In this document: in pieces, positions 1 through 44,509 of the stretch
Layout: every line of letters starts with the position of its first letter
How positions within the stretch are numbered: the first letter of the stretch is position 1
From: Escherichia phage JSSK01
DNA: 44,509 nucleotides
Sequence record: OQ442786
Direction: 5' to 3' (one strand)
Notes under the pieces: generated by a model
Database searches by the model: none
What the model saw: the letters and a program-made list of their open reading frames with translations, nothing else
Told to the model about the DNA's origin: nothing
Program-made: the position numbers and the translations under genes

Positions 1-128
1 GATGGACGAATACGAAGGCGTTTAGTAAACTTACATCACGCTGCTTGTGCTTGCATACTAAGCCCTGGTAAACCTGAAGCAGCAGCCCAGGCGGTGGAGA
101 CTGCGTAGGGTTCAGGGGCTTATGCCCG

Positions 129-160
129 AAACCCGGACCGCGAATCCGGGTTTTATTTTA
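129..160 (+). terminator. rho-independent terminator (stem CCCGGA/TCCGGG followed by TTTTATTTT)
   Basis: GC hairpin followed by T-run, read directly from sequence. Confidence 0.55.
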
Positions 161-164
161 CCAA

Positions 165-193
165 TTGACACCTAAGACTAATCAGACGATACT
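165..193 (+). promoter_or_regulatory. sigma70-like promoter TTGACA-17-GATACT
   Basis: consensus -35 hexamer, 17 bp spacer, 4/6 -10 hexamer. Confidence 0.45.
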
Positions 194-234
194 TAAATCA
201 CCTCCTGTTCCATCCCTCTGCTCTCCAGTTTTAT

Positions 235-265
235 CCCGGCCCTGACCCAGCCGGGATTTTTTTTA
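235..265 (+). terminator. strong rho-independent terminator (CCCGGC/GCCGGG stem plus T8)
   Basis: 6-bp GC stem, 9-nt loop, run of 8 T. Confidence 0.7.
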
Positions 266-286
266 TCTGTTTTCTGTAATGACTAG

Positions 287-315
287 TTGACTATTATCCT
301 CGACCCTATTATATT
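287..315 (+). promoter_or_regulatory. early promoter TTGACT-17-TATATT with AACGAGA leader box
   Basis: near-consensus hexamers with 17 bp spacer; leader shares ATCGA-AACGAGA box with promoters at ~40039 and ~41735. Confidence 0.55.
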
Positions 316-349
316 TACTTCATCGACAACGAGAACGGAGTAGAGAGAA

Positions 350-547
350 ATGGGCAACGTATCGACGATAGAAATAACCGAAGAACTCGAAGTTAAATGT
401 ATCGCATCAGTTATAGGGAATGGTTCGGTGGAAAAACTACAGATGAGGGCTGCTGCGGGCTACATACGCAGGGCTAATAGCGCGCAGACTGATGTTTTAC
501 GTAAACGTTACCTCGTGAAAGCGTTAGAAATACTGGAGAATAACTAA
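350..547 (+). CDS. hypothetical early protein (65 aa)
   Basis: ATG ORF after purine-rich GGAG...GAGAGAAA leader; first ORF downstream of promoter; no recognisable motif. Confidence 0.5.
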   Translation: MGNVSTIEITEELEVKCIASVIGNGSVEKLQMRAAAGYIRRANSAQTDVLRKRYLVKALEILENN

Positions 548-696
548 TGAAAATTACAGATATCGAAGCATTCAAAGACGCACAACTGATGGCACGCATC
601 GCCGTTAGCAACCTGAGCAACAGCATCCCAGCGGCTGCATTCTGGTTCGCCGCGATGCAGACACTGAAAGCAGCTTATGCAGGAGAGAAGAAATGA
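547..696 (+). CDS. hypothetical small protein (49 aa)
   Basis: not in track (<60 aa); ATG overlaps upstream stop (TAATG); its stop overlaps next ATG (ATGA). Confidence 0.35.
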   Translation: MKITDIEAFKDAQLMARIAVSNLSNSIPAAAFWFAAMQTLKAAYAGEKK

Positions 697-902
697 TCGA
701 CGTTATCGTTGGTGGCATCTATAAGAGTAATTACTCGTGGGGTGATGTAGGTGAAGTTAGTTTCATTGTAACTGCGGTTGGGTTGGACCACGTACTTATC
801 GCCGACTACCCATTGATGAAATTCAATGAATCCTATTCAGAATATTGTGTTGGTAGAAAGGAGTTCGAGGCTAAATTTAAGTTTGCAGGAGAGAAGAAAT
901 GA
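693..902 (+). CDS. hypothetical early protein (69 aa)
   Basis: ATGA start/stop coupling with flanking ORFs. Confidence 0.5.
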   Translation: MIDVIVGGIYKSNYSWGDVGEVSFIVTAVGLDHVLIADYPLMKFNESYSEYCVGRKEFEAKFKFAGEKK

Positions 903-1096
903 AAGTTAAAGCCGCTAAAATTCTCTGGTTAGCCGCCCTTGACTATGTGACAGAGGGTAAAGTGTACGATGTGTACAACCCGACAGCTACTGGTTTCGGT
1001 TATATAGACTCCGACGACGACTGCTATATTTTCATAGACTTTGGTAACGATGAAGGTGATGGCTTCCACGGCGTTAAATGGGAGATTGTAGAATGA
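899..1096 (+). CDS. hypothetical early protein (65 aa)
   Basis: ATGA-coupled ORF; preceded by the 19-nt junction repeat containing its SD. Confidence 0.5.
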   Translation: MKVKAAKILWLAALDYVTEGKVYDVYNPTATGFGYIDSDDDCYIFIDFGNDEGDGFHGVKWEIVE

Positions 1097-1251
1097 GCGA
1101 ACAAGGTCAAGTAAGCCAACCATTACGAGTAGGCCGTAAAGTCAGTCACGCCCCGTTCCCGTCACGCGAGGAACTGATGAAACGCAACAGTTTCCCGGGG
1201 CCGGACAAGAACAAGTATCTCAATCGCATGTGGGGAGAGCGTAAAGAATGA
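1093..1251 (+). CDS. hypothetical small protein (52 aa)
   Basis: not in track; ATGA coupling at both ends. Confidence 0.35.
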   Translation: MSEQGQVSQPLRVGRKVSHAPFPSREELMKRNSFPGPDKNKYLNRMWGERKE

Positions 1252-1421
1252 CTGACCGCGAATATGAGAAAGCATGCGTAGAGTCGGCGCTAGGTATGTA
1301 CGCTATTGAAGAGTGCGACAAGACGATTGCCGAATTAGAAAAGGCGTTATCTGTGGTACAGGAGCATCGTCGTGAACTGATTAACCGCTTCAACCTGAAC
1401 AAAGGTGATACCAATGCCTAA
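1248..1421 (+). CDS. hypothetical small protein (57 aa)
   Basis: not in track; ATGA coupling to upstream ORF. Confidence 0.35.
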   Translation: MTDREYEKACVESALGMYAIEECDKTIAELEKALSVVQEHRRELINRFNLNKGDTNA

Positions 1422-1704
1422 AATCACAATCGCATCACTCGAGCGCCGTATTCTGGTGCTTGAGTCAGAGAAACAGACGTTAGGCGGGCAACTGTCAATT
1501 AACGGTGAGTTTCAACTGGAGGCGTTTAAAGAGCTACTGGCTATTAAGACGCAAGAACCGAACGTGTACGCGGGGTTGTTCGTCGGTGACGACAGTTCTT
1601 CTCTGGCTTATTACAACACGGCAACTGCAGCTTCAAAGGACGGGGCCGACGTAATAATCCCGCTGTATGACAATGTTGTTGAGCCAGAAGATGAAAACGC
1701 CTGA
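1414..1704 (+). CDS. hypothetical early protein (96 aa)
   Basis: track ORF 1405-1704 begins at GTG; the in-frame ATG at 1414 (MPKIT...) is the likelier start. Confidence 0.5.
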   Translation: MPKITIASLERRILVLESEKQTLGGQLSINGEFQLEAFKELLAIKTQEPNVYAGLFVGDDSSSLAYYNTATAASKDGADVIIPLYDNVVEPEDENA

Positions 1705-1873
1705 GCCAGTAGTTATCGATGGCGTCCTGTGGAAACCCTACTCGGTTAACCACATCGACGCCGACGGGAAGAAGTTCAGCTTCTACATTTTTGCAATTAG
1801 CCGTGAGCACGCCGCTTGTGTGGTCGATGATATACGAGAGACGGCGTGGCTTGGTGATGAGATAGTGGGGTGA
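1691..1873 (+). CDS. hypothetical early protein (60 aa)
   Basis: track ORF 1667-1873; internal ATG at 1691 overlaps upstream stop. Confidence 0.45.
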   Translation: MKTPEPVVIDGVLWKPYSVNHIDADGKKFSFYIFAISREHAACVVDDIRETAWLGDEIVG

Positions 1874-1877
1874 GAGT

Positions 1878-1970
1878 ATGAGTCTCGAGGTGGTTATTGG
1901 CCTTGTAGCAGCAGGTTATTTTATCGGCGTATTGATTGGGTTTATGTGGGGTAGAGACAGTGTTCAGTGA
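1878..1970 (+). CDS. small hydrophobic peptide (30 aa, one predicted TM helix)
   Basis: not in track; GAGAG SD then ATG; sequence VVIGLVAAGYFIGVLIGFMW is membrane-like. Confidence 0.3.
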   Translation: MSLEVVIGLVAAGYFIGVLIGFMWGRDSVQ

Positions 1971-2130
1971 CATCAACGCAGCAATCGAAGAGGCAATCTG
2001 GCGCCGCTACAACGGAGAGCAGCAGCGGCACTTCTGCCTGGTGCAACGCGGCAACATGGTCGCCGTAGTGCAGGACCGTGATAACAAATATCCGAATGCG
2101 ATGTGGACGACGAGGAATTTCTTAGGATGA
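1936..2130 (+). CDS. hypothetical protein (start uncertain; in-frame GTG at 1960)
   Basis: track ORF; overlaps preceding peptide ORF. Confidence 0.4.
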   Translation: MGLCGVETVFSDINAAIEEAIWRRYNGEQQRHFCLVQRGNMVAVVQDRDNKYPNAMWTTRNFLG

Positions 2131-2324
2131 AACAGTTCCTCATAACCTTCAACTGGGCCGATGGTACAGGTGGCAACGGATTCGGCAACTGTAGCAGGTC
2201 ACCACTCAACGGCGATAAATTCACACATAAAGAGCTTAAAGATATAGAGCTCGACATTGCACGCATTATGGCTCGTGATGTTAAGGTTATAGTATTGAAT
2301 ATCGTGGAGATTGCGCCAGAATGA
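2127..2324 (+). CDS. hypothetical early protein (65 aa)
   Basis: track ORF 2103-2324; ATG at 2127 overlaps upstream stop. Confidence 0.45.
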   Translation: MKQFLITFNWADGTGGNGFGNCSRSPLNGDKFTHKELKDIELDIARIMARDVKVIVLNIVEIAPE

Positions 2325-2557
2325 TTACCAGCATTCCGAACCTGATTAAAGAATTCGGCACGATGGCCGAGACGTGCCGACAAACCGGCATCAACGAAAT
2401 GACGATTGCGAAGTACAGCAAAGACGTTAACTGCGAGCGCCACGTAATTTATAACAACCGTCTGATGACGCACGTTAAAACAAGCCCGGTGTTATTCACG
2501 CGCCGGGGTATCACTAAAACTGAGCAACGTATCGCACGAGAGGAGAGCGGGGAATGA
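2321..2557 (+). CDS. hypothetical early protein (78 aa)
   Basis: ATGA-coupled track ORF. Confidence 0.5.
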   Translation: MITSIPNLIKEFGTMAETCRQTGINEMTIAKYSKDVNCERHVIYNNRLMTHVKTSPVLFTRRGITKTEQRIAREESGE

Positions 2558-2655
2558 GACTACTAATCATCCCTAACGCCCGGGCCATTCCCGTAGCTAA
2601 CGACCATTACGGCGGCGACGGTAAAAGAGCACCACGCCACGGCCTATACAACTGA
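2554..2655 (+). CDS. hypothetical small protein (33 aa)
   Basis: not in track; ATGA coupling; followed by terminator. Confidence 0.3.
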   Translation: MRLLIIPNARAIPVANDHYGGDGKRAPRHGLYN

Positions 2656-2658
2656 TAC

Positions 2659-2684
2659 AAGCCCTCTACCGAGGGCTTTTCTGT
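2659..2684 (+). terminator. rho-independent terminator closing the early block
   Basis: AGCCCTC/GAGGGCT stem, TACC loop, TTTT. Confidence 0.55.
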
Positions 2685-2776
2685 ACATCCCGCCCAATCC
2701 CCTTATATAATCCATTTAGACGCGTAGGGCGCGTCTGGTGCGCTCTGATGGTCAGACGCATATGCAAGGGGATTCT

Positions 2777-3289
2777 ATGAAGCTGAAACTCAAGCAGCCA
2801 TCACCAGAGGTGGTGCAAGCTGCACATGAAGAAGCTGTTAGCGCAAACCGTCGCCGTAAACGACCGCGCGGTAAACAGAGCCTTTATCAATCATCCCGTA
2901 ATTCCGCCGCGTTGTGGGACCCGGACTATTGTGACGAATTGATTCGTTTCTTCGACCGCACGTCGTGGGAGGCTATGCCGACCGGTGCGCACGGAGACTA
3001 CAAAGCAGTCATTGCGGATAAACCGCCATCACTGGCTCGCTTCGCCTTACACATCGGTGTCACTATCCCGATTATTAAGCTGTGGCTGCGCGAGATTCCC
3101 TCATTTGCAGAAGCCTATGAAACGGCACAGGCGCTGGAAGAGGCGTATTTCACTGAGAATGGGGCCGCCGGTATCTCTGCTACGTTCGCCGCCGCTAAGC
3201 TGGGGCTGAATAAAACAGTTGTCGCCGAAGAAGTACGCGACGAGCCAATCAGTGAAGTAACAATTAAGGTGGTGTCCGGTGAACGTTAA
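2777..3289 (+). CDS. terminase small subunit (putative)
   Basis: 170-aa ORF directly upstream of and overlapping the large terminase; start reassigned to ATG 2777 with AAGGGG SD; basic N-terminus; call by position. Confidence 0.5.
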   Translation: MKLKLKQPSPEVVQAAHEEAVSANRRRKRPRGKQSLYQSSRNSAALWDPDYCDELIRFFDRTSWEAMPTGAHGDYKAVIADKPPSLARFALHIGVTIPIIKLWLREIPSFAEAYETAQALEEAYFTENGAAGISATFAAAKLGLNKTVVAEEVRDEPISEVTIKVVSGER

Positions 3290-4550
3290 TATCACGGCAA
3301 CGGAACCTCAAGGCGCATTTCTTGGGATGCATTGCAAGTTCCCTGCGTTCGTGGCTGGCTTCGGCACCGGGAAATCAGAGGTTATGTGTAACTCCGCGCT
3401 ACTGGACAGCATGGAGGGTGGCAGCGATTCTATCATCGCCATGTATGAGCCTACTTATGACCTGGTACGCCTTATCCTTGCGCCCCGTATGGAAGAGAAG
3501 CTGACGGACTGGGGTATCCGGTACAAATACAATAAGTCCGACAACATAATCTATACGTCATCCGGTCAATTTGGGGATTTTGTCCTGCGTACATTAGATA
3601 ACCCAGCACGAATCGTTGGTTACGAGTCATTTCGTGCAAAAATCGACGAGTTGGATACCCTGAACATGGAACACGCGGAGCACGCATGGAACAAAGTCAT
3701 CGCCCGTAACCGTCAGTTGCCGAGGACGTATAAACCTATTACGCCAAAACCTGCTAATACCGTTTCCGTGTTCACTACGCCGGAAGGATTCCGTTTCGTG
3801 CATGACCGCTGGGTTGTTAAAAAGAATCCTGGTTACGAGATGATTCAGGCGTCCACCCTGTCTAACCCGTTCCTGCCAGAAGATTATGTGCAGTCCTTAC
3901 GAGATACCTACCCCGGGCAGTTGATTGATGCCTACATCAACGGCGAGTTCGTAAACCTCACGGCTGGGACGGTCTACTACGCTTACGACCGCAGGAAAAA
4001 CAGCAGTCGCGAAACAATCAAGCCTGGTGAGACTCTGTATATTGGGCAGGATTTTAACGTAGGCCATATGGCGAGCACAGTCTACGTGCAACGCGGAAAG
4101 GTGTGGCACGCTGTCGCCGAGTTGGTTGATATGTTCGATACGCCGGATGTAGTGCGAGCCATAACGGAGCGCTGGAAAAGTAAGGGCCATTATATCGTTA
4201 TGTACCCGGACGCCAGCGGCAAGAACCGTAAAAGCAACAACGCCAGCACCTCCGACATCGCCCAGCTACAGCAGGCCGGTTTCGAAGTACGCGCTAAATC
4301 GACAAACCCACCGGTTAAAGACCGCGTATCTGCGATGAATAAGGCGCTTGAATCTGGTATGGTCATGATTAACGAACAGGCTTGCCCGGTTACTGCTCGA
4401 TGCCTGGAGCAGCAAGCCTACGACAAGAACGGCGAACCGGATAAATCAGGTGGTGTTGACCACCAGAATGATGGAACCACATACCCTATCGCGTATGAAA
4501 TGCCGATTCGCAAACCAGTTATTAACGTCCCGGTGACTTTCGCACTTTAA
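3279..4550 (+). CDS. terminase large subunit
   Basis: 423 aa; Walker A-like GFGTGKS near N-terminus; GTG start after AAGGTGG SD; immediately upstream of portal. Confidence 0.85.
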   Translation: MNVNITATEPQGAFLGMHCKFPAFVAGFGTGKSEVMCNSALLDSMEGGSDSIIAMYEPTYDLVRLILAPRMEEKLTDWGIRYKYNKSDNIIYTSSGQFGDFVLRTLDNPARIVGYESFRAKIDELDTLNMEHAEHAWNKVIARNRQLPRTYKPITPKPANTVSVFTTPEGFRFVHDRWVVKKNPGYEMIQASTLSNPFLPEDYVQSLRDTYPGQLIDAYINGEFVNLTAGTVYYAYDRRKNSSRETIKPGETLYIGQDFNVGHMASTVYVQRGKVWHAVAELVDMFDTPDVVRAITERWKSKGHYIVMYPDASGKNRKSNNASTSDIAQLQQAGFEVRAKSTNPPVKDRVSAMNKALESGMVMINEQACPVTARCLEQQAYDKNGEPDKSGGVDHQNDGTTYPIAYEMPIRKPVINVPVTFAL

Positions 4551-4562
4551 GAGGATTATTCA

Positions 4563-6044
4563 ATGTTAACTATGAACGGTCAGAATCAGGGTGTTAAGAC
4601 TAAACACCGGGAATGGCTGCATCACTTCAATAAATGGCAGAAGGTACGCCACGCGCTGGAAGGCGACCTTATTCGCTACCTGCGCAACGTCGGGAAGAAC
4701 GAGCCTGACCCGACCTACGCAGCACAGCGCCAGGAAGAATACGAGAATGGCGCTATCTGCTACAACTTCACTAAACGTACCCTGGCGGGGATGGTTGGTA
4801 GCGTCATGCGCAAAGACCCCGAACAAATTATTCCGCCTGAGCTTGAGTACCTGTTACGTAATGCGGATGGTTCTGGTGCCGGGCTGTGGCAGCACGCGCA
4901 GGACACTTTGATGGAGATTGACTCAGTGGGCCGTGGCGGGTTGCTGGTGGACGCCCCGGAGACAGCTGCGGCAACGGCAGCAGAGCAGAACGCAGGATTA
5001 TTAAACCCGGTCATCGCATTCTACACCGCAGAGAACATCATCAACTGGCGATTGACTCGCGTCGGTTCAGTGAACCGCGTAACGATGGTCGTGCTGCGTG
5101 AGGTATGGGAATACTCTGAACCGGGAGCAGAGTTCGAAACAAAGTTCGGTGAGCAGTACCGTGTTCTCGATTTGATTGACGGGCGCTACCGCCAGCGCAT
5201 TTACCGCTTCGACGCTGAAGGTGGCGCTCAGGGCGAAGTAATCGAAATCTTCCCGGAACTCGGCGAACAGTTACGCGGCAAAATCCCGTTCACGTTCATC
5301 GGGGCAAGCAACAACGATGCGACCATCGACGACGCCCCTTTGCTGCCGTTAGCTGAGCTTAATATCGGGCATTTCCGCAACAGCGCGGACAACGAGGAAT
5401 CCAGCTTCGTTGTAGGCCAGCCTACTCTGTTCATCGCCCCTGGCGAGAACATGAGCATGGAACAGTGGAAAGAAGCCAACCCTCACGGCGTGCGCATGGG
5501 GTCGCGTTCGGGTCATAACATAGGTTACGGCGGCAATGCATTTCTTGTTCAGGCAGGAGAGAACAACCTCGCCAAACAGAATATGCTGGATAAAGAGAAT
5601 CAGGCTATCCAGATTGGCGCGCAGCTTATCACCCCGACGCAGCAAATCACCGCTGAATCGGCCCGCCTGCAACGCGGCGCTGACACGTCCGTTATGGCGA
5701 CAATCGCACGTAACGTAAGCATGGCGTATACCGATGCGTTGCGCTGGGCGGCGGCGATGCTAGGGCTACGTGAAGACACAGAAATCGAGTTCAAGCTGAA
5801 TATGGAGTTCTTCCTGCAACCGATGACCGCTCCCGAACGAGCGCAGTGGATGGCGGATATTAACGCTGGCCTGCTACCCGCTACTGCTTATTACGCGGCA
5901 TTGCGCAAGGCCGGTGTAACTGACTGGACAGACGAAGATATTCGGAACGCTATCGAGGATGCGCCGCTGCCGTTAGGTACTGTTGCTCAGGTGGAGGGGG
6001 AGATTCCGCGGTCGGCACAGCAACAAGACGCCGCCCAGCAGTAA
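4563..6044 (+). CDS. portal protein
   Basis: 493-aa ORF directly downstream of terminase large subunit, acidic C-terminus; call by position and size. Confidence 0.8.
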   Translation: MLTMNGQNQGVKTKHREWLHHFNKWQKVRHALEGDLIRYLRNVGKNEPDPTYAAQRQEEYENGAICYNFTKRTLAGMVGSVMRKDPEQIIPPELEYLLRNADGSGAGLWQHAQDTLMEIDSVGRGGLLVDAPETAAATAAEQNAGLLNPVIAFYTAENIINWRLTRVGSVNRVTMVVLREVWEYSEPGAEFETKFGEQYRVLDLIDGRYRQRIYRFDAEGGAQGEVIEIFPELGEQLRGKIPFTFIGASNNDATIDDAPLLPLAELNIGHFRNSADNEESSFVVGQPTLFIAPGENMSMEQWKEANPHGVRMGSRSGHNIGYGGNAFLVQAGENNLAKQNMLDKENQAIQIGAQLITPTQQITAESARLQRGADTSVMATIARNVSMAYTDALRWAAAMLGLREDTEIEFKLNMEFFLQPMTAPERAQWMADINAGLLPATAYYAALRKAGVTDWTDEDIRNAIEDAPLPLGTVAQVEGEIPRSAQQQDAAQQ

Positions 6045-6054
6045 GTTCATCTAT

Positions 6055-6076
6055 AGCCCCGAAAGGGGCTTTCTTA
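6055..6076 (+). terminator. hairpin AGCCCC-GAAA-GGGGCT with short T-run (attenuator)
   Basis: read from sequence. Confidence 0.35.
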
Positions 6077-6080
6077 TAGT

Positions 6081-7157
6081 ATGCTATTAACTTTAGCACC
6101 GCAGGGTTTATCTATGAGCTTACTTACATCCCTAATCAGCCACCAGATTTGGCTGCAACGCACCGCATCCGGTGAGGTGAAAGACCTAGCACCGTTCATT
6201 CAGGAGATGCGGGACGAAATAAAACGGCAGGTGCTGTTATTCGGCGACGACGGTCGCTCCACACGGCGACTGAATAAACTGTTACGCGACCTTGAAGAAG
6301 CACTGGCGGGACTTACCGGTGACTGGCAAACAAAGCTGACAGAAGACCTTAAGGAGCTGGCGACGTATGAGGCTGAGTGGAACGTAAAGACACTTACCAC
6401 CAACGTTAACGCGGAATTTGTTACACCTACCGCCGAGCAGGTGTGGGCCGCTGCCGAGTTTCAACCTCTGTCGCTAAGTGACAAGCCCGTTGACTTCACC
6501 AAGCTGATGTCAGGCTGGGGTGAAGCGGAGGTCGCGCGCCTTGTAACTGGCGTTAAGATGGGCTTTGTGCAAGGCCAAACCACACGGCAGATTGTTAAAG
6601 AAGTAGTTGGTAAAGGCGGCCTGGCTGACGTATCAGAGAAACACGCTGCTACAGTAATCCGCACCGCGCTGTCCCACGTGTCCAACGAAGCCCGTAATGA
6701 GACGTACCGCCAGAACGACGACATTATCGAGAAATATGAGTGGGTGTCTACTCTTGATTCTAGGACCTCAGCCGTTTGCAAGGCCAGAGATGGGATGACG
6801 TGGGAAATCGGTAAGGGTCCGATGCCTCCGGCCCATTTTGGGTGCAGAAGTACCACTGCGCCTGTAATCAGTTCGGAGTTCTACTTCCTCGATAAAGGCG
6901 CAAAACGAGCGGCTAAGGGTGCGGACGGAGGTACTCAGGTAAGCGCAGACACCACTTACTACGAGTTCCTGAAACAACAACCGGCATGGTTTCAGGACCA
7001 GGCTCTAGGCCCGGTGCGGGGTAAGATTTTCCGTAACAGCGGTATATCGCCGGAAGAGTTTCGCGTAATATCTGTAGATGGTTTCGGGAATCCGCTCACG
7101 CTTAAGCAGATGGCGGAACTCGATAAACGTGTTGCTGATTATCTGAAAGGGGAATAA
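6081..7157 (+). CDS. head morphogenesis protein (Mu F / SPP1 gp7-like)
   Basis: motif LDSRTSAVCKARDG...PPAHFGCRS resembles the conserved D-R...DG...P-H-x-CR signature of the Mu F family; follows portal. Confidence 0.7.
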   Translation: MLLTLAPQGLSMSLLTSLISHQIWLQRTASGEVKDLAPFIQEMRDEIKRQVLLFGDDGRSTRRLNKLLRDLEEALAGLTGDWQTKLTEDLKELATYEAEWNVKTLTTNVNAEFVTPTAEQVWAAAEFQPLSLSDKPVDFTKLMSGWGEAEVARLVTGVKMGFVQGQTTRQIVKEVVGKGGLADVSEKHAATVIRTALSHVSNEARNETYRQNDDIIEKYEWVSTLDSRTSAVCKARDGMTWEIGKGPMPPAHFGCRSTTAPVISSEFYFLDKGAKRAAKGADGGTQVSADTTYYEFLKQQPAWFQDQALGPVRGKIFRNSGISPEEFRVISVDGFGNPLTLKQMAELDKRVADYLKGE

Positions 7158-7618
7158 TGATGGGCTTTTTCAAAGTAACTGATGTACCGTCGCGTCGCGT
7201 AGTCCAGTACGCCCGTGTGCCTGGCTCCGGCGAGAACGTGGTATTTATTGAAGATGAAAGTGTACTGGGTGCGCCCGTAGACGATATGCCGTTTGCAGAT
7301 AAAACCGGTATTGCGCTACCGGCGGCGGGCATGCTTTATGAGATTCAGTACCTGGCGGATGCTGGTGATGTGTATTTCTCCGTACAACCGCAGGACGCTG
7401 AACTGGCAGACGGCAGCGCAAATATCGCTGTCGAAGTTAAGGCGGGCAAAGCACCATATGCGCTGGCCTGGTACAAAGACGGGAAGGAAGTGGTTAACGC
7501 CCCGGAAGAGGCTTTGTCTCTGACGGTTAATTCTGTTGGGGAATACTTCGTTAAAGTTACTGATGCCGATGGTGTAGAGGCTGTCAGCAAAGTGGCGAAG
7601 GTCACTAAGCCAGAATAA
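7157..7618 (+). CDS. Ig-like domain protein (possible capsid surface protein)
   Basis: C-terminal YALAWYKDGKEV...GEYFVKVTDADG resembles an I-set Ig fold signature. Confidence 0.5.
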   Translation: MMGFFKVTDVPSRRVVQYARVPGSGENVVFIEDESVLGAPVDDMPFADKTGIALPAAGMLYEIQYLADAGDVYFSVQPQDAELADGSANIAVEVKAGKAPYALAWYKDGKEVVNAPEEALSLTVNSVGEYFVKVTDADGVEAVSKVAKVTKPE

Positions 7619-7622
7619 ACTT

Positions 7623-7643
7623 AGGCCCCGAAAGGGGCTTTTT
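7623..7643 (+). terminator. rho-independent terminator (GGCCCC-GAAA-GGGGC, T5)
   Basis: read from sequence. Confidence 0.65.
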
Positions 7644-7707
7644 AATGCCTGTGATTATTCCAGTTATTCCACCAAATTGTAAATGTAGGAATAAACTATT
7701 CGAATAG

Positions 7708-7736
7708 TTGACTTTTCACTAAAAATGTGCTAAGCT
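7708..7736 (+). promoter_or_regulatory. promoter TTGACT-17-TGcTAAGCT overlapped by 12-bp palindrome CTATTCGAATAG
   Basis: consensus -35, extended -10 TG, weak -10 hexamer; perfect palindrome at ~7696-7707. Confidence 0.4.
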
Positions 7737-7742
7737 CCACCT

Positions 7743-7943
7743 GAGCTTGTGAAGTATGAACAAGCGACCGCGGCGCGGGCAGGTAACGGAGCGGGACGTA
7801 AGTCCTGAGTGTAGTTACGCTGACGCGTTCGGAAGGGCCATACTCTATTGCTTGTGTAAAAAGTAACTGGTTTACTGAGATTACGCCGTTTCTATGTTTA
7901 AATGATAAGGACTAGCGCCCCGCTTTAAGGCGGGGCTTTACTT
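7743..7943 (+). ncRNA. candidate ~200-nt transcript (sRNA or leader) between promoter and terminator
   Basis: no ORF of 60 aa or more on either strand; only a 36-aa Arg-rich ORF (~7756-7866) with no clear SD. Confidence 0.25.
7915..7943 (+). terminator. terminator/attenuator hairpin (GCCCCGC-TTTAAG-GCGGGGC) upstream of spanin SD
   Basis: 7-bp GC stem followed by TTTACTT. Confidence 0.45.
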
Positions 7944-7960
7944 ATCGAGAAAGGAGAAAC

Positions 7961-8347
7961 ATGAATCTTAAAGCAACTGTCGTAGCGGGGGCATGTTTCA
8001 TCATCCTGGCTTACGCACACGGCATCTACCAGTATCGCAGCGGCTGGAACGGAGGCCGGGCGAATCTCGTTTCGCAGCAACAGCAGAAAGCACAGGCTGA
8101 GTTAGCTAAGAAAACACAACGGCAGCAGCAGGATGAATCGAAGGCCGCAGCCGCCGGCAACGAAGGCAAGACGAAATCAGAGGTGATTACCCGTGAAGTC
8201 GTTAAGTACATTAAAACGCCTGGTCGCAGCGTGTGCACTTTTGACCCTGAGCGCGTGCAGCTCAAGTCCCGCGCCGTCGCAAACGCCAATTCCATCCCCG
8301 GATACGACGATGATGCAGCCGCCGTGCAAACTGGCACTGCCAAGTAA
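7961..8347 (+). CDS. i-spanin (Rz-like inner-membrane spanin subunit)
   Basis: AAGGAG SD; N-terminal TM helix (VVAGACFIILAYAHGIY) then Gln/Ala/Lys-rich segment; contains embedded +1-frame lipoprotein gene. Confidence 0.55.
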   Translation: MNLKATVVAGACFIILAYAHGIYQYRSGWNGGRANLVSQQQQKAQAELAKKTQRQQQDESKAAAAGNEGKTKSEVITREVVKYIKTPGRSVCTFDPERVQLKSRAVANANSIPGYDDDAAAVQTGTAK

Positions 8348-8456
8348 CGACGCGGATGAGGATTTAGCTATTGACGTCCAGAACGCAGAATGTGTACGGC
8401 AACTGAGACTTAAAGTGTTCATGTTGCAGGATTACGTGAGGAATATTCTGGAATAG
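8193..8456 (+). CDS. o-spanin (Rz1-like outer-membrane lipoprotein), embedded/overlapping in +1 frame
   Basis: GTG start after GAGGTGA SD; signal peptide with lipobox LSAC; Pro-rich mature region with a Cys. Confidence 0.6.
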   Translation: MKSLSTLKRLVAACALLTLSACSSSPAPSQTPIPSPDTTMMQPPCKLALPSNDADEDLAIDVQNAECVRQLRLKVFMLQDYVRNILE

Positions 8457-16843: not shown

Positions 16844-16951
16844 GTAATGTGATAGAATAATTTTGCGCCTAGTGTCGCACACGAAAAGTGGGTGGTTCCC
16901 GTCTGGCGCATTTACCGTTAACCTGAAACCTCTTAACCAAAGGATTAAAGA

Positions 16952-17371
16952 ATGAAACTTTCTGATTTTTATTTCGAAGAGAAAGCACTGGTAGGCAAGA
17001 AGATGCCGATTCTGCTACCAAACGGCGAAGACTCTGGCGAGTGGCTTAATGTTGTAAGCCCGGATGCAGATGCTGCCGTTAAAGCGGGGCGTGCTTTCAT
17101 TATCGCGTACCGTCGCGGGTTGGCGCGTTTTGAAGAACTGGAAAAGGCCGCCAAAGAATCTGGCGACTATACTGAATATAACCTGGCGGTTAACGAACTG
17201 GCGGAAGACCTGAACCGACAACTCGCGGCAGAAGTCGTAAACGGCTGGAGCTTTGACGACGAGCCTTTCTCTAAGGAAGCATTTAACAAATTGCTAGACC
17301 AGTTCAAAGGGCTTGGAACACAAGTAGCGGCGTTTCATAACGCTGAACGTAAAGCATTACAGGAAAAGTAG
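16952..17371 (+). CDS. tail assembly chaperone (G-like)
   Basis: 139-aa acidic ORF immediately upstream of tape measure; AGGA SD. Confidence 0.65.
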   Translation: MKLSDFYFEEKALVGKKMPILLPNGEDSGEWLNVVSPDADAAVKAGRAFIIAYRRGLARFEELEKAAKESGDYTEYNLAVNELAEDLNRQLAAEVVNGWSFDDEPFSKEAFNKLLDQFKGLGTQVAAFHNAERKALQEK

Positions 17372-17736
17372 ACGCGCTGTACAGGTTCGCCACCTATGAG
17401 TTCGTTGATAAGCATAAAATCAGAGAGTTTGATTCTATAGCTGACGGACACGAACAGGCGCTTATCGCGATGGGTGTAATCGATAAGAAAAAACGTGCAG
17501 CGCGACGGGGTGGGCCAGAATGCCCGCCCCTTTTTATATCCACCTTTGAGACGTATTGCGACATTAAGTTTACGCGACACGTGCGCGAGGACGCTGTAGT
17601 ATTGTTTGCAAGAGAATCCGTTACGTGGCAAGACCTGAAAGCCTATCTCGATGTTACGCAAAAACAGCTTAGTCTGTTCGAGATAGACATTATCATGGGC
17701 TTAGAAGCAATCTTTGAAGGTAGAAATCATGGCTGA
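17353..17736 (+). CDS. tail assembly chaperone frameshift extension (GT-like, -1 frame)
   Basis: -1 frame is open from ~17353 to 17736 and overlaps the tape measure start; joins the G frame at AGGAAAAG just before its UAG. Confidence 0.5.
   Translation, partial: SITGKVDALYRFATYEFVDKHKIREFDSIADGHEQALIAMGVIDKKKRAARRGGPECPPLFISTFETYCDIKFTRHVREDAVVLFARESVTWQDLKAYLDVTQKQLSLFEIDIIMGLEAIFEGRNHG
17362..17371 (+). other. putative -1 programmed ribosomal frameshift site (A-GGA-AAA-G then UAG)
   Basis: Lys codon AAG preceded by A-run directly before the stop; analogous to lambda G/GT. Confidence 0.4.
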
Positions 17737-20002
17737 TACCGCTAGCTTGATAGTACGAGTATCATCGACCGGCGTCGATAAAACCACATCACAACTGAAC
17801 GGGCTTACCAAAGCCGCAGGTGCTGCCGCGGCTGCCGTTGTCAGTCTGGAAACCGCAAAACAGGTGTTCAGTGCGCTGGTGGACTCTCAGCGCAACTTCG
17901 ATAAGCTGAACTCCGGCCTCATCACAATGACCGGGAGCGCCGAGAATGCGGCTAAGGCTTTCAGCGTCCTGCAACAGTTCGCAAAAGAGACTCCATACGG
18001 GCTTAACCAGGCGGTTGAGGGCTTCACTAAACTTGTAGCCCTCGGCCTGAACCCCAGCAAAGAGGCGTTAATCTCCTACGGCAATACCGCCGCGGCGATG
18101 GGTAAAGACCTTAATCAGATGATTGAGGCCGTGGCGGACGCCAGTACATTTGAGTTTGAGCGACTGAAAGAGTTTGGTATCAAGTCGTCACAGCAGGCAG
18201 ATACAGTGTCGTTCACGTTCCGCGGCGTTACCACCACGGTTAAAAAGAACTCCGAAGAGATTCAGAAATACCTCCTTAACATCGGCAACACAGATTTCGC
18301 GGGGGCGATGGAGACACGCTCTAAGACGCTAGACGGTCAGTTATCGAGCCTCGCCGACTCCTTCGATGGTCTTGTTCTTGCGGTAGCGCAATCCGGTTTT
18401 GGTGACGCGGTAGGCGAACAAGCGGCAACAGCGGAAGATGCTATTACAGCGCTCACCGACGCTATAGCGTCTAATGAGATAGCCGCCACGCTCCAGGACT
18501 GGACGACACTGTTCAATGAGTCGTTCAAGTTTATTTCTGACGCCTTGAACGACCTGGCATATGACACCGAGGACAAATCCGCGGATATGTCCGACTCGCT
18601 GGGTACTATACCGGATGCTATCCGTGAGTGGCTGCCCGACATCCAGCAGACATTCCACGAGGTTATTGCGTGGTTCCAGCGCATTGACGATTACGCCGTA
18701 GCGTTAGGACAGACCCTTGCCGACGTGTTTGACCCGAGCAAAACTGCAGCGCTCACATTTAAAAACCTGACCGCAGAGGCCGACGCCGCATACGCCGCCA
18801 GCATAAAACGCGCAGAGGCGGAATCACAGGCCATTACAGACAGGTCTAAGCAGCGTAAGAAAGAAATTGAGGAACAGCGCAAGCAGTACGACGAGCGCAA
18901 GAAGCAAGAAATTGACTTAGCCAGCCTTGTTAATAAAAATGGTGGAACTGGCAGCACCGGAAACACCGACGATAAAGCAGCAAAAGCCGCCGCCAAGAAA
19001 GCAGAACAATTGCGGAATCAGGCGCAAGATTACCTCGACACTTTGGCCCGCCAGAACAACGATGAGTTAAAGGCTATCGACGCGCAGGAACAGCAGAAAC
19101 TGGCTAAGGCAAAAGAGTTCTACAGCCAGGGCGCGCTGTCACTGAAAGAATACGAGCAAGCAAAAACGGCTATTGTCCTGGAGGCAGGGCAAAAACGACA
19201 AGATGAACTAGATAAACGCCAGAAAGAAGCCCAGGAAAAGCAACAGAAAGGCGACGACTTCATGGCTCAGATTATGGGTCAGAACGCAACTGAGCTTGAG
19301 CTTCTCGACATCCAGGAACAGCAGAAACTGGCTGTCGCCGATAAGTATCGAGAACAGGGGCTTATTAACGAGGAGCAGTATCAAGCGGCGCTTAACGCTA
19401 TCAATGAGCAATACGCCACAAAACGCGCTGACGCAACGGCAACGGCCTTTGGTAACATGGCCTCAAACATCGGGTCTGCGTTGGGTGAGGCTTCTGGCGC
19501 GTACAAGGCATTCGCTATCGTACAGGCCACCATAGCCACGTACACCGCGGCTATCGAGGCGTACAAGTCCACGGCGGCTATCCCTGTAGTTGGCCCGTTC
19601 CTGGCCCCTGTAGCCGCTGCCGCTGCCGTTGGGGCTGGTATGGCGCAGGTTTCCGCTATCAGGTCCGCGCGTGAGCAGGGCGGTCAGTTATCTGCGGGGC
19701 AGGCTTCCACCATCGCCGAACGCGGTAAACCAGAAGTTATCATGCCGGCTGGCGCATCTCGTGTTCGCACAGCACAGCAGATGAAAGAAATTATGGGGCA
19801 AAACGGGTCTTCTTCCGGCCCGTCTAATGTTACTATCGTAAACAACACGAGTTCTCAAATCGGCAACGTATCCACTGAGCAAGATGATGAAGGCCGTTTG
19901 CGAATCATCATCGAGGAGCAGGTGGCTGCCTCTTTGCAGAACAGCAACAGCAAGATTAGCAAGGCCCGCAAAGCCACAAGAAATGCGCCGGGGTTCAAAT
20001 AA
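17714..20002 (+). CDS. tail tape measure protein
   Basis: 762 aa, longest ORF in tail block; repeated EQQKLA coiled-coil segments; Gly/Ala-rich hydrophobic C-terminal region. Confidence 0.9.
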   Translation: MKVEIMADTASLIVRVSSTGVDKTTSQLNGLTKAAGAAAAAVVSLETAKQVFSALVDSQRNFDKLNSGLITMTGSAENAAKAFSVLQQFAKETPYGLNQAVEGFTKLVALGLNPSKEALISYGNTAAAMGKDLNQMIEAVADASTFEFERLKEFGIKSSQQADTVSFTFRGVTTTVKKNSEEIQKYLLNIGNTDFAGAMETRSKTLDGQLSSLADSFDGLVLAVAQSGFGDAVGEQAATAEDAITALTDAIASNEIAATLQDWTTLFNESFKFISDALNDLAYDTEDKSADMSDSLGTIPDAIREWLPDIQQTFHEVIAWFQRIDDYAVALGQTLADVFDPSKTAALTFKNLTAEADAAYAASIKRAEAESQAITDRSKQRKKEIEEQRKQYDERKKQEIDLASLVNKNGGTGSTGNTDDKAAKAAAKKAEQLRNQAQDYLDTLARQNNDELKAIDAQEQQKLAKAKEFYSQGALSLKEYEQAKTAIVLEAGQKRQDELDKRQKEAQEKQQKGDDFMAQIMGQNATELELLDIQEQQKLAVADKYREQGLINEEQYQAALNAINEQYATKRADATATAFGNMASNIGSALGEASGAYKAFAIVQATIATYTAAIEAYKSTAAIPVVGPFLAPVAAAAAVGAGMAQVSAIRSAREQGGQLSAGQASTIAERGKPEVIMPAGASRVRTAQQMKEIMGQNGSSSGPSNVTIVNNTSSQIGNVSTEQDDEGRLRIIIEEQVAASLQNSNSKISKARKATRNAPGFK

Positions 20003-20505
20003 TGAGCGACTTATATTTCCCACGTAGCCTTAAGCCGATTGTATCGAAAGGCTACTCGACGACCAGACGTAACAACATCTGGAGCGTTGATTTAGCCGGT
20101 GGTGGGGTGCGCCAGGGCCGTGACACGTATTACGACGTGTTCCCTGTAAGCGTAACCCTGATTACATCAGCGCTAGGACGGCAGGCGTTTCTGTCGTTCC
20201 TTGAGAAAGTCGATGGCGGCGCGTCAAGTTTCTGGATGGTGCACGACTTCGGCATGGGTATCGAGGATTATCAGGTAACCATCACGTCCACCATCGCCGA
20301 GTCCACCGAAGACGGGATTAACTGGACGATTACTTTCACGGCAACCGCGGAGAAATCACCGTTCCAGGACCTTGAGAACCAGTGCCTGATTAACAATCTG
20401 CCAGATTTGTACGGTTGCTACGGCGACGGGCTGGGATGTTTCCTTAAAGCCTATGGAACCGCACAATCAACGTTTCCACGAATTTGGGACCCTATGCAAT
20501 CATGA
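20002..20505 (+). CDS. minor tail protein
   Basis: ATGA-coupled to tape measure; position of lambda M/L-like proteins. Confidence 0.55.
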   Translation: MSDLYFPRSLKPIVSKGYSTTRRNNIWSVDLAGGGVRQGRDTYYDVFPVSVTLITSALGRQAFLSFLEKVDGGASSFWMVHDFGMGIEDYQVTITSTIAESTEDGINWTITFTATAEKSPFQDLENQCLINNLPDLYGCYGDGLGCFLKAYGTAQSTFPRIWDPMQS

Positions 20506-21017
20506 GCCAGGAATCAGTAGAAGCAGCCTATCGCCGTAAGCTGGCCTCAAACCCCGACGGCGAGATGGACTATATCACGTTGCAAATCAGCCACCCGTTG
20601 CTGTCAAAGACGTATTATCTTGTGCGCGGGCTGCAGGAACTTACGGCAACACTGGAGACGGGCGAAACTATCACGTTCGAACCTACCCCGATGGAAGCGT
20701 CGGGGGCCGCCAACAACAGTGACATGGACCAGACGACGACGTTTACTTTACCGGATATTCTCAATCAACTTGATGATGAGATGGATAAAATCCCGATGAG
20801 TAACACCGAGTTGCCGAAATTCATCTTCCGCCGTTACGTCGGCACTGACCTGTCTTACCCGGCTGACGGCCCGGTCGTGTACGAGTTACAGGCTATCAAC
20901 CAGGAGAAGGGCGAGTTCTCCGCAGATGTCGGTACACCTATGCTGAACCAACGAAGCACTGGTATACTGATGACACCTAAAGAGATACCGTTATTACGCG
21001 GCCTGTTGACCACATGA
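20484..21017 (+). CDS. minor tail protein
   Basis: overlapping ORF in tail-tip block. Confidence 0.55.
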   Translation: MGPYAIMSQESVEAAYRRKLASNPDGEMDYITLQISHPLLSKTYYLVRGLQELTATLETGETITFEPTPMEASGAANNSDMDQTTTFTLPDILNQLDDEMDKIPMSNTELPKFIFRRYVGTDLSYPADGPVVYELQAINQEKGEFSADVGTPMLNQRSTGILMTPKEIPLLRGLLTT

Positions 21018-21379
21018 ATATTAACGACTACACAGGCATACCTTACGACTTTCGCAAACGCAATTGCTGGCATCACGTGCGCATTGTCCGCGCGGATGCC
21101 GGGTTAGAAACCCCTGCGTTCGACGTTACAAGCCCAACGGCAATTAACGAAGCGTTTGATGAAGGGCACCGCAACACGAAGGGGCTTACAAAAATTGATA
21201 AGCCTGAAAACTTCTGCGCGGTACTTATGGGGTATCGCCGCGGGGGTCGTATCGTGTGGCATGCGGGAGTTTACTTCGACGGGATGGTTAGCCATTGCGA
21301 GCTTGCTTCTCGTCAGGTACGGCTTGACAGGCTGGCGGACCTCAGAGACACGTACACGGAGATTGAATTTTGGCGATAA
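21014..21379 (+). CDS. tail assembly protein (putative, Cys/His motif CWHH...SHCE)
   Basis: 121-aa ORF; position analogous to lambda K; peptidase-like Cys/His residues are tentative. Confidence 0.4.
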   Translation: MNINDYTGIPYDFRKRNCWHHVRIVRADAGLETPAFDVTSPTAINEAFDEGHRNTKGLTKIDKPENFCAVLMGYRRGGRIVWHAGVYFDGMVSHCELASRQVRLDRLADLRDTYTEIEFWR

Positions 21380-23925
21380 TCCTGCACTACACGCGAAACG
21401 CCGATGGCGCTTTCGACCGTACAAAACACGTCGGGACGCCGATGGAGTTTGTCGTTAACCATATCCCTGACGGCGTGCCTGTGCGCGTCTACATCGGTGA
21501 GATTGGTGCTGATACGGATGTAACCGACGACTTCGATGCGCTTAAAGACGAAGACGCCGTGTACCACATTATTGAGGGTGCAGGTAGCGGGGCGCTTGGT
21601 GCTGTTAGTAAGGTGTTTGGTTTTATCCTTAAGCCAATCGCTAAGTTGTTCGGCCTGAACATGTCTGCAAACGCCAACTACACGGCGACTAATAACCAGA
21701 CAACATCACCAAATAACAGCCTCACAGACCGCTCAAACAAGCCGCGTCCTTACGAGCGCTCTTATGACATCTGCGGGACCGTGCAGACAATCCCTAATGA
21801 CCTGATGCAGACGTATAAAGCGTTCGACAGCACCGGTAACTTGCTGGAGTACTCCTTTTATGACGCAGGGCGCGGACATCTGCATATTGCGGCGGATGGC
21901 GTCACAGAAGGCGACACCCTGATAAGCGATATCACAGGTTCCTCTGTTGCCGTGTATGCGCCGTATACGTCACCGAACAACACCACATCTCCGCAACTAC
22001 AAATCGGCGACGTCATTGCCCAGAAACTCTATGTGACATACTCCAACGACGACGTTGACGGTATTGTACTGAAAGCGCCAAACGACATTGGGGCCAACCC
22101 AAGCTCCGGTGGAACCGCCAAACGTATTTCGACCACCGGCTACCTATATGACCCGTCGGGTGACTCTGCTTTTTCTGAGTTTCTTAGTGTTGGTGATGTC
22201 GCAGTGTTGAGCAATTTCGACGTTAAGGACGTCACTAACCTAAACGGCTCGTTTGAGGTTTTATACGTCGACGACTTTGAGGTTCGGTTGTACGTCGGGG
22301 ATATAGGTAACTGGGGTAACCTTAATAACGGAGAGACTTACGCACTTACAGAGCGTTCGGATACGTTTATAGGCCCAAGCAACACCTATGACGTATCTCT
22401 TACGGACTGGTATTACATGGTGCGCGGAGAAGTCGACCGGGTTCTCGCTAACGTTGCCGGGCAGAACGGCCTCTACAAATACGACGGCGGCTATAACCGC
22501 ACCAGCGTAACCGTAGAACTCCAGTACCAGATGATTGACTCTCAGCGTAACCCGTTGAGCGATATTTACACGGTACAGGCTACGATTACTGGTAATAGCA
22601 CGGATTACGTTGGTACGTCTATCTACGGGCAGTTGCCGACCGCGTCTCGTTTCCGCGCCCGTATGCGCCGTATAACGAATTTTGATAAGGACTATGACGG
22701 AACGGTAAGCGACGAGATAACATTCATTAACCTGTATGGGCAGTCTCTGGACACCACTCCACACTACGGCAACCGAACTACCGTACATTGCGCCCGTAAA
22801 CAGACGCCGCGGGCCGCCAGTATCGATAACCCTGAACTGCGCATGATTGCGACCGAGATGTGCTACAAATACCTCGGCAATGGGGTATTCGATACAGTAA
22901 TGACACCGAACACGCAAGCCGTACAATCTCTAATTCGACTGGCGCGCGACCCCGCAGTAGGCAATCTGGAACTGACAACGGCAAACATGGACAAGTTACT
23001 TGCTGTGCAGGAAGAAATTGAGTCCTATTTCGGAAGTGAATTAGCAGGGCAATTCTGCTACACGTTCGACGACTATGACACCACGATGCAGGACATCGTT
23101 CAGACCATAGCGGAAGCCGTGTTCTGTACTGCGTACCGTAAAGGTGCGGATATTATGCTGCGATTCGACCGTCCTGTCGCGGGGCCTGAAATGGTGTTCA
23201 CCCACCGCAGCAAAACTACCGGTACTGAGAAATGGACCCGCACGTTCAACGATTCGACAACCTACGATAGCCTGTCGTTCTCATACATCGACCCGGATAC
23301 TAACGTACAGGAGACGATTTATATCCCGGAGGAACTCGGCGCAAATACCGAGGAATACGAATCGAAGGGCGTGCGCAACTACCAGCAGGCGTACTGGCTT
23401 GCGTGGCGTCGATATCAGCGCAATGCGTTAAGTAAAGTTGTCGTAGAGTTCGAAGCTACCGAAGAGGGGGCACTCGCTACACCGGGCGGCGTAATCAGTG
23501 TCGTTAAAGGCTCGCGTATCGCGCCGCAGGATGGCTATGTTGTTGCCGTTAATGGGCTTACGCTGACACTGTCACAGCCGGTTACGTTTACCCCCGGCGA
23601 TGACCACTCCATCATCCTCAAGAAGCGCGATGGCTCCGTGCAGAGTATTTCTGTTATCAAAGGAAACCACGACCGCGAAGTGATTATGCTCTCCGCGCCG
23701 GAGGAAGCAATATACACGGGGAATAGCGCACTAAAAACTGAGTTTTCATTCGGCAACGAAGCGAGGCATAATGCACAGAAGATAGTTGTTTCTTCAATCG
23801 ACCCGGGCGACGACCGCACGGTCAAGATTACAGGCTACAACTATGATGAAGGTTTCTATAAATACGACGGCGTCGCGCCATACGGCAGCGGTTTCTCCGA
23901 CGGATTCAGCAATGGTTTTAATTAA
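21370..23925 (+). CDS. tail tip / host specificity protein (J-like)
   Basis: 851-aa ORF after the tail assembly genes; TTG start in track, true start uncertain. Confidence 0.65.
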   Translation: MAIILHYTRNADGAFDRTKHVGTPMEFVVNHIPDGVPVRVYIGEIGADTDVTDDFDALKDEDAVYHIIEGAGSGALGAVSKVFGFILKPIAKLFGLNMSANANYTATNNQTTSPNNSLTDRSNKPRPYERSYDICGTVQTIPNDLMQTYKAFDSTGNLLEYSFYDAGRGHLHIAADGVTEGDTLISDITGSSVAVYAPYTSPNNTTSPQLQIGDVIAQKLYVTYSNDDVDGIVLKAPNDIGANPSSGGTAKRISTTGYLYDPSGDSAFSEFLSVGDVAVLSNFDVKDVTNLNGSFEVLYVDDFEVRLYVGDIGNWGNLNNGETYALTERSDTFIGPSNTYDVSLTDWYYMVRGEVDRVLANVAGQNGLYKYDGGYNRTSVTVELQYQMIDSQRNPLSDIYTVQATITGNSTDYVGTSIYGQLPTASRFRARMRRITNFDKDYDGTVSDEITFINLYGQSLDTTPHYGNRTTVHCARKQTPRAASIDNPELRMIATEMCYKYLGNGVFDTVMTPNTQAVQSLIRLARDPAVGNLELTTANMDKLLAVQEEIESYFGSELAGQFCYTFDDYDTTMQDIVQTIAEAVFCTAYRKGADIMLRFDRPVAGPEMVFTHRSKTTGTEKWTRTFNDSTTYDSLSFSYIDPDTNVQETIYIPEELGANTEEYESKGVRNYQQAYWLAWRRYQRNALSKVVVEFEATEEGALATPGGVISVVKGSRIAPQDGYVVAVNGLTLTLSQPVTFTPGDDHSIILKKRDGSVQSISVIKGNHDREVIMLSAPEEAIYTGNSALKTEFSFGNEARHNAQKIVVSSIDPGDDRTVKITGYNYDEGFYKYDGVAPYGSGFSDGFSNGFN

Positions 23926-23937
23926 AGAGGACTCTAT

Positions 23938-26892
23938 ATGTCAAGCGGATGCGGTGACGTTTTAAGCTTGGCGGATTTACAAACCGCCAAGAAACACCAG
24001 ATTTTCGAAGCTGAGGTTATTACTGGTAAATCCGGCGGTGTTGCTACTGGTGCTGATATTGATTACGCGACCAACGCAGTTACAGGGCAGACACAGAAGA
24101 CACTGCCGGCTGTGTTGCGTGACGCAGGTTTTAAACTGGCAGATTTTGATTTCACGTCAGGCGGTACACTATCCGCTAACGACCGAAACACCGCAGTTTT
24201 GTGGCCGTCGTCCTCTGGCGGTGACGGGGATTGGTACTATTGGTTGGGTGCTCTGCCAAAAATTATCCCAGCGTCATCTTCTCCGCAGTCCACCGGTGGC
24301 GTGGCAGATGGGGCGTGGCAACCCGTCGGGTCGGTCGTACTGAGGCAGCAAATATCTAATGTAAACGGTGCAACTCTGTACCCAGATTTACATATGGCGC
24401 GATGGAAGGACGAATACGACCTACGCGCATGGGGCGCCGTGGGCGACGGTGTAACTGATGATACTCAATCTATTTTTAATGTATTAGCAGCTTCTCCCAA
24501 CAATTGGATTATAGACGGCAGGGGTTTGACTTATAAAGTTTCCCAATTACCTGACATTAGTAAATTTAAGAATGCTGCATTCGTTTACGAGCGCGTAGCC
24601 GGGCAACCGCTTACTTATGTAGCTGATGGCTTCTTTAACAGCTCACTAACTAAGGTGACGGATACCCCGTTCTACAACGCATGGACGCAGGATAAAACTT
24701 TCGTCTACGACCATGTTATTTACGCCCCGTTTATGGCGGGCGAACGACATGGCGTTCAAAACTTACATGTAGCTTGGGTTCGCTCTGGTGACGACGGGCA
24801 GACTTGGTCAATGCCTGAGTGGTTGACTCCAATCCATGCCGACTATAACGCCAGTGTTTCTGCAGACAGAGTTAACTACCACTGCATGAGCATGGGTACG
24901 TGCGGCAACCGATTATATGCAGTTATAGAAACCCGCTACTTGTCTAATATGCGGATGAAGAAGGCAGAACTTTGGTCACGCCCGATGCCGTATTTTAGAC
25001 ACCCAACCGGCGGAATAACTATTAGTTCTGGCTCCACTACTGCTACCATTGTTATAGAAAATCATGGCCTAAAAGCAGGAGATGCGGTTAACTTCTCTAA
25101 TACATCGGCAACTGGCGTATCGGGTAATATGACGGTTGCGTCTATAATTAACCGAAATACGTTCACTGTTACGCTCTCAAGCCCTGCGGGTTCCACCATA
25201 AACAATGCGGGGGTTACCTGGAACTTCGCAACGCGATTCTGGGACAGCCCGTGGGAAATTACCGAATTGCCGGGGGTGGCATACTCCACTAACGCTGATT
25301 TGTGTGTCACGGAGACACATAGTTTTGCGGTTATAGATGATACTAACTACACTATCGCTGTCGGCTACCACAACGGCGATGTGTCCCCTCGTCGTCTTGG
25401 CGTCTTGTATTTTAGTAACGTTTATGACAACCCAGGCGTATTCGTTCGTCGCACTGTCGCTCAGGCATACGCTGATAACGCTTCTGAACCGTGCGTGAAA
25501 AGTTATGGAGGTGTGCTCTACCTTACCACACGCGGCACATTACCTACTTCCCCTGGCTCTACACTGGCGATGAGCACCGATTCTGGGCAAAACTGGAGCT
25601 ACTTGCGATTTCCGAACAATGTACATCACTCCAATCTTCCGTTCGCTAAAGTAGGTGACTATCTCTACATCTTTGGTACAGAACGTGCCTTTGGTGAGTG
25701 GGAAGGGGGTGAGCCGGACAGTCGCTATGAAGGTTCGTATCCACGGACCTTTATGTGCAAAGTTAATGTGTCGTCATGGCCTTCATCTTTAGATGATGTT
25801 CAGTGGTTTAATATTACCGACCAAATATACCAGGGCCATATCGTTAACTCTGCAGTCGGCGTCGGCTCTGTCTGTGTTAAAGATGGCTGGTTGTACTATA
25901 TCTTTGGAGGGGAAGACTTCTTCTCTCCCTGGAGCATAGGGGATAACAGTGCGAAGTTATGGTACAAACATGATGGGCACCCGGCTGACTTATATAGCTA
26001 CCGGATAAAGATTGAAGACCACCCGTATGTATCACGTGATTTCAAATACGGAGCAACTCCTAACCGTACAATACCTGTCGCCATGGGGGTAGATGGTGTA
26101 CGCCATGTAGAAGCACCTTTAACGTTTGACAATGATGTAAGCGTGTACTCCCTGCGTGTAACGGGGCTGGAATACGATGGCACACAACAGTCTGCCGTTC
26201 GTGCGCGGTTTGATGGTGATTACGGGCTGATTTCAAAAACAGTCCCGACTAAAACTCCATCTGCTCAACGACTGATTGTTAGTGGCGGTGATGGCGCATC
26301 CAGTTCCGACGGTGCATTGCTGCAGCTGTACGGGTCGAACCATGCAACGCCTAACAGGGCTATTATGTATGCGTCAGGAGGCTTCTACTCATACGACAAT
26401 TTCCTTCCTTACTTAGACTCGCAAGTGTCTTTAGGTTCGGCAGGTAATAGGTGGACTACGGTGTACGCGACCACCGGTACGATAAACACGTCTGACGGTA
26501 CACTTAAGACGAACAAAGAGGAAATTGAGGAACAACTCCTTACCGCGTGGGAAGATATACATGTAATATCTTTTAAGTGGCTTGAAAGCCTAGCAACCAA
26601 AGGTGACACTGCAAGGATACACTTCGGTGTGATAGCCCAAGATGTGCGAGACATATTGGTCAAACATGGGCTTATGGAGAAAGATTCTACCGATTGTAAA
26701 TATGCTTTCTTGTGCTACGACTCAATTGAAGCTGTGTATGATATTGATGAAGATGGACGGACTGTACAAGTATCCCCTCCCGGCGGCAGATGGGGGGTTA
26801 GGGCGGACCAGATGTTCTTCATAGAGATTGCGTATCAGCGTAAGAAGATGCGCGAGTTCGAGAAGAGGCTGGCAGCACTAGAAGATAAATAA
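23938..26892 (+). CDS. tailspike / tail fibre with C-terminal intramolecular chaperone (peptidase S74-like) domain
   Basis: AGAGGA SD; GAVGDGVTDDT motif (~24431-24465); two Asp-box-like motifs SGDDGQTW and STDSGQNW; C-terminal SDGTLKTNKEEIE matches the self-cleavage motif of endosialidase/T5 L-fibre chaperone domains. Confidence 0.8.
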   Translation: MSSGCGDVLSLADLQTAKKHQIFEAEVITGKSGGVATGADIDYATNAVTGQTQKTLPAVLRDAGFKLADFDFTSGGTLSANDRNTAVLWPSSSGGDGDWYYWLGALPKIIPASSSPQSTGGVADGAWQPVGSVVLRQQISNVNGATLYPDLHMARWKDEYDLRAWGAVGDGVTDDTQSIFNVLAASPNNWIIDGRGLTYKVSQLPDISKFKNAAFVYERVAGQPLTYVADGFFNSSLTKVTDTPFYNAWTQDKTFVYDHVIYAPFMAGERHGVQNLHVAWVRSGDDGQTWSMPEWLTPIHADYNASVSADRVNYHCMSMGTCGNRLYAVIETRYLSNMRMKKAELWSRPMPYFRHPTGGITISSGSTTATIVIENHGLKAGDAVNFSNTSATGVSGNMTVASIINRNTFTVTLSSPAGSTINNAGVTWNFATRFWDSPWEITELPGVAYSTNADLCVTETHSFAVIDDTNYTIAVGYHNGDVSPRRLGVLYFSNVYDNPGVFVRRTVAQAYADNASEPCVKSYGGVLYLTTRGTLPTSPGSTLAMSTDSGQNWSYLRFPNNVHHSNLPFAKVGDYLYIFGTERAFGEWEGGEPDSRYEGSYPRTFMCKVNVSSWPSSLDDVQWFNITDQIYQGHIVNSAVGVGSVCVKDGWLYYIFGGEDFFSPWSIGDNSAKLWYKHDGHPADLYSYRIKIEDHPYVSRDFKYGATPNRTIPVAMGVDGVRHVEAPLTFDNDVSVYSLRVTGLEYDGTQQSAVRARFDGDYGLISKTVPTKTPSAQRLIVSGGDGASSSDGALLQLYGSNHATPNRAIMYASGGFYSYDNFLPYLDSQVSLGSAGNRWTTVYATTGTINTSDGTLKTNKEEIEEQLLTAWEDIHVISFKWLESLATKGDTARIHFGVIAQDVRDILVKHGLMEKDSTDCKYAFLCYDSIEAVYDIDEDGRTVQVSPPGGRWGVRADQMFFIEIAYQRKKMREFEKRLAALEDK

Positions 26893-26896
26893 AACT

Positions 26897-26920
26897 AAGG
26901 CCCCAAACGGGGCCTTTTCT
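26897..26920. terminator. bidirectional terminator (AGGCCCC-AAAC-GGGGCCT, TTTTCT)
   Basis: between convergent tailspike and minus-strand replication genes. Confidence 0.7.
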
Positions 26921-27058
26921 CTACTCTTCCGATAACTTCTCCAGTACAAACGCCAGTTGCGCATTAGCGGCGTCTCTCTGTTGCCGTAGTCGCAGAACCT
27001 CCTCTTCGAGTTCCTTGATACGTTTTTGCAATGCCGGAATCGGGGCTATGATGTTCAT
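26921..27058 (-). CDS. hypothetical small coiled-coil protein (45 aa)
   Basis: not in track; ATGA coupling with Toprim gene stop; ends at terminator. Confidence 0.25.
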   Translation of the reverse strand: MNIIAPIPALQKRIKELEEEVLRLRQQRDAANAQLAFVLEKLSEE

Positions 27059-27570
27059 CTGGTAAATTTCCTCGCAAGATACGTTATTTCTTCTTCACAA
27101 AGTTCATCAAGGTCGTTAGATACAAATCCTCTGGTGAATGTTTTGCTGAACTTTAATCCAGCTTTATCATTGTCGCCAGCGCACACCCAGTCATACGGCA
27201 AAAGTGACATTTGCTGCCGTAGGTCTGTTGATATATTTGACCCCAGTGCGCTTACAGCATTGAACCCGCAATTCATCAAGGCTACGGCTTTGAATATGCT
27301 TTCGGTAACAAATACCACCCCGCTTTCCGGCAAATACTCAAGCCCCCATAAACACGGCCTTGTTGTTCTGGTAAAGTACCGCGCGTCTTTAGGGTTTTTA
27401 CAGTTCTTTTCGGCATGTGGTTTGTAATGCTGGTATCCGCGAAGCCTACCGTCAAACCCCCACAGGTAAAACGTAGCTACTCCAGGGGCTAAGACTACCC
27501 GGAGACGGTCGGCGTCAAACCCACGCGCCAGCAGATGCGCCTTAAGTAGTAACTCCTCACAATCCATCAT
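27055..27570 (-). CDS. Toprim-domain protein (DnaG-like primase core or nuclease)
   Basis: VFVTESIFKA (conserved Glu) and CAGDNDKAG (DxD) in Toprim-like order. Confidence 0.5.
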   Translation of the reverse strand: MMDCEELLLKAHLLARGFDADRLRVVLAPGVATFYLWGFDGRLRGYQHYKPHAEKNCKNPKDARYFTRTTRPCLWGLEYLPESGVVFVTESIFKAVALMNCGFNAVSALGSNISTDLRQQMSLLPYDWVCAGDNDKAGLKFSKTFTRGFVSNDLDELCEEEITYLARKFTR

Positions 27571-28991
27571 TTCTTACCTCGTCTCTTCATGTAATTAAGC
27601 AATTCTTCCTGTACTGATTTCTTCTCGTCTGTACGAGCGGCGACAACCTCGTCAAGAGTGTCTTTAGCAACGATGTGGTAGAGGAACACCGGGCGCTCGT
27701 GCCCTGCCTGCTTCTGGCGGACAGGGCCTATACGCTCAACCACCTGCAAATAGTGCTCAAGGTTCCAACCTTGTGAAATAAACGCCAGATGGTGACCGCC
27801 GTCCTGTAAATTCAAACCATGACCGGCTGACGCAGGGTGTACGCACAAGATTTCGATTTCACCTCGGTTCCACGCTTCCATCTGCTTATTACCCTTAGCA
27901 CCTTTGGCAAATGCCTGTGCCTGCGGGAATCGCTTAAGGATGCGCTCCAGTTCGTGCTTGAACTGATAGGCTACAAGCAACGGCGCACCCTGTAACTCCT
28001 CAACAATGGACTCAAGCGCATCAAGTTTAGTGTCGTGCACTTTCTCCCATTCTTTGGTTGCTTCGCCATCTGGTCCCGATACATACACGGCACCAGAAGC
28101 AATCTGCAGGCACTTCGACGTCTTCGCTGCCGCGTTAGCCGCTTCAACTTCTCCGCTCTCCAGTTCCGCGAATAACTTTTCCTCCATATCTATGTACGCC
28201 TGACGCGCTTTCTTCGGCAGGTCGATTTCAACCGGTACAATAATCGGCGCTTCACACCCGAACCACTCGGCGGCGTCAATCGTGAGGCTAATATCCTTCA
28301 TCTTCTGGTGAATTTCACTATCCGCGCCAGGGCGCGCATGATACTCCCGCGCCATAGCCGATTTGCCTTTCTGCACCGAGTTAAACCAGCGGTCGGTGAA
28401 TGCGGTGTATGAAGACCCCAGGCGCTCGCCAGCGTCGATAAACCAGTTCTGGCCCCACAAATCCTTGAGGCCGTTAGGTGATGGTGTACCTGTAAGGTTA
28501 ATGAAACGCTTAACCTTACCGAACGCCACTTTGCTTAGCGCCTTCGCCCGCTTGCTTCCGCCAGAACGGCTGCGGAAAGATTTAAGCTTCGTGCTTTCAT
28601 CGGCAACGATAACAGTAAAAGGCCAGTCGTCTTTTCCGTAGTAGTCAATCAGCCACTCAATAACTTCGTAGTTTGTGCAAACCACGTTAGCATCAGACTC
28701 CAGCGCCGCGATGCGGCGCTTCTCCGAACCAGTTGCATCGACTACACTCAGGCAAGGAAAGTTCCATTTCTCTTGTTCTGCGGGCCACGTGCCTGACGCA
28801 ACACGTAACGGGGCGAGGATTAACACGCGGTCGCCGTCATTAAGTTGGCCGTTGCGGAACAGTCGGTTTAATGTCCACAGTACGCTGCCAGTCTTCCCGG
28901 CACCCATGCTTGCCCAAATATTACAGCGATGGTGCCGCAACATGAACGAAGTCATGAGCTTCTGGTACTCGCGCCTTTGAAACTTAGACAT
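27567..28991 (-). CDS. SNF2/DEAD-like superfamily 2 helicase
   Basis: start reassigned to ATG 28991 (MSKFQ, GAGG SD); Walker A GAGKTGS, DEST box (VIVADEST), helicase C-terminal QVVERIGPVRQ. Confidence 0.85.
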   Translation of the reverse strand: MSKFQRREYQKLMTSFMLRHHRCNIWASMGAGKTGSVLWTLNRLFRNGQLNDGDRVLILAPLRVASGTWPAEQEKWNFPCLSVVDATGSEKRRIAALESDANVVCTNYEVIEWLIDYYGKDDWPFTVIVADESTKLKSFRSRSGGSKRAKALSKVAFGKVKRFINLTGTPSPNGLKDLWGQNWFIDAGERLGSSYTAFTDRWFNSVQKGKSAMAREYHARPGADSEIHQKMKDISLTIDAAEWFGCEAPIIVPVEIDLPKKARQAYIDMEEKLFAELESGEVEAANAAAKTSKCLQIASGAVYVSGPDGEATKEWEKVHDTKLDALESIVEELQGAPLLVAYQFKHELERILKRFPQAQAFAKGAKGNKQMEAWNRGEIEILCVHPASAGHGLNLQDGGHHLAFISQGWNLEHYLQVVERIGPVRQKQAGHERPVFLYHIVAKDTLDEVVAARTDEKKSVQEELLNYMKRRGKK

Positions 28992-29667
28992 GATTAGCCT
29001 CGTAAACTGCTTTCGCAAACCCTCTCGGAGTAAGGCTGCGGATTGTCTTTGTCCGCACTGATTTACCGCCAAGTTTGTTGTGCTGGTCGGAGTACCCATC
29101 AACAACGGCAACACATGATTTAACCGGCATAACAAAACCGTTACCCGCCCAAATACATGTCTTCTTAGGGTACGCGTCCCGTGGTTTTATGTATTCAGGG
29201 AACATTGGGTGTGTGTCGTTTTCCGGTAGATAGCCGCCGTATTCGTAGGGATTGAACGCGTAGTCGGGCCTACGCCATAAAGACGAAAGAACGCTAACAG
29301 GGTTCTCAATCATATACGGTACTTTGTACTTTTTAGCCAGACGCGCTGCCACTTTGCATGTAATCACAGCCTCTACCTGAAACGTTGGGTTCTTCTTACG
29401 CTTCGTTTCGAAATGCGCCGCGCCACTAACGGCTAAATCTGTGCAAGGAGGGAACGCAAAAATAATATCCGGCGAAACCTCGAAGTCGAACTTATTATCA
29501 ATCCACGCGTTTATATAGTGGATGTTCTCGTGTTCAACCTTTGCACCCAATCGTGCGTAGTCGCCGTGGTCAGCGCCATCGTAGTTGAAACAGTAGCAAG
29601 TATGGCCTGCTTCTGCCCACGGTTGGGCCATAAGGCCCGAACCGTCAAACAATGACCAAACAATCAT
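28984..29667 (-). CDS. DNA (cytosine-5)-methyltransferase-like protein (compact, atypical)
   Basis: motif I LFDGSG, motif IV PPCT (Cys ~75), motif VI ENP (~121) with spacing similar to C5-MTases; only 227 aa. Confidence 0.55.
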   Translation of the reverse strand: MIVWSLFDGSGLMAQPWAEAGHTCYCFNYDGADHGDYARLGAKVEHENIHYINAWIDNKFDFEVSPDIIFAFPPCTDLAVSGAAHFETKRKKNPTFQVEAVITCKVAARLAKKYKVPYMIENPVSVLSSLWRRPDYAFNPYEYGGYLPENDTHPMFPEYIKPRDAYPKKTCIWAGNGFVMPVKSCVAVVDGYSDQHNKLGGKSVRTKTIRSLTPRGFAKAVYEANHV

Positions 29668-29855
29668 TTCGCCACCAGAACTAACTCTTTACGCCCGAAC
29701 GCCGTAACGTTACCAGTTACATCTTCAATAACCAGTTTACCGTTCGACTCGACGAACACCGTATCAACGGCAACAGGGCGACGGGTCTTAACGTTGAAAA
29801 TCATGTCGCCCGGTACGATGTCGCGTGCTGGTTTGCGGTCATATTCGTGTTTCAT
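29664..29855 (-). CDS. hypothetical protein (63 aa)
   Basis: track ORF, ATGA-coupled to methyltransferase gene; downstream of conserved promoter cassette. Confidence 0.45.
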   Translation of the reverse strand: MKHEYDRKPARDIVPGDMIFNVKTRRPVAVDTVFVESNGKLVIEDVTGNVTAFGRKELVLVAK

Positions 29856-29885
29856 TTCTCAATTCCTTATATTGTTGGTGTGTGA

Positions 29886-30173
29886 CTAACTATAATAGCT
29901 CGCTATTAGGGTGTCAACCTGTTTAAACGAACCGACGACAAAAACATTCGCACCACGTTTACGCATCCGCTCGTGCTCGCGTAACTGGTGCGGGTCAGGC
30001 TTCGTGTTTTCGTCTTTCTTAACCTCGACGAACCAGACGATGCCGCCTGGGAGAATTGCCAGCAGGTCGGGAGCACCCGAACGTCCTTCGTAGGAGAGCT
30101 TACGAACGAGGCCCCCCAGGGCCTCGAATCGGTCTTTTGCGTATTTCTGTATTTTGCCCTCAGGAGTACTCAT
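29886..30173 (-). CDS. VRR-NUC domain nuclease
   Basis: GAPDLLAILPGGIVWFVEVKK matches the VRR-NUC signature (PD...EVK). Confidence 0.65.
   Translation of the reverse strand: MSTPEGKIQKYAKDRFEALGGLVRKLSYEGRSGAPDLLAILPGGIVWFVEVKKDENTKPDPHQLREHERMRKRGANVFVVGSFKQVDTLIASYYS
29889..29917 (-). promoter_or_regulatory. replication-module promoter cassette copy 1 (TTGACA-17-TATAGT)
   Basis: plus-strand text AACTATAATAGC...CTATT...GTGTCAAC; three near-identical copies. Confidence 0.55.
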
Positions 30174-30254
30174 CTATACACCCCTCACGTTTCGTGTGCT
30201 CAATCCCGCAGCGCGGACAGATTCGACAGTCTTCTTCATAGAACCAGTAGATTT

Positions 30255-30386
30255 TCATTCCAGCACCCATAGATAAATTGCGATGAACATTCCCAATATG
30301 GCAACCATCATTCCGTATTGGCCCTCGTGACAGTAGACACCGGCGGCGAATCCCGCCAGTAACGCGATAATCAGTTTACTTAGCAT
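30255..30386 (-). CDS. hypothetical small membrane peptide (43 aa)
   Basis: not in track; overlaps 3' end of polymerase gene; hydrophobic. Confidence 0.25.
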   Translation of the reverse strand: MLSKLIIALLAGFAAGVYCHEGQYGMMVAILGMFIAIYLWVLE

Positions 30387-32547
30387 AACGTTTTAACTCC
30401 TGACCTTCCGCTACAAGAGGGAACCCTTCGGCCCATTCTGGTAATTCGCACATCAACCGCTCAAGCTCTGCGACATTGTATTCTGGTAAATCCGGTGTCT
30501 CGCAGATAATTTCATCGTGAACATGGAGCACAATCGGGTAGCCGTTTGCCTCTACGTTCAGCAGCGCGTTAGCCAGCAAATCACGGCACAGCGCCTGAGT
30601 GCAGTTTTCCACCAGTTTACCAGAGTAGGTGTACTGGAAGCCCCACTGACGGGTTAACTGGTTCTCCCCCTGGTACTTGATGCGCACGTTAGTAGACACT
30701 TTTCCATCTTCGTCTGTCTCTTTCGACACGCTTAACCCGACACCTGGATAAGACATAACGCGGCCCGACGGCAACGTCATGCGCAACCACCAACCGGCGA
30801 CTTTGTTGCCGTTGTTGTCTGTCTCTACGTTGCGCGAAAACTTAACGCCGCGGGGACCTGCGGTGAACTCTTTACCGGGATTACGGATTGCTGCCATAGC
30901 TGCGTCTTCAATATCGCGCCAGAATTGGACTATTGCAGGATTAGCTTCCCGGTACATGCGCTTTAAAGCGTCACAGGTGCGCCAAACTTTCTTATCAAGG
31001 ATATATGAGGGTCGGTCATCTTTTTCACCAGGACGTGGTGGTCGCTTGGCTTCCTGAATACGCGCCCATTCGTATCCGCGTGCGGTAGCGGCCCAAATAT
31101 GGTCCGGGAATGTACCGTCTAAAGTGTTAGTCATGTCATTCAAATCAAGACCTAAGTTTTTAGCAAACGTGACGAAAGCACCGACGCCCCCCGCGTAGCC
31201 GAGTCCCAGAACCATTGCTTTGGCTATTTGTCTTTGGTCCTTTGTTACGGCTTCATATGCAACATTGAACACCGTTGATGCGAGTTTCTTATACACATCA
31301 ACCCCGTTTACAAATACTTCGATTAAATCGTCTTCACCCGCCAGCCACGCAAGACCGCGGCCTTCGACGTTAGAGTAATCGGCAACGACAAACTTATGCC
31401 CTGCTTCCGGTATGATGCAGCTGCGCACCGTCGATGCCGTTAGTTTGGCTACATCGAAACGGCGGTGCGCACGGCCTTTAAGTAACGCAGAAATGCCTTT
31501 ATCCAGTTCGTCGTCGTGATAGTACCCGCGAGCCAGGTTCTGCGGCTGGAAGCCTTTACCCGCAAATCGTAACGTACGTTTAGCTCCACCATACTGGATG
31601 CAACCGCGACGTCGGTCGTCCGACGAGCGGCCTAACAGCAGCGGGTTATATTTCGTGGACGCTGTTGACGCGGCCCCGAGGCGCATTTCGATAATCATCC
31701 GGGCGTCGTCCGGTAAATCATCATCTGCCAACAGGTCGTTAAGCGTCGACTTCTGTGCATTGTGTATGCGGTGCGCGGGCGCAAGTTCACGCAGAATCGG
31801 AAGGAAGTCTTTACCGGTAAGCGAGCCGCCGTATTTACGTTGAGCTTCTTCCTGTAACTGTGCCTTGTGCTTCTCTACGGCTTCAATCGCGGCTTCCGCC
31901 AGTGCGACGTCAACCTTAAATCCGCGGTCGTTGATTAACTGGTCAAGTTCCAGTACACGGTCTTCGAACTCGGAGTTACCCCAACGCGGCAGCTTATGGA
32001 AGACTTCACGCATCGCAGTGATGTCGCTCACGGCGTACCTGATGAACATCGCCCACTCGTCAGGGTGAGTTTCTGCGGTGTAGCGGCGGATTTTGTAGTT
32101 CTTCGGCGTCGGTTTAGAGAAACGCTTAATCAGAGCCTTGCCGCGTTTATCTTTCGCGTTGTCTGCAGACACGCCCAGCACTTCGCACAGCGCATCAAGA
32201 GAACCCGGCAGCGCGTGACGGAACGCCCAAATCATAGTATCAATGGTGTTACTTACCGGAATATCAAAGTCCCAGCAGTGTTTCATGATTAGGCGATCGA
32301 AAAGTCCACCGTTGTGCCACACCATCCTGATGCGGCTGTTGGGCTTAACAAGGCGGCGCAGTGCGCGGTGTAAATCCCCCGGCATGTCGCTGCCGTCGGT
32401 GCAATCCCATACCTGCACAGGCTCATCGTCAAAAGCATAGGTACAGATTAGCACTTCGGTTGACGGGTGTTCGGCGTAAGCGTAAGAACCGACTTTCTTC
32501 AAATCGGCTTCTGAGAATGTTTCAAAGTCTAAGAACAGGTAACTCAT
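30376..32547 (-). CDS. family A DNA polymerase with 3'-5' exonuclease domain
   Basis: Exo I motif LFLDFETFS; motif A DYSNVEGR; motif B RQIAKAMVLGLGYAGG; motif C HVHDE. Confidence 0.9.
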   Translation of the reverse strand: MSYLFLDFETFSEADLKKVGSYAYAEHPSTEVLICTYAFDDEPVQVWDCTDGSDMPGDLHRALRRLVKPNSRIRMVWHNGGLFDRLIMKHCWDFDIPVSNTIDTMIWAFRHALPGSLDALCEVLGVSADNAKDKRGKALIKRFSKPTPKNYKIRRYTAETHPDEWAMFIRYAVSDITAMREVFHKLPRWGNSEFEDRVLELDQLINDRGFKVDVALAEAAIEAVEKHKAQLQEEAQRKYGGSLTGKDFLPILRELAPAHRIHNAQKSTLNDLLADDDLPDDARMIIEMRLGAASTASTKYNPLLLGRSSDDRRRGCIQYGGAKRTLRFAGKGFQPQNLARGYYHDDELDKGISALLKGRAHRRFDVAKLTASTVRSCIIPEAGHKFVVADYSNVEGRGLAWLAGEDDLIEVFVNGVDVYKKLASTVFNVAYEAVTKDQRQIAKAMVLGLGYAGGVGAFVTFAKNLGLDLNDMTNTLDGTFPDHIWAATARGYEWARIQEAKRPPRPGEKDDRPSYILDKKVWRTCDALKRMYREANPAIVQFWRDIEDAAMAAIRNPGKEFTAGPRGVKFSRNVETDNNGNKVAGWWLRMTLPSGRVMSYPGVGLSVSKETDEDGKVSTNVRIKYQGENQLTRQWGFQYTYSGKLVENCTQALCRDLLANALLNVEANGYPIVLHVHDEIICETPDLPEYNVAELERLMCELPEWAEGFPLVAEGQELKRYAK

Positions 32548-32564
32548 TATTTTTGACCCCTAGT

Positions 32565-32587
32565 AAAAAGGCCCAATGAAGGGCCTT
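32565..32587 (-). terminator. attenuator hairpin between SSB and polymerase genes
   Basis: GGCCC stem with T-run on the minus strand. Confidence 0.4.
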
Positions 32588-32606
32588 AGTTAAATTGATT
32601 CAGATA

Positions 32607-33233
32607 TTAGCGGCGGCGACGTTCGCGGCGCGGTGCTTCATCTTCTTCGTCGTCTTCCAGGTCATTGACGCTCGCAGCGACTTTAGAACCGCCGAACGCT
32701 TTGCCTTCACCGACGTACTTAATCGCCAGCAGGTTAACCCCGAGAACTTTATATTTCTGGCTGAACCAGATTTCGACGCTTACGTTAGCGACACAGCCAC
32801 TGTAAACCTGTTCGCCTTCAATCTGTTCGCCGTCTACGTTGAAGTCCTGCTCCACCTGAGTCTCACCTTTTTTAGAGGTTACAATCAGCGGCTGCTTCTG
32901 CGCCTTCGCTTTGAAGTAGAAGCCTTCTGGGAAGTCTTCAAACGGGTTATCACGCTCAGCAATGTCTTTAATCGCGCATTTATCCATGTGCTTACCTTCG
33001 CCGTAGTTGGACTTCATCCATTTCTCGGCAGCAGCTGCGCCTAACGCTTCCTCAACCACAGCGTAAACAGTGTCGTAGAGTGCATCGATTTGAGCGTGGT
33101 CAGGCGGCAGGATGATAGTCGCGCTATACTGGCCTTTAGTGATGGAGCCATCATCGTTTTCACGGTCTTTTTCTCGTTCGAATACGTTAACCCATGCAGT
33201 GTTTACTTTACGCAGATTCAGTTTAATTCCCAT
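32607..33233 (-). CDS. single-stranded DNA-binding protein (gp2.5-like / DUF2815-like, putative)
   Basis: 208 aa, acidic DLEDDEEDE C-terminal tail; between PD-(D/E)XK nuclease and DNA polymerase. Confidence 0.45.
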   Translation of the reverse strand: MGIKLNLRKVNTAWVNVFEREKDRENDDGSITKGQYSATIILPPDHAQIDALYDTVYAVVEEALGAAAAEKWMKSNYGEGKHMDKCAIKDIAERDNPFEDFPEGFYFKAKAQKQPLIVTSKKGETQVEQDFNVDGEQIEGEQVYSGCVANVSVEIWFSQKYKVLGVNLLAIKYVGEGKAFGGSKVAASVNDLEDDEEDEAPRRERRRR

Positions 33234-33287
33234 CTTAATTTCTCGCTTTTCAGTTTACTCCTGGAAGCTGCCAGGCCAGTGATTAGA

Positions 33288-33316
33288 ACTATAATAGCTA
33301 ACTATTCAGGTGTCAA
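33288..33316 (-). promoter_or_regulatory. replication-module promoter cassette copy 2 (TTGACA-17-TATAGT)
   Basis: plus-strand text GAACTATAATAGCTAACTATTCAGGTGTCAACAC. Confidence 0.55.
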
Positions 33317-33320
33317 CACT

Positions 33321-34562
33321 TTATTCTAAATCTTTTTCACTAACCCGATTCCACTCAGGACGTTTGTCGTTTGCCGTTGCGACACATGGCGCTCCTGGCT
33401 TACGGGTAATGAAGTCTTTCAGTTCATCTTCCGGTATGACTTTAACAGCTTCGGTTGGCGTCATGAGCACTTGCTTCATTAGCGCTATGCCATACTTGCC
33501 AGCAACTTTCTCCGCGTCTTTCCACGCACGATTACCTGGGCGTCCTTCTACCAGTTTGTACCCCGGCACTTTCTTACCGGAATGCAGCGCGGCAGCCATA
33601 GCTTTCTCAACCTTGTCGATGTGCTGGCGCAACAACGGCAACTTCTCATACTCAGCTACAAGTTGCTCCGTCGTCAGTTCCAGCGCAAAGTCGTCCTCCA
33701 GTTCTTCCGCCAGTACAGCGTTAACGGTTTTTGTACGCGCGGCGCATTGTTCAGAGAACCGACACCACTGACAACCATCGACAGACGGCTTAAAGTCAGA
33801 TGCTTTCAGGTTCTTCTTGCCGCGGGAATAGGCATCGAGCGCTAACAGTGCTCGTTTTTGTGCAAACTTAGCGAACAGTTCAAGGCCTTCAACCGAGATG
33901 TCCCACTCCGACGCACCGCCAGCGCACGGCTGGAAAATTACCAGACGAACCACGGTGATGTTATAACGCCTCTTGAGTCGGCGATAAACACCGAGAGCGT
34001 AAAGCATAAGCTGCTTGTTTTCTTTCGCTTCGACACGATGCCGTCCTGTTTTCAGGTCGCCGATAATGAGCATATGCTCGTCAGTGTTCGCCAGTTCCTG
34101 AACGGCAACAAGGTCAGCGGTTCCGAACGTCTCAACGCCTTCGTAACCCGGATGCAATACCTCAGTAAGATTTACCCGCATTTCCAGCTTGGCGTAAGTC
34201 GCTACGTCGATAATCGCTTTGCAGTAGTCGGTGTACTTGCGCACCTGCTCAATCATGTCAGCCGTAATCAGTACCGCGCCTTTCATCTGGCTAATTAGCG
34301 CCTTAATCTGGCCTTTACCCTCGTCCAGCACGTAAGCGCCGACTTCACGCTCCAACGGCAACGCAGTGCCGCGTATATAGGCGTTGAGATGGACCTCAGC
34401 TATGGTGTGCATGGCGGTTCCTGATACAGCGGCTTTACCCGACGTGTTAGGGATATCTTTTTCACACGCCAGCGACGCAGCGCATGACAGCCACTTTTTA
34501 GCGCCTGACGGTGACAGTAAGGCGTGTACATCATTATTGCCGCCTCGTTCTTTTAGTTTCAT
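33321..34562 (-). CDS. PD-(D/E)XK exonuclease (DUF2800 / Cas4-RecB-like) with C-terminal Cys cluster
   Basis: start reassigned to ATG 34562 (MKLKE); N-terminal LLSPSGAKKWLSCAASL typical of DUF2800; C-terminal CQWCRFSEQC. Confidence 0.6.
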   Translation of the reverse strand: MKLKERGGNNDVHALLSPSGAKKWLSCAASLACEKDIPNTSGKAAVSGTAMHTIAEVHLNAYIRGTALPLEREVGAYVLDEGKGQIKALISQMKGAVLITADMIEQVRKYTDYCKAIIDVATYAKLEMRVNLTEVLHPGYEGVETFGTADLVAVQELANTDEHMLIIGDLKTGRHRVEAKENKQLMLYALGVYRRLKRRYNITVVRLVIFQPCAGGASEWDISVEGLELFAKFAQKRALLALDAYSRGKKNLKASDFKPSVDGCQWCRFSEQCAARTKTVNAVLAEELEDDFALELTTEQLVAEYEKLPLLRQHIDKVEKAMAAALHSGKKVPGYKLVEGRPGNRAWKDAEKVAGKYGIALMKQVLMTPTEAVKVIPEDELKDFITRKPGAPCVATANDKRPEWNRVSEKDLE

Positions 34563-34859
34563 GCTCTTAAACTCCCACCCCATTTAACTTTACGCGTTTT
34601 GCGCTTGTAGGCGCACGTGTCACCGCTACGGTTGAATATAATCAGCCAAGTCGAGTTGCTTACTCGAAAAGGCTGGTGACATTTAATAAAGAGAAGTCGC
34701 GCTTTACGGTTCGTCATTCTGCAATCTCCACAATACGCGCATTAGTGAAACTGCGTGCGAAGCCGAATGTGTAGAAGATGTACTGGGCTTCGTCCAAACG
34801 TGCGTAGCGGCTGTGTTCCTGGTCTTTACCGTCTATTTCTACAATTATCGCGTACCTTG

Positions 34860-35132
34860 TCATACCCTGCTCTCCCACTGGTCGATTAAATGTCGCGTCT
34901 TATGTTCGCAGTGCATAGCCCACCCATACATCGACTCAAAGACATAAAAGTCTGGCTTGGCGAATGTCGTGCGCTTAATCTGTGACACGTGACGACCTAT
35001 ATCTTTAGGCCGCGGTACTTTGCCTAAGTAAGCCATCTCTTCCATCTGGTGCGCCCCGGACGGCGCACGCAACAGCCATAGTGCCTCTGTGTTGTCCCGC
35101 CTGTCGACGGCGCGGTAGAGTTGGTAAATCAT
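34860..35132 (-). CDS. hypothetical protein (90 aa)
   Basis: track ORF in coupled minus-strand gene chain. Confidence 0.45.
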   Translation of the reverse strand: MIYQLYRAVDRRDNTEALWLLRAPSGAHQMEEMAYLGKVPRPKDIGRHVSQIKRTTFAKPDFYVFESMYGWAMHCEHKTRHLIDQWESRV

Positions 35133-35332
35133 TTCCTTACCCTCGCAGAATTAATCCACGTGAAAACATCGTCAATAGAAAAATCGCCGTCGAAAACCTT
35201 CTCAACTTTGCTGGCCTTCTTGACCGTCGTAGGGTGTTTGTTGTCTACCGCCTGAAATACGTAAACCAAATCATTTTCAGCGACAACGCTGCCAGAAATC
35301 ATAAGACCACTTTTCTTAGCTAAAATAGCCAT
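35129..35332 (-). CDS. hypothetical protein (67 aa)
   Basis: track ORF, ATGA-coupled. Confidence 0.45.
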   Translation of the reverse strand: MAILAKKSGLMISGSVVAENDLVYVFQAVDNKHPTTVKKASKVEKVFDGDFSIDDVFTWINSARVRK

Positions 35333-35343
35333 AATTCCGACCC

Positions 35344-35559
35344 TCAGTAGTACGGCGCAAATTCACCTTTAACGGCGGGACGAATTGTATGTACCGCCGT
35401 TTTATCGGTTGGGTACATGTCCGCCCAATATTCGCCAGCGGCATAGTCAAGAGTCCCGCGCCACGCACCATTCAAAACAAAGAATTGCTGACAACCAACA
35501 TATGAGTCACTTATTTCTACAACTATTTGTTCGTTTATTACTTTGTATACGTTACTCAT
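35344..35559 (-). CDS. hypothetical protein (71 aa)
   Basis: track ORF. Confidence 0.45.
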   Translation of the reverse strand: MSNVYKVINEQIVVEISDSYVGCQQFFVLNGAWRGTLDYAAGEYWADMYPTDKTAVHTIRPAVKGEFAPYY

Positions 35560-35602
35560 TATTACGACCCTCAGTTAAAGCGGCCCGAAGGCCGCCAGAT
35601 AA

Positions 35603-36127
35603 TTATTCTTCTTCGAAATACTTGTTCTTGATTGCTGTCAAGCGTTCCAGGTATTCAGCCAGGTCTTCGTCTTTAATCGCTGCAATCTTCATTTTCTTAC
35701 CAGTGAACTCTTCCAGCAGTTCATCAGAATCGTCGCACGCGGCATCGCTAGGACCTTCATTAATTGCATCGTCGATGGCCTGAATCTGGTCACGAAGAGA
35801 CTGGTAATCGACCTCTTCTTTCTCTTCTTCCGGTTCTGGCGTAGGCTCCTCTACTTTAGGTTTACGCGGCTTGCGTTTCGGCTTCTCTTCTTCTGCTGGT
35901 TTGGTGTCAACGACGTCTTCACCTTCGACCTCAATGTCTCTTACCGCGTCGAACGCTTCTTTAACCACATGAGCTACCGTCTTTTCTTCGACCGTGATTT
36001 CTTTTGTTGCAACAGTAGGCTTTATTGTTGCGGATTCAGCAATGACTACTTGTTTCGAACTATTCGCGGCAATCAGTTCATGTGCAACTACGAAACGTTC
36101 CAGCAATACTAAGAATTTCTCTAACAT
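35603..36127 (-). CDS. highly acidic protein (174 aa), unknown function
   Basis: long Glu/Asp-rich stretches (EVEGEDVVD..., PEPEEEKEEVD...). Confidence 0.5.
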   Translation of the reverse strand: MLEKFLVLLERFVVAHELIAANSSKQVVIAESATIKPTVATKEITVEEKTVAHVVKEAFDAVRDIEVEGEDVVDTKPAEEEKPKRKPRKPKVEEPTPEPEEEKEEVDYQSLRDQIQAIDDAINEGPSDAACDDSDELLEEFTGKKMKIAAIKDEDLAEYLERLTAIKNKYFEEE

Positions 36128-36151
36128 TTGTTTCTCTCCTGTTTGTGTAAG

Positions 36152-36379
36152 TTACTCACCGTCGCCTTCAGTAAGGCTATCGTCTATTAGTTCAAATTTA
36201 CCGTTTGAGTGTTGAATAGCTTCTTGCCCGCAATGGTCACAGACAACAAGTTTATCGAACCCATCAAACTCATCCCCTACTACGCAAGAAAGTACAAATT
36301 TATGTTTTGTGCACACTTCTTGCGGAGCGCCGAAAATTGCTCGAAAACCTTTAGCTATGGCCCCAGTGATTGTGTTCAT
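36152..36379 (-). CDS. zinc-ribbon-like small protein
   Basis: CxxC pairs (CTKH...C and CDHCG). Confidence 0.5.
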   Translation of the reverse strand: MNTITGAIAKGFRAIFGAPQEVCTKHKFVLSCVVGDEFDGFDKLVVCDHCGQEAIQHSNGKFELIDDSLTEGDGE

Positions 36380-36407
36380 ATCTGCCCCTCTCGTTTGGTA
36401 TGGGCTA

Positions 36408-36436
36408 ACTATAATAGCGAACTATTCACATGTCAA
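36408..36436 (-). promoter_or_regulatory. replication-module promoter cassette copy 3 (TTGACA-17-TATAGT)
   Basis: plus-strand text TAACTATAATAGCGAACTATTCACATGTCAATGG. Confidence 0.55.
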
Positions 36437-36500
36437 TGGGCTTTTCTAAAATAATTAATATGGTACTATTCACATATCAACTGACTAAGGAGTAACTGAC

Positions 36501-36716
36501 ATGCAACCATCTGAACTAGGCATCCGTGTAGAGCAACGCCGTAAAGAACTCGGTATCTCCCAGCGCCGTCTGGCTGTTCTGGCCGGCGTTTCCCAGGGCG
36601 CGATTAACCAGCTTGCACTCGGGGTAACTCAGGACGTACGCCCGGCAACGCTGTTTAAACTGGCGGAAGTGCTGGAAGTAGACGCCAAGTGGCTGGCGCT
36701 AGGTGAAGGGGCGTAA
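36501..36716 (+). CDS. XRE-family HTH transcriptional regulator (Cro/CI-like)
   Basis: ISQRRLAVLAGVSQGAINQL is a classic HTH_XRE signature; AAGGAG SD; stop codon lies in terminator loop. Confidence 0.7.
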   Translation: MQPSELGIRVEQRRKELGISQRRLAVLAGVSQGAINQLALGVTQDVRPATLFKLAEVLEVDAKWLALGEGA

Positions 36717-36731
36717 CGCCCCTTTCTTTTT
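36708..36731 (+). terminator. rho-independent terminator (GGGGCG-TAA-CGCCCC, TTTCTTTTT)
   Basis: read from sequence. Confidence 0.6.
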
Positions 36732-36733
36732 AC

Positions 36734-38956
36734 CTATTCCAAATCCTCCTCTGTCACCACCAGCATCTCATTTGGTTCGTATAGTGTCTTCGGCCTTAAT
36801 CTATCACCTATTCTTTCGGGTATACGATATGTTCTCGGTACTACTTCGCCGTTAGCATCGCAACCAAGCATTAGTTCTCCATCTTTCAACATTTTATCAA
36901 GATGGGTGTTAGTCACAGAGAAGTCACCGGAACGAGCCACTATCTGCTGCTGAGTAAAACCGCGACCTGTGTCATCTGACTGTTGCAGGTCTTCCAGTGC
37001 CGAAAGTATTGACTCCTTCCTTACTTCATCCCTGCCGCGTTTAACTTCTTCCTTTACTTTTTGCTTACCTTCTTTCGTCAACCCTTCTTCCCGCTCTTTC
37101 TCCTCGTCAGTTTTGAACGGCTCGAAACCCCACGGCATCAACACAAGCGCCTTGTGTGGTTCAGGCAGGTCCAGGTTTACGATTGTGCCGTATTCCTCTG
37201 TGCTACCCAGGAACTCAACCGCTCGGTATTCTTTAGGCGGCGGCGCTTCACGGAACTGTACCGACTCCAGCACCATGCCAACCGTCTTCTGCTGAGGCCC
37301 GTGCTTGAATTTCGAGTGATATACGTTTATCTGACGGTCGGTTGCACGTTCGATTGTCAGTTCCACGTCAACACCCGCATACAGCGCCCCACTGCCGCGT
37401 GCTTTCTTTCCACCCTTCGGCGTATGGTGGACAACGCCTACTGCGGCTTTAGTTGCATCGCGTACTTCTTTCAGAATGGCGATAACTTTACCCATGCCGA
37501 TTGCTGTTGATGAACTGTTCTCGTCGAACTTATCAATCGTCAGTGCCAGGGTCTGGTTAAGGGTGTCGAACGCAACCATGCCAATTGGCTCGTCGCCAGC
37601 AGTTTCGCGCATTAACTTAATCAGGCTTTTAAGTTTGCCGACTTCGCCCATATCGATGACGTGTACATAATCTTTACCTTCCCCGCCATATTTAGCCGCT
37701 AGTGCATCAATACGGGTGCGTGTAGCTGCGCCACCCTCACCATCAATATAGAAATGGTGGCAACGCTGGGTATCCGCCCCCGCAAACCTGTACCCGGCGG
37801 CGCTGAGGCACATCATCCCCAGCGTATAGAACGATTTGTACGTGCCAGATTCCCCGACGATATCCCAGATACAATCCGACGGCATGTACCCCTCAACGAC
37901 GAAATCAGCCTTTACCGGCTCCGGTAACTCGTCCTCCTCTGAGTCCTCGTCGTCTTCCAGGTCGTCGAGGCTGCAAGTTACTGGGTCCTCGTTCTCTGTG
38001 CGGTGTAGTTCTTCAATCTCTTCTTCCGGTAAATCAGGCAGAGCCGCACGAATGCTGTTAATGCTGATAGGTTGCTTATCTATGTTAAGCTCGTCGGGTA
38101 GGCCACACATACGCAGGGCCAAATGCTGCCTACGGTTAAGCTCGGTGCAAGCGCCGTTGTTTGTATGCTGGCAGACAAAGCGCACTTCTTTACCGTCGAG
38201 CATTATGCTGGTGGAGCCCTTGCCTGTATGCAGATGTTCGTTAGGGCATGGCACTTCGTACCCGCGCCCGGAAGATAAAGCGTCAAGGCCAAGCTCGGCT
38301 TCGCAGAAGTGTGCTATATCCGCGTTAAGCCCATGCTCATCAGCGGCAAGTGTTTTAGCCTCACGCTTACGCAACCCCATCTCTTCGGCTTTCTTGATGT
38401 ACCGCTCAGCACGGATAACACGCCCTTCTGTAACCGTTATCTTCGACTCTTTATGCGGCAGGTAGATAAGGCGGTTGCCGTCTTCTGTGCAGTGGTCACG
38501 CAACGCTTCGTCTATTTCTAACTCTGCACAAATAGCACGTTGCACCATCCACGCGTCGTTAGAGTTAAACGGCGTGCGAGCTGGAACCAGAACGCGGAAA
38601 GCGTAATCTCCGTTTTTACATGCGTGCTGATGCGATGCCGTTGTGTGCAGAATATTGAAGAACGGCGCGTTCTTGAATTTGCGTGTCAGGTCGCGGTACT
38701 GAGTACGGTTGAGATGGTCGAAATCGAACTTAACCACACTGTCTTCCAGGATAGCGTTTTTACGGCGACCACCAACAGGCGCAATAGCTTTCTGTTTAAT
38801 CTTGGCAGCGTCGTACTCTTCCTTAGTCCATGACGGGTCCACGGATAAACGCTTCGATGTATCGCAGACATACTCGACAAACTGCTCCAGCGGCATTTCA
38901 CGCGCTACAGGGTTTTTATCGAATGTGTTACGCAGCGTTGCAAAAACAATATTCAT
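36734..38956 (-). CDS. DNA primase/helicase (AEP-type primase-like N-terminal region + RecA-like ATPase)
   Basis: Walker A GESGTYKS, Walker B-like MVAFDTLNQ, sensor VVHHTPKGG; N-terminal DxD (FDFDHL) and His-rich block suggestive of AEP primase. Confidence 0.75.
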   Translation of the reverse strand: MNIVFATLRNTFDKNPVAREMPLEQFVEYVCDTSKRLSVDPSWTKEEYDAAKIKQKAIAPVGGRRKNAILEDSVVKFDFDHLNRTQYRDLTRKFKNAPFFNILHTTASHQHACKNGDYAFRVLVPARTPFNSNDAWMVQRAICAELEIDEALRDHCTEDGNRLIYLPHKESKITVTEGRVIRAERYIKKAEEMGLRKREAKTLAADEHGLNADIAHFCEAELGLDALSSGRGYEVPCPNEHLHTGKGSTSIMLDGKEVRFVCQHTNNGACTELNRRQHLALRMCGLPDELNIDKQPISINSIRAALPDLPEEEIEELHRTENEDPVTCSLDDLEDDEDSEEDELPEPVKADFVVEGYMPSDCIWDIVGESGTYKSFYTLGMMCLSAAGYRFAGADTQRCHHFYIDGEGGAATRTRIDALAAKYGGEGKDYVHVIDMGEVGKLKSLIKLMRETAGDEPIGMVAFDTLNQTLALTIDKFDENSSSTAIGMGKVIAILKEVRDATKAAVGVVHHTPKGGKKARGSGALYAGVDVELTIERATDRQINVYHSKFKHGPQQKTVGMVLESVQFREAPPPKEYRAVEFLGSTEEYGTIVNLDLPEPHKALVLMPWGFEPFKTDEEKEREEGLTKEGKQKVKEEVKRGRDEVRKESILSALEDLQQSDDTGRGFTQQQIVARSGDFSVTNTHLDKMLKDGELMLGCDANGEVVPRTYRIPERIGDRLRPKTLYEPNEMLVVTEEDLE

Positions 38957-39150
38957 TTCTTTTTCTCCGCACGTTCTAAGGCTTCCTGCATACGGCGCAT
39001 TGCGCGGTTCATCTTTACCGGCGCGAAGAAATCGGCGCCGTGTTTCTGTCGGCGTAGCTGTGGAACTATTAACTTTGTCATTGTATAATCCTTATGCTTA
39101 CTTTGATGGTTTGTACTTTAGCCCCGACGTTCTAGCGTTGGGGTTTCTTT

Positions 39151-39441
39151 TTACCGTTTAGCCAACCCTTCCAGCAAATTTTTATACTCTTCAAAATATT
39201 CCTCGACCAAATCATCGCCGAAATAGAAGTCGATATACTCGAGATTATCTCTTACGTTAAGCGATGCCGACATGGTGCTTAGTTGGCGTAAGCTAATTAG
39301 CTTCATTTCTGTTTCTACGCAGAAAGGCCGGTAGGTATCAAGATGGCAAGAGATATTGAAGCATAAAGCGAACTCTCCTGCCACGGAGTGAACCATATAC
39401 ACTTCGTTTTCTGCTTTATTGTGGAAAATTACGCCTTTCAT
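39151..39441 (-). CDS. hypothetical protein (96 aa)
   Basis: track ORF, ATGA-coupled to upstream HTH gene. Confidence 0.45.
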   Translation of the reverse strand: MKGVIFHNKAENEVYMVHSVAGEFALCFNISCHLDTYRPFCVETEMKLISLRQLSTMSASLNVRDNLEYIDFYFGDDLVEEYFEEYKNLLEGLAKR

Positions 39442-39620
39442 TTCACGTTCTCCTTAATCCATGCTTCGACTTTATTACGGTCAAATGTTCCCGGTAAACG
39501 GCGGCCCATAATCTTAATACAGCAGTCAGGGAATTTGCCGCTGCGCAACCAGTTATTAATTGTCTGACGTGTCACCCCGATACGTTCAGCTACTTCATTC
39601 TGCGTCATATAATGCGACAT
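39438..39620 (-). CDS. small HTH DNA-binding protein (AlpA/excisionase-like fold)
   Basis: start reassigned to ATG 39620 (AGGAGAT SD); MTQNEVAERIGVTRQTINNWLRSGKFP is HTH-like; first gene of minus-strand operon. Confidence 0.55.
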   Translation of the reverse strand: MSHYMTQNEVAERIGVTRQTINNWLRSGKFPDCCIKIMGRRLPGTFDRNKVEAWIKENVK

Positions 39621-39651
39621 TTTTATATCTCCTGTTTGTTTGGTGAAACTG

Positions 39652-39680
39652 AGTATAGGATAGCGGGAATGTAAAAGCAA
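39652..39680 (-). promoter_or_regulatory. candidate leftward promoter TTGCTT-17-TATACT
   Basis: read on minus strand upstream of HTH gene. Confidence 0.4.
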
Positions 39681-39717
39681 CCAATCTCTGTAATATTTAA
39701 TCTTTACAAAAATGTTA

Positions 39718-39747
39718 TTGAAAGTTCTTGACACATGTTTGTATAAT
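39718..39747 (+). promoter_or_regulatory. candidate rightward promoter TTGAAA-18-TATAAT
   Basis: perfect -10 hexamer; adjacent TTGACA is only 8 bp from the -10. Confidence 0.4.
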
Positions 39748-39753
39748 GGTTTT

Positions 39754-39973
39754 GGGACTTGTATATATTACGGAGTTGACGAACCCTCCCCGAGGGATTC
39801 GTCAACCCCTCCCAGACAGCTGAGATGCTTGCCTTGGGGTTTAAGGATAAGTGTATCTAAATCTCATTTAAAGAAGTAACCCGCTGAAATATCTACTGTT
39901 TCTTAATGTGCCGTAGATTCGCAACCGTAAAAATGTAACGATTATTGGGCAGGCTTAAGCCTGCCCTTTAGTT
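39754..39973 (+). ncRNA. candidate ~215-nt non-coding transcript ending at intrinsic terminator
   Basis: no ORF longer than ~15 codons; imperfect palindrome GTTGACGAA...TTCGTCAAC; CCCTCCCCGA boxes. Confidence 0.25.
39947..39973 (+). terminator. rho-independent terminator (GGGCAGGCTT/AAGCCTGCCC perfect inverted repeat, TTTAGTT)
   Basis: 10-bp perfect inverted repeat followed by T-rich run. Confidence 0.6.
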
Positions 39974-40038
39974 ACCAAGTAATAAGAATAAAGGCACAAC
40001 CCTCCCCGAAGAATCACAACGGCAACGTAACTATTCTC

Positions 40039-40067
40039 TTGCACACCCCAACATAATAGGTTACTAT
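40039..40067 (+). promoter_or_regulatory. early promoter TTGCAC-17-TACTATTCA with AACGAGACA leader box
   Basis: near-identical to promoter at ~41735. Confidence 0.55.
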
Positions 40068-40101
40068 TCACTTATCGAAACGAGACATAAGGAATTTAGA
40101 G

Positions 40102-40320
40102 ATGAACAAAGCGACCGCAAGCGTAGTTTCCGCAATCAAAGAAGTTTACGGCATCGATATCTCAGAGCGCGTAATTATCGGGAACAAGCGCAACTTCTTT
40201 ACGTTCGACACCGACGGAATGGATGAAAATGATTTTGTTAACGTACAACGTTTCGCTAACGGTAAAGGACTTCGTAACGAGCCAGCGGGTTACAAGAAAT
40301 TTGCTATCTACTTTAAATAA
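40102..40320 (+). CDS. hypothetical early protein (72 aa)
   Basis: AAGGAA SD; first ORF of right-end early block. Confidence 0.5.
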   Translation: MNKATASVVSAIKEVYGIDISERVIIGNKRNFFTFDTDGMDENDFVNVQRFANGKGLRNEPAGYKKFAIYFK

Positions 40321-40329
40321 GACAGAGGA

Positions 40330-40524
40330 GTGATGGTTATGTTTAAGAAGGGTCAGTTGGTTAAAACAAAACGCGGCGGACAGTACGTAATAGTTACCCA
40401 GAATGAGGATGAATATAGTACCGCTGTAGACGTATGGGGTCTTGTACGAAAGAAACATGGTTACGCTTTCAGAGATAATTTAACACTCATCGGCAACAAT
40501 TTTAAATTCAAAGGGGCGAAGTGA
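40330..40524 (+). CDS. hypothetical early protein (64 aa)
   Basis: track ORF with GAGGAG SD. Confidence 0.5.
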   Translation: MMVMFKKGQLVKTKRGGQYVIVTQNEDEYSTAVDVWGLVRKKHGYAFRDNLTLIGNNFKFKGAK

Positions 40525-40709
40525 TGGAAGAATTAATTTACGACGTATACGTAGGAGGAAGATTTAGTTATTCAACAAGAAGCAGGGGAGAGGCATTTAA
40601 CCATTGCTATGCGTTAACAAAGTTAGGTTTCAACGCGGAATTTAAATCCAGAACGGCATCGAATCATGATGCTCGTGCCGACGACTCTGAGGGAGGTTGC
40701 CGTGAATAA
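40521..40709 (+). CDS. hypothetical early protein (62 aa)
   Basis: ATGA-coupled. Confidence 0.45.
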   Translation: MMEELIYDVYVGGRFSYSTRSRGEAFNHCYALTKLGFNAEFKSRTASNHDARADDSEGGCRE

Positions 40710-40731
40710 TATTTCAATTGTGGAGGTTGGT

Positions 40732-40926
40732 ATGAGTCCGTATAACGAATTCCGCTTACGCCGTCTGATTGGCGGTCTGCGCGCCGCCGAGTTTGGTGTT
40801 GAATGCTGGGAAAAGGCGAAGTACACCCCGTTGAAGTCGTGGCATTTGGCTCATGCTAAGGAGGTAGCACAGTACCGTGAGTACAAGTTAAACAGTTTTC
40901 TTAAGCACCACGGGGTTGAGTTATGA
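40732..40926 (+). CDS. hypothetical early protein (64 aa)
   Basis: track ORF 40666-40926; start moved to ATG 40732 with GGAGG SD. Confidence 0.45.
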   Translation: MSPYNEFRLRRLIGGLRAAEFGVECWEKAKYTPLKSWHLAHAKEVAQYREYKLNSFLKHHGVEL

Positions 40927-41078
40927 GAATTCGAATAACTGACCGCAGGCTTATAGATTTCGGTATCTCGGTAGGTGATGTTTTTCTGGCGTTCAGCAGC
41001 AACCATTATGGTTTTATGATTGAGTACAAAGGGTCGTTATTGTTCGTGTATCGGGATGAATGCGAGGTTCTGGTATGA
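40923..41078 (+). CDS. hypothetical small protein (51 aa)
   Basis: not in track; ATGA coupling. Confidence 0.35.
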   Translation: MRIRITDRRLIDFGISVGDVFLAFSSNHYGFMIEYKGSLLFVYRDECEVLV

Positions 41079-41218
41079 GGGAAGCATTCGAACGGTGGGC
41101 CATCGTCGAGGGTCTGCCGGTTAACAAGGGTTCAAAGAAAGAGTACCTGAACGTTAAGACACGTCTCGCGTGGCGGGCGTGGAAAGCTGGTGTTCAAACT
41201 GCGATGAATACGAGGTGA
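41075..41218 (+). CDS. hypothetical small protein (47 aa)
   Basis: not in track; ATGA coupling. Confidence 0.35.
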   Translation: MREAFERWAIVEGLPVNKGSKKEYLNVKTRLAWRAWKAGVQTAMNTR

Positions 41219-41221
41219 GAT

Positions 41222-41422
41222 ATGGGTGAGTGGATTAAGTGTAGTGAGATGCTGCCGGGCAACGGTAGTACAGATAAAGAATTCCTGGTGTATGAAACGT
41301 TAAATAACGCAGTTCAACACGATTATTACATCGTTCCTGATGACGGGAGAAAGCCTTTCTGGAATCACTACGATAAGTACGTGACTCACTGGATGCCGTT
41401 ACCTGAGCCGCCGGAAGTGTGA
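41222..41422 (+). CDS. DUF551-like protein
   Basis: EWIKCSEMLP near N-terminus and VTHWMPLPEPP at C-terminus match the DUF551 signature. Confidence 0.6.
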   Translation: MGEWIKCSEMLPGNGSTDKEFLVYETLNNAVQHDYYIVPDDGRKPFWNHYDKYVTHWMPLPEPPEV

Positions 41423-41454
41423 TGTTCAATAGTTTGGGATTTTACTGAGTGACT

Positions 41455-41510
41455 TACGCTGCTACACAGCAGCGTACAACTTTAACTTAGTGTCGTCAAA
41501 AGGCGACACT
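41455..41510 (+). promoter_or_regulatory. two tandem hairpins without U-tract (possible RNase III processing or regulatory sites)
   Basis: ACGCTGCT-ACAC-AGCAGCGT (8-bp perfect stem) and AGTGTCG-N8-CGACACT (7-bp stem) in a 135-nt intergenic gap. Confidence 0.35.
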
Positions 41511-41556
41511 TTCACCAAACGCAACAATCGAAGTGACTATTGCAGGAGACGCAACA

Positions 41557-41727
41557 ATGAAACTGAATGACATCGTAACCTGGACCGGTAGAAACGGAGA
41601 AAAGCGATTCGGGCTTATTGTTGCGTCAGACGGCAACAAGTACCGTGTTATGCGATGGCGTCAGTGGGCACGACGCCCGAGGTACTACTGGATTCGTGGC
41701 GAACGATTATCGTTAAAACACCAATAA
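41557..41727 (+). CDS. hypothetical protein (56 aa)
   Basis: track ORF 41533-41727; ATG 41557 has AGGAG SD. Confidence 0.45.
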   Translation: MKLNDIVTWTGRNGEKRFGLIVASDGNKYRVMRWRQWARRPRYYWIRGERLSLKHQ

Positions 41728-41734
41728 AATTTAC

Positions 41735-41763
41735 TTGCACACCGGGATAGAATAGGCTACTAT
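41735..41763 (+). promoter_or_regulatory. early promoter TTGCAC-17-TACTATTCA with AACGAGACA leader box
   Basis: near-identical to promoter at ~40039. Confidence 0.55.
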
Positions 41764-41795
41764 TCATTTACACAAACGAGACAGAGGAAAACGAA

Positions 41796-41981
41796 ATGTT
41801 AGAAGTTAAAGTTACAAAAAGAGACAGTGAACTGACTAAAGGCATCTTCAAAGTAGGAACCGTTATAGACCTGGATTTAGCTGACATGGTTGTGTACCAC
41901 GGTGGGATTGAGTGGAACGTGGCGCGGACCGACAACGGCTTCAAGTTACCAGGAAGTGAGACTCACTTTGCAGCAGTTTGA
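41796..41981 (+). CDS. hypothetical early protein (61 aa)
   Basis: GAGGAAAA SD; first ORF after promoter. Confidence 0.5.
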   Translation: MLEVKVTKRDSELTKGIFKVGTVIDLDLADMVVYHGGIEWNVARTDNGFKLPGSETHFAAV

Positions 41982-42085
41982 AATATGGTTCCGGAGCCGG
42001 TTTGGGTTCACCCCGGCCCGGAAAGACAATGGCTACGCTGAACCAGAGGTTCAGCGGATGTGGGTACGGTGGAAGGAGAAACAGC

Positions 42086-42412
42086 GTGAACAGTAAAAAC
42101 GAAGTATTCGAATACCTGATTGACCGGCTACGGCAGCAGGTAGGTAGCAACCAGTGCGAAGACCTCGCGTATGAGGTGCATTCGCCCAATAATCAGTTAC
42201 GTGATGCTTCGGCGCAGATTAAGGAGTTGCATATGGCGCTGGTCAAAGCTACCGGTGACGCGGAGGCGTACAAACTTATTCGCGAACAGGAGCAATCCGG
42301 TTGCCGTAAAGAAGACGCGCAGGAATGCGAGCACGATTGGAGGGTTAAAACATACCCCTGGAGTAATGAAACCTATGAATACTGCCCTTTATGCCGGGAG
42401 GTGCACCAATGA
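42086..42412 (+). CDS. Cys-rich (zinc-binding-like) protein; start uncertain
   Basis: track ORF 41978-42412 begins at TTG; in-frame GTG 42086 has strong AAGGAG SD, ATG 42029 has none; C-terminal CRKEDAQECEHD...YCPLC. Confidence 0.4.
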   Translation: MNSKNEVFEYLIDRLRQQVGSNQCEDLAYEVHSPNNQLRDASAQIKELHMALVKATGDAEAYKLIREQEQSGCRKEDAQECEHDWRVKTYPWSNETYEYCPLCREVHQ

Positions 42413-42612
42413 CATCGCTCCTTTTCATCTGGGTATTGTCAGCGGGTCAGATGCACCTGGCGGCAACAGAAACGTTTTATTCTATGGAGGCGTGCCAGTC
42501 AGCGGCACGCGCCGCAGAGAACGCGCACTTCTTGTTTCAGGGCGACAAGCCTAACGATTCAGAGGTACGCGCTATCTGCTCACCTAAGCGACTTGGTAAA
42601 CAGGAGAAGTGA
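42409..42612 (+). CDS. small protein with N-terminal signal-peptide-like segment
   Basis: track ORF 42391-42612; ATG 42409 overlaps upstream stop; hydrophobic MTSLLFIWVLSAGQMHLAA then polar domain with two Cys. Confidence 0.45.
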   Translation: MTSLLFIWVLSAGQMHLAATETFYSMEACQSAARAAENAHFLFQGDKPNDSEVRAICSPKRLGKQEK

Positions 42613-42878
42613 TTATGGTACAGAGATATTTATTACAAGGCGGTTTAATAGGGCCGCACGACGATGGTGACTGGGTTGGTTACGAAGACTACGCGGAACT
42701 TGAGCGTAAGTTCAATGAACTCAGGACATGGCGTACGCAGATGCTCAATGCCGCTTTCGACTTTTTAGCGTGGGCAGAAAAAGCGGAAGCCGAGTTACAG
42801 AAATACAAAGACCAGTTCCCTGATTACGTCGAGTGCGCGAACTGTGGGTCAGTTACACATGTGGAAGGAGCGCAGTGA
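42609..42878 (+). CDS. hypothetical protein, paralog A of tandem pair
   Basis: shares G-[DE]-[WY]-V-x-YEDYA-[EK]-LE-x-K block with the next ORF; track start is GTG, ATG at 42615 possible. Confidence 0.5.
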   Translation: MIMVQRYLLQGGLIGPHDDGDWVGYEDYAELERKFNELRTWRTQMLNAAFDFLAWAEKAEAELQKYKDQFPDYVECANCGSVTHVEGAQ

Positions 42879-42880
42879 TT

Positions 42881-43111
42881 ATGGTTATTCGTAAAGGCTT
42901 TTATGAAGATGGTAATTTCGATAGTAAAGTAAATGGGGAGTACGTAAGCTACGAAGACTACGCGAAACTCGAAGCCAAACTTCTGGAAATAAAAGCAGCA
43001 GCCAGTTGTCTTGTGCGAGAAGCGAGTAAGGTGTATAGCGATTATAGTGACGTTATAGCGCCTGAGTTTGTAGACCAGCAAACCATATACGAACTAGGTA
43101 TTCTGCTATGA
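42881..43111 (+). CDS. hypothetical protein, paralog B of tandem pair
   Basis: track ORF 42833-43111; start moved to ATG 42881 just after upstream stop. Confidence 0.5.
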   Translation: MVIRKGFYEDGNFDSKVNGEYVSYEDYAKLEAKLLEIKAAASCLVREASKVYSDYSDVIAPEFVDQQTIYELGILL

Positions 43112-43401
43112 GCCTCGCAACTGACATCCTGAAACGAAGCGGCCTTGCGCCGCTGTCGCCGAGAGGTAAAACACAGATATACAAGCGTCGGGGTAACGCG
43201 CTGTTCCCTGAGATTCAGGCCAGACGCAAAGCTGTCCGCGCCTGTGGATTCCAGAACGGGAAGGCCGTAAACCTCGGTGAGTTTAAAACACAGGAACGCG
43301 CTGCAATCTCTAATCGGTTATTTAATTACTGGAAATCGCTGGGATACGATGATATCCCGACGAAACCACAGAGACGACAATACATCTGGAGACATAAATA
43401 A
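43108..43401 (+). CDS. hypothetical basic protein (97 aa)
   Basis: ATGA-coupled track ORF. Confidence 0.5.
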   Translation: MSLATDILKRSGLAPLSPRGKTQIYKRRGNALFPEIQARRKAVRACGFQNGKAVNLGEFKTQERAAISNRLFNYWKSLGYDDIPTKPQRRQYIWRHK

Positions 43402-43476
43402 ACCGTTATTAGGATAATTCCTACCCGTGGTATCCTCCAGTTACTGCATACTTAATACGCACCTGGAGGATTCATC

Positions 43477-44509: not shown

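What the first reader, a model, noticed from the sequence alone, without database searches (positions are those of the whole stretch)
29885..36440. Three near-identical ~30-nt promoter cassettes punctuating the minus-strand replication module
At ~29889-29917, ~33288-33316 and ~36408-36436 the plus strand carries AACTATAATAGC-NNN-CTATT-N3-TGTCAA, which on the minus strand is TTGACA-17-TATAGT with a largely conserved spacer. Each copy sits just upstream of a gene start (the 63-aa ORF, SSB, zinc-ribbon protein). Conservation beyond the hexamers suggests a dedicated regulator site or recent cassette duplication.
Basis: seen in the sequence. Interest (0 to 1): 0.5.

Follow-up and report, generated by a model that had tools for sequence, protein, structure and literature searches.

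The report
Operator-bearing promoters of a Kagunavirus phage
The three repeats are strong host-type promoters of a virulent E. coli phage, each carrying a 14-bp palindromic protein-binding site that at least four other promoters in the genome share, so this is most likely an ordinary Cro-style repression circuit and not a new kind of element.

Summary
TTGACA-17-TATAGT with a shared spacer occurs on the minus strand at 29889-29917, 33288-33316 and 36408-36436; none is expected by chance.

The window is a Kagunavirus (Guernseyvirinae) genome. The conserved spacer is a dyad, AATAG-N4-CTATT. The same dyad sits in four more sigma70-type promoters outside or between the reported copies: 16814, 36457, 40055 and 41751. 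There it lies 6 bp closer to the -10.

In 20-35 related genomes the two half-sites are almost invariant, while the central 4 bp and the flanks drift. Jerseyvirus has the dyad at the same gene junctions. Cornellvirus keeps the promoters but not the dyad. So this is an old, selected operator regulon and not a recent duplication.

The most likely binder is the phage's 71-aa 434-Cro-like XRE protein (36501-36716). Its own promoter carries the weakest site. It would repress by blocking RNA polymerase. This assignment is inferred, not shown, and the recognition helix differs in Jerseyvirus.

A published paper listed the motif as "phage RNA polymerase promoters". No such polymerase is annotated or found. 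Verdict: new member of a known kind, moderate interest.

The parts
29889..29917 (-). Cassette C1, a class A promoter: -35 TTGACA (29917-29912), 17-bp spacer holding the dyad AATAGCGAGCTATT (29907-29894), -10 TATAGT (29894-29889). Predicted start of transcription is near 29882. It drives the 63-aa ORF (29855), then the methyltransferase, SNF2 helicase and Toprim protein. It lies inside the last 10 codons of the VRR-NUC ORF.
   Evidence: orthologues
33288..33316 (-). Cassette C2, a class A promoter: TTGACA, then cctg, then the dyad AATAGTTAGCTATT (33306-33293), then -10 TATAGT. Predicted start near 33281. It drives the ssDNA-binding protein (33233), DNA polymerase and VRR-NUC.
36408..36436 (-). 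Cassette C3, a class A promoter: TTGACA, then tgtg, then the dyad AATAGTTCGCTATT (36426-36413), then -10 TATAGT. Predicted start near 36401. It drives the 75-aa Cys-rich ORF (36379), the 174-aa ORF and onward to the exonuclease.
36457..36470 (+). Site S5: the weakest dyad, AATATGGTACTATT, in the promoter of the XRE gene. The G-to-T change in the left half-site creates an extended -10, TGgTACTAT (36461-36469). It lies 44 bp from the C3 dyad, in the divergent region between the two genes. 32 of 33 related contigs have exactly this sequence.
16815..16843 (-). Site S1, a class B promoter: -35 TTGCGC (16843-16838), 10 nt, dyad AATAGGGTACTATT (16827-16814) containing -10 TACTAT (16820-16815). It drives the Imm / metallophosphatase / Rha-ANT operon (ATG 16799).
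40039..40068 (+). Site S6, a class B promoter: -35 TTGCAC (40039-40044), 10 nt, dyad AATAGGTTACTATT (40055-40068) containing -10 TACTAT (40062-40067). It drives the plus-strand small early genes from 40102.
   Evidence: (family D3)
41735..41764 (+). Site S7, a class B promoter: -35 TTGCAC (41735-41740), 10 variable nt, dyad AATAGGCTACTATT (41751-41764) containing -10 TACTAT (41758-41763). It drives 41796 onward (Gp54-like protein, small genes, lysis genes).
   Evidence: (family D3)
36501..36716 (+). The 71-aa XRE/HTH_3 protein, closest in sequence to phage 434 Cro. It is the favoured binder of the dyad. It is transcribed against its neighbours and ends at the hairpin 36705-36725.
39438..39620 (-). 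The 60-aa HTH_17 (excisionase / AlpA-like) protein, the alternative binder. Its own promoter, TTGCTT-17-TATACT (39680-39652), has no dyad.
282..295 (+). A degenerate dyad, ACTAGTTGACTATT, overlapping the -35 of a TTGACT-17-TATATT promoter that follows a T-run. It is conserved in Kagunavirus and Jerseyvirus and may be an eighth, weak site.

Best explanation
The three cassettes are strong promoters read by the host sigma70 RNA polymerase. Each has a 14-bp operator, AATAG-N4-CTATT, built into its 17-bp spacer at about -25 to -12. The same operator is built into at least four other phage promoters of a second design (TTGCAC-N10-AATAGGnTACTATT), where it spans about -19 to -6 and contains the -10 hexamer. 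Together these sites form one regulon covering the replication module, the early small genes, the Imm/Rha operon and the regulator's own gene.

The operator is most likely bound by a dimer of the phage's 71-aa 434-Cro-like XRE protein. Bound inside the core promoter, the dimer would exclude RNA polymerase. As the protein accumulates, early and middle transcription would be turned down, and its own promoter, which has the weakest site, would be throttled last. This is the Cro paradigm.

Shown here: the sequences, their symmetry, their positions in promoters, the selective conservation of the half-sites, and the family of the XRE protein. Inferred: that a protein binds, which protein it is, and that the effect is repression.
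For: 1. The three cassettes are exact at the stated coordinates, with 0 expected by chance. The dyad has 6 exact copies in the window, plus the near-copy S5 with one mismatch. With up to 1 mismatch there are 12 matches, against 1.08 expected.

2. AATAG is the most frequent exact 5-N4-5 palindrome half-site in the window and in phage Bas70; the other frequent palindromes are GC-rich, terminator-like hairpins.

3. Every one of the seven strong copies lies inside a promoter-like core, 29-55 nt upstream of a start codon.

4. I located orthologous sites by their flanks alone in 20-35 Kagunavirus contigs. Half-site entropy was 0.00-0.06 bits at five of the six informative sites, and 0.19-0.24 at C2, where one placement looks out of register. 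The central 4 bp gave 0.06-0.49 bits and the flanks 0.11-0.68 bits. At S7 the 10 nt between the -35 and the dyad vary freely while the dyad does not.

5. The dyad sits in different registers relative to the -10: class A, class B, and a third register in Jerseyvirus wksl3. It is therefore a separate element and not part of what RNA polymerase reads.

6. Cornellvirus-type phages keep sigma70 promoters at the junctions examined (upstream of the SSB gene and in the XRE divergent region) but lack the dyad, so RNA polymerase does not need it.

7. The XRE protein matches HTH_3 (E=2e-12). Its closest solved relative by sequence is the 71-aa 434 Cro (E=2e-6). The predicted five-helix fold matches 434 Cro and repressor, P22 C2, SinR and R-M controller proteins. 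From textbook knowledge, these are dimers that bind dyad operators, and the 434 operator is likewise 14 bp with conserved outer and variable central base pairs.

8. The XRE helix-turn-helix region (SQRR...GVSQGAINQLALGVT) is invariant in homologues down to 77% identity, matching the invariant operator.

9. The XRE promoter itself carries a conserved weaker site, 44 bp from the C3 site.

10. The repeat and palindrome scans found no other repeated operator-like family (one search covered 26800-44509; one search counted exact palindromes over the whole window).
Against: No binding, transcript-start or reporter data exist for any of these sites.

The Jerseyvirus XRE is only 49% identical, and its recognition helix differs (SQSLITH against SQGAINQ). 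Yet Jerseyvirus uses essentially the same AATAG-N4-CTATT core. The only consistent change is at the base just outside the half-site: T in 100% of Jerseyvirus half-sites, against G 38% / T 52% in Kagunavirus.

Cornellvirus has an XRE homologue whose recognition helix resembles the Jerseyvirus one, but no dyad was found there.

The HTH_17 protein has the same distribution across genera as the dyad.

The one RNA-seq study of a close relative is coarse. It lists a gene I take to be the XRE (annotated 'specific DNA binding') as 'middle' and a helix-turn-helix gene I take to be the HTH_17 as 'early' (PMC12645636).
Confidence: 0.5

Rival explanations
1. The dyad is bound by the 60-aa HTH_17 (excisionase / AlpA-like) protein at 39438-39620. 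This protein is made early from a promoter with no dyad and would act as a general repressor or modulator, in the manner of the Apl and Cox proteins.
For: Among the five genomes compared, it is present in Kagunavirus and Jerseyvirus (84% identical) and absent from the two Cornellvirus-type phages, which also lack the dyad. Its own promoter, TTGCTT-17-TATACT, has no dyad, so it could be made before its targets are shut off. A helix-turn-helix gene that I take to be this one is among four 'early' genes in RNA-seq of a close relative.
Against: In contigs L037-L039 its recognition helix and wing are heavily substituted (VTRQTINNW to VSPMTLNRW; MGRRLPG to NGYRQPG), yet the dyads and their flanks are unchanged. 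The co-occurrence with the dyad amounts to a single phylogenetic event. From general knowledge, small HTH_17 / excisionase / BldC-type proteins lack a dimerisation domain and usually bind direct repeats head to tail, not 14-bp dyads. No Pfam match beyond generic HTH families was found.
Confidence: 0.15
2. No dedicated regulator exists. The shared spacer is inherited from duplication of one ancestral promoter and is kept because spacer sequence tunes promoter strength.
For: All sites look like descendants of one cassette (families D1-D3). Cornellvirus promoters at the same junctions still show remnants such as TGAAT...CTATTATA. At orthologous sites the whole core promoter is conserved, not only the dyad.
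Against: RNA polymerase constraints do not predict dyad symmetry. The half-sites are more conserved than the centre and flanks. In class B the left half-site lies outside both hexamers yet is invariant, while the adjacent 10 nt vary. The same dyad occurs in three registers. The duplication predates the split of the two genera.
Confidence: 0.1
3. A host transcription factor shared by E. coli and Salmonella binds the dyad, so the phage ties its promoters to host physiology.
For: The same core is used by phages of both hosts even though the phage XRE proteins have diverged. From memory only and not tested: there is a loose resemblance, xTAG-N4-CTAx, to SlyA/RovA-type sites.
Against: No host factor with this exact consensus was identified. 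Cornellviruses infect Salmonella without the dyad. The base flanking the half-site differs by phage genus, which is easier to explain by a phage-encoded reader.
Confidence: 0.08
4. The dyad is a loading site for a processive antiterminator, like the lambda Q-binding element or the AlpA-binding element of Pseudomonas aeruginosa, both of which also lie between -35 and -10.
For: In class A the element lies between -35 and -10, as those two elements do (PMC7969949). An 'AlpA-like' gene is present.
Against: P. aeruginosa AlpA is an eight-helix protein of more than 140 residues whose N-terminal part forms a ring in the RNA exit channel; one molecule binds a non-palindromic site and needs a sigma-dependent pause (PMC9371919). 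The phage protein is 60 aa and consists of the HTH only. No terminator-like hairpin lies between the cassettes and their first genes, and reading the transcribed leaders shows no consistent -10-like pause element. In class B the dyad overlaps the -10.
Confidence: 0.03
5. The motifs are promoters for a phage-encoded RNA polymerase, as stated for phage fBC-Eco01 on the basis of the PHIRE program.
For: PHIRE finds them as a repeated 20-mer. The paper lists seven sites with consensus tgAATAGTa-ccTATTat-T (PMC9825357).
Against: No RNA polymerase gene is annotated in the closely related curated genome Bas70, and none turned up in the roughly 40 non-structural window ORFs I scanned; the large ORFs were not scanned and rest on the Bas70 annotation. 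The sites are palindromic and sit inside sigma70-type -35/-10 frames.
Confidence: 0.01

Closest known systems
Phage 434 / lambda / P22 Cro (and CI) with their operators
   Same: A small HTH_3 protein of Cro size (71 aa, like 434 Cro). A 14-bp dyad operator with conserved outer and variable central base pairs. Operators placed inside early promoters, including the divergent region next to the regulator's own gene.
   Different: No CI partner, no integrase and no three-part OR/OL switch. The sites are spread over at least 7 promoters around a virulent genome instead of two operator clusters. The half-site sequence (AATAG) is unrelated to ACAA (434) or TTAAG (P22). Binding is not demonstrated.
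Operators placed in the -35/-10 spacer (P22 Arc at Pant; engineered lac operator in T7 A1-type promoters, Lanzer and Bujard 1988; both recalled from memory)
   Same: The operator occupies the 17-bp spacer of a strong promoter, a position known to give efficient repression by competing with RNA polymerase.
   Different: A different protein family would be involved. Here the same operator is also used in a second register that overlaps the -10.
Restriction-modification controller (C) proteins and their C-boxes
   Same: HTH_3 dimers of 70-80 aa. C.AhdI and C.BclI are among the best structural matches to the XRE model. Their dyad sites lie in promoters and give autoregulation.
   Different: C-boxes are paired sites controlling one operon, with both activation and repression. 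No restriction-modification context exists here.
PHIRE 'phage promoter' motif of Kagunavirus fBC-Eco01 (PMC9825357)
   Same: The same sequence family (tgAATAGTa-ccTATTat-T). Its sites PP5, PP6 and PP7 correspond to S5, S6 and S7 here.
   Different: That paper assigns the motif to a phage RNA polymerase. None of its seven listed motif sequences matches the three TTGACA cassettes, and it does not mention the dyad symmetry or the sigma70 frame.
Lambda Q-binding element / P. aeruginosa AlpA-binding element
   Same: Both are elements located between -35 and -10.
   Different: Those elements are not palindromic. They need a large antiterminator protein, a sigma-dependent pause and a downstream terminator, none of which is seen here.

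Membership tests
sigma70-dependent bacterial promoter | -35 hexamer close to TTGACA and -10 hexamer close to TATAAT (A at position 2, T at position 6), separated by 16-18 bp | tested here: met
   The three cassettes score 11 of 12 with a 17-bp spacer. Class B sites read TTGCAC or TTGCGC, 17 bp, TACTAT.
sigma70-dependent bacterial promoter | Located upstream of a gene with a ribosome-binding site; orthologous position conserved | tested here: met
   Sites lie 29-55 nt upstream of start codons. The same junctions are used in Kagunavirus and Jerseyvirus contigs.
sigma70-dependent bacterial promoter | Transcripts start about 7 nt downstream of the -10 hexamer | not testable with these tools
   No transcript-start data are available. 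The only RNA-seq paper found (PMC12645636) gives gene-level profiles only.
434 Cro-type HTH_3 repressor with operator | Regulator is a small HTH_3 protein with the five-helix Cro/CI DNA-binding fold | tested here: met
   Pfam HTH_3, E=2e-12. 434 Cro (1zug) at E=2e-6 over residues 6-68. AlphaFold2 model with pLDDT 80 and five helices; Foldseek TM-scores of 0.70-0.76 to 434 Cro and repressor and P22 C2.
434 Cro-type HTH_3 repressor with operator | Dyad-symmetric operator of about 14-18 bp with conserved outer and variable central base pairs | tested here: met
   AATAG-N4-CTATT. Half-site entropy 0.00-0.06 at five of six informative sites (0.19-0.24 at C2), against 0.06-0.49 for the centre.
434 Cro-type HTH_3 repressor with operator | Operators overlap core promoters, including the regulator's own | tested here: met
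   All seven sites lie within about -25 to -6. S5 lies in the XRE promoter.
434 Cro-type HTH_3 repressor with operator | The protein binds these sites specifically and represses | not testable with these tools
   This needs gel shift or footprinting and reporter assays. The covariation evidence is ambiguous.
434 Cro-type HTH_3 repressor with operator | Part of a CI/Cro bistable lysogeny switch | tested here: not met
   No CI-like second repressor or integrase is annotated in the Bas70 or wksl3 genomes, and none turned up in the roughly 40 non-structural window ORFs scanned. This feature is not needed for the claim that it works like Cro.
Q / P. aeruginosa AlpA-type antiterminator loading element | Protein with an N-terminal RNA-exit-channel ring plus a C-terminal HTH (AlpA has more than 140 aa and 8 helices) | tested here: not met
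   The phage protein is 60 aa, and HTH_17 covers residues 4-58. AlpA architecture is taken from PMC9371919.
Q / P. aeruginosa AlpA-type antiterminator loading element | Sigma-dependent pause element and an intrinsic terminator downstream of the promoter | tested here: not met
   No terminator-like hairpin lies between the cassettes and their first genes. No shared -10-like sequence is seen in the leaders.
Single-subunit phage RNA polymerase promoter | The phage encodes its own RNA polymerase | tested here: not met
   None is annotated among the 83 features of the Bas70 genome, and none turned up in the roughly 40 non-structural window ORFs scanned. The large ORFs were not scanned.
MerR-type spacer operator | Over-long 19-20-bp spacer that the regulator remodels | tested here: not met
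   The spacers are the optimal 17 bp.

The most novel reading that the evidence does not exclude
One 14-bp operator, placed in three different registers inside at least seven sigma70 promoters, forms a genome-wide switch that times the whole infection of strictly virulent Guernseyvirinae. In this reading its reader is not the Cro-like XRE but the very small HTH_17 protein or an unrecognised phage or host factor. That would be a spacer-binding global regulator of a kind not yet described.
Probability: 0.15. Interest if true: 0.55.

Novelty: new member of a known kind. Interest (0 to 1): 0.35.

Why it matters
Kagunaviruses and Jerseyviruses are among the phages most often isolated and proposed for therapy and food biocontrol; more than 450 database records match this region. 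Their transcriptional programme is essentially unknown. This analysis gives a concrete regulatory map that can be tested: seven promoters, one operator and two candidate regulators. It corrects a published assignment of the motif to a phage RNA polymerase that is not annotated or found. It shows that a 'strictly lytic' phage family keeps a Cro-like circuit. It also points to a compact, very strong and probably repressible promoter/operator pair that could be used as a genetic part. It does not reveal a new class of mechanism.

Tried and rejected
1. Recent duplication. Rejected: the copies are orthologous across two genera.

2. Phage RNA polymerase promoters. Rejected: no such gene is annotated or found.

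3. Rha/ANT protein (14406-15077) as binder. Rejected: Bas70 lacks it but has eight dyads.

4. The 63-aa ORF after C1 as binder. It is 95-98% conserved and has the same distribution as the dyad. Rejected: the AlphaFold2 model (pLDDT 90) is an all-beta barrel, and its best structural matches by TM-score are eIF5A and EF-P domain I, with Tudor domains further down. This is not an operator-binding fold.

5. The Cys-rich 75-aa ORF after C3 as binder. Rejected: absent from Jerseyvirus.

6. Antiterminator loading site. Rejected on protein size and the absence of a pause element or terminator.

7. Covariation tests to choose between XRE and HTH_17. Variation of HTH_17 within Kagunavirus does not track the motif. 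Divergence of XRE between genera comes with only a flank-base change. The result is suggestive but not decisive.

8. More distant XRE homologues with genomic context. The word-indexed protein search found only close relatives. The bacterial genome scan gave 7 loci; the homologues I examined have other palindromes of their own upstream, and a 434-like viral contig has the 434 operators. None was informative for AATAG.

9. An equivalent dyad in Cornellvirus. None was found.

10. One literature search was wasted on an over-broad term.

11. An RNA hairpin role was not pursued. The dyad lies upstream of the predicted transcript starts and would form only a 5-bp AU-rich stem.

Full report
**What the window is.** Megablast of 29000-37000 finds 452 phage records. 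The best are Escherichia phages BUCT825, XY1 and the BASEL phages Bas70-76, at 90-95% identity; these are Kagunaviruses of the subfamily Guernseyvirinae. Hundreds of Salmonella Jerseyviruses match at 80-90%. The gene order matches the curated Bas70 genome: plus-strand packaging, head and tail genes; a short minus-strand island (14406-16799); a minus-strand replication module (26921-39620); and plus-strand small early genes and lysis genes (40102 onward).

**The observation.** On the minus strand the three sites read as follows.
- TTGACAccctAATAGCGAGCTATTATAGT
- TTGACAcctgAATAGTTAGCTATTATAGT
- TTGACAtgtgAATAGTTCGCTATTATAGT

A pattern search with up to three mismatches returns exactly these three, and none in 100 shuffles. 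They are three of the four best sigma70 matches in 26000-44509, each 11 of 12 with a 17-bp spacer, and the only ones with an exact TTGACA. They also form the top repeat families. Each lies 29-55 nt upstream of a start codon.

**What the conserved spacer is.** The conserved part of the spacer is a dyad, AATAG-N4-CTATT.
- The dyad has 6 exact copies in the window. With up to one mismatch there are 12 matches, against 1.08 expected.
- The longer consensus TGAATAGTAnCCTATTATnT finds six sites against 0.03 expected.
- Counting all exact 5-N4-5 palindromes shows AATAG to be the most frequent half-site in the window and in Bas70. The other frequent palindromes are GC-rich, terminator-like hairpins.
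- A position-weight matrix trained on other genomes separates ten window sites (16-24 bits) from everything else (8 bits or less). Only the six exact sites score above the highest shuffle (19.1 bits), and orthologues of the weaker sites were in the training set.

**The four extra strong sites.** These are at 16814, 36457, 40055 and 41751. Read on the strand that faces the adjacent gene, they show a second promoter design: TTGCAC or TTGCGC, then 10 nt, then AATAGGnTACTATT.
- TACTAT is the -10 hexamer, again 17 bp from the -35, and a Shine-Dalgarno sequence and ATG follow 33-38 nt downstream.
- In this class B design the dyad spans about -19 to -6. In the cassettes (class A) it spans about -25 to -12.
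- In Jerseyvirus wksl3, the orthologue of the 16814 site uses a third register: TTGCAT-N7-AATAGTGTCCTATTAT, with TATTAT as the -10.
- The site at 36457 lies in the promoter of the XRE gene. Its left half-site is AATAT. That G-to-T change creates an extended -10 (TGgTACTAT) at a promoter with no recognisable -35.
- 32 of 33 related contigs have exactly this weakened site, and it lies 44 bp from the C3 dyad.

**Is the dyad itself under selection?** I located orthologous sites in 20-35 Kagunavirus contigs by their flanks only, so that the dyad was not used to find them.
- Half-site entropy was 0.00-0.06 bits at five of the six informative sites (0.19-0.24 at C2, where one placement looks out of register).
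- The four central base pairs gave 0.06-0.49 bits.
- The 30-nt flanks gave 0.11-0.68 bits.

At S7 the ten nucleotides between the -35 and the dyad vary freely (actgggggag, acttatatag, actaagatag and others). The left half-site next to them belongs to neither hexamer, yet it does not vary. Conserved outer halves, a free centre, dyad symmetry and a variable register relative to the polymerase's own elements are the signature of a site for a dimeric DNA-binding protein. They are not the signature of a polymerase contact or of shared ancestry alone.

**Distribution.**
- All 35 Kagunavirus contigs fetched from IMG/VR carry the dyad at 3.3-5.4 sites per 10 kb, and the two complete Kagunavirus genomes at about 2.7, against 0-0.6 in unrelated contigs.
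- Jerseyviruses carry it at the same gene junctions. There the base just outside each half-site is T in 100% of 40 half-sites, against G 38% / T 52% in Kagunavirus.
- Cornellvirus FSL SP-031 and the related vB_SenTO17 keep sigma70 promoters at the junctions examined (upstream of the SSB gene and in the XRE divergent region), with remnants such as TGAAT...CTATTATA. They have no dyad.
- The regulon therefore predates the Kagunavirus/Jerseyvirus split, and 'recent duplication' is excluded.

**Who binds?** Pfam and PHROGs scans of about 40 small and non-structural ORFs find four proteins with DNA-binding domains. These are the XRE protein (36501-36716), an HTH_17 excisionase/AlpA-like protein (39438-39620), a Rha+ANT protein (14406-15077) and a weak NinH-like match.
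- Rha is absent from Bas70, which has eight dyads.
- The NinH-like protein is also present in Cornellvirus.
- The 63-aa ORF after C1 is 95-98% identical across genera and absent from Cornellvirus. It folds (pLDDT 90) into an all-beta barrel. Its best structural matches by TM-score are eIF5A and EF-P domain I, with Tudor domains further down, so it is not a plausible operator reader.

That leaves XRE and HTH_17.

For XRE:
- It matches HTH_3, and its closest solved relative by sequence is the 71-aa 434 Cro (E=2e-6).
- Its predicted five-helix fold matches 434 Cro and repressor, P22 C2, SinR and C-proteins. From textbook knowledge these are dimers on dyad operators, and the 434 operator has the same 14-bp plan.
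- Its helix-turn-helix is invariant in homologues down to 77% identity.
- Its own promoter carries the weakest site.
- The repeat and palindrome scans found no other repeated operator-like family.

Against XRE:
- The Jerseyvirus protein is 49% identical and has a different recognition helix, yet the operator core is the same.
- Cornellvirus has an XRE but no dyad.

For HTH_17:
- Among the five genomes compared it has the same distribution as the dyad.
- Its promoter has no dyad.
- A helix-turn-helix gene that I take to be this one is 'early' in RNA-seq of a close relative.

Against HTH_17:
- Its recognition helix and wing are heavily substituted in L037-L039 with no change in the sites.
- From general knowledge, this family usually binds direct repeats without forming dimers.

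I put XRE at about 0.5 and HTH_17 at about 0.15.

**Mechanism.**
- Class A promoters are near-consensus and need no activator.
- A protein dimer bound at -25 to -12, or at -19 to -6, would compete with RNA polymerase. Repression is therefore the natural reading.
- The regulator's own, weakest site would be occupied last, giving autoregulation.
- This is the Cro paradigm, spread over at least seven promoters of a virulent phage.

The alternative of an antiterminator loading site has a precedent in position: the lambda Q-binding element and the P. aeruginosa AlpA-binding element both lie between -35 and -10. The other requirements are not met. AlpA is an eight-helix protein of more than 140 residues that needs a pause element and a terminator. 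The phage protein is 60 aa, and neither a terminator nor a pause element follows the cassettes.

- Those hits include sites matching S5, S6 and S7 here. None of the seven listed sequences matches the three TTGACA cassettes.
- No RNA polymerase gene is annotated in Bas70, so that assignment is not tenable.
- I found no paper in the searched library that describes the dyad, its sigma70 frame or a link to the XRE protein.

**Verdict.** The system is a new member of a well-known kind, repressor operators embedded in phage early promoters. The identity of the binder is unresolved. Interest is moderate.

Noticed in passing
window 39652-40050: An ORF-poor stretch of about 300 nt lies between the HTH_17 gene and site S6. 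It holds a plus-strand promoter-like site (TTGAAA-18-TATAAT, 39718-39747), a strong hairpin (GGGCAGGCTTAAGCCTGCCC, 39947-39966) and a long imperfect hairpin near 39787-39818. Much of it is conserved in Jerseyvirus wksl3. It could be a small RNA or a replication or packaging element.
   Followed up: no
window 7695-7710: A perfect 16-bp palindrome, AACTATTCGAATAGTT. It is made of the same AATAG half-sites in the opposite (everted) order and abuts the -35 of a TTGACT-17-TAAGCT promoter-like site. It is conserved in Bas70.
   Followed up: partly
window 282-330: TTGACT-17-TATATT promoter-like site just after a T-run. It has a degenerate dyad (ACTAGTTGACTATT) over its -35 and the same CCCTATTATATT as site S1. 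It is conserved in Kagunavirus and Jerseyvirus and may be the promoter of the operon that leads into the terminase genes.
   Followed up: partly
window 41796-41981: The first gene after site S7 (61 aa) matches Pfam PF25180, 'Phage antiviral trigger protein Gp54' (E=3e-25).
   Followed up: no
window 29886-29917: Cassette C1 lies inside the last 10 codons of the VRR-NUC ORF (...VDTLIASYYS*). In Jerseyvirus the protein tail changes (VDKLIEHYYI*) while the dyad positions are kept.
   Followed up: partly
window 14406-16799: The minus-strand island driven by S1 encodes a superinfection-immunity (Imm) protein, a metallophosphatase and a Rha+ANT protein. Its content varies between close relatives; Bas70 lacks Rha and Imm.
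   Followed up: partly
window 29664-29855: This 63-aa ORF is 95-98% identical between Kagunavirus and Jerseyvirus, far more conserved than the DNA polymerase (76%). It is absent from Cornellvirus and is predicted to be an all-beta barrel resembling eIF5A / EF-P domain I. Its function is unknown.
   Followed up: yes
L003 25438, 26069, 26596; L004 395, 648, 1278: The Cornellvirus-type phages, which lack the AATAG dyad, have three copies of a different palindrome, GAATAA-N-TTATTC, near the spanin and scaffold genes.
   Followed up: no
L059 (Taishania pollutisoli scaffold22, NZ_JACVEL010000022.1): This scaffold, filed as bacterial, carries a Jerseyvirus-type XRE gene and its promoter region. It is probably phage contamination of the assembly.
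   Followed up: no

What the first reader, a model, noticed from the sequence alone, without database searches (positions are those of the whole stretch)
30376..34562. PD-(D/E)XK exonuclease, gp2.5-like SSB and family A polymerase as a compact unit with an internal attenuator
A DUF2800-type nuclease with Cas4-like Cys cluster, an acidic-tailed SSB and PolA are adjacent on the minus strand. A hairpin with T-run (~32565-32587) lies between the SSB and polymerase genes, which suggests differential dosing of SSB versus polymerase.
Basis: partly seen in the sequence, partly recalled or inferred. Interest (0 to 1): 0.35.

Follow-up and report, generated by a model that had tools for sequence, protein, structure and literature searches.

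The report
Phage SSB cassette with leaky terminator
This is the already described nuclease / gp2.5-like SSB / DNA polymerase A replication module of a Kagunavirus coliphage. The SSB gene sits between its own promoter and a conserved terminator hairpin, which probably makes SSB far more abundant than the polymerase; this is real but ordinary.

Summary
The window is the complete genome of Escherichia phage JSSK01, a Kagunavirus of the Guernseyvirinae. All three gene calls hold:
- DUF2800/PD-(D/E)XK nuclease with an invariant C…CX2CX5C cysteine set
- DUF2815 (Enc34/T7 gp2.5-type) SSB
- family A polymerase with its proofreading motif

The hairpin plus T-run is exactly at 32565-32587 (minus strand). 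It is not a chance feature. In 86 of 87 relatives (SSB 34-100% identical) a GC-rich hairpin plus T-run follows the SSB stop codon, within 15-20 nt in all but two. The stems differ but stay complementary and the loops drift.

- A strong sigma-70 promoter (33316-33288), one of three near-identical copies, lies between the nuclease and SSB genes.
- A 5'-leader hairpin (33275-33260) shows compensatory changes across relatives.

So the SSB gene is a self-contained cassette of promoter, leader hairpin, ORF and terminator. No promoter-like site precedes PolA, so PolA most likely depends on read-through. SSB codon adaptation (0.56) is second only to the major capsid protein.

Differential dosing is therefore plausible but no transcript data test it. 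The literature names the 'duf2800-gp2.5-polA module', and related GenBank/RefSeq records already annotate this promoter and terminator. Verdict: confirmed, ordinary, already known.

The parts
33321..34562 (-). DUF2800 / PD-(D/E)XK (RecB/Cas4-like) exonuclease gene, 413 aa. An in-frame ATG 7 codons upstream lies at 34583.
   Evidence: Pfam PF10926 E 1.5e-67 and PF12705 E 6e-9. phrog_69 exonuclease E 8e-119. 100% identical to the 413-aa 'putative nuclease' of Escherichia phage JSSK01. C264, C267, C273, D150, D169, K171, Q184 and Y188 are invariant and C27 is 96% conserved.
33287..33316 (-). Sigma-70 promoter of the SSB gene. The -35 TTGACA is at 33316-33311 and the -10 TATAGT at 33293-33288. The spacer holds the palindrome AATAG-N4-CTATT (33306-33293), a likely operator.
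   Evidence: 11/12 match to consensus. One of three copies of a 30-nt motif, against 0 expected by chance. Conserved upstream of the SSB gene in the Guernseyvirinae relatives whatever the upstream gene is. Annotated as a promoter in RefSeq NC_073186.
33260..33275 (-). 5'-leader stem-loop of the SSB mRNA (CCUGG-CAGCUU-CCAGG). It starts about 10 nt after the predicted transcription start and is followed by an A-rich tract that is predicted to be unstructured and runs up to the AUG.
   Evidence: Predicted in the minimum-energy fold. On 22 distinct relatives 95.5% of cells are paired, 3 of 5 pairs change on both sides (CCGGG/CCCGG, CCUGG/CCAGG, CCCAG/CUGGG, CUCGG/CCGAG, CCCGG/CCGGG), and 0 of 500 shuffles reach the score. 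The rest of the leader folds less well than 193 of 200 shuffles.
32607..33233 (-). T7 gp2.5 / Enc34 ORF6-type ssDNA-binding (and probably annealing) protein, 208 aa. The tail is DLEDDEEDEAPRRERRRR.
   Evidence: Pfam PF10991 E 8e-16. phrog_112 E 7e-42. Weak PDB matches to the DUF2815 structures 4jg2 and 5odj. CAI 0.56, second only to the major head protein at 0.62. No E. coli-type SSB elsewhere in the window.
32565..32587 (-). Intrinsic-terminator-like hairpin (7-bp stem, 6-nt loop) plus a run of five T's, placed between the SSB stop codon and the PolA ribosome-binding site.
   Evidence: Sequence. dG -12.5 kcal/mol, the weakest of five terminator-like hairpins in this region. Conserved in position with covarying stems in 86 of 87 relatives. 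The equivalent hairpin is annotated 'terminator' in NC_073186 and MN070121.
30376..32547 (-). Family A DNA polymerase with an N-terminal 3'-5' exonuclease domain and no 5'-3' exonuclease domain. Its Shine-Dalgarno GGGG is at 32560-32557.
   Evidence: PF00476 E 7e-22; PF01612 E 5e-4, below its cut-off. phrog_17 E 2e-135. PDB hits to Taq, Bst and Klenow polymerases, E about 4e-10. Motifs visible in the translation: LDFETFS (ExoI), DYSNVEGR (A), RQIAKAMVLGLGYAGG (B), VHDEI (C).
29888..29917 (-). Next copy of the same 30-nt promoter, inside the 3' end of the VRR-NUC gene. It marks the downstream limit of the read-through unit (PolA, a 43-aa ORF and VRR-NUC).
   Evidence: The same position is annotated as a promoter in NC_073186.
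36407..36436 (-). Upstream copy of the same promoter, at the head of the operon that runs into the nuclease gene. It faces the HTH regulator gene (36501-36716, plus strand) divergently.

Best explanation
The region is the conserved duf2800-gp2.5-polA replication/recombination module of a Kagunavirus. Within it the SSB gene is a self-contained high-output cassette.

How it most likely works:
1. Host RNA polymerase starts at a near-consensus sigma-70 promoter just upstream of the SSB gene. These transcripts add to read-through from the promoter at 36436.
2. The SSB mRNA begins with a short stem-loop, which probably protects the 5' end, and continues with an open, A-rich translation-initiation region.
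3. It ends at a moderately strong intrinsic terminator 19 nt after the stop codon.
4. A fraction of polymerases read through the hairpin. These are the only recognisable source of mRNA for PolA, the 43-aa ORF and VRR-NUC, up to the next promoter copy at 29917.

The outcome is much more SSB, which coats ssDNA stoichiometrically, than polymerase and nuclease, which act catalytically.

Shown here: gene identities, the promoter motif, both hairpins and their covariation, the absence of a promoter-like site before PolA, and the codon bias.

Inferred: that the hairpin terminates transcription, that termination is partial, and that the leader hairpin stabilises the mRNA.
For: - Gene identities.
- The literature names the 'duf2800-gp2.5-polA module' in phages of Firmicutes and Gram-negative bacteria (PMC8093625).
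- DUF2815 protein is a T7 gp2.5-like SSB (PMC5686142).
- Promoter: 11/12 to consensus, three copies against 0 expected, conserved upstream of the SSB gene whatever the upstream gene is.
- Terminator hairpin present in 86 of 87 relatives across Kagunavirus, Jerseyvirus, Cornellvirus, Dhillonvirus and Kosakonia phage Kc259, 15-20 nt after the stop in all but two. There are four different stem cores and 15 different loops. Covariation score 0.459 against 0.211 in shuffles, reached by 0 of 500.
- The hairpin stays attached to the SSB gene when accessory ORFs are inserted before PolA.
- No promoter-like site on the minus strand between 33288 and 29917.
- The hairpin is the weakest of five terminator-like hairpins nearby.
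- SSB CAI is 0.56 against 0.18-0.41 for the other replication genes, and second only to the major head protein at 0.62.
- Leader hairpin covariation.
- Independent annotators marked a promoter and a terminator at the equivalent positions in phage PVP-SE2, and a terminator in phage Shemara.
Against: - There are no transcript data, so termination and its efficiency are untested.
- The hairpin did not pass the simple terminator scan, and its U-tract is short.
- The fold of the whole intergenic region is not better than shuffles (z = -1.5).
- The promoter scan sees only sigma-70 consensus sites, so a phage-modified or weak promoter for PolA cannot be excluded.
- The only Kagunavirus RNA-seq paper (PMC12645636) puts PolA in a later temporal class than most genes. 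That fits a boundary between SSB and PolA, but it could equally mean temporal control rather than dosage control. The paper gives no per-gene levels.
Confidence: 0.6

Rival explanations
1. The hairpin is an efficient terminator, and PolA expression is controlled in time rather than in dose. PolA, the 43-aa ORF and VRR-NUC would be transcribed only when a phage factor allows read-through (antitermination), or from a promoter type that the scan cannot see.
For: The K1B4 time course places the family A polymerase and the methyltransferases among genes peaking late, while most genes peak in the middle period. Several small ORFs of unknown function lie upstream at 34559-36379. Relatives have longer stems, dG -14 to -15.6 kcal/mol.
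Against: No antiterminator-like protein or RNA was recognised. The window's hairpin is the weakest of the local terminator-like hairpins, with only five U's. A replication polymerase held back until late would be odd for a lytic phage. The K1B4 sampling (5-120 min) is coarse and gives no levels.
Confidence: 0.15
2. The hairpin acts mainly after transcription. It would be a 3'-exonuclease barrier or processing site that stabilises the SSB segment of a long polycistronic RNA, with little real termination.
For: A stable stem-loop at the 3' end of a highly expressed gene, paired with a conserved stem-loop at the 5' end, is the classic layout of a stabilised mRNA segment. The U-tract is short.
Against: A T-run directly follows the stem in every lineage, although the stems themselves differ. 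A pure stability element would not need it. The two roles do not exclude each other.
Confidence: 0.15
3. The hairpin is a chance inverted repeat with no function.
For: The terminator scan of 14 kb finds no more terminator-like sites than shuffled sequence does (12 against 14.9). The local fold z-score is only -1.5.
Against: Its position is conserved in 86 of 87 relatives down to 34% SSB identity. Stems are compensated and loops vary freely.
Confidence: 0.02

Closest known systems
duf2800-gp2.5-polA module of tailed phages (Steczkiewicz et al. 2021, PMC8093625)
   Same: Same three Pfam families in the same order and orientation, with no separate E. coli-type ssb gene.
   Different: Nothing essential differs. 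This copy has a promoter and a terminator bracketing the middle gene, which that paper does not discuss.
Replication region of other Guernseyvirinae, e.g. Salmonella phage PVP-SE2 (NC_073186), Shemara (MN070121) and Escherichia phage Bas70 (PQ850619)
   Same: Same gene order. PVP-SE2 has a promoter before the SSB gene, a rho-independent terminator between the SSB and PolA genes, and a promoter at the VRR-NUC 3' end, all annotated. Shemara has the terminator annotated. The region is 88-94% identical in nucleotides to many Kagunavirus genomes.
   Different: The stem sequence differs: GGCCC/GGGCC here, GGCGGC/GUCGCC in Jerseyvirus, GCCCGC/GCGGGC in Cornellvirus. Some relatives carry HNH or small ORFs between the hairpin and PolA, or inteins in PolA. 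The window has neither.
T7 gene 2.5 protein and Enc34 ORF6 (PDB 5odj; PMC5686142)
   Same: Same Pfam family PF10991 as Enc34 ORF6, which is structurally similar to T7 gp2.5. The acidic C-terminal segment is implicated in partner binding in T7 gp2.5 and in ssDNA specificity in Enc34 ORF6.
   Different: The tail ends in a basic RRERRRR block, not an acidic or aromatic terminus. Relatives repeat acid/base blocks. Only weak sequence similarity to the solved structures (E 4e-4 and 0.011).
T4 gene 32 (SSB) expression unit
   Same: An SSB gene whose leader has a structured 5' element followed by an A-rich unstructured tract up to the ribosome-binding site (PMC535899).
   Different: Unrelated protein family. 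The element here is a simple hairpin, not a pseudoknot. Binding of the SSB to its own mRNA is not shown. This is a resemblance in layout only.
Cas4 / AddB / RecB-family PD-(D/E)XK nucleases with a 4Fe-4S cluster
   Same: D...DxK and QxxxY motifs, plus one N-terminal Cys and a C-terminal CX2CX5C. Pfam PDDEXK_1 hit. A GenBank record of a relative calls it 'Cas4-like'.
   Different: No hit to the Cas4 Pfam family or to any NCBIfam model. No PDB relative by sequence. It has about 130 extra C-terminal residues and is not next to CRISPR.

Membership tests
duf2800-gp2.5-polA phage module | Adjacent, co-oriented genes with PF10926, PF10991 and PF00476, in that order | tested here: met
   All three score above the Pfam gathering cut-offs.
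duf2800-gp2.5-polA phage module | No separate canonical ssb gene in the neighbourhood | tested here: met
T7 gp2.5-type SSB (PF10991 / DUF2815) | Match to the family profile above the curated cut-off | tested here: met
   58.6 bits against a cut-off of 26. phrog_112 E 7e-42.
T7 gp2.5-type SSB (PF10991 / DUF2815) | Acidic C-terminal tail | tested here: inconclusive
   An acidic block DLEDDEEDE is present but is followed by the basic PRRERRRR. The protein ends in Arg, not in an acidic or aromatic residue.
T7 gp2.5-type SSB (PF10991 / DUF2815) | OB-fold with the long capping helix after strand beta2; ssDNA binding | not tested
   No structure was predicted for the SSB. Binding needs an experiment.
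Cas4/RecB-like PD-(D/E)XK nuclease with Fe-S cluster | Catalytic D...(D/E)xK and QxxxY motifs | tested here: met
   D150, D169-L-K171 and Q184...Y188 are invariant in 22 relatives. PF12705 E 6e-9.
Cas4/RecB-like PD-(D/E)XK nuclease with Fe-S cluster | Four cysteines: one N-terminal plus a C-terminal CX2CX5C | tested here: met
   C264, C267 and C273 are invariant. C27 is 96% conserved, missing only in one N-terminally truncated ORF.
Cas4/RecB-like PD-(D/E)XK nuclease with Fe-S cluster | Membership of the Cas4 family proper (profile match) or fold match to a solved Cas4/AddB nuclease | tested here: not met
   No Cas4 Pfam or NCBIfam hit. No PDB hit by sequence or by profile. The AlphaFold model was too poor to use (pLDDT 37). 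The protein is therefore 'Cas4-like' and is not filed as Cas4.
Family A DNA polymerase | PF00476 above cut-off and polymerase motifs A, B and C | tested here: met
   78.3 bits against 34.3. DYSNVEGR, RQIAKAMVLGLGYAGG and VHDEI are in the translation. PDB hits to Taq, Bst and Klenow.
Family A DNA polymerase | 3'-5' proofreading exonuclease domain | tested here: inconclusive
   PF01612 scores 20.4 bits, below the 23.6 cut-off. The ExoI motif D-x-E is present at residues 7-9. phrog_403 exonuclease subunit E 2e-4.
Rho-independent (intrinsic) terminator | GC-rich stem, loop of 3-8 nt, immediately followed by a U-tract | tested here: inconclusive
   The stem has 7 bp (5 G-C), the loop 6 nt, and five T's follow, two of them inside the stem. 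It was not listed by the consensus scan. dG -12.5 kcal/mol.
Rho-independent (intrinsic) terminator | Located at the 3' end of a gene and maintained by selection | tested here: met
   Present in 86 of 87 relatives, 15-20 nt after the SSB stop in all but two, with covarying stems.
Rho-independent (intrinsic) terminator | Releases RNA polymerase in vitro or in vivo | not testable with these tools
   Needs Term-seq or a reporter or in vitro assay.

The most novel reading that the evidence does not exclude
The conserved, covarying 5'-leader stem-loop, together with the unstructured A-rich tract that runs to the start codon, could be a translational operator through which the gp2.5-like SSB represses its own mRNA once free ssDNA is saturated. 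In some relatives this tract contains 2-3 tandem AAACUG units. The layout would be analogous to T4 gene 32, but in an unrelated SSB family for which, to my knowledge, no autoregulation has been described. Together with the leaky terminator this would form a two-layer dosing circuit.
Probability: 0.12. Interest if true: 0.45.

Novelty: already known. Interest (0 to 1): 0.15.

Why it matters
It matters little beyond good annotation. The module is named in the literature, the window is a deposited phage genome, and curators of related genomes have already marked the promoter and terminator. The comparative data add some firmness. The SSB gene of Guernseyvirinae and Dhillonvirus phages is bracketed by a promoter, a covarying leader hairpin and a covarying terminator. 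That gives a clean natural example of setting protein stoichiometry inside a replication operon, and a possible source of compact promoter and terminator parts for phage engineering. The one thread worth an experiment is whether the leader hairpin is an SSB autoregulatory site.

Tried and rejected
- AlphaFold2 model of the DUF2800 protein, built from 18 close homologues, failed (mean pLDDT 37). I therefore ran no fold search and make no structural claim. The homologue search listed only relatives at 94% identity or more, so a deeper alignment was not available within the rules.
- Sequence and profile searches of the PDB with the nuclease found nothing meaningful. NCBIfam has no model for the nuclease or the SSB.
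- Rfam at E <= 1 found nothing in 26000-40000.
- The built-in terminator scan did not flag the hairpin, and it found no excess of terminator-like sites over shuffles. Conservation had to carry the argument instead.
- Folding the whole SSB-PolA intergenic region suggested pairing between the PolA Shine-Dalgarno sequence and the SSB 3' end. The fold is not better than shuffles (z = -1.5), so I rejected it as evidence for an alternative attenuator structure.
- The K1B4 RNA-seq paper and its supplements give no per-gene expression values.
- A bidirectional terminator was rejected. The plus-strand reading of the hairpin is followed by AGTTAAAT, not a T-run.
- A protein-binding DNA palindrome as the explanation of the leader inverted repeat was rejected. 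What is kept across relatives is complementarity, not base identity.


Full report
**What the window is.** The 413-aa nuclease is 100% identical to 'putative nuclease [Escherichia phage JSSK01]', recorded on a contig of 44,509 bp, which is exactly the window length. The 5-kb region is 88-94% identical in nucleotides to about a hundred Escherichia Kagunavirus genomes. It is more distantly similar to more than 300 Salmonella Jerseyvirus genomes. The window is therefore a deposited Kagunavirus (Guernseyvirinae) genome.

**The genes.** Three long ORFs lie head to tail on the minus strand.
- 33321-34562: Pfam DUF2800 (E 1.5e-67) and PDDEXK_1 (E 6e-9). PHROGs calls it an exonuclease (E 8e-119).
- 32607-33233: PF10991, once DUF2815 and now 'Enc34_ssDNA-bd' (E 8e-16). 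PHROGs calls it a Gp2.5-like ssDNA-binding and annealing protein (E 7e-42).
- 30376-32547: PF00476 (E 7e-22). PHROGs calls it a DNA polymerase (E 2e-135).

**The nuclease.** I aligned it with 22 relatives down to 50% identity. D150, D169-x-K171, Q184...Y188 and the cysteines C264-x2-C267-x5-C273 are invariant. C27 is missing only in one truncated ORF. This is the RecB/Cas4-type arrangement, so 'Cas4-like Cys cluster' is correct as a description. It is not a member of the Cas4 family by profile, and no solved structure is detectable by sequence.

**The polymerase and the SSB.** The polymerase translation shows the ExoI motif and polymerase motifs A, B and C. It matches Taq, Bst and Klenow polymerases in the PDB. 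The SSB tail is only partly 'acidic': DLEDDEEDE is followed by PRRERRRR. Relatives repeat such acid/base blocks. No E. coli-type SSB is encoded elsewhere in the window.

**The hairpin.** On the minus strand, 19 nt after the SSB stop codon, lies AAGGCCC-TTCATT-GGGCCTT followed by TTTAC. The PolA Shine-Dalgarno sequence and ATG follow within 20 nt. Taken alone it is unremarkable:
- Its dG is -12.5 kcal/mol, the weakest of five terminator-like hairpins nearby.
- The consensus scan does not list it.
- The fold of the intergenic region is no better than shuffles.

**Comparison settles that it is real.** I collected loci around SSB homologues from IMG/VR and GenBank. In 86 of 87 evaluable loci, with SSB identity from 34 to 100%, a GC-rich hairpin followed by a T-run sits after the SSB stop, within 15-20 nt in all but two. 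The one exception has a disrupted SSB ORF.

The stem cores differ between lineages:
- GGCCC/GGGCC in Kagunavirus
- GGCGGC/GUCGCC in Jerseyvirus
- GCCCGC/GCGGGC in Cornellvirus-like phages and Dhillonvirus
- GCGCC/GGCGC in Kosakonia phage Kc259

Every one of 20 distinct variants is fully paired, and 15 different loop sequences occur. On a 12-sequence alignment 92.9% of cells pair, 4 of 7 pairs change on both sides, and no shuffle in 500 reaches the covariation score. When relatives carry an extra ORF before PolA (an HNH-like gene or small ORFs), the insertion is always downstream of the hairpin. The hairpin therefore belongs to the SSB gene.

The 87-nt gap between the nuclease and SSB genes holds a near-consensus sigma-70 promoter, TTGACA-17-TATAGT at 33316-33288. 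It is one of three copies of a 30-nt motif on the minus strand; the others are at 36436 and 29917, and none is expected by chance. Its spacer contains the palindrome AATAG-N4-CTATT. That palindrome occurs 12 times in the genome with at most one mismatch, against about 1 expected, mostly inside promoter-like contexts on both strands. It is probably an operator.

The promoter is conserved in front of the SSB gene in the Guernseyvirinae relatives, whatever gene lies upstream. Dhillonviruses have a different sigma-70-like promoter at the same place.

About 10 nt after the predicted start, the leader forms a 5-bp stem-loop at 33275-33260. Relatives show CCGGG/CCCGG, CCUGG/CCAGG, CCCAG/CUGGG, CUCGG/CCGAG and CCCGG/CCGGG. 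On 22 distinct sequences 95.5% of cells pair, 3 of 5 pairs change on both sides, and 0 of 500 shuffles reach the score. The rest of the leader and the start of the ORF fold less well than 193 of 200 shuffles, so the initiation region is open.

**How it most likely works.** The SSB gene is a cassette of promoter (with operator), 5' hairpin, open ribosome-binding region, ORF and terminator. No promoter-like site lies on the minus strand between 33288 and the next motif copy at 29917. PolA, a 43-aa ORF and the VRR-NUC gene therefore most likely depend on polymerases that read through the hairpin, which would make it leaky.

Codon usage gives independent support for high SSB output. CAI is 0.56 for SSB, against 0.34 for the nuclease and PolA and 0.18-0.41 for the other replication genes. 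Only the major head protein is higher, at 0.62.

This fits general knowledge: SSBs act stoichiometrically and polymerases act catalytically. The steps 'terminates', 'partially' and 'the 5' hairpin stabilises' are inferences. No tool here measures transcripts. The one Kagunavirus RNA-seq paper gives only temporal classes, with PolA among the late-peaking genes.

**Rivals.**
- The hairpin is an efficient terminator with timed antitermination or an unseen promoter (0.15).
- It is mainly a 3' stability or processing element (0.15).
- It is a chance repeat (0.02, effectively excluded by the comparative data).

**Comparison with what is known.** The 'duf2800-gp2.5-polA module' is named as such and is said to occur in Firmicutes phages and in most phages of Gram-negative bacteria that carry gp2.5 (PMC8093625). 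DUF2815 was shown to be a T7 gp2.5-like SSB by the Enc34 ORF6 structures (PMC5686142).

RefSeq NC_073186 (Salmonella phage PVP-SE2) annotates a promoter before the SSB gene, a rho-independent terminator between the SSB and PolA genes, and a promoter at the VRR-NUC 3' end. GenBank MN070121 (Shemara) annotates the terminator. A Kagunavirus paper already reported the repeated motif tgAATAGTa-ccTATTat-T, although it assigned it to a phage RNA polymerase (PMC9825357).

The finding is therefore real but already known. I have not seen the covarying leader hairpin described, and Rfam has nothing for it. It is the only part with some residual novelty. [quoted passage not shown]

**Verdict.** The thing itself is ordinary. 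Novelty: already known. Interest: 0.15.

Noticed in passing
window 36407-36436, 33287-33316, 29888-29917 (minus strand); palindromes also at 16814, 40055, 41751, 36457, 6075: A 30-nt promoter (TTGACA-N4-AATAG-N3-GCTATTATAGTT) occurs three times. Its core palindrome AATAG-N4-CTATT occurs 12 times with at most 1 mismatch, against about 1 expected, inside promoter-like contexts on both strands. It is probably the operator of a phage regulator; the HTH gene at 36501-36716 (plus strand) is the obvious candidate. A published Kagunavirus paper listed the motif as 'phage RNA polymerase promoters' (PMC9825357).
   Followed up: partly
window 36407-36480: Two palindrome-bearing promoter-like sites lie back to back between the HTH regulator gene (plus strand) and the early/replication operon (minus strand). 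This looks like a small genetic switch. PVP-SE2 annotates divergent promoters at the equivalent place.
   Followed up: no
loci L047-L125, just downstream of the SSB terminator (equivalent to window 32547-32565): The SSB-PolA junction is an insertion hot spot in relatives. A 157-aa HNH-like ORF, 51-, 92- and 56-aa ORFs and others sit between the hairpin and PolA, starting at about the same distance from the hairpin as PolA does in the window.
   Followed up: partly
SSB leaders of L054, L066, L076 and others (equivalent to window 33234-33259): The A-rich spacer between the leader hairpin and the SSB start codon contains 1-3 tandem AAACTG(A) units, depending on the phage. The copy-number variation may be replication slippage, or it may be relevant to protein binding.
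   Followed up: no
window 32607-32665 (SSB C-terminus) and relatives in alignment A2: The SSB tails are built of alternating acidic and basic blocks. The window has one pair, DLEDDEEDE-PRRERRRR; Cornellvirus-like and Dhillonvirus proteins have two or three. This differs from the purely acidic tails of T7 gp2.5 and Enc34 ORF6.
   Followed up: partly
window 30255-30386 (minus strand): A 43-aa, very hydrophobic ORF (MLSKLIIALLAGFAAGVYCHEGQYGMMVAILGMFIAIYLWVLE) overlaps the PolA stop codon by 11 nt. An ORF of the same size is annotated at the same place in Bas70. Function unknown.
   Followed up: no
L038 (NC_073186) and several Jerseyvirus records: Jerseyvirus relatives carry inteins in the PolA and helicase genes; PolA is 3099 nt there against 2172 nt here. 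The window's genes are intein-free.
   Followed up: no
window 27567-29135 and 28984-29667 (minus strand): The longest ORF for the SNF2-type helicase (TTG start at 29135) overlaps the methyltransferase gene by about 150 nt. PHROG and Pfam matches begin near residue 41-50, so the true start is probably further downstream.
   Followed up: no

What the first reader, a model, noticed from the sequence alone, without database searches (positions are those of the whole stretch)
35603..36127. Highly acidic 174-aa protein (candidate DNA mimic or protein-interaction hub)
Long Glu/Asp-rich stretches in a replication-module protein with no recognisable enzymatic motif. Strongly acidic phage proteins are often DNA mimics that inhibit restriction enzymes or other host nucleic-acid-binding proteins. 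This is inference from composition only.
Basis: inference. Interest (0 to 1): 0.4.

Follow-up and report, generated by a model that had tools for sequence, protein, structure and literature searches.

The report
Acidic tethered adaptor of phage replication module
This acidic 174-residue phage protein is probably not a compact DNA mimic but a "helix, floppy linker, small helical domain" accessory protein that always sits in front of a widespread phage nuclease, DNA-binding protein and polymerase gene set, and its acidity goes with a reversed (basic) tail on the phage's single-stranded-DNA-binding protein.

Summary
The ORF is real: minus strand 35603..36127, 174 aa, pI 4.5, 26% Asp+Glu (highest in the window), under purifying selection. 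The window is a Kagunavirus genome. The protein is phrog_3127, function unknown. Its frequent label "13.88 kDa late protein" is inherited from a 123-aa phage MB78 entry and has no support here.

It has three parts: a very conserved N-terminal amphipathic helix (1-23), an ~84-residue disordered mixed-charge linker with a conserved KPKRKPR patch, and a confidently predicted acidic three-helix domain (108-171). No DNA-mimic family or fold matches.

The gene lies directly upstream of the DUF2800 nuclease / Gp2.5-type SSB / PolA cassette in 76 of 76 assessable related loci and in every distant member with enough contig. PHROG bridges and hhalign (81-88%) link it to non-acidic counterparts at the same position in phages of Staphylococcus, Streptococcus, Bacteroides, Vibrio and others.

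Acidity is specific to this clade and coincides with SSBs ending in Arg/Lys clusters (75/75) instead of the canonical acidic-aromatic tip (0/91).

Best reading (inferred): a tethered adaptor of the replication-recombination module, probably binding the SSB tail. The anti-restriction DNA-mimic reading is not supported; a Gam-like host-nuclease inhibitor remains a minority rival.

The parts
35603..36127 (-). Target gene, stop codon included: 174 aa, phrog_3127
   Evidence: ORF list; phrog_3127 E = 2.1e-66 over the full length; purifying selection in every region.
36059..36127 (-). Residues 1-23, N-terminal amphipathic helix MLEKFLVLLERFVVAHELIAANS; the most conserved module
   Evidence: 22 of 23 residues identical to Cornellvirus-type orthologs that are ~35% identical by tblastn (45-47% over aligned columns). 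8-10 synonymous changes against 1 conservative E-to-D change, so the constraint acts on the protein. 3.17 bits per site. dN/dS 0.19. AF2 helix 2-23, pLDDT ~82. In heptad register, 5 of 7 positions are hydrophobic, with a polar stripe of E3/E10/E17 and K4/R11 (read from the sequence).
35807..36058 (-). Residues 24-107, disordered mixed-charge linker of variable length
   Evidence: pLDDT ~45-55 with no secondary structure. Indel-rich in alignments. 0.86 bits per site for residues 24-66. dN/dS 0.52 for residues 24-66. Fraction of charged residues 0.46; 8 Pro.
35897..35929 (-). Residues 67-77, conserved VEGEDVVDTKP motif within the linker
   Evidence: Conserved across enterobacterial members; dN/dS 0.22 for residues 67-91.
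35855..35884 (-). Residues 82-91, conserved basic patch KPKRKPRKPK
   Evidence: Invariant or nearly invariant K82 P83 K84 R85 K86 P87 R88 K91 in A2. Basic R/K/G-rich equivalents occur at the same place in distant members.
35606..35806 (-). Residues 108-174, acidic three-helix C-terminal domain (helices 108-124, 128-142, 153-171), net charge -11
   Evidence: AF2 pLDDT 86-94 with the 90-sequence alignment. 2.40 bits per site; R112 is the most conserved residue of the protein. Conserved acidic positions D128, D132, D135, E136, E139 on helix 2 and D153-E154-D155 at the start of helix 3. Duplicated in some members. hhalign 81-88% to the C-domains of non-acidic counterparts.
36134..36140 (-). Ribosome-binding site AGGAGAG
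   Evidence: Upstream sequence.
36408..36436 (-). Near-consensus sigma-70-type promoter (TTGACA-17-TATAGT, 11 of 12) driving the 75-aa ORF, the target and probably the downstream replication genes
   Evidence: Promoter scan. This is a consensus match only, not shown to be functional.
36412..36480 (.). Two 25-nt direct repeats (36412-36436 and 36456-36480, 84% identical), each overlapping a promoter-like site; probable operators of the divergent HTH regulator
   Evidence: Repeat search; promoter scan. The operator role is inferred.
36501..36716 (+). Divergent HTH (Cro/CI-type) regulator
   Evidence: Pfam HTH_3 E = 2.3e-12.
33321..34583 (-). DUF2800 / Cas4-like PD-(D/E)XK exonuclease; the tightest conserved neighbour of the target
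   Evidence: Pfam DUF2800 E = 1.5e-67. The family lies upstream in 76 of 76 assessable loci and in distant members.
32607..33233 (-). Enc34 / Gp2.5-type SSB and annealing protein
   Evidence: Pfam Enc34_ssDNA-bd E = 8.3e-16; phrog_112.
32610..32633 (-). SSB C-terminal tip PRRERRRR: a basic cluster in place of the canonical acidic-aromatic tip; candidate ligand of the acidic C-domain
   Evidence: Translation. A basic tip is present in 75 of 75 SSBs of family-positive loci, against 0 of 14 Chi-like and 0 of 77 Staphylococcus phage SSBs. The interaction itself is inferred.
30376..32547 (-). Family A DNA polymerase of the module
   Evidence: Pfam DNA_pol_A; phrog_17.
36734..38956 (-). Replicative helicase-primase (AAA_25); alternative candidate partner of the N-helix
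   Evidence: phrog_3228, 1062 bits; Pfam AAA_25. Adjacent to the family in distant loci.

Best explanation
The gene encodes a non-enzymatic, tethered adaptor that belongs to the phage's replication-recombination module (DUF2800 exonuclease, Gp2.5-type SSB/annealing protein, family A polymerase, helicase-primase).

**Shown**
- It has three parts: a strongly constrained N-terminal amphipathic helix whose hydrophobic arc is too wide to stay exposed to solvent; an ~84-residue disordered polyampholyte linker with a conserved basic patch; and a small acidic three-helix domain.
- It is the first or second gene of the operon that continues into the nuclease, SSB and polymerase. This position holds across genera and, through remote homologs, across phages of Gram-negative, Firmicutes and Bacteroidota hosts.
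- Strong acidity is confined to the phrog_3127 clade. It coincides with SSBs whose C-terminal tip is Arg/Lys-rich, in place of the canonical acidic-aromatic tip.

**Inferred**
- The N-helix anchors the protein, either by homo-oligomerisation (coiled-coil-like) or by docking into a phage-encoded partner.
- The linker acts as a flexible tether.
- The C-terminal domain binds the C-terminal tail of the cognate SSB electrostatically: an acidic domain with a basic tail in this clade, and a near-neutral domain with an acidic tail elsewhere.
- The protein would thereby couple SSB-coated single-stranded DNA to the nuclease, polymerase or helicase, or regulate SSB.
For: **Architecture.** AF2 with 90 sequences gives helix 2-23 at pLDDT ~82, residues 24-107 at ~50, and a three-helix domain 108-171 at 86-94. 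Conservation by module: N-helix 3.17, C-domain 2.40, linker 0.86 bits per site. dN/dS: 0.19, 0.35 and 0.52 for the same three parts. The N-helix constraint acts on the protein: 8-10 synonymous changes against 1 conservative change.

**Synteny.**
- The family lies on the same strand 0.3-1.8 kb upstream of DUF2800 in 76 of 76 assessable IMG/VR loci. The four loci without it have a contig end less than 750 bp upstream of the nuclease.
- The same position holds in distant members at 25-36% identity: L004, L006, L007, L008, L010. It also holds in the outermost members P0288 and P0296, in Dhillonvirus Bas85 and in Serratia phage Tsm2.

**Superfamily.**
- 12 of 12 remote DUF2800 modules sampled have a small protein with the same layout 0-1 genes upstream of the nuclease.
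- PHROG bridges: AJG77_58 hits phrog_18562 at 3e-10, phrog_3127 at 3e-5 and phrog_408 at 3e-5. P0294 hits phrog_7721 at 1.2e-5 and phrog_3127 at 1.7e-5. P0295 hits phrog_18562 at 7.8e-9 and phrog_3127 at 9.6e-6.
- hhalign probability 81% (P = 1.2e-5) for full-length profiles and 88% for C-domain profiles.

**Charge co-variation.**
- A basic SSB tip is present in 75 of 75 family-positive loci (38 distinct tails), against 0 of 14 Chi-like and 0 of 77 Staphylococcus phage SSBs.
- In L006 an SSB of a different family (phrog_9002) also ends in GGRERRARR.
- C-domain net charge is -7 to -20 in the clade against -10 to +3 elsewhere (p = 7e-4). SSB tail net charge is 0 to +6 against -8 to 0 (p = 3e-4). 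Spearman rho = -0.59, p = 0.005.

**Partner is phage-encoded, not host.** Kagunavirus and Dhillonvirus both infect E. coli, yet their N-helices differ at 14 of 23 positions.

**Other.** The family is absent from 185,579 representative bacterial genomes apart from one probable contaminant scaffold. The duf2800-gp2.5-polA module is recognised in the literature, without this fourth gene (PMC8093625).
Against: - No interaction has been observed or modelled.
- The family-positive lineages form one clade, so the SSB-tail association may reflect very few evolutionary events. The statistics are not phylogenetically corrected.
- Charge complementarity is imperfect: the Chi-like and Aeromonas counterparts carry acidic C-terminal tails although their SSB tails are also acidic.
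- Conserved gene order in phages also arises from co-transcription and co-inheritance without any physical interaction.
- The three-helix bundle is a generic fold and carries no functional information.
- L007 shows no SSB within the 8.5 kb available.
Confidence: 0.55

Rival explanations
1. Gam-like or gp5.9-like inhibitor of a host nuclease. The acidic C-terminal domain would occupy the DNA-binding site of RecBCD or a similar host exonuclease, protecting the linear phage DNA ends and recombination intermediates made by the adjacent exonuclease and annealing protein.
For: - Positional analogy, from established knowledge: lambda gam-bet-exo; T7 gene 5.9 lies immediately upstream of exonuclease gene 6.
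- The gene always precedes an exonuclease plus SSAP pair.
- There is a conserved acidic stripe on helix 2 with i, i+3/4 spacing.
- The gene sits behind a strong sigma-70-type promoter at the head of the operon.
Against: - No sequence or fold similarity to Gam, gp5.9 or Abc2, although RecBCD-inhibitor complexes are in the PDB.
- Remote homologs at the same position are not acidic. They also occur in phages of Firmicutes and Bacteroidota, whose end-processing nucleases differ.
- The N-helix varies with phage lineage, not with host.
- A conserved basic patch and an 84-residue disordered tether are not expected in a mimic.
Confidence: 0.13
2. Ocr/ArdA-type anti-restriction DNA mimic. The acidic protein would imitate double-stranded DNA and block type I or other restriction or defence enzymes.
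For: - It has the highest acidic fraction in the window, and pI 4.5.
- It lies early in its operon behind a strong promoter.
- Composition-based precedent, from established knowledge: Ocr, ArdA, Arn.
Against: - No Pfam, PADLOC or PDB sequence hit.
- No DNA-mimic fold in the fold searches.
- Nearly half of the chain is disordered, and 14% of residues are basic.
- It is universal and strictly syntenic inside a replication module, not patchily distributed.
- Homologs elsewhere are non-acidic.
Confidence: 0.05
3. Self-assembling scaffold or DNA-associated organiser. Oligomerisation through the N-helix, together with the blocky polyampholyte linker and its AT-hook-like basic patch, would concentrate replication proteins and DNA (a replication-factory organiser or initiator accessory) without one specific partner.
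For: - The N-helix is hydrophobic at 5 of 7 heptad positions. Counterparts in other phages have heptad-like N-helices, and one is annotated 'coil containing protein'.
- The linker has a fraction of charged residues of 0.46, with segregated acidic and basic blocks.
- Some members carry a duplicated C-domain, which raises valency.
- No separate initiator is identifiable in the module.
Against: - There are no iterons or tandem repeats in or next to the gene.
- No DNA-binding domain is detected.
- The C-domain is too well conserved for a purely generic scaffold.
- This reading overlaps with the best explanation; it does not exclude it.
Confidence: 0.15
4. Late or structural (head/packaging) protein, as implied by the propagated label '13.88 kDa late protein' and by two genome papers.
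For: - The label is inherited from UniProt Q9T1Z8 of Salmonella phage MB78.
- Two papers list the gene under structural or packaging proteins.
Against: - Those papers give no experimental basis.
- The gene sits in the replication operon behind a sigma-70-type promoter, far from the structural genes.
- The mass does not fit: 19.7 kDa here.
- The architecture is not that of a virion protein.
Confidence: 0.03

Closest known systems
phrog_3127 / '13.88 kDa late protein' (UniProt Q9T1Z8, Salmonella phage MB78)
   Same: True family membership: full-length HMM match, E = 2.1e-66. A 100% identical protein is already deposited for Escherichia phage JSSK01. Q9T1Z8 is 68% identical.
   Different: Nothing is known about the family's function. 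The name describes a 123-aa, 13.88 kDa entry, whereas this protein is 174 aa and 19.7 kDa. The 'late' attribute is unsupported here.
Small proteins preceding DUF2800 in other duf2800-gp2.5-polA modules (phrog_408, 18562, 7721, 5053, 3709; for example Staphylococcus phage 47 ORF032 and Chi-like YSD1_4)
   Same: Same position. Same layout: N-helix, low-complexity linker, C-terminal helical domain. Linked by PHROG bridges and by hhalign at 81-88%.
   Different: Those proteins are near-neutral (pI 5.0-7.8) and are paired with SSBs that have canonical acidic-aromatic tails. This clade is strongly acidic and is paired with basic-tipped SSBs. All of them are functionally uncharacterised.
Proteins that bind SSB C-terminal tails (E. 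coli Pol III chi subunit; T7 gp5 and gp4 binding the gp2.5 tail)
   Same: Proposed way of working: a replisome component recognises the charged C-terminal tail of the SSB, so coupling SSB-coated DNA to enzymes (established knowledge for T7 and E. coli).
   Different: No homology. The polarity is reversed here: a basic SSB tip and an acidic reader. The interaction is inferred from co-variation only.
Lambda Red-beta C-terminal domain bound to lambda exonuclease (PDB 6m9k)
   Different: The match is no better than to dozens of unrelated or designed three-helix bundles. Here the domain is a separate, tethered protein and not part of the annealing protein.
Lambda Gam / T7 gp5.9 (host RecBCD inhibitors) and T7 Ocr / ArdA (anti-restriction DNA mimics)
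   Same: Acidic, non-enzymatic, early phage proteins. Gam and gp5.9 also lie next to the phage exonuclease gene.
   Different: No sequence or fold similarity. Half of the chain is disordered. It has a conserved basic patch. It is core-syntenic, and its homologs elsewhere are non-acidic.
Bacillus YabA-type hubs (oligomerising N-terminal helix, flexible linker, C-terminal binding domain)
   Same: The overall design of a multivalent, tethered replication hub (resemblance recalled from established knowledge).
   Different: No homology. YabA's C-domain binds zinc. Oligomerisation of the present N-helix is untested.

Membership tests
phrog_3127 | Full-length match to the family profile | tested here: met
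   E = 2.1e-66, residues 1-174 against profile positions 1-177 of 178. All 29 diverse members of A3 match.
Pre-DUF2800 small-protein superfamily (phrog_3127/18562/408/7721/5053/3709) | Gene located 0-2 ORFs upstream of a DUF2800 nuclease, on the same strand | tested here: met
   Window; 76 of 76 assessable loci; distant members; 12 of 12 remote modules.
Pre-DUF2800 small-protein superfamily (phrog_3127/18562/408/7721/5053/3709) | Shared C-terminal helical domain detectable by profile comparison | tested here: met
   hhalign 81% (P = 1.2e-5) and 88.5% (P = 2.8e-6). PHROG bridges at 1e-5 to 1e-10. Earlier tests with low-diversity profiles and single sequences were negative, so support is moderate, not strong.
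Pre-DUF2800 small-protein superfamily (phrog_3127/18562/408/7721/5053/3709) | N-terminal helix, low-complexity linker and C-domain layout | tested here: met
   AF2 for the target. For the counterparts this was read from the sequences only.
Ocr (PF08684) / ArdA (PF07275) anti-restriction DNA mimics | Sequence membership | tested here: not met
   No Pfam, PADLOC, NCBIfam or PDB sequence hit.
Ocr (PF08684) / ArdA (PF07275) anti-restriction DNA mimics | Compact, fully folded body presenting a DNA-like array of carboxylates | tested here: not met
   84 of 174 residues have pLDDT ~50 and no secondary structure. Only a 64-residue three-helix bundle is folded. No mimic appears among the fold hits.
Ocr (PF08684) / ArdA (PF07275) anti-restriction DNA mimics | Binds and inhibits restriction-modification enzymes | not testable with these tools
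   Needs restriction-protection or binding assays.
Lambda Gam / T7 gp5.9 host-nuclease inhibitors | Sequence or fold similarity | tested here: not met
   No hits.
Lambda Gam / T7 gp5.9 host-nuclease inhibitors | Gene adjacent to the phage exonuclease / annealing protein genes | tested here: met
   Always upstream of DUF2800 and the Gp2.5-type SSB. This is a positional analogy only.
Lambda Gam / T7 gp5.9 host-nuclease inhibitors | Inhibits RecBCD | not testable with these tools
   Needs biochemical or genetic assays.
SSB-tail-binding replisome adaptors (functional class) | Physical binding to the SSB C-terminal tail | not testable with these tools
   No multimer prediction or experiment was available.
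SSB-tail-binding replisome adaptors (functional class) | Co-variation of the reader domain with the SSB tail | tested here: inconclusive
   Basic tips in 75 of 75 against 0 of 91. Charge differences at p = 3e-4 to 7e-4; rho = -0.59. A second SSB family shows the same tip. The lineages are not independent, and the Chi-like and Aeromonas pairs do not fit a simple complementarity.
Late / structural virion protein (inherited label) | Location in the late structural operon, or presence in virions | tested here: not met
   The gene lies in the replication operon behind a sigma-70-type promoter. The papers using the label give no data. Virion proteomics was not available.

The most novel reading that the evidence does not exclude
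In this phage clade the acidic-aromatic 'tip' that normally ends an SSB and recruits replisome partners has been moved onto a separate protein, while the SSB tip has become basic. That separate protein is a tethered, probably oligomeric polypeptide: helix, 84-residue polyampholyte linker, acidic three-helix domain ending in KYFEEE.

More broadly, a small helix-linker-domain protein would be an overlooked fourth universal component of the duf2800-gp2.5-polA module in phages of Gram-negative, Firmicutes and Bacteroidota hosts. It would act as the multivalent hub that couples SSB-coated DNA to the nuclease and polymerase.
Probability: 0.25. Interest if true: 0.65.

Novelty: new variant of a known kind. 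Interest (0 to 1): 0.45.

Why it matters
The duf2800-gp2.5-polA cassette is one of the most widespread replication-recombination modules in tailed phages. It is present in 1,514 of 50,697 phage records, including many therapeutic candidates against Salmonella and E. coli. It has been described as a three-gene unit.

A conserved fourth, non-enzymatic partner would matter in three ways:
- It would change how the module is modelled.
- It gives a concrete, cheap hypothesis to test: binding of the acidic domain to the basic SSB tail, with a natural charge-swap control in other phages.
- It is a natural example of co-evolving charge reversal between an SSB tail and its reader.

In practice, the analysis also corrects a propagated mis-annotation. 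The '13.88 kDa late protein' is listed as a head or packaging protein in published genome papers. In at least one curated record the gene is called on the wrong strand.

Tried and rejected
1. **Lambda-O-style origin inside the linker-coding DNA.** No iterons or tandem repeats in the gene. The cumulative GC-skew minimum lies at about 39-40 kb, not here.
2. **Overlapping RNA element.** Rfam finds nothing above threshold in 34800-36900.
3. **DNA-level explanation of the invariant N-terminus.** Rejected: synonymous sites vary freely.
4. **Portable N-helix fused to other C-termini (P0279, P0292).** Both lie on single scaffolds of 515-619 bp and are probably chimeras, so they were discarded.
5. **Early tests for homology with positional counterparts.** Direct hhalign against low-diversity Chi-like and Staphylococcus profiles gave 2.3% and 0.3%. 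phmmer and hmmsearch against shuffled decoys scored no better than chance. These negatives were later outweighed by the PHROG bridges and a diverse outgroup profile, but they limit confidence.
6. **First AF2 run with 28 sequences.** Mean pLDDT 56.6; not used for fold search.
7. **Fold searches.** Only generic three-helix bundles were returned. The viral library returned only family members. The afdb50 library was unavailable.
8. **Expression timing from the Kagunavirus K1B4 transcriptome.** The ortholog is vB_Eco_K1B4_003, but the paper gives no class for that gene.
9. **Original MB78 literature.** Not in the library. My recollection of an MB78 'late protein by frameshifting' paper could not be checked and is not used.
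10. **Prophage or host-range information from bacterial genomes.** One hit only, a probable contaminant scaffold.
12. **Pfam scan of all 29 diverse members.** Only scattered low-complexity noise.
Full report
**1. What is there.**

The window is a complete-looking 44.5-kb genome of a Kagunavirus (Guernseyvirinae). It is 99% identical to Escherichia phage vB_EcoS_XY1 over the region examined.

The finding's coordinates are exact. They delimit an ATG...TAA ORF on the minus strand (35603..36127) encoding 174 aa, with an AGGAGAG ribosome-binding site 6 nt upstream of the ATG.

The protein has 46 Asp+Glu (26.4%), 25 Lys+Arg, net charge -21, pI 4.51 and a mass of 19.7 kDa. Among 64 non-overlapping ORFs of the window it has the highest acidic fraction and the second most negative charge per residue, but only the fifth lowest pI. 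It is best described as a polyampholyte with an acidic bias.

It has no match in Pfam, NCBIfam, PADLOC or the sequences of solved structures. It is a full-length member of phrog_3127, function unknown.

**2. It is a real, conserved gene with three modules.**

There are 2,290 homologs at E <= 0.001 in the 5.8-billion-protein collection. They collapse to only 59 clusters at 50% identity among 1.84 billion representatives. All are 30-212 aa with no fused known domain.

Alignments and AlphaFold2 with 90 sequences (mean pLDDT 69.9) show three parts:
- **N-terminal helix, residues 2-23 (pLDDT ~82).** It is identical at 22 of 23 positions in Cornellvirus-type orthologs that are only ~35% identical by tblastn (45-47% over aligned columns).
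- **Linker, residues 24-107 (pLDDT ~50, no secondary structure).** Its length varies and it is rich in indels. It contains a conserved VEGED..TKP motif and a conserved basic patch, KPKRKPRKPK.
- **Three-helix domain, residues 108-171 (pLDDT 86-94), net charge -11.**

Conservation is 3.17, 0.86 and 2.40 bits per site for the helix, the 24-66 linker and the C-domain. dN/dS is 0.19, 0.52 and 0.35 for the same parts (dS is near saturation, so the values are approximate).

The invariance of the N-terminus is a protein-level constraint. In its 23 codons there are 8-10 synonymous differences and one conservative E-to-D change between the window and the distant orthologs.

Written in heptad register, five of seven positions of the helix are hydrophobic. 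A narrow polar stripe is formed by E3/E10/E17 and K4/R11 (read from the sequence). Such a helix must be buried, either in a homo-oligomer or in a partner.

In the C-domain, the best-conserved residues are the hydrophobic core, R112, an acidic stripe on helix 2 (D128, D132, D135, E136, E139) and D153-E154-D155 at the start of helix 3.

**3. Fold searches give no functional lead and no DNA mimic.**

The low-rmsd matches cover only the C-domain, and pTM is 0.39. So the N-helix is probably not docked on the C-domain in the model. This is a weak inference, because the coordinates could not be inspected.

**4. Genomic context.**

In the window, a near-consensus sigma-70-type promoter (TTGACA-17-TATAGT, at 36436->36408, minus strand) faces a divergent promoter for an HTH regulator (36501..36716). 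Two 25-nt direct repeats overlap the promoter-like sites.

Downstream of the promoter, on the minus strand, come:
- a 75-aa ORF;
- the target;
- five small ORFs;
- the DUF2800 (Cas4-like PD-(D/E)XK) nuclease;
- an Enc34/Gp2.5-type SSB and annealing protein;
- a family A polymerase.

The helicase-primase lies on the other side of the regulator.

This position is conserved to a striking degree:
- Among 80 IMG/VR loci found with a DUF2800 profile (97% down to 44% identity), 76 carry the family on the same strand 0.3-1.8 kb upstream of the nuclease. In the other four the contig ends less than 750 bp upstream of the nuclease.
- Members at 25-36% identity keep the position: L004, L006, L007, L008, L010.
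- So do the outermost detectable members, P0288 and P0296.
- So do Dhillonvirus Bas85 and Serratia phage Tsm2.

The family is absent from 185,579 representative bacterial genomes, apart from one scaffold that is probably contamination. It is therefore a gene of virulent phages.

**5. A wider superfamily.**

DUF2800 nucleases occur in 1,514 phage records. The duf2800-gp2.5-polA module is recognised in phages of Gram-positive and Gram-negative hosts (PMC8093625), but no fourth gene has been described.

I sampled twelve remote modules:
- Chi-like phages YSD1 and RcAqua;
- Staphylococcus phage 47;
- a Pasteurella phage;
- E. coli phage 611R5;
- phages of Bacteroides, Paenibacillus, Vibrio, Streptococcus, Aeromonas and Acutalibacter;
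- phage DSL-LC05.

Each has a protein of 107-300 aa located 0-1 genes upstream of DUF2800. Each shows the same layout: an N-terminal helix, a low-complexity linker and a C-terminal helical domain.

Early homology tests were negative. hhalign against low-diversity profiles gave 2.3% and 0.3%, and single-sequence scores were no better than shuffled decoys.

Later evidence is supportive:
- Peripheral family members and counterparts match several of the same PHROGs at once. AJG77_58 hits phrog_18562 at 3e-10, phrog_3127 at 3e-5 and phrog_408 at 3e-5. P0294 hits phrog_7721 at 1.2e-5 and phrog_3127 at 1.7e-5. P0295 hits phrog_18562 at 7.8e-9 and phrog_3127 at 9.6e-6. P0291 hits all four.
- hhalign of the family against an 11-sequence outgroup profile gives 81% probability (P = 1.2e-5, 59 columns spanning the C-domain), and 88.5% for C-domain-only profiles.

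I regard remote homology of the C-domain as moderately well supported.

**6. The acidity is clade-specific and tracks the SSB tail.**

The counterparts outside phrog_3127 are not acidic: pI 5.0-7.8 and whole-protein net charge -11 to +1.

In every family-positive lineage the SSB ends in acidic blocks followed by an Arg/Lys cluster. Examples are ...DDEEDEAPRRERRRR in the window and PRRKRRS, PRRRRR, RRRRREEDDE, KAKAKKKNKE, PRKRRRR and RRSRRRR elsewhere. This holds for 75 of 75 complete SSBs, with 38 distinct tails, in the DUF2800 loci.

Homologous SSBs of the non-acidic subfamilies keep the canonical acidic plus aromatic/hydrophobic tip (...DDEDFL...WEDEV...DDEDF). A basic tip occurs in 0 of 14 Chi-like and 0 of 77 Staphylococcus phage SSBs.

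In L006 the SSB belongs to a different family (phrog_9002), yet it also ends in GGRERRARR.

Over 21 lineages:
- C-domain net charge is -7 to -20 in the clade against -10 to +3 elsewhere (Mann-Whitney p = 7e-4).
- SSB tail net charge is 0 to +6 against -8 to 0 (p = 3e-4).
- Spearman rho is -0.59 (p = 0.005).

These tests ignore phylogeny. The acidic clade may represent very few independent events. The Chi-like and Aeromonas pairs, where both tails are acidic, do not fit simple complementarity.

**7. Interpretation.**

*Shown.* The gene encodes a conserved, non-enzymatic, three-part protein. It is a core, syntenic member of the replication-recombination module. Its acidity is a lineage-specific trait that coincides with charge inversion of the SSB tip.

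*Inferred.* It is a tethered adaptor:
- The N-helix anchors it by oligomerisation or by docking to a phage-encoded partner. The helix differs at 14 of 23 positions between Kagunavirus and Dhillonvirus, which share E. coli as host. That argues against a conserved host target.
- The linker is a flexible tether.
- The C-domain reads the SSB tail electrostatically. This is analogous in principle to the way T7 gp5 and gp4 or the E. coli chi subunit read acidic SSB tails (established knowledge), but with reversed polarity.

I put about 0.55 on the adaptor reading, and about half of that on the SSB tail as the specific ligand.

*Rivals.*
- A Gam-like or gp5.9-like host-nuclease inhibitor, suggested by the position next to an exonuclease/annealing pair (0.13).
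- A self-assembling organiser without one specific partner (0.15; this overlaps with the best explanation).
- An Ocr/ArdA-type anti-restriction mimic (0.05).
- A late or structural protein (0.03).

**8. The label.**

'13.88 kDa late protein' comes from UniProt Q9T1Z8 of Salmonella phage MB78, a 123-aa entry 68% identical to the target. It has been copied to many records. Two genome papers then list the gene among structural or head-and-packaging proteins without giving any data.

The location, the promoter and the architecture all contradict that placement. The only relevant transcriptome (Kagunavirus K1B4; the ortholog is vB_Eco_K1B4_003) does not report a temporal class for this gene.

**9. 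Verdict.**

The anti-restriction DNA-mimic interpretation is not supported. The 'interaction hub' alternative fits.

The sequence itself is already deposited and the family is catalogued, so the protein as such is not new. Three things appear to be new: the recognition of a conserved fourth component of a very common phage module; its three-part anatomy; and the charge-swap relationship with the SSB tail. Together they give a specific and inexpensive hypothesis to test. Interest is moderate (0.45).

Noticed in passing
L091 (PQ850624.1, Escherichia phage RuthEpting_Bas85) 4216-4779, + strand of the locus: The family HMM matches the + strand ORF (E = 8.9e-45). The deposited record instead annotates Bas85_0051 on the opposite strand at 4243-4734, and its translation looks like antisense junk (FFLAFTFRRCFFRLRRCFF...). 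This is probably a wrong-strand gene call.
   Followed up: partly
window 35580-35595: A GC-rich hairpin GCGGCC-CGAA-GGCCGC (a UUCG tetraloop on the transcribed minus strand) lies 8 nt after the target's stop codon and before the next gene's start at 35559. The T-run is weak, so the scan did not call it a terminator. It may be an attenuator or an RNA-stabilising element that sets the target's expression apart from the downstream genes.
   Followed up: no
window 36412-36436 and 36456-36480: Two 25-nt direct repeats (TAATAGCGAACTATTCACATGTCAA and TAATATGGTACTATTCACATATCAA), spaced 44 nt start to start, each overlap a minus-strand promoter-like site in the divergent regulatory region. They are probably operators of the adjacent HTH regulator.
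   Followed up: partly
window 36152-36379 (minus strand): A 75-aa ORF lies between the promoter and the target (phrog_32657, unknown function). It has four Cys (C23, C32, C47, C50...CDHC...), so it may be a small zinc ribbon. It is present in XY1-type genomes, but no CDS is called between the ortholog and the HTH gene in phage K1B4, where the gap is only 126 nt.
   Followed up: no
window 32610-32680 (minus strand), C-terminus of the SSB: The Gp2.5/Enc34-type SSB lacks the canonical acidic-aromatic C-terminal tip. It ends ...NDLEDDEEDEAPRRERRRR. Longer relatives carry several alternating acidic and Arg-rich blocks. This is an unusual SSB tail in its own right.
   Followed up: yes
window 33321-34583 (minus strand), DUF2800 nuclease: The alignment of six orthologs shows invariant Cys at positions 34, 271, 274 and 280. 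This is the spacing typical of the Cas4/AddB-type [4Fe-4S] cluster.
   Followed up: no
window 36705-36726: A strong hairpin (GAAGGGGCG-TAA-CGCCCCTTC) with T-runs lies between the convergent ends of the HTH gene and the helicase-primase gene. It is probably a bidirectional terminator and is the site of a sub-threshold Rfam hit.
   Followed up: no
P0156, P0243, P0247, P0248 (family members of 208-219 aa): Some members carry a tandem duplication of the C-terminal three-helix domain. Dhillonvirus-type members have a ~27-aa tandem duplication in the linker.
   Followed up: partly
CP088689.1 (PLSDB 'plasmid', 44,086 bp, E. coli from blood); also NZ_JACVEL010000022.1 (Taishania pollutisoli scaffold): A Kagunavirus-like genome is deposited as a non-mobilisable E. 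coli plasmid. An enterobacterial-phage-like 19-kb scaffold sits in a Bacteroidota genome assembly. Both are probably phage carry-over or contamination, not true replicons or prophages.
   Followed up: no
window ~39000-40000: This stretch has the lowest GC content (41.5%) and the minimum of cumulative GC skew in the window. It is a better candidate for a replication origin or strand-switch region than the target gene.
   Followed up: no

What the first reader, a model, noticed from the sequence alone, without database searches (positions are those of the whole stretch)
36405..36731. Lone XRE-family HTH gene on the opposite strand inside the replication module, flanked by tandem ACTATTCACAT(G/A)TCAA repeats
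A 71-aa Cro/CI-like regulator is encoded on the plus strand, convergent with the primase-helicase gene and divergent from the zinc-ribbon gene. The 120-bp divergent region upstream carries two copies of ACTATTCACAT(G/A)TCAA (~36422 and ~36466), one of which overlaps the -35 of the leftward promoter cassette. This looks like an autoregulatory switch controlling expression of the middle replication genes.
Basis: partly seen in the sequence, partly recalled or inferred. Interest (0 to 1): 0.5.

Follow-up and report, generated by a model that had tools for sequence, protein, structure and literature searches.

The report
Cro-like repressor with promoter-embedded operators

Summary
A 71-aa HTH_3 protein is encoded at 36501-36716 (+), and ACTATTCACAT(G/A)TCAA occurs at 36421-36436 and 36465-36480. 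The direct repeat is not the functional unit, though. On the minus strand each copy is the -35 hexamer plus spacer of a leftward sigma-70 promoter, and it contains one arm of a 14-bp palindrome, AATAG-N4-CTATT. That palindrome has six perfect copies in the window (0.04 expected) plus a one-mismatch copy at 36457. All seven lie in promoter cores. Across about 36 related Kagunavirus genomes the arms are invariant and the centre varies. Two related phage lineages with different XRE recognition helices carry symmetric operator variants (AATAC-N4-GTATT; TTAGC-N2-GCTAA) at the same promoter positions. The protein is closest to phage 434 Cro in sequence and predicted fold. Best reading: a partnerless Cro-like repressor that autoregulates and damps most strong promoters of a virulent phage. 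Binding by this protein is inferred, not shown. The motif was published before for a relative, interpreted there as a promoter for a phage RNA polymerase that these phages lack. Verdict: new member of a known kind, modest interest.

The parts
36501..36716 (+). XRE/HTH_3 gene, 71 aa, 434-Cro-like single-domain protein (candidate repressor)
   Evidence: ORF. Pfam HTH_3 E=2.3e-12. Best PDB sequence match is 434 Cro, also 71 aa, E=2e-6 over residues 6-68. The AF2 model has five helices and pLDDT 81.7. The top Foldseek hit is 2cro, 42% identity, TM 0.74/0.81.
36487..36492 (+). Ribosome-binding site AAGGAG, 8 nt before the ATG
   Evidence: Read from the sequence. Invariant in 37 related control regions.
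36413..36426 (.). Operator O1: perfect palindrome AATAGCGAACTATT, in the spacer (about -25 to -12) of leftward promoter PL1
   Evidence: Arms invariant and centre variable in relatives.
36457..36470 (.). Operator O2: AATATGGTACTATT (one mismatch). It overlaps the TACTAT -10 candidate of the XRE promoter and the spacer of leftward PL2.
   Evidence: Conserved in 37 of 37 Kagunavirus control regions. It is annotated as 'phage promoter 5' in fBC-Eco01.
36408..36436 (-). PL1: sigma-70 promoter TTGACA-17-TATAGT driving the 75-aa ORF and the downstream leftward replication and recombination genes
   Evidence: 11 of 12 consensus match. The -35 is invariant in relatives.
36451..36480 (-). PL2: weaker tandem leftward promoter-like site, TTGATA-18-AATTAT
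   Evidence: 9 of 12 match. It aligns with PL1 over about 29 nt.
36425..36469 (+). Region holding the XRE gene's own promoter. Candidates are TTCACA-16-TAAAAT (36425-36452) or, by analogy with relatives, -10 TACTAT (36464-36469) with a poor -35.
   Evidence: One search gives 10 of 12 for the first candidate. Relatives have TTGCGT-17-TACTAT (Jersey) and TTGCCG-17-TATAGT (L089) at the equivalent place. Which one is used was not determined.
36705..36725 (+). Intrinsic terminator of the XRE transcript (GC-rich hairpin plus T-run), 9 nt before the end of the convergent helicase-primase gene. There is no T-run on the minus strand.
33293..33306 (.). Operator in the spacer of TTGACA-17-TATAGT (33316->33288, minus strand), upstream of the ssDNA-binding and DNA polymerase genes
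   Evidence: Conserved in relatives.
29894..29907 (.). Operator in the spacer of TTGACA-17-TATAGT (29917->29889, minus strand), upstream of the methylase and helicase block
   Evidence: Conserved in relatives.
40055..40068 (.). Operator over the -10 of rightward TTGCAC-17-TACTAT (40039-40067), and in the spacer of a weak leftward TCGATA-17-TATGTT
   Evidence: Conserved in relatives.
41751..41764 (.). Operator over the -10 of rightward TTGCAC-17-TACTAT (41735-41763)
16814..16827 (.). Operator over the -10 of leftward TTGCGC-17-TACTAT (16843->16815), upstream of the superinfection-immunity, phosphoesterase and Rha block
282..295 (.). Weak operator-like site (ACTAGTTGACTATT, one mismatch) overlapping the -35 of TTGACT-17-TATATT at 287
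   Evidence: One-mismatch sites occur at the equivalent place in Jersey (42338) and fBC-Eco01 (41749).
7703..7716 (.). Weak operator-like site (AATAGTTGACTTTT, one mismatch) overlapping a TTGACT -35
   Evidence: An equivalent site occurs in fBC-Eco01 at 6154.
36152..36379 (-). First gene under PL1: 75-aa Cys-containing protein of unknown function
   Evidence: No homolog in Jersey, VSiA or Tsm2, and absent from fBC-Eco01.

Best explanation
The 71-aa protein is a partnerless 434-Cro-type repressor of a virulent Kagunavirus-like siphophage. As a dimer it most likely binds the 14-bp palindrome AATAG-N4-CTATT. Two copies, O1 and O2, lie 44 bp apart in its own 121-bp control region. There they overlap the core of two tandem leftward sigma-70 promoters and of its own rightward promoter, giving negative autoregulation and repression of the leftward replication genes. 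The same operator is built into at least five further promoter cores. In 'type L' promoters (TTGACA-17-TATAGT, ahead of the replication genes) it lies in the spacer. In 'type R' promoters (TTGCRC-17-TACTAT, ahead of the early rightward genes and the imm/Rha block) it lies over the -10. As the protein accumulates it would therefore damp most strong host-polymerase promoters of the phage, much as lambdoid Cro turns down PL and PR during lytic growth. Shown here: the gene, the fold class, the palindromes, their placement in promoters, their enrichment and their conservation. Inferred: that this protein is the binder, that it acts as a dimer, and that the effect is repression.
For: The protein is HTH_3. 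Its closest solved relative is 434 Cro, by sequence (E=2e-6, same length) and by predicted fold. 434 Cro is a dimer that reads 14-bp operators (established knowledge). The palindrome has 6 perfect copies against 0.04 expected (P about 5e-12), and it is the most frequent 5-Nx-5 palindrome in both the window and phage Jersey. All the strong sites lie in promoter cores. Across about 36 Kagunavirus genomes the arms are invariant while the central 4 nt vary freely. The only place with two sites is next to the XRE gene. HTH_17 and Rha, the other recognisable DNA-binding proteins, have no homolog in Tsm2, which keeps the palindrome in its promoter spacers, and the 75-aa neighbour is not conserved either. 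Covariation: L089 (helix TQGGIGHI) has AATAC-N4-GTATT at 4 promoter sites, two of them flanking its XRE gene. L105 and L111 (helix SQGYISHL) have TTAGC-N2-GCTAA at the same promoter positions. Each genome lacks the other variants. More distant XRE homologs (L115, L120) also have their own palindromes flanking the gene. RNA-seq of a relative places the gene in the middle class (PMC12645636).
Against: There are no binding data. Kagunavirus, Jerseyvirus and Tsm2 share the half-site AATAG although their recognition helices differ (SQGAINQL, SQSLITHL, SQGMLNHL), so helix and operator do not covary one-to-one. Cornellvirus VSiA and the L090, L094 and L104 groups have an XRE ortholog but no detectable palindrome regulon. 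The XRE-upstream region of Tsm2 lacks the palindrome. The covariation rests on two lineages (three genomes), and the L089 counts are small. A conserved host factor, or an unrecognised phage protein, cannot be excluded. The published time course is coarse, and I assigned its gene numbers by gene order only.
Confidence: 0.6

Rival explanations
1. The palindrome is a real regulatory site but is read by another factor: a host transcription factor conserved in Enterobacterales, or a phage protein with no recognisable DNA-binding domain. The XRE protein would then act only locally or on other targets, for example host or resident prophage genes.
For: The same half-site occurs in E. coli, Salmonella and Serratia phages despite different XRE recognition helices. 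VSiA-like phages keep the XRE gene without the palindrome. Tsm2 has no palindrome next to its XRE gene. Two proteins of unknown function (174 aa and 90 aa) are conserved in all four genomes.
Against: The only double site lies next to the XRE gene, which is typical of autoregulated HTH repressors. Symmetric operator variants occur in lineages with changed XRE helices. The 14-bp geometry fits a 434-Cro-type dimer. From memory, I know of no E. coli regulator with this consensus. Purifying selection on the arms within phage genomes argues that the site benefits the phage.
Confidence: 0.22
2. The repeated motif is a promoter for a phage-encoded RNA polymerase, as published for Kagunavirus fBC-Eco01 (consensus tgAATAGTa-ccTATTat-T, found with PHIRE), and the XRE protein is unrelated to it.
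For: PMC9825357 reports seven such 'phage promoters'. Six of them coincide with palindrome sites.
Against: No RNA polymerase gene is annotated in fBC-Eco01 itself (78 CDS), nor in Jersey, VSiA or Tsm2. The largest ORFs in the window are tail, polymerase and helicase-primase genes. The motif lies between canonical -35 and -10 hexamers at 17-bp spacing. It is twofold symmetric with a free centre, which is unlike single-subunit polymerase promoters.
Confidence: 0.03
3. The similarity among the sites reflects only duplication or convergence of a good sigma-70 promoter sequence. The palindrome would be a by-product of AT-rich, -10-like sequence on both strands, with no protein bound.
For: The arm CTATT runs into the -10 (CTATTATAGT, or TACTATT). 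A TATAAT also reads on the plus strand at 36410-36415. VSiA-like promoters keep only the arm next to the -10.
Against: The -10-distal arm (TGAATAG) is equally invariant, although the spacer sequence of a sigma-70 promoter is normally free. The centre and flanks vary while both arms stay fixed across about 36 genomes and 7 sites. The palindrome sits in two different registers relative to the -10. L089 and L105 changed both arms symmetrically.
Confidence: 0.1
4. The protein activates rather than represses, in the manner of restriction-modification controller proteins, which activate at low concentration and repress at high concentration.
For: C.BclI and C.AhdI are among the best fold matches. 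The candidate XRE promoter with -10 TACTAT has a poor -35.
Against: At most sites the operator lies between or over near-consensus -35 and -10 hexamers (11 of 12), where binding should exclude RNA polymerase and no activator is needed.
Confidence: 0.05

Closest known systems
Phage 434 Cro (and the lambdoid Cro function in general)
   Same: Same length (71 aa) and the same five-helix HTH_3 fold. It is the best sequence and fold match. It is a single domain with no C-terminal oligomerisation or peptidase domain. The operator is a 14-bp palindrome with conserved outer arms and a free centre, and the sites overlap promoter cores. The expected role is to damp early promoters during lytic growth.
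   Different: There is no divergent cI partner, no tripartite OR/OL, and no integrase or lysogeny module in this virulent phage family (annotations; PMC8425127). The operator sequence is AATAG-N4-CTATT rather than ACAA-N6-TTGT. There are at least seven dispersed sites rather than two clusters. The recognition helix differs (SQGAINQL against KQQSIQLI).
Phage P1 C1 repressor with its dispersed operators (from established knowledge, not tested here)
   Same: One small phage repressor controls many promoters scattered over the genome through a single operator type.
   Different: P1 C1 is a prophage-maintenance repressor that binds asymmetric 17-bp sites, and it belongs to a different protein family. 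Here the sites are palindromic and the phage is virulent.
Restriction-modification controller (C) proteins such as C.AhdI and C.BclI
   Same: A very similar small dimeric HTH_3 fold. They bind palindromic boxes that overlap their own promoter and give autoregulation.
   Different: There are no adjacent restriction-modification genes. The targets are many phage promoters. The operator sits in a position that predicts repression only.
'Phage promoters' of Kagunavirus fBC-Eco01 (PMC9825357)
   Same: It is the same DNA motif at equivalent genome positions.
   Different: It was interpreted there as a promoter for a phage RNA polymerase. Here it is read as an operator embedded in host sigma-70 promoters and linked to the XRE protein.

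Membership tests
XRE / HTH_3 family (Pfam PF01381) | Significant match to the HTH_3 profile above the curated cutoff | tested here: met
   E=2.3e-12, 47.2 bits against a cutoff of 23, residues 11-65.
434-Cro-type single-domain repressor | Small protein of about 70 aa, five-helix fold, no second domain | tested here: met
   71 aa. phmmer gives 434 Cro at E=2e-6 over residues 6-68. The AF2 model has five helices. The top Foldseek hit is 2cro, TM 0.74/0.81, 42% identity.
434-Cro-type single-domain repressor | Palindromic operators of about 14 bp that overlap promoters next to the gene | tested here: met
   O1 (36413-36426) and O2 (36457-36470) overlap PL1, PL2 and the candidate XRE promoter.
434-Cro-type single-domain repressor | The protein binds those operators as a dimer | not testable with these tools
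   The only evidence is indirect: covariation in L089 and L105/L111 and phyletic exclusion of HTH_17 and Rha.
Lambdoid immunity region (cro paired with cI) | A divergently transcribed cI-type repressor gene that shares the operators | tested here: not met
   The divergent neighbour is a 75-aa protein of unknown function, followed by replication genes. No cI or integrase is annotated in close relatives.
CI-type prophage repressor | A C-terminal dimerisation or S24 peptidase domain | tested here: not met
   The protein has only 71 aa, all taken up by the HTH domain. Distant homologs that do have such a domain (L109, L110, L112) are much longer.
Restriction-modification controller protein | The gene is adjacent to, and controls, a restriction endonuclease and methyltransferase pair | tested here: not met
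   The neighbours are the helicase-primase gene and small unknown ORFs.
XRE antitoxin of a toxin-antitoxin pair (HigA/HipB type) | Co-transcribed with an adjacent toxin gene | tested here: not met
   The gene is monocistronic, with its own terminator at 36705-36725 and convergent and divergent neighbours.
Phage RNA-polymerase promoter (for the DNA motif) | The genome encodes its own RNA polymerase | tested here: not met
   None is annotated in fBC-Eco01, Jersey, VSiA or Tsm2. The large ORFs in the window are accounted for.

The most novel reading that the evidence does not exclude
A single 71-aa Cro without a CI partner acts as the master regulator of a strictly virulent phage, by binding an operator built into the core of nearly every strong host-polymerase promoter of the genome. 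This repressor-operator pair has diversified within Guernseyvirinae into separate specificity classes (AATAG, AATAC, TTAGC half-sites). That would make these phages a natural set of orthogonal repressor/promoter pairs and a model for how a regulon and its regulator co-evolve across a whole genome.
Probability: 0.4. Interest if true: 0.5.

Novelty: new member of a known kind. Interest (0 to 1): 0.35.

Why it matters
Guernseyvirinae (Kagunavirus, Jerseyvirus) are among the phages most often isolated and proposed for therapy and food safety, yet how they control transcription is essentially unstudied. Genome papers flag this gene as a 'repressor', which raises lifestyle questions. One paper assigned the repeated motif to a phage RNA polymerase that does not exist. 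Recognising the motif as an operator inside host-type promoters, probably read by a Cro-like protein, gives a simple and testable model of the phage's gene-expression programme. It also explains why a 'repressor' gene is a core gene of a virulent phage. Finally, it offers compact repressor/promoter parts with natural specificity variants.

Tried and rejected
1. A whole-genome palindrome scan allowing one mismatch was dominated by GC-rich coding sequence and told me nothing. Perfect-copy and promoter-anchored counts were used instead.
2. A scan for 8-mers from XRE-upstream regions that recur elsewhere was too noisy to define operators in the VSiA, L090, L094, L104 or Tsm2 groups. The promoter-anchored palindrome search also found no clear regulon there.
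3. HTH_17 (39438-39620/39734) and the Rha/KilAC protein (14406-15077) were considered as the palindrome reader. I rejected both because neither has a homolog in Tsm2, which keeps the palindrome. The 75-aa neighbour was rejected for the same reason.
4. An Rfam search of 36000-42000 gave nothing above threshold.
5. The supplements of the K1B4 transcriptome paper held only host gene tables under the searched identifiers.
6. Host-factor consensus sequences recalled from memory (CRP, FNR, ArgR, TrpR, NarL, IHF) do not match the palindrome. This is a recollection, not a test.
7. The direct-repeat (iteron-like) reading of the 16-mer was rejected, because its middle part is not conserved among relatives.

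Full report
**Where the window comes from.** The 4-kb region around the finding is 96-98% identical to Escherichia phages of the genus Kagunavirus (Guernseyvirinae), for example Bas70, KMB35 and 590B. It is 80-90% identical to hundreds of Salmonella Jerseyvirus records. These are virulent siphophages. The annotations of close relatives show no integrase or cI, and a genome paper describes clear plaques and no lysogeny genes (PMC8425127).

**Checking the observation.** The ORF 36501-36716 (+) encodes 71 aa and matches Pfam HTH_3 at E=2.3e-12. It is convergent with the 740-aa helicase-primase gene (36734-38956, minus strand) and divergent from a 75-aa ORF (36152-36379, minus strand). The 16-mer occurs exactly at 36421-36436 and 36465-36480, which is more than chance allows (4 matches at up to 3 mismatches against 0.62 expected). 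The 'zinc ribbon' label for the 75-aa ORF could not be confirmed, because it has no Pfam hit and its PHROG family has unknown function.

**What the repeats are.**
- Read on the minus strand, copy 1 is the -35 hexamer and spacer of a near-consensus sigma-70 promoter, TTGACA-17-TATAGT (36436->36408, 11 of 12). Copy 2 belongs to a weaker tandem promoter.
- The same sequence of about 29 nt recurs at 33316->33288 and 29917->29889, and more weakly at 40078.
The window holds six perfect copies (16814, 29894, 33293, 36413, 40055, 41751) against 0.04 expected (P about 5e-12), plus a one-mismatch copy at 36457. It is the most frequent 5-Nx-5 palindrome in the window.
- The sites fall into two promoter settings. 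In 'type L' promoters (TTGACA-17-TATAGT; 29917, 33316, 36436, all leftward and ahead of replication genes) the palindrome fills the spacer from about -25 to -12. In 'type R' promoters (TTGCRC-17-TACTAT; exactly three matches: 16843 leftward, 40039 and 41735 rightward) it covers the -10.
- Weaker one-mismatch sites at 282 and 7703 overlap the -35 of two further promoter-like sequences, and they are conserved in position in relatives.

**Conservation.**
- In 37 distinct Kagunavirus versions of the XRE control region, both arms of O1 and O2 and the -35 hexamer are invariant.
- The same pattern holds at all equivalent sites in about 36 genomes. The 29894 site, for instance, has at least eight different centres with fixed arms. 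This is the signature of a twofold-symmetric protein-binding site, not of a direct repeat.
- Phage Jersey has four perfect and three one-mismatch copies at equivalent positions. Serratia phage Tsm2 has two perfect and two one-mismatch copies. Cornellvirus VSiA has none.

**Which protein reads it.**
- The XRE protein's closest solved relative is phage 434 Cro, which has the same length, E=2e-6, and aligns end to end.
- A single-sequence AF2 model (pLDDT 81.7, five helices) has 2cro as its top Foldseek hit (42% identity, TM 0.74/0.81), followed by R-M controller proteins and SinR. All of these are dimers that read short palindromes. The 434 operator is also 14 bp with conserved outer positions (established knowledge).
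- The window encodes two other recognisable DNA-binding proteins, an HTH_17 protein (39438-39620/39734) and a Rha/KilAC protein (14406-15077). Neither has a homolog in Tsm2, which retains the palindrome. The 75-aa neighbour is not conserved either. The XRE ortholog is present in all of these genomes.

**Covariation.**
- Among 80 loci retrieved with an XRE alignment, L089 (recognition helix TQGGIGHI) carries AATAC-N4-GTATT at four sigma-70-like promoters. Two of those flank its XRE gene.
- L105 and L111 (helix SQGYISHL) carry TTAGC-N2-GCTAA at the same promoter positions.
- Each genome lacks the other variants.
- More distant homologs (L115, L120) also have private palindromes flanking the gene.

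**Caveats.**
- Kagunavirus, Jerseyvirus and Tsm2 share the half-site AATAG although their helices differ (SQGAINQL, SQSLITHL, SQGMLNHL). Only flanking positions differ between them.
- VSiA-like and several other lineages have an XRE ortholog but no detectable palindrome regulon.
- Tsm2 has no palindrome next to its XRE gene.
- Binding by this protein is therefore the best-supported inference (about 0.6), not a demonstrated fact.

**Gene arrangement.** The 'lone gene on the opposite strand' is specific to this lineage. In VSiA and Tsm2 the XRE gene heads a rightward operon that continues into the helicase-primase gene, from a classical divergent control region. Kagunavirus and Jerseyvirus appear to have the primase block inverted. 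In the window the XRE transcript ends at a plus-strand intrinsic terminator (36705-36725) only 9 nt from the end of the primase gene, and the minus strand has no T-run there. Leftward transcription coming from the primase operon probably therefore reads antisense through the XRE gene; this is inference.

**Likely mechanism.** The protein is made from a promoter overlapped by O1 and O2. The candidates are TTCACA-16-TAAAAT or a TACTAT -10. As a dimer it occupies operators that lie within the RNA-polymerase footprint of its own promoter and of at least seven others. This gives negative autoregulation and a general damping of the early-rightward, imm/Rha and replication promoters. That is functionally like lambdoid Cro, but without a CI partner. 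A coarse RNA-seq time course of a 93%-identical phage places the gene in the middle class and the HTH_17 gene in the early class (PMC12645636; I assigned the gene numbers by gene order). Consistent with that, the candidate promoter directly upstream of the HTH_17 gene (TTGCTT-17-TATACT, about 39680->39652, read) carries no operator.

**What is already known.** Relatives annotate the gene as a transcriptional regulator or repressor, and it is listed as one of three regulatory core genes of Jerseyvirus, without functional tests (PMC8425127). The DNA motif itself was reported for Kagunavirus fBC-Eco01 as seven 'phage-RNA-polymerase promoters' with consensus tgAATAGTa-ccTATTat-T (PMC9825357). Six of those seven features coincide with palindrome sites, yet that genome's 78 annotated CDS include no RNA polymerase. 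I found no paper linking the motif to the XRE protein. That search covers only the open-access library.

**Verdict.** The finding is real, and the system is larger than described. In kind, however, it is a Cro-like HTH repressor with palindromic operators in promoters: a new member of a known kind, of modest interest (0.35).

Noticed in passing
window 39621-40101: A 480-bp region without convincing ORFs lies between the HTH_17 gene and the first rightward gene. It holds a strong rightward promoter-like site (TTGAAA-18-TATAAT, 39718-39747), a long GC-rich hairpin (about 39776-39806) and a terminator-like hairpin (39947-39966). It could encode a small RNA of about 200 nt or contain the replication origin. 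There was no Rfam match.
   Followed up: partly
L041 (Salmonella virus VSiA) 37006-37295: Just after the helicase-primase gene of VSiA, which lacks the palindrome, the half-site occurs twice as a direct repeat (GTGAATAGTTAT, 21 bp apart). Next to it are G-rich repeats (GGGGGAGA...). This could be an origin or iteron region.
   Followed up: no
L041 34354-37005 and L042 6799-9567, compared with window 36501-38956: The helicase-primase block is inverted in Kagunavirus and Jerseyvirus relative to Cornellvirus and Tsm2. In the latter two the XRE gene and the primase gene form one rightward operon.
   Followed up: partly
window 7693-7716: Next to the weak operator at 7703 there is an 'everted' perfect palindrome, ACTATTCGAATAGT (CTATT-N2-AATAG), so the half-sites occur here in both relative orientations.
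   Followed up: no
window, 8 sites (6558, 7160, 16619, 17695, 23552, 26666, 36436, 38327): The octamer ATGGGCTT occurs 8 times against 1.1 expected, mostly inside ORFs. One copy abuts the -35 of PL1. This is unexplained.
   Followed up: partly
window 16593-16799 (-) and 14406-15077 (-): A superinfection-immunity protein (Imm_superinfect) and a Rha/KilAC antirepressor-like protein are encoded in a leftward block inside the structural module of a virulent phage. The block is driven by an operator-bearing type R promoter.
   Followed up: partly
window 40069-40095 and 41765-41790; L040 about 39924; L042 about 10111: A conserved 5' leader, (A)TCGAAACGAGA(C/G)A..AGGA, follows the type R early promoters in Kagunavirus, Jersey and Tsm2. 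A related word, TATCGAAA, occurs 6 times in VSiA.
   Followed up: no
L122 (fBC-Eco01) 34147-34270: fBC-Eco01 lacks the 75-aa Cys-containing gene that is the first gene under PL1 in the window. That gene is therefore accessory, and the control region abuts the 174-aa-protein ortholog directly.
   Followed up: no

Follow-up and report, generated by a model that had tools for sequence, protein, structure and literature searches.

The 481-bp gap between a leftward HTH_17 gene and a rightward open reading frame (ORF) at 40102 serves a virulent Guernseyvirinae phage of E. coli as its early control hub, and the conserved unit within it, which is free of any protein gene, most probably yields an RNA of about 215 nt that is folded. 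That the unit is an undescribed early non-coding RNA is the explanation we favor, although we would place it a little below an even chance. The window, meaning the whole stretch of 44,509 nucleotides that was analyzed (Escherichia phage JSSK01, OQ442786), is a Kagunavirus genome (Guernseyvirinae) and in the gap region is 99.8% identical to phage Bas70. Guernseyvirinae (Kagunavirus, Jerseyvirus) belong to the phages isolated most often for E. coli and Salmonella therapy and biocontrol; to our knowledge their early regulation is uncharacterized. About 50 loci, of roughly 390 public Guernseyvirinae genomes, were compared.

We propose that host RNA polymerase would start leftward at a promoter PL, toward the HTH_17 gene and the replication operon, and rightward at a strong promoter P1, from which it would transcribe no gene and would instead give a modular, folded non-coding RNA. 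The 5' domain of this RNA would be lineage-specific and its 3' domain nearly invariant across the subfamily, with a GC-rich tip that, together with UUUAGUU, would serve as an intrinsic terminator. Should the tip and UUUAGUU terminate, most P1 transcripts would stop near 39970, and an early RNA of some 215 nt would be abundant. Transcription of the rightward genes would start separately, at a second promoter, P2, whose -10 lies under a palindromic putative operator common to seven promoters. From the sequence we infer the transcript ends, the termination, and RNA rather than DNA as the functional product.

Organization of the divergent control region

A sequence-only reading had described the gap as a divergent control region, and this description holds, since PL and P1 are arranged back to back between the HTH_17 gene and the rightward ORF (Table 1). 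The HTH_17 gene heads a leftward operon whose last gene, 0.7 kb from the gap, encodes the helicase-primase (36734-38956), which matches AAA_25 (Pfam). In an RNA-seq study of a related Kagunavirus the equivalent of the HTH_17 gene (gene 008) was one of four "early" genes, a timing of the neighboring gene that counts toward an early RNA. On the other side of the gap, the 40102 ORF had no match in a Pfam search, and the gene is missing in some phages that have the same upstream unit. The PL hexamers are kept in relatives, with AGTATA and the CAA of the -35 invariant in six phages; PL was missed by a consensus promoter scan because its -35 matches at just three of six positions. A near-consensus rightward promoter is found at the place equivalent to P1 in all four of the 5' module types described below, the other modules carrying TTGACA-17-TAAGGT or TAAGTT, TTGACT-17-TAAGCT, or TTGACA/TAAAAT (spacer not counted), and the P1 site bears a promoter annotation in phages AG11 and fBC-Eco01.

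The rightward promoter proposed earlier was found in P1, and P2, which had not been separated out from it, is a second one. P2 matches the "phage promoter" consensus reported for fBC-Eco01 (PMC9825357). Three near-identical 22-mers of the P2 sequence occur in the genome, the same promoter plus leader standing at two other genes. As P2 has its own -35, -10 and putative operator and lies about 35 nt from the start codon, the downstream genes are probably independent of P1. The palindrome over its -10, AATAGnnTACTATT, has seven copies in the genome against 0.08 expected, all at intergenic or promoter-like sites and including both sides of the XRE gene (36413 and 36457). Recurrence at several promoters of one genome is what would be looked for in the operator of an HTH regulator, and the other palindrome of the gap (39775-39806) is unique in the genome. 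The proposal that the gap holds operators for the adjacent HTH proteins therefore keeps its substance and changes its place: an operator-like palindrome is real, but it is AATAGGTTACTATT at 40055-40068 and not the one at 39775-39806. AATAGGTTACTATT is probably bound by an HTH protein of the phage and, whichever reading of the unit holds, a palindrome at seven promoters offers a concrete handle on the transcription program of the phage.

Table 1. Features of the gap and its flanking genes (positions in the window)
Feature	Position	Strand	Basis
HTH_17 (AlpA/Xis-like) gene	39438..39620	-	ORF list; Pfam HTH_17 E=1.5e-8
PL: -35 TTGCTT (39680-39675), 17-nt spacer, -10 TATACT (39657-39652)	39652..39680	-	Read from sequence
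P1: TTGAAA-18-TATAAT	39718..39747	+	Promoter scan; 11/12 consensus positions
ORF-less transcription unit, about 215-220 nt	39755..39973	+	Predicted start (~39754-39756) to end of U-run; both ends predicted
Module A 5' stem-loop GUUGACGAACCCUC-CCC-GAGGGAUUCGUCAAC, holds box 1 (39782-39793)	39775..39806	+	Inverted repeat; fold -19.6 kcal/mol
Degenerate box ACCCCTCCCAGA	39805..39816	+	Follows module A stem-loop
3' module I, long irregular hairpin, ~90 nt	39908..39997	+	RNAalifold and single-sequence fold
Apical GC hairpin (39947-39966) + UUUAGUU, candidate intrinsic terminator	39947..39973	+	Terminator scan; -16.3 kcal/mol
Box 2 (AACCCTCCCCGA), in variable C-rich, G-poor linker	39998..40009	+	Exact repeat
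Conserved block AAGAATCACAACGGCAACGTAAC, holds octamer ACGGCAAC copy (40019-40026)	40010..40032	+	Conservation; octamer over-represented genome-wide
P2: TTGCAC-17-TACTAT	40039..40067	+	Sequence; own -35 and -10
Putative operator palindrome AATAGGTTACTATT, over P2 -10	40055..40068	+	Genome-wide repeat counts
First rightward ORF, 72 aa	40102..40320	+	ORF list; start ~35 nt past P2 -10

A conserved unit without a protein gene

The unit between P1 and the hairpin had been proposed to lack an ORF, which was confirmed: within 39755-39975 no plus-strand ORF exceeds 16 codons (the length of the longest), and the position of the unit is conserved across the subfamily. A 10-codon ORF at 39906 was considered as a hidden gene and rejected, its ATG being lost in K1ind1-type phages; minus-strand ORFs annotated in Bas70, Bas72 and 590B were likewise rejected, as they differ between genomes and span an indel whose length is not divisible by three. 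The element is either unannotated or hidden under spurious small ORFs in about 330 public genomes, and in the literature we found no paper describing it or the octamer discussed below, only in-silico promoter and terminator calls.

The unit folds with a minimum free energy of -70.6 kcal/mol, which corresponds to a z of -5.0 against shuffles. It belongs to no family that we could recognize. Rfam gave no match at gathering score in the window, where the best E-values for the region were 1.9-3, and at gathering and relaxed thresholds nothing was found in the window, the region and three related loci; ARAGORN found no tRNA and no tmRNA. No homologue was found outside Guernseyvirinae phages. There was none in 5,426 E. 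coli genomes, and the sole match of a plasmid search was a 44-kb record with no more than the P2 block in common, probably itself a Kagunavirus genome. A metagenome scan was made with the 15-mer AAAATGTAACGATTA, which is too unspecific; it matched at least 120 loci, and none of the matches listed carries the element.

Modular build and base pairing in relatives

Among relatives the unit is a mosaic, put together by recombination from one of four alternative 5' modules and one of three 3' modules. The module type is tracked neither by the N-terminal variant of the helicase-primase nor by the first downstream gene, and both N-terminal variants occur with 3' modules I and II. In the units of 5' module B joined to 3' module I, taken from 30 relatives, the paired share of cells is 99.4%, and slid controls give 33-49%; the structure was derived from the same sequences that were scored. 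Three pairs in these units show compensatory double changes (28 cells), and, read on the plus strand, six stem positions frequently switch between Watson-Crick pairs and G·U; A·C, the counterpart on the minus strand, was seen as singletons only. By eye, the apex helix can be seen to be swapped for unrelated complementary sequences (CCGCC/GGCGG, CGCTT/AAGCG, GTTTAAC/GTTAAAC). Such compensatory and G·U changes in the upstream domain of relatives fit a plus-strand RNA. The RNA-level evidence had to be drawn from these other modules because module A, which the window carries, is nearly invariant and shows too little variation for a covariation test. With a promoter, a fold of z = -5.0 and pairing in relatives, a regulatory or non-coding RNA is the best supported of the functions suggested by the sequence-only reading.

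It might be argued that the gap needs nothing beyond its promoters and an insulator, with P1 serving PL coupling or early polymerase recruitment, the hairpin protecting P2 regulation, and the RNA arising as a by-product. The free exchange of 5' modules, as expected where sequence matters little, would agree with this, as would the failure to find a target, an Rfam family or a homologue outside Guernseyvirinae phages. A by-product, however, would not retain helices through compensatory and wobble changes; 97 nt of the unit are far more conserved than the flanking genes (see below), and all module types hold 200-290 nt of structured sequence, none being reduced to a bare terminator. We regard promoters and an insulator alone as quite improbable.

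The 5' module of the window, module A, consists of a stem-loop followed by a C-rich single strand. The stem-loop is invariant in seven module-A phages and was found in only about 20 Kagunavirus records. The same unit of modules A and I is carried by Kagunavirus vB_Eco_K1B4, for which time-course RNA-seq reads are public (PRJCA028359 / PRJNA939978, PMC12645636); its gap (OQ696342.1, 19149-19629, reverse strand) is 96.7% identical to that of the window. The imperfect palindrome noted earlier at 39775-39806 is present and folds as an RNA, and its reading as an operator was not upheld: GTTGACGAA...TTCGTCAAC is confined to one of the four interchangeable 5' modules and, because it begins 20 nt into the predicted transcript, is better explained as an RNA hairpin.

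What such an RNA would do can be no more than guessed at, one guess being a trans-acting early RNA with the swappable 5' domain as effector and the 3' hairpin as terminator, stability element or protein-binding scaffold. A more specific form of this, an RNA-based accessory cassette whose interchangeable 5' effector domains (at least four types) and near-invariant 3' scaffold act on a host function, in takeover or counter-defense, we hold to be unlikely; if true, it would match in RNA form the small, exchangeable early proteins of other phages. Candidate targets within the phage were tried and given up. Antisense pairing with the 40102 gene depends on an 11-nt complement (39876-86 / 40283-93), which is absent in relatives that keep the RNA and lack the gene. 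An anti-Shine-Dalgarno role for the CCCUCCCC motifs was rejected, no complementary G-rich sites being found near phage start codons, and phage start sites likewise lack a GGGGAGGG-type complement to the C-rich boxes. The unit also does not resemble an Hfq-type sRNA: the 5' domains are wholly different between lineages, with no conserved seed and target among the phage targets searched, and in place of a long 3' U tail only UUU precedes A/G interruptions. The short U-run, the 3' modules II and III without canonical terminator and the failure to find a phage target all count against a stand-alone RNA.

The 3' module and the predicted end of the transcript

The 3' module (39903-39999) is 90-100% identical (at least 89.8%) in about 330 E. 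coli and Salmonella phage records. Its 97-nt core is approximately 95% identical between genera, against 71-78% for the flanking genes; it is among the most conserved stretches compared and exceeds the adjacent genes. RNAalifold on 20 and on 30 sequences and the single-sequence fold all gave the identical structure for module I, with stems P1a (39908-12/39993-97), P1b (39917-20/39986-89), P2 (39935-39/39971-75; not to be confused with the promoter) and P3 (39947-54/39959-66). Loops of the core are as conserved as its stems, a sign of sequence-specific recognition, perhaps of the DNA. The single substitutions in the core divide into four of the G·U type and three of the A·C type, a split that allows no strand call. 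In three Salmonella phage records (sidste, blauehaus, skrot) the sequence begins or ends within the core; an assembly break at the palindrome was judged more probable here than a physical genome end.

A terminator had been claimed from a perfect 10-bp inverted repeat followed by a run of T. The repeat stands (GGGCAGGCTT/AAGCCTGCCC at 39947-39966; the window has this one alone, and chance would give 0), and the run of T amounts to no more than TTTAGTT. As RNA, the hairpin has an 8-bp stem and a 4-nt loop (-16.3 kcal/mol), within the GC-rich stem of 5-12 bp and short loop that define an intrinsic terminator. The tail, UUUAGUU, has three proximal U and is 5/7 U overall; it passes a simple scan but is weaker than typical. 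The top pair of the hairpin covaries, C-G being exchanged with U-A in 11 of 34 unique sequences; an invariant stem goes with a loop that varies freely. In most relatives the hairpin is imperfect, GGGCAGGC-TTAAG-GCCTGCCC, the window having lost one G. The hairpin is predicted as a terminator in fBC-Eco01. By our own reading and scoring, 3' modules II and III have no U-run directly after a GC stem and no canonical terminator.

Past the U-run, the sequence at 39974-39997 is just as free of variation as the remaining core and pairs with 39908-39920, a pairing that is impossible in a terminated RNA since one partner lies beyond the U-run. This brings in a cis-acting leader, in which P1 would be the true early promoter of the rightward operon and the long hairpin would form only in read-through RNA, within a 5' leader of about 350 nt. 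It could then act as a processing or stability site (like the T7 RNase III hairpins), attenuate leakily, or modify the polymerase in the manner of HK022 put; later P2, controlled by its operator, would take over. In the conserved hairpin the lower stems do need sequence past the U-run; phage L036 has an internal loop turned into a 13-bp helix that lengthens the lower helix, and in module II, whose GC stem is not immediately followed by a U-run, the GUUGCCGU/ACGGCAAC helix that closes the hairpin nearly reaches the -35 of P2. The plus-strand pairing pattern described above fits a leader as well as it fits a stand-alone RNA. Against this, P2 is situated past the hairpin but ahead of the first gene and seems to need no other promoter; two further genes have the same promoter and leader. 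The hairpin has internal loops of 14 and 10 nt, larger than is known for RNase III substrates. The C-rich, G-poor stretch that follows it (C/G ratio 2.1 over 39976-40060) is more like a Rho entry site that would halt untranslated read-through, and there are no boxA/boxB-like elements and no Rfam match. A leader is possible, then, but on balance we find it rather unlikely, and prefer a non-coding RNA that would end at the hairpin.

The repeated boxes, the octamer and a possible origin

It was also suggested that the gap might be a replication origin with repeated CCCTCCCCGA boxes acting as iterons. Both exact copies of AACCCTCCCCGA were found, at 39782 and at 39998, together with the degenerate copy at 39805; box 2 lies at 39998-40009 and not at about 40007 as had been stated. 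When the region was shuffled 2000 times with dinucleotides preserved, 24 of the shuffles had an exact 12-nt repeat (p about 0.012). Box 2 equals box 1 in this lineage only: in close relatives its position holds CCTTCCCTA, CCCTACCTG, CCCCACCTG or CAGTTTCGA, it is not conserved even among phages that are 96-99% identical, and many Salmonella phages have a 10-nt deletion there. The expectation that the boxes would be kept in related phages thus failed. With box 2 located where the region varies most, the boxes are not iterons, and judging from the sequences compared their repetition is a lineage-specific coincidence. Nor is there an iteron cluster in the gap, where two exact 12-mers and one degenerate copy stand in place of three or more regular, conserved repeats of 9-22 bp; no 8-mer reaches three copies within 250 bp and no DnaA box was found with up to one mismatch. 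In 40-nt bins the AT content is 0.35-0.75, and beside the palindrome no block stands out that might serve as an unwinding element. An origin resting on the boxes must be dropped, and if there is one it rests on other grounds.

Those other grounds include the octamer ACGGCAAC, which is over-represented genome-wide, at a density about five times that of an E. coli sample (approximately 1 per kb, in all six frames). In the window a partial inverted copy, GTGCCGT, lies at 39908-39914. In module II a full inverted pair closes the long hairpin, and the same bracket occurs in Serratia phage Tsm2. This bracket, GTTGCCGT ... hairpin ... ACGGCARC, is kept around three unrelated hairpin sequences as well as in the distant Tsm2, which has the same ORF-less region after its helicase-primase gene, carrying four TTCCGCACA iterons. 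The gap could then be a replication origin or primosome-loading site at the DNA level, its ~90-bp palindrome with inverted ACGGCARC being the start and P1 transcription opening or priming it; the scaffold with its inverted ACGGCARC words may be the origin, and the octamer may be the recognition word of the phage helicase-primase. That the region adjoins the replication operon, at the cumulative GC-skew minimum (about 39-40 kb) and in the lowest-GC part of the genome, would agree with an origin, as would the conservation of primary sequence in loops plus stems. The skew minimum, however, coincides with the switch in gene direction and may simply track it, and the gap lacks the iteron cluster, DnaA box and pronounced AT-rich unwinding stretch of an origin. 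Furthermore, the 3' module type is not tied to the type of helicase-primase, and the excess of G·U over A·C in the upstream domain argues for selection at the RNA level there. We therefore consider an origin improbable, and continue to favor the non-coding RNA.

Should the RNA be real, it would represent an undescribed family of phage non-coding RNAs of unusual modular build, and it would mark a position where payloads must not be inserted blindly, Kagunaviruses being in use as small chassis in phage engineering (PMC11990801). An origin, if that is what the gap proves to hold, would identify the replication start of the subfamily.

Comparison with known systems

Taken by itself the tip of the hairpin is like intrinsic (Rho-independent) terminators in its 8-bp GC-rich stem, free loop of 4-5 nt, covarying top pair and U-rich tail facing an upstream promoter. 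It is unlike them in that the tail is short (UUUAGUU) and that about 30 invariant nt beyond it pair upstream, which would be needless in an ordinary terminator. As in the transcription-activated origins T4 ori(uvsY)/ori(34), the T7 primary origin and ColE1 RNA II, a strong promoter and a presumed non-coding transcript lie beside replication genes at a skew inflection; here, however, there are no unwinding element, iterons or DnaA boxes, and the pairing statistics of relatives favor selection at the RNA level.

The T7 early leader (A1-A3 promoters to R0.3) likewise has several hundred untranslated nt, strong host promoters and a long irregular hairpin before the first early gene, whereas in the present phage an operator-bearing P2 would lie between hairpin and gene, the internal loops are large and the tip is terminator-like. 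HK022 put and lambda nut share a conserved stem-loop RNA right after an early promoter, but in our element no boxA/boxB and no two-hairpin put architecture were recognized, and the element is terminator-like. The short RNAs lambda OOP, P22 sar, P1/P7 C4 and P4 CI RNA also come from short ORF-less units with their own strong host-type promoter and a hairpin terminator, placed between divergent operons. Those RNAs act in antisense or immunity in temperate phages and have an identifiable complementary target nearby, whereas the unit described here belongs to a virulent phage, has no complementary target that we could find in the phage, is longer (about 215-290 nt) and has its 5' half swapped between relatives.

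The gap and its neighbours

All the features that a sequence-only reading had listed were found in the 481-bp gap between the leftward HTH_17 gene and the rightward genes, although some were described too generously. The rightward promoter (promoter P1; TTGAAA-18-TATAAT, 39718-39747) agrees with consensus at 11 of 12 positions, and the leftward one (TTGCTT-17-TATACT, 39680-39652), read from the sequence, has hexamers that are invariant in a six-phage alignment. The rightward unit does lack a real ORF, the longest plus-strand ORF in the presumed transcript (39755-39975) being 16 codons, and the stem-loop at 39775-39806 is present and folds at -19.6 kcal/mol. The 20-nt palindrome at 39947-39966, proposed as a perfect terminator, is unique in the genome and as RNA forms an 8-bp stem with a 4-nt loop (-16.3 kcal/mol), but its perfection is a peculiarity of this lineage, as most relatives carry GGGCAGGC-TTAAG-GCCTGCCC, and the T-run said to follow it is a T-rich tail reading merely TTTAGTT. 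Both copies of the 12-nt repeat exist, with box 2 at 39998-40009 and not at ~40007.

Part of the 481-bp query was matched by 389 phage records, nearly all from the Guernseyvirinae genera Kagunavirus (E. coli) and Jerseyvirus (Salmonella), virulent siphophages of 41-45 kb; Escherichia phage Bas70 is 99.8% identical to it. Nothing similar was found in 5,426 complete E. coli genomes, and a plasmid search gave a single match, a 44-kb record that is probably a Guernseyvirinae-type phage. In the sole Kagunavirus RNA-seq study, which dealt with genes and not intergenic signal, the HTH_17 gene adjoining the gap was placed in a four-gene early class. The helicase-primase has AAA_25 as its sole Pfam match, its primase part having none, and in many Kagunaviruses its N-terminal ~308 residues are replaced, so that tblastn matches residues 309-740 only (74-94%). 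In public annotation the ORF-less unit bears nothing beyond spurious ORFs or, in AG11 and fBC-Eco01, predicted promoters and terminators. In Bas70 and other records small minus-strand "hypothetical proteins" are annotated across the promoter and hairpins (39704-39805, 39955-40071); since these calls vary by genome and span frame-breaking indels, they are very likely spurious. A small intergenic region at 41423-41556 contains two hairpins, ACGCTGCT-ACAC-AGCAGCGT and GTGTCG...CGACAC, together with two ACGCAACAAT repeats; at 96% identity to K1ind1 and 75-82% to Salmonella phages, it too exceeds its neighbours in conservation.

Positions of the genes, promoter, stems and repeated words
Feature	Position	Strand	Remark
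Helicase-primase, 740 aa, AAA_25 domain	36734-38956	minus	left of gap, beyond two small ORFs
HTH_17 gene	39438-39620	minus	left of gap
Row of small ORFs	from 40102	plus	right of gap
Promoter P2, TTGCAC-17-TACTAT	40039-40067	plus	just 5' of first rightward gene
Stem P1a	39908-12, 39993-97		5' strand, 3' strand
Stem P1b	39917-20, 39986-89		5' strand, 3' strand
Stem P2	39935-39, 39971-75		5' strand, 3' strand
Stem P3	39947-54, 39959-66		5' strand, 3' strand; apical, the "terminator"
Palindrome AATAGnnTACTATT	6075-6088, 16814-16827	minus	
Palindrome AATAGnnTACTATT	33293-33306, 36413-36426, 36457-36470, 40055-40068, 41751-41764		
Octamer, example sites	11315-11325, 29102-29112, 33632-33642, 40016-40026		
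Octamer, example site	30805-30815	minus	

A mosaic unit, presumably transcribed from promoter P1

All relatives examined share one order: 75-100 bp away from where the leftward gene starts comes a near-consensus rightward promoter, then 200-290 nt without a conserved ORF, a GC-rich hairpin, the block CACAACGGCAACGTAAC and promoter P2. The sequence between is mosaic. 5' module A is found in the window and about 20 records, module B in K1ind1-like phages and all Salmonella Jerseyviruses examined, and 3' module I in the window and about 330 records; 5' modules C and D and 3' modules II and III are further interchangeable types, and the combinations A+I, B+I, C+I, C+II, D+II, B+II and C+III were found. 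Among the relatives compared, module type goes with neither the variant of the helicase-primase nor the gene that comes first downstream. The unrelated ORF-less modules at this position in five related loci (L026, L029, L036, L047 and L049; 5' B, C, D and 3' II, III) look like further undescribed structured RNAs; in 5' type C (GCGACCGCGG...GGAAGGGCC) the internal hairpin changes sequence between phages and its pairing is kept.

Module A is nearly invariant in the window's relatives and thus yields no pairing test. Pairing was scored in the module B+I units of 30 relatives, which are related to one another and from which the structure itself was predicted: over 56 pairs, 99.4% of cells were paired, against 33-49% when partners were slid by 1-3 columns. 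Compensatory double changes occurred at three pairs (28 cells), and at six stem positions Watson-Crick and G·U pairs replace each other in 3-14 sequences each when the plus strand is read, whereas A·C, the wobble expected if the minus strand folded, was confined to one or two sequences at any position. Inspected by eye, the helix at the apex has been swapped for unrelated complementary sequences (CCGCC/GGCGG, CGCTT/AAGCG, GTTTAAC/GTTAAAC). For the upstream two-thirds of the unit this predicted pairing favours an RNA of the plus strand; on the 3' core it is silent. The proposal of a regulatory RNA is supported to that extent, although no RNA target was found within the phage. That the gap is a promoter with an insulator, giving an RNA without function, is hard to square with the maintained helices and the conservation, and we consider it very unlikely.

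The conserved 3' core and promoter P2

The core of module I (39903-39999) retains 89.8-100% identity in about 330 records, whereas for the genes flanking the gap nucleotide identity to Salmonella phages is just 71-78%. One long irregular hairpin was predicted, both by RNAalifold with each of two independent sets of sequences and by the single-sequence fold. Variation over 34 unique core sequences is small: the top pair of stem P3 switches between C-G and U-A in 11, its loop varies freely, and single changes lead four times to G·U and three times to A·C, so that the folded strand cannot be called from the core. In phage L036 GAATAAAGGCAC is replaced by GAATCTACGGCAC, so that a continuous 13-bp helix takes the place of the P1a/P1b internal loop. 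A plain terminator does not fit two of the findings, in that the loops are as invariant as the stems and the predicted 3' strands of P1a, P1b and most of stem P2 lie beyond the U-run. The records of Salmonella phages sidste, blauehaus and skrot begin or end inside the core (equivalent of 39905-40041), which probably reflects an assembly break at the palindrome rather than a physical end or nick.

Near-identical copies of promoter P2 lie 5' of two other genes (16808-16829, minus; 41749-41770, plus), with 33-35 nt from the -10 to the start codon at all three. Operators had been proposed for the adjacent HTH proteins, and an operator-like palindrome, AATAGGTTACTATT, does exist, enclosing the promoter P2 -10; the region offers no better operator candidate. 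The genome holds seven copies at <=1 mismatch against 0.08 expected, all at promoter-like sites, and it agrees with a "phage promoter" consensus noted for fBC-Eco01 (PMC9825357). Two copies (36413-36426, 36457-36470) lie in divergent promoters flanking an XRE-type HTH gene (36501-36716), suggesting a genome-wide operator and autoregulation. With an operator candidate of its own at promoter P2, the rightward genes need not rely on promoter P1. This self-sufficient appearance speaks against the unit being a cis-acting leader, a reading to which the lower hairpin stems, which need read-through RNA, lend some weight, as do the module II GC stem without a following U-run and its closing helix GUUGCCGU/ACGGCAAC, which extends nearly to promoter P2; we regard a leader as rather unlikely.

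Repeated boxes, octamer and the question of an origin

Of 2000 dinucleotide shuffles of the region, 24 contained an exact 12-nt repeat (p ~0.012), which is unusual, not compelling. Among seven phages with the window's 5' module (96-100% identity) box 1 is invariant and the box 2 position reads CCCTCCCCG in the window alone, and CCCCACCTG, CCCTACCTG, CAGTTTCGA or CCTTCCCTA elsewhere; in many Salmonella phages 10 nt are deleted at this place. Box 2 thus falls where the gap is least constrained, the two boxes are not conserved as a pair, and the idea of iteron-like boxes fails. In the gap no 8-mer reaches three copies within any 250 bp.

A replication origin would agree with the position of the gap, at the cumulative GC-skew minimum, in the lowest-GC part of the genome and beside the replication operon, and with its frozen primary sequence. 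The hairpin is moreover bracketed by inverted ACGGCA-type words in all three 3' modules and in the distant Serratia phage Tsm2, whose ORF-less region 3' of the helicase-primase gene carries four TTCCGCACA iterons. However, the window's gap lacks iterons, DnaA boxes and any clear unwinding block, the skew changes with the direction of the genes, and which module a phage carries does not depend on the type of its helicase-primase, so that an origin appears quite unlikely. The Tsm2 region itself (L197, 4700-5280; 577 bp, directly after the gene) combines TTCCGCACA/TGTGCGGAA iterons, an AT-rich stretch, a GC-rich hairpin between GTTGCCGTT and ACGGCAGC and two G-rich boxes 212 bp apart with the same promoter P2 and operator, and looks like an origin beside a homologue of the window's element.

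At each word length between 6 and 10 the octamer ACGGCAAC (reverse complement GTTGCCGT) stands out as the window's most over-represented word. It occurs 27 times (about 1.4 expected), CAACGGCAAC 9 times (0.09 expected) and ACGGCARC 43 times (27 plus, 16 minus), about one per kb. A copy lies at 40019-40026 and a partial inverted one at 39908-39914. The octamer occurs in all six reading frames, sense and antisense, which codon usage does not account for; the bias is in part that of the host, as a 50-kb E. coli K-12 sample has 8 ACGGCARC copies, the phage being about five times denser. The Kagunavirus and Jerseyvirus loci compared are enriched in the octamer as well, and it was not mentioned in the literature searched. 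A helicase-primase, a nickase or a DNA-binding protein are candidates for recognizing it.

Proposed mechanism and likeness to known systems

Tentatively, and at somewhat less than an even chance for the scheme as a whole, we propose that promoter P1 gives an abundant early non-coding RNA of ~215 nt, mostly ending at the stem P3 hairpin (~39970), in which the swappable 5' domain would be the active part and the conserved 3' hairpin would serve termination and either stability or as a protein-binding scaffold. Read-through molecules would complete the long hairpin and probably be stopped by Rho within a C-rich, G-poor stretch (C/G ratio 2.1) ahead of promoter P2, and promoter P2 would drive the rightward genes under operator control.

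The unit belongs to none of the known classes tested, with no Rfam family, seed-target pair or iterons. It resembles four known kinds of element, namely the promoter-to-terminator RNAs found in phage control regions (OOP, sar, C4, CI), the T7 early leader, which is untranslated and carries RNase III hairpins, the nut/put elements and transcription-activated origins, and judging from its sequence we rate it as a phage early non-coding unit. It is unusual in being modular, in having a core far more conserved than the flanking genes and in being bracketed by an over-represented octamer, and as a lead it is solid and testable, in a group of phages that are widely used.

What the first reader, a model, noticed from the sequence alone, without database searches (positions are those of the whole stretch)
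40039..41795. Second promoter family TTGC(A/G)C-N17-TACTATTCA with a conserved AACGAGA leader box
Promoters at ~40039-40067 and ~41735-41763, and on the minus strand at ~16815-16843, share the -35 TTGC(A/G)C, a 17-bp spacer and the extended -10 TACTATTCA. Their leaders, and that of the left-end promoter at ~287-315, carry ATCGA-AACGAGA(C/A)A about 20 nt upstream of the start codon. The box may be a conserved initial-transcribed sequence, processing site or translational control element, and it ties the accessory operon to early-gene regulation.
Basis: seen in the sequence. Interest (0 to 1): 0.5.

Follow-up and report, generated by a model that had tools for sequence, protein, structure and literature searches.

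The report
Phage promoters sharing a Cro-like operator
The three look-alike promoters are real, but their shared "extended -10" is half of an 18-bp palindrome that overlaps eight promoters of this lytic E. coli phage and is most likely the binding site of the phage's own small 434-Cro-like repressor; the AACGAGA leader box is a conserved, unstructured start of four mRNAs whose function is not known.

Summary
The window is a complete, circularly permuted genome of a Kagunavirus, a lytic K1-specific E. coli siphophage.

**Observation.** AACGAGA lies in the leaders of two of them and of the left-end promoter. It is absent from the minus-strand leader, and a missed copy lies at 36389-36395(-).

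**What the "-10 extension" is.** TACTATTCA is one arm of an 18-bp quasi-palindrome, ATAATAG-N4-CTATTCA (core AATAG-N4-CTATT). It is the most over-represented spaced palindrome in the genome. It overlaps eight sigma70-type promoters, in both orientations and at three positions (over the -10, in the spacer, over the -35). Two copies flank a 71-aa gene for an XRE-family helix-turn-helix (HTH) protein, closest to phage 434 Cro.

**Link to that protein.** The motif sits at syntenic promoters in Jerseyvirus. Its flank and core change along with this protein's recognition helix, not with the second HTH protein (Pfam HTH_17).

**Best model (inferred).** Host-RNAP promoters are repressed by an autoregulated Cro-like protein.

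**The box.** It lies 11-12 nt after the -10, at about +5 to +12. It is unstructured, moderately conserved and part of promoter-leader cassettes placed before variable genes.

**Prior work.** The repeat was already published from a PHIRE (phage regulatory-element finder) scan as a "phage-RNAP promoter"; no RNAP gene exists. Overall this is ordinary biology with a corrected interpretation.

The parts
40039..40070 (+). Class A promoter P40039: -35 TTGCAC 40039-40044, 17-bp spacer, -10 TACTAT 40062-40067. The 18-bp operator ATAATAGGTTACTATTCA at 40053-40070 overlaps the -10.
   Evidence: conserved in more than 15 unique homologues
40079..40085 (+). AACGAGA leader box, 11 nt after the -10 and 16 nt before the ATG at 40102.
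41735..41766 (+). Class A promoter P41735: -35 TTGCAC 41735-41740, -10 TACTAT 41758-41763, operator AGAATAGGCTACTATTCA 41749-41766. It drives 41796-41981, a Pfam Gp54 family gene.
41775..41781 (+). AACGAGA leader box, 11 nt after the -10 and 14 nt before the ATG at 41796.
16812..16843 (-). Class A promoter P16843: -35 TTGCGC 16843-16838, -10 TACTAT 16820-16815, operator 16829-16812. Its leader has ACACCAACAAT instead of AACGAGA. It drives a superinfection-immunity gene, 16784-16593.
280..315 (+). Left-end promoter P287: -35 TTGACT 287-292, -10 TATATT 310-315. The operator TGACTAGTTGACTATTAT at 280-297 overlaps the -35.
   Evidence: invariant operator and leader in 11 homologues including Jersey
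328..334 (+). AACGAGA leader box, 12 nt after the -10 and 15 nt before the ATG at 350.
36408..36436 (-). Class B promoter P36436: -35 TTGACA 36436-36431, -10 TATAGT 36413-36408. The operator at 36411-36428 lies in the spacer and -10.
36389..36395 (-).
36455..36472 (+). Weaker operator copy TTAATATGGTACTATTCA over the -10 (TACTAT 36464-36469, preceded by TGg) of the promoter of the XRE (434-Cro-like HTH) gene. It lies 44 bp centre-to-centre from the operator at 36411-36428.
36501..36716 (+). 71-aa XRE/HTH_3 protein, closest solved relative phage 434 Cro. It is the proposed operator-binding repressor. The gene is monocistronic, with a terminator at 36705-36725.
33288..33316 (-). Class B promoter P33316 (TTGACA-N17-TATAGT) with its operator at 33291-33308. 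It drives the ssDNA-binding protein gene.
29889..29917 (-). Class B promoter P29918 (TTGACA-N17-TATAGT) with its operator at 29892-29909. Its leader carries ACACCAACAAT.
39438..39620 (-). 60-aa HTH_17 (excisionase-like) protein. It is the rival candidate binder, and its own upstream region has no operator copy.
7701..7736 (+). Weak, non-conserved operator-like site CGAATAGTTGACTTTTCA over the -35 of TTGACT-N17-TAAGCT. The promoter is conserved in relatives but the operator-like half is not.

Best explanation
The three promoters are host (sigma70) promoters of a lytic Kagunavirus. Each is overlapped by an 18-bp quasi-palindromic operator, ATAATAG-N4-CTATTCA, with a 14-bp core AATAG-N4-CTATT.

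The same operator overlaps five further promoters:
- the left-end promoter;
- three strong leftward promoters for replication genes;
- the promoter of a 71-aa XRE (434-Cro-like) helix-turn-helix gene.

**Proposed mechanism.** A dimer of this Cro-like protein binds the operators. Every operator covers a -10, a spacer or a -35, so binding should exclude RNA polymerase. This would give autoregulated, genome-wide damping or shut-off of early, middle and accessory transcription.

**Shown:** the motif, its enrichment, its positions, its conservation, and its co-variation with the XRE protein.
**Inferred:** the binding itself, the sign of regulation (repression), and the timing.

**The AACGAGA box.** It is the start (about +5 to +12) of an A/C/purine-rich, unstructured 5' leader. 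It travels with some of these promoters as a promoter-leader cassette placed in front of interchangeable genes. It most likely supports efficient promoter escape and/or ribosome loading rather than acting as a specific switch. This part is weakly supported.
For: **Motif reality**
- The 18-mer gives 10 matches against 0.85 expected, and the 14-bp core 12 against 1.08; no shuffle of 100 reached either count.
- AATAG-N4-CTATT is the top spaced palindrome found de novo, with 6 exact copies here and 4 in Jersey.

**Operator-like behaviour**
- The site occurs in both orientations relative to transcription.
- It takes three positions: over the -10 (class A), in the spacer/-10 of TTGACA-N17-TATAGT (class B), and over the -35 (left end).
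- The non-sigma70 positions (the G and C of AATAG/CTATT) are invariant in 57 unique homologues, while the spacer and the central 4 bp vary.

**Regulator**
- Two copies flank the XRE gene in its divergent control region. The copy over its own promoter has one imperfect half-site in both Kagunavirus and Jersey.
- The protein is HTH_3. Its best solved match is 434 Cro, also 71 aa, full length, E = 2e-6.
- From established knowledge, 434 operators are also 14 bp with outer half-sites and a non-contacted centre.

**Co-variation**
- The Kagunavirus helix VSQGAINQ goes with CTATTCA arms in the window and in L124-L127 (XRE 77-80% identical, helix identical).
- The Jerseyvirus helix VSQSLITH goes with xTAATAG arms on both sides, in Jersey and SETP3.
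- St162 (XRE 40% identical, helix VTQSAISH) has no exact AATAG-N4-CTATT. It has WTAC-N4-CTAAT instead, 7 copies against 0.66 expected, with two copies flanking its XRE gene.
- St162 has no HTH_17 gene.
- L124 combines a Jersey-type HTH_17 helix with a Kagunavirus-type XRE helix and Kagunavirus-type operators.

**Host RNAP**
- None of the ORFs of 700 aa or more is an RNA polymerase.
- The Jersey record annotates the orthologous sites as sigma70 promoters.

**Box**
- In every exact class A copy it lies 11 nt after the -10 (21 of 57 unique homologues). About 11 more carry one substitution, 10 of them A<->G.
- It lies 12 nt after the -10 at 310 and 36413.
- Leaders fold at -1.6, -1.2 and 0 kcal/mol, no better than shuffles. 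There is no Rfam match.
- The genes after the cassette differ between relatives.
Against: - No binding, transcription-start or expression data exist for this phage. Repression is inferred from position only.
- Kagunavirus and Jerseyvirus share the AATAG core although their XRE proteins are only 49% identical. The rival HTH_17 protein is 82% identical, so conservation of the core alone fits HTH_17 at least as well.
- The discrimination rests on one flank position, one recombinant (L124) and one distant genome (St162). The St162 motif was defined post hoc and is only weakly palindromic.
- Class A promoters are weak by consensus (3/6 and 4/6). An activating role cannot be excluded on sequence alone.
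- If the left-end promoter also feeds the structural genes, a simple 'shut everything off' model is incomplete.
- For the box, conservation could be inheritance by cassette duplication or recombination, without any function of its own.
Confidence: 0.6

Rival explanations
1. The palindrome is bound by a different phage protein rather than the XRE protein. Candidates are the 60-aa HTH_17 (excisionase-like) early protein (39438-39620, minus strand) and the Rha/ANT protein (14406-15077, minus strand).
For: - HTH_17 is 82% identical between this phage and Jersey, matching the shared AATAG core better than the 49% identity of XRE.
- HTH_17 is restricted to the Kagunavirus and Jerseyvirus genomes that carry the exact motif, and it is absent from St162, which lacks the exact motif.
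- A Kagunavirus RNA-seq study lists an HTH gene among four early genes (PMC12645636). Mapping that gene to HTH_17 is my inference.
- Rha/ANT carries DNA-binding-type domains.
Against: - No operator copy lies next to the HTH_17 gene. Its upstream promoter, TTGCTT-N17-TATACT, has none.
- L124 has a Jersey-type HTH_17 recognition helix but Kagunavirus-type operators.
- St162 keeps a promoter-associated repeat system, including two copies at its XRE gene, without any HTH_17.
- From general knowledge, small Xis/AlpA-like winged helices usually bind as monomers or to direct repeats, not to 14-bp dyads.
Confidence: 0.13
2. No dedicated binding protein exists. The shared 18-mer reflects common descent of duplicated promoter cassettes, with AT-rich -10-like arms (TATTAT on both strands) that appear palindromic.
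For: - Both arms contain -10-like hexamers, and in class B the arm supplies part of the real -10.
- Promoter-leader cassettes are clearly paralogous and are moved around by recombination.
Against: - The invariant positions include the G and C of AATAG/CTATT, which are not sigma70 -10 consensus positions.
- The site keeps its sequence while shifting 6 and 21 bp relative to the hexamers and while flipping orientation.
- The central 4 bp and the promoter spacer drift freely while the arms stay fixed across genera.
- Lineage-specific arm variants are consistent across all sites within a genome.
Confidence: 0.12
3. The AACGAGA box, together with the promoter-embedded element, forms a Q/AlpA-type loading site (a DNA element in the promoter plus a pause element in the initial transcribed region). 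Alternatively, it is some other specific RNA or DNA signal for antitermination, processing or translational control.
For: - The architecture resembles Q-dependent promoters: a conserved DNA element between the -35 and -10, plus a conserved element at a fixed position in the initial transcribed region (PMC9371919).
- The box has a fixed offset from the -10.
- Terminators separate the operons.
- The left-end leader is invariant in 11 homologues, although the spacer and the downstream gene vary.
Against: - AACGAG lacks the T at position 6 that defines a -10-like pause element. The known elements are CACGAT and AACGAT, and mutating that T abolishes AlpA function.
- No other A2/T6 hexamer is conserved in the leaders.
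- No Q-like protein was recognised among the proteins scanned.
- The box tolerates A<->G changes.
- The leaders have no predicted structure.
- Many promoters with the operator lack the box, and class A promoters occur with at least five different leaders.
Confidence: 0.1
4. The 20-bp repeats are promoters for a phage-encoded RNA polymerase. This is the reading published for phage fBC-Eco01 from PHIRE output.
For: PHIRE detects seven copies with the consensus tgAATAGTa-ccTATTat-T, and the paper assigns them to a phage RNAP (PMC9825357; record annotation).
Against: - None of the ORFs of 700 aa or more is an RNAP (endosialidase tailspike, tail protein, tape measure, primase-helicase, PolA). Neither an RNAP nor a sigma-factor family reached threshold among the ~40 proteins scanned.
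- The motif occurs in both orientations and at three positions relative to good sigma70 hexamers.
Confidence: 0.02

Closest known systems
Phage 434 Cro (and lambda/P22 Cro) with the OR/OL operators
   Same: - A 71-aa, single-domain XRE helix-turn-helix protein; best solved match over the full length.
- A 14-bp dyad operator with outer half-sites and a variable centre.
- Operators overlap early promoters.
- Two operators lie in the divergent control region next to the regulator gene, and the regulator's own promoter carries the weaker site.
   Different: - There is no partner CI repressor, integrase or lysogeny module (strictly lytic subfamily).
- The operators are single sites spread over eight promoters around the genome, not tripartite OR/OL clusters.
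- The recognition helix (SQGAINQ against KQQSIQL) and the half-site (AATAG against ACAA) differ.
- Binding is untested.
Global repressors of IncP-1 plasmids (KorA/KorB regulon)
   Same: One small mobile-element-encoded HTH repressor has palindromic operators at many promoters, placed at different positions relative to the -10 and -35. This gives a burst of expression on entry followed by autoregulated damping (comparison from general knowledge; see also PMC4889941, listed).
   Different: It is a plasmid system, not a phage. The protein families are different. KorB also acts at a distance and co-operates with other repressors.
PHIRE 'phage promoters' of Kagunavirus fBC-Eco01 and VB_EcoS-Golestan
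   Same: They are the same sequence element: consensus tgAATAGTa-ccTATTat-T, seven copies (PMC9825357; PMC7203180; record annotation).
   Different: The papers report it descriptively and assign it to a phage RNA polymerase that the genome does not encode. No palindrome, operator or regulator link was made in the papers I could read.
Q / AlpA antitermination promoters (binding element in the promoter plus a -10-like pause element in the initial transcribed region)
   Same: A conserved DNA element lies inside the promoter and a second conserved element lies at a fixed position in the first ~12 transcribed bases (PMC9371919).
   Different: The box lacks the defining A2/T6 -10-like signature. The promoter element is a dyad and occupies variable positions. 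No Q-like protein was found.
Mobile promoter cassettes of T4-type phages (PeSL) and start-associated sequences of Cluster K mycobacteriophages
   Same: Short, conserved regulatory cassettes (promoter and/or leader) are repeated through a phage genome in front of interchangeable small genes and mark mosaic junctions (comparison from memory; Cluster K paper PMC3203893, listed).
   Different: PeSLs include a stem-loop, and start-associated sequences sit at a fixed distance from the start codon. Here the leader is unstructured and the box is fixed relative to the promoter.

Membership tests
Host sigma70-dependent promoter | -35-like and -10-like hexamers separated by 16-18 bp, with A at position 2 and T at position 6 of the -10 | tested here: met
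   Class A: TTGC(A/G)C-N17-TACTAT, matching 3/6 and 4/6 of consensus with A2 and T6 present. Class B: TTGACA-N17-TATAGT, 11/12. Left end: TTGACT-N17-TATATT, 10/12.
Host sigma70-dependent promoter | Correct orientation and distance upstream of a gene with a Shine-Dalgarno sequence; conserved in relatives | tested here: met
   All eight promoters face a gene 28-90 nt downstream. Orthologous sites exist in 36 related loci. Four orthologues are annotated as sigma70 promoters in the Jersey record.
Host sigma70-dependent promoter | Mapped transcription start, rifampicin-sensitive | not testable with these tools
   I found no transcription-start data for Guernseyvirinae. The only RNA-seq paper found gives gene-level time classes.
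Cro/CI-type (XRE HTH) repressor-operator system | Phage-encoded XRE helix-turn-helix protein | tested here: met
   Pfam HTH_3, E = 2.3e-12. PHROG transcriptional regulator/repressor families. 434 Cro, E = 2e-6 over residues 6-68.
Cro/CI-type (XRE HTH) repressor-operator system | Inverted-repeat operators of 14-18 bp overlapping core promoter elements | tested here: met
   AATAG-N4-CTATT within an 18-bp quasi-palindrome, at eight promoters over the -10, spacer or -35.
Cro/CI-type (XRE HTH) repressor-operator system | Operators adjacent to the regulator gene (autoregulation) | tested here: met
   Two copies at 36411-36428 and 36455-36472, flanking the divergent promoters of the XRE gene. The same arrangement occurs in Jersey and, with the variant motif, in St162.
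Cro/CI-type (XRE HTH) repressor-operator system | Operator sequence co-varies with the regulator's recognition helix across lineages | tested here: inconclusive
   Three helix types go with three arm types, and L124 separates XRE from HTH_17. There are few independent lineages, and the St162 motif was defined post hoc.
Cro/CI-type (XRE HTH) repressor-operator system | Demonstrated sequence-specific binding and repression | not testable with these tools
   This needs gel-shift/footprinting and reporter assays.
Phage-RNA-polymerase promoter (PHIRE interpretation) | Phage encodes its own RNA polymerase or sigma factor | tested here: not met
   All ORFs of 700 aa or more were assigned to other functions or had no RNAP match. 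Neither an RNAP nor a sigma-factor family reached threshold among the ~40 proteins scanned.
Phage-RNA-polymerase promoter (PHIRE interpretation) | Motif in a single orientation at a fixed distance from the transcription start | tested here: not met
   Both orientations and three registers relative to the sigma70 hexamers.
Q/AlpA-type antitermination promoter | -10-like element (A at position 2, T at position 6) in the initial transcribed region | tested here: not met
   The box is AACGAG(A), with G at position 6. No other conserved A2/T6 hexamer occurs in the leaders. The requirement is documented in PMC9371919.
Q/AlpA-type antitermination promoter | Q-like or AlpA-like antiterminator protein encoded nearby | tested here: inconclusive
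   No Pfam or PHROG hit to Q families among the scanned proteins. Many small ORFs have no annotation, and not all were scanned.
Structured cis-regulatory RNA (riboswitch, RNase III site, nut-like hairpin) | Stable or conserved secondary structure including the box | tested here: not met
   Minimum free energies from -1.6 to -6 kcal/mol, z-scores from -0.6 to +2.0. No Rfam family reached the gathering threshold.

The most novel reading that the evidence does not exclude
The AACGAGA box, held at +5 to +12 in four operons and invariant in the left-end leader across two genera, may be a specific signal rather than a generic leader. A phage factor (for example the early HTH_17 protein or an unannotated small protein) would read it on the DNA or the nascent RNA at the promoter-proximal stage. 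It would work together with the promoter-embedded dyad as a non-canonical loading site for processive transcription or 5'-end-dependent control, without a sigma70 -10-like pause element.
Probability: 0.08. Interest if true: 0.6.

Novelty: new member of a known kind. Interest (0 to 1): 0.3.

Why it matters
Guernseyvirinae (Kagunavirus, Jerseyvirus) are among the commonest lytic phages proposed for E. coli and Salmonella therapy and used for phage engineering. Their transcription programme is nevertheless uncharacterised.

If the model holds, one 71-aa Cro-like protein and one 18-bp site control essentially all early, replication and accessory promoters.
- This gives a simple handle for engineering, through payload expression level and timing and through orthogonal repressor-operator pairs from the three lineages.
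- It corrects a published annotation ('phage RNA-polymerase promoters').

The promoter-leader cassettes also mark where accessory genes, including an immunity gene and a defence-trigger homologue, are swapped between phages. None of this would surprise a phage transcription specialist.

Tried and rejected
1. **Box as a sigma70-dependent pause element (Q/AlpA architecture).** Rejected: there is no T at position 6 and no conserved A2/T6 hexamer.
2. **Box as part of an RNA structure or a known RNA family.** Rejected: the leaders are unstructured and there is no Rfam hit.
3. **Box or Shine-Dalgarno region as the target of a phage small RNA.** A conserved promoter-terminator unit at 165-262 carries an anti-SD-like CACCUCCU sequence. 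Its duplex energies with the eight leaders (-9 to -17.5 kcal/mol) are no better than with 137 background translation-initiation regions (median -14.1). Dropped as an explanation of the box.
4. **Phage RNAP promoters.** Rejected.
5. **Host transcription-factor site.** Not tested directly. It is unlikely, because Jersey and St162 both infect Salmonella yet carry different motifs, and I know of no E. coli regulator with an AATAG-N4-CTATT site (from memory).
6. **Looking for the Kagunavirus motif in St162.** Neither AATAG-N4-CTATT nor ATTAG-N4-CTAAT with up to 2 mismatches is enriched. Only the post hoc WTAC-N4-CTAAT is.
7. **Wider homologues of the XRE protein in unrelated contexts.** The search returned only Guernseyvirinae relatives of 77% identity or more with the same helix. 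No independent context was available for the operator-helix test.
8. **Literature.** The Jerseyvirinae description paper is not in the library. Sequence-string searches found nothing relevant. The supplement of the K1B4 RNA-seq paper listed only host genes, so I could not verify which HTH gene is 'early'.
9. **Position-weight-matrix scan.** It is circular for the eight training sites. The two extra sites (7701, 6073) score below the best shuffle and are not conserved as operators.


Full report
**What the window is.** The best DNA matches of 39000-43000 are E. coli Kagunavirus phages (Guernseyvirinae) at 92-97% identity, with weaker matches to Salmonella Jerseyvirus phages. The tailspike is a K1 endosialidase. 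The endolysin gene runs off the right end of the window and finishes at its left end. The 44.5-kb window is therefore a complete, circularly permuted genome of a lytic siphophage.

**The observation.**
- TTGCAC-N17-TACTATTCA lies at 40039-40070(+) and 41735-41766(+). TTGCGC-N17-TACTATTCA lies at 16843-16812(-). That is 3 exact matches against none in 100 shuffles.
- AACGAGA lies at 40079, 41775 and 328, starting 21-23 nt before the start codons.
- The minus-strand leader has no AACGAGA. It has ACACCAACAAT, which it shares with the leader of another leftward promoter.
- As a word, AACGAGA is not enriched (8 found, 5.8 expected). What is non-random is its position.

**The conserved unit is a palindrome.**
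- TACTATTCA is the right arm of ATAATAG-N4-CTATTCA. The 18-mer gives 10 matches with up to 3 mismatches against 0.85 expected. The 14-bp core AATAG-N4-CTATT gives 12 matches with up to 1 mismatch against 1.08 expected. No shuffle of 100 reached either count.
- An unbiased count of all 5+N+5 and 6+N+6 palindromes ranks AATAG-N4-CTATT first in this genome (6 exact copies) and in phage Jersey (4). Otherwise only GC-rich terminator stems appear.
- The eight good sites are all intergenic and all overlap a promoter. They fall into three arrangements:
  - Class A: the arm forms the -10 TACTAT. Sites: 40053, 41749, 16812(-), and 36455 in front of the XRE gene (the 71-aa 434-Cro-like helix-turn-helix gene described below).
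  - Class B: the site fills the spacer and -10 of the near-consensus leftward promoters TTGACA-N17-TATAGT. Sites: 29892, 33291, 36411.
  - Left end: the site covers the -35 TTGACT (280-297).
- Relative to the direction of transcription the site is in opposite orientations in classes A and B. The dyad centre moves from about -12.5 to -18.5 to -33.5.
- A promoter element would keep its register and orientation. A binding site for a separate protein need not.

**Conservation.**
- I collected 36 related loci from IMG/VR, GenBank records and assemblies and aligned the homologues of each promoter.
- In 57 unique class A-type sequences the two arms are invariant (about 2 bits per column). The central 4 bp and the promoter spacer vary. 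The -35 is TTGCAC in 38, TTGCGC in 5 and TTGCAG in 4.
- Jersey (XRE protein 49% identical) has the motif at the syntenic promoters: 16955, 29241, 32928, 35810, 39908 and 42336. Four of these are annotated there as sigma70 promoters.

**Who binds it.** Three proteins with recognised DNA-binding-type domains were found, plus a weak NinH-like hit:
- a 71-aa XRE/HTH_3 protein (36501-36716);
- a 60-aa HTH_17 excisionase-like protein (39438-39620, minus strand);
- a Rha/ANT protein (14406-15077, minus strand).

The XRE protein is the best candidate, for four reasons.
1. Two operator copies, 44 bp apart, flank its divergent control region. The copy over its own promoter has one imperfect half-site, in this phage and in Jersey.
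2. Its closest solved relative is phage 434 Cro: same length, aligned end to end, E = 2e-6. From established knowledge, 434 operators are 14-bp dyads with outer half-sites and an uncontacted centre. The core found here has that geometry.
3. The arms change with its recognition helix.
   - Helix VSQGAINQ goes with CTATTCA arms, in the window and in four contigs whose XRE is only 77-80% identical but has the same helix.
   - Helix VSQSLITH goes with xTAATAG arms on both sides, in Jersey and SETP3.
   - Helix VTQSAISH in St162 (40% identical) goes with a different promoter-associated repeat, WTAC-N4-CTAAT. It has 7 copies against 0.66 expected, two of them flanking the XRE gene.
4. HTH_17 does not track the motif.
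   - St162 has no HTH_17 gene.
   - Contig L124 combines a Jersey-type HTH_17 helix with Kagunavirus-type operators.
   - The HTH_17 gene's own upstream region has no operator.

Against this, HTH_17 is more conserved between the two genera (82% against 49%), as is the AATAG core. The co-variation also rests on few lineages. I put the XRE-operator link at about 0.6.

**Direction of regulation.** Every operator overlaps a -10, a spacer or a -35, so occlusion of RNA polymerase (repression) is the economical reading. This would make the system a Cro-like, autoregulated damper of the left-end, replication and accessory operons. This is inference. Promoters without the site include 165-193, 39718-39747, the HTH_17 promoter near 39680(-) and 7708-7736. 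These would escape it.

**The PHIRE reading.** Papers on fBC-Eco01 and Golestan report seven PHIRE 'phage promoters', with the consensus tgAATAGTa-ccTATTat-T given for fBC-Eco01. The fBC-Eco01 paper assigns them to a phage RNA polymerase. No ORF of 700 aa or more is an RNA polymerase, and neither an RNAP nor a sigma-factor family reached threshold among the proteins scanned. The element is thus already described, but its published interpretation is not supported.

**The AACGAGA box.**
- Every exact class A copy starts 11 nt after the -10 (21 of 57 unique homologues). About 11 more carry a single substitution, 10 of them A<->G.
- It starts 12 nt after the -10 at 310 and 36413. In the left-end cassette it is invariant in 11 homologues, including Jersey.
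- The distance from box end to the ATG ranges from 9 to 16 nt. In many relatives the box runs straight into the Shine-Dalgarno sequence (AAACGAGAGGAGAGA).
- The leaders are essentially unstructured and match no Rfam family.
- The box is not a -10-like pause element of the Q/AlpA kind, because it lacks the essential T.
- Class A promoters occur with at least five other leaders. In some relatives homology ends right after TACTATTCA.
- The same cassette precedes ten or more different first genes.
- My reading is that the box is the 5' part of a purine/A-C-rich open leader. It is inherited and exchanged together with the promoter, and probably favours promoter escape and/or ribosome loading. A specific signal is not excluded (about 0.1).

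**Verdict.** The 'promoter family' is better described as a set of host promoters sharing an operator for a 434-Cro-like phage repressor. The leader box is conserved, but there is no evidence of a special mechanism. This is a new, uncharacterised member of a familiar kind of circuit, of moderate practical interest for a phage group used in therapy and engineering.

Noticed in passing
window 165-262 (+): A promoter (TTGACA-N17-GATACT) is followed by AAAUCACCUCCUGUUCCAUCCCUCUGCUCUCC and an intrinsic terminator (228-262), with no ORF. CACCUCCU matches the 3' end of 16S rRNA (anti-Shine-Dalgarno). The unit is nearly invariant in nine relatives, while the DNA upstream of it is mosaic. It is a candidate ~65-nt small RNA. 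Pairing with the promoter leaders was no better than background.
   Followed up: partly
window 39718-39966 (+): A near-consensus promoter (TTGAAA-N18-TATAAT, 11/12) is followed by a strong hairpin (about 39775-39806), CU-rich CCCTCCCC motifs and a terminator at 39947-39966, with no plausible ORF. Relatives carry one of two unrelated 5' domains but the same 3' domain and terminator. It is a candidate ~200-nt non-coding RNA between the HTH_17 operon and the promoter at 40039. There is no Rfam match.
   Followed up: partly
window 33260-33275 (-), and L002 about 32880-32900: The leader of the ssDNA-binding protein gene has a hairpin, CCUGG-N6-CCAGG. In Jersey and most relatives it reads CCGGG-N-CCCGG, a compensatory double change that suggests a conserved regulatory stem-loop.
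   Followed up: no
window 41796-41981 (+), and homologous cassettes in L001, L031, L038, L069, L070, L090, L098, L102, L106, L110, L123: The P41735-type promoter-leader cassette is followed by at least ten different first genes in relatives, so the mosaic junction lies at the Shine-Dalgarno sequence/start codon. In this phage the first gene belongs to Pfam PF25180 (phage antiviral trigger protein Gp54).
   Followed up: partly
window 16593-16784 (-) and 14406-15077 (-): A minus-strand island inside the structural gene block is driven by the class A promoter at 16843. It encodes a superinfection-immunity protein (Pfam Imm_superinfect), a phosphoesterase-like protein and a Rha/ANT antirepressor-like protein. 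In some relatives a different gene follows the same promoter.
   Followed up: partly
L124 (logan SRR25448517_709) 9912-13246: This contig is a natural recombinant. It combines a Jersey-type HTH_17 recognition helix (GVTRRTLNNWL), a Kagunavirus-type XRE helix (VSQGAINQLALG) and Kagunavirus-type operators (CTATTCA arms). It is useful as a natural swap experiment.
   Followed up: yes
L003 (Salmonella phage St162) 12686-12976: A ~290-bp intergenic stretch is made of G-rich GGGGAGA-like repeats (ggggagacaggggaga... gggggagaggtcttcccccc). It lies next to a copy of the St162-type repeat at 13004. Its nature is unknown.
   Followed up: no
window 6054-6090 (+): A terminator (6055-6070) is followed immediately by an operator-like CTTATAGTATGCTATTAA just before the head-morphogenesis gene. 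At the equivalent place Jersey has a minus-strand amidase gene with its own promoter, so this may be a relic of a lost cassette.
   Followed up: no
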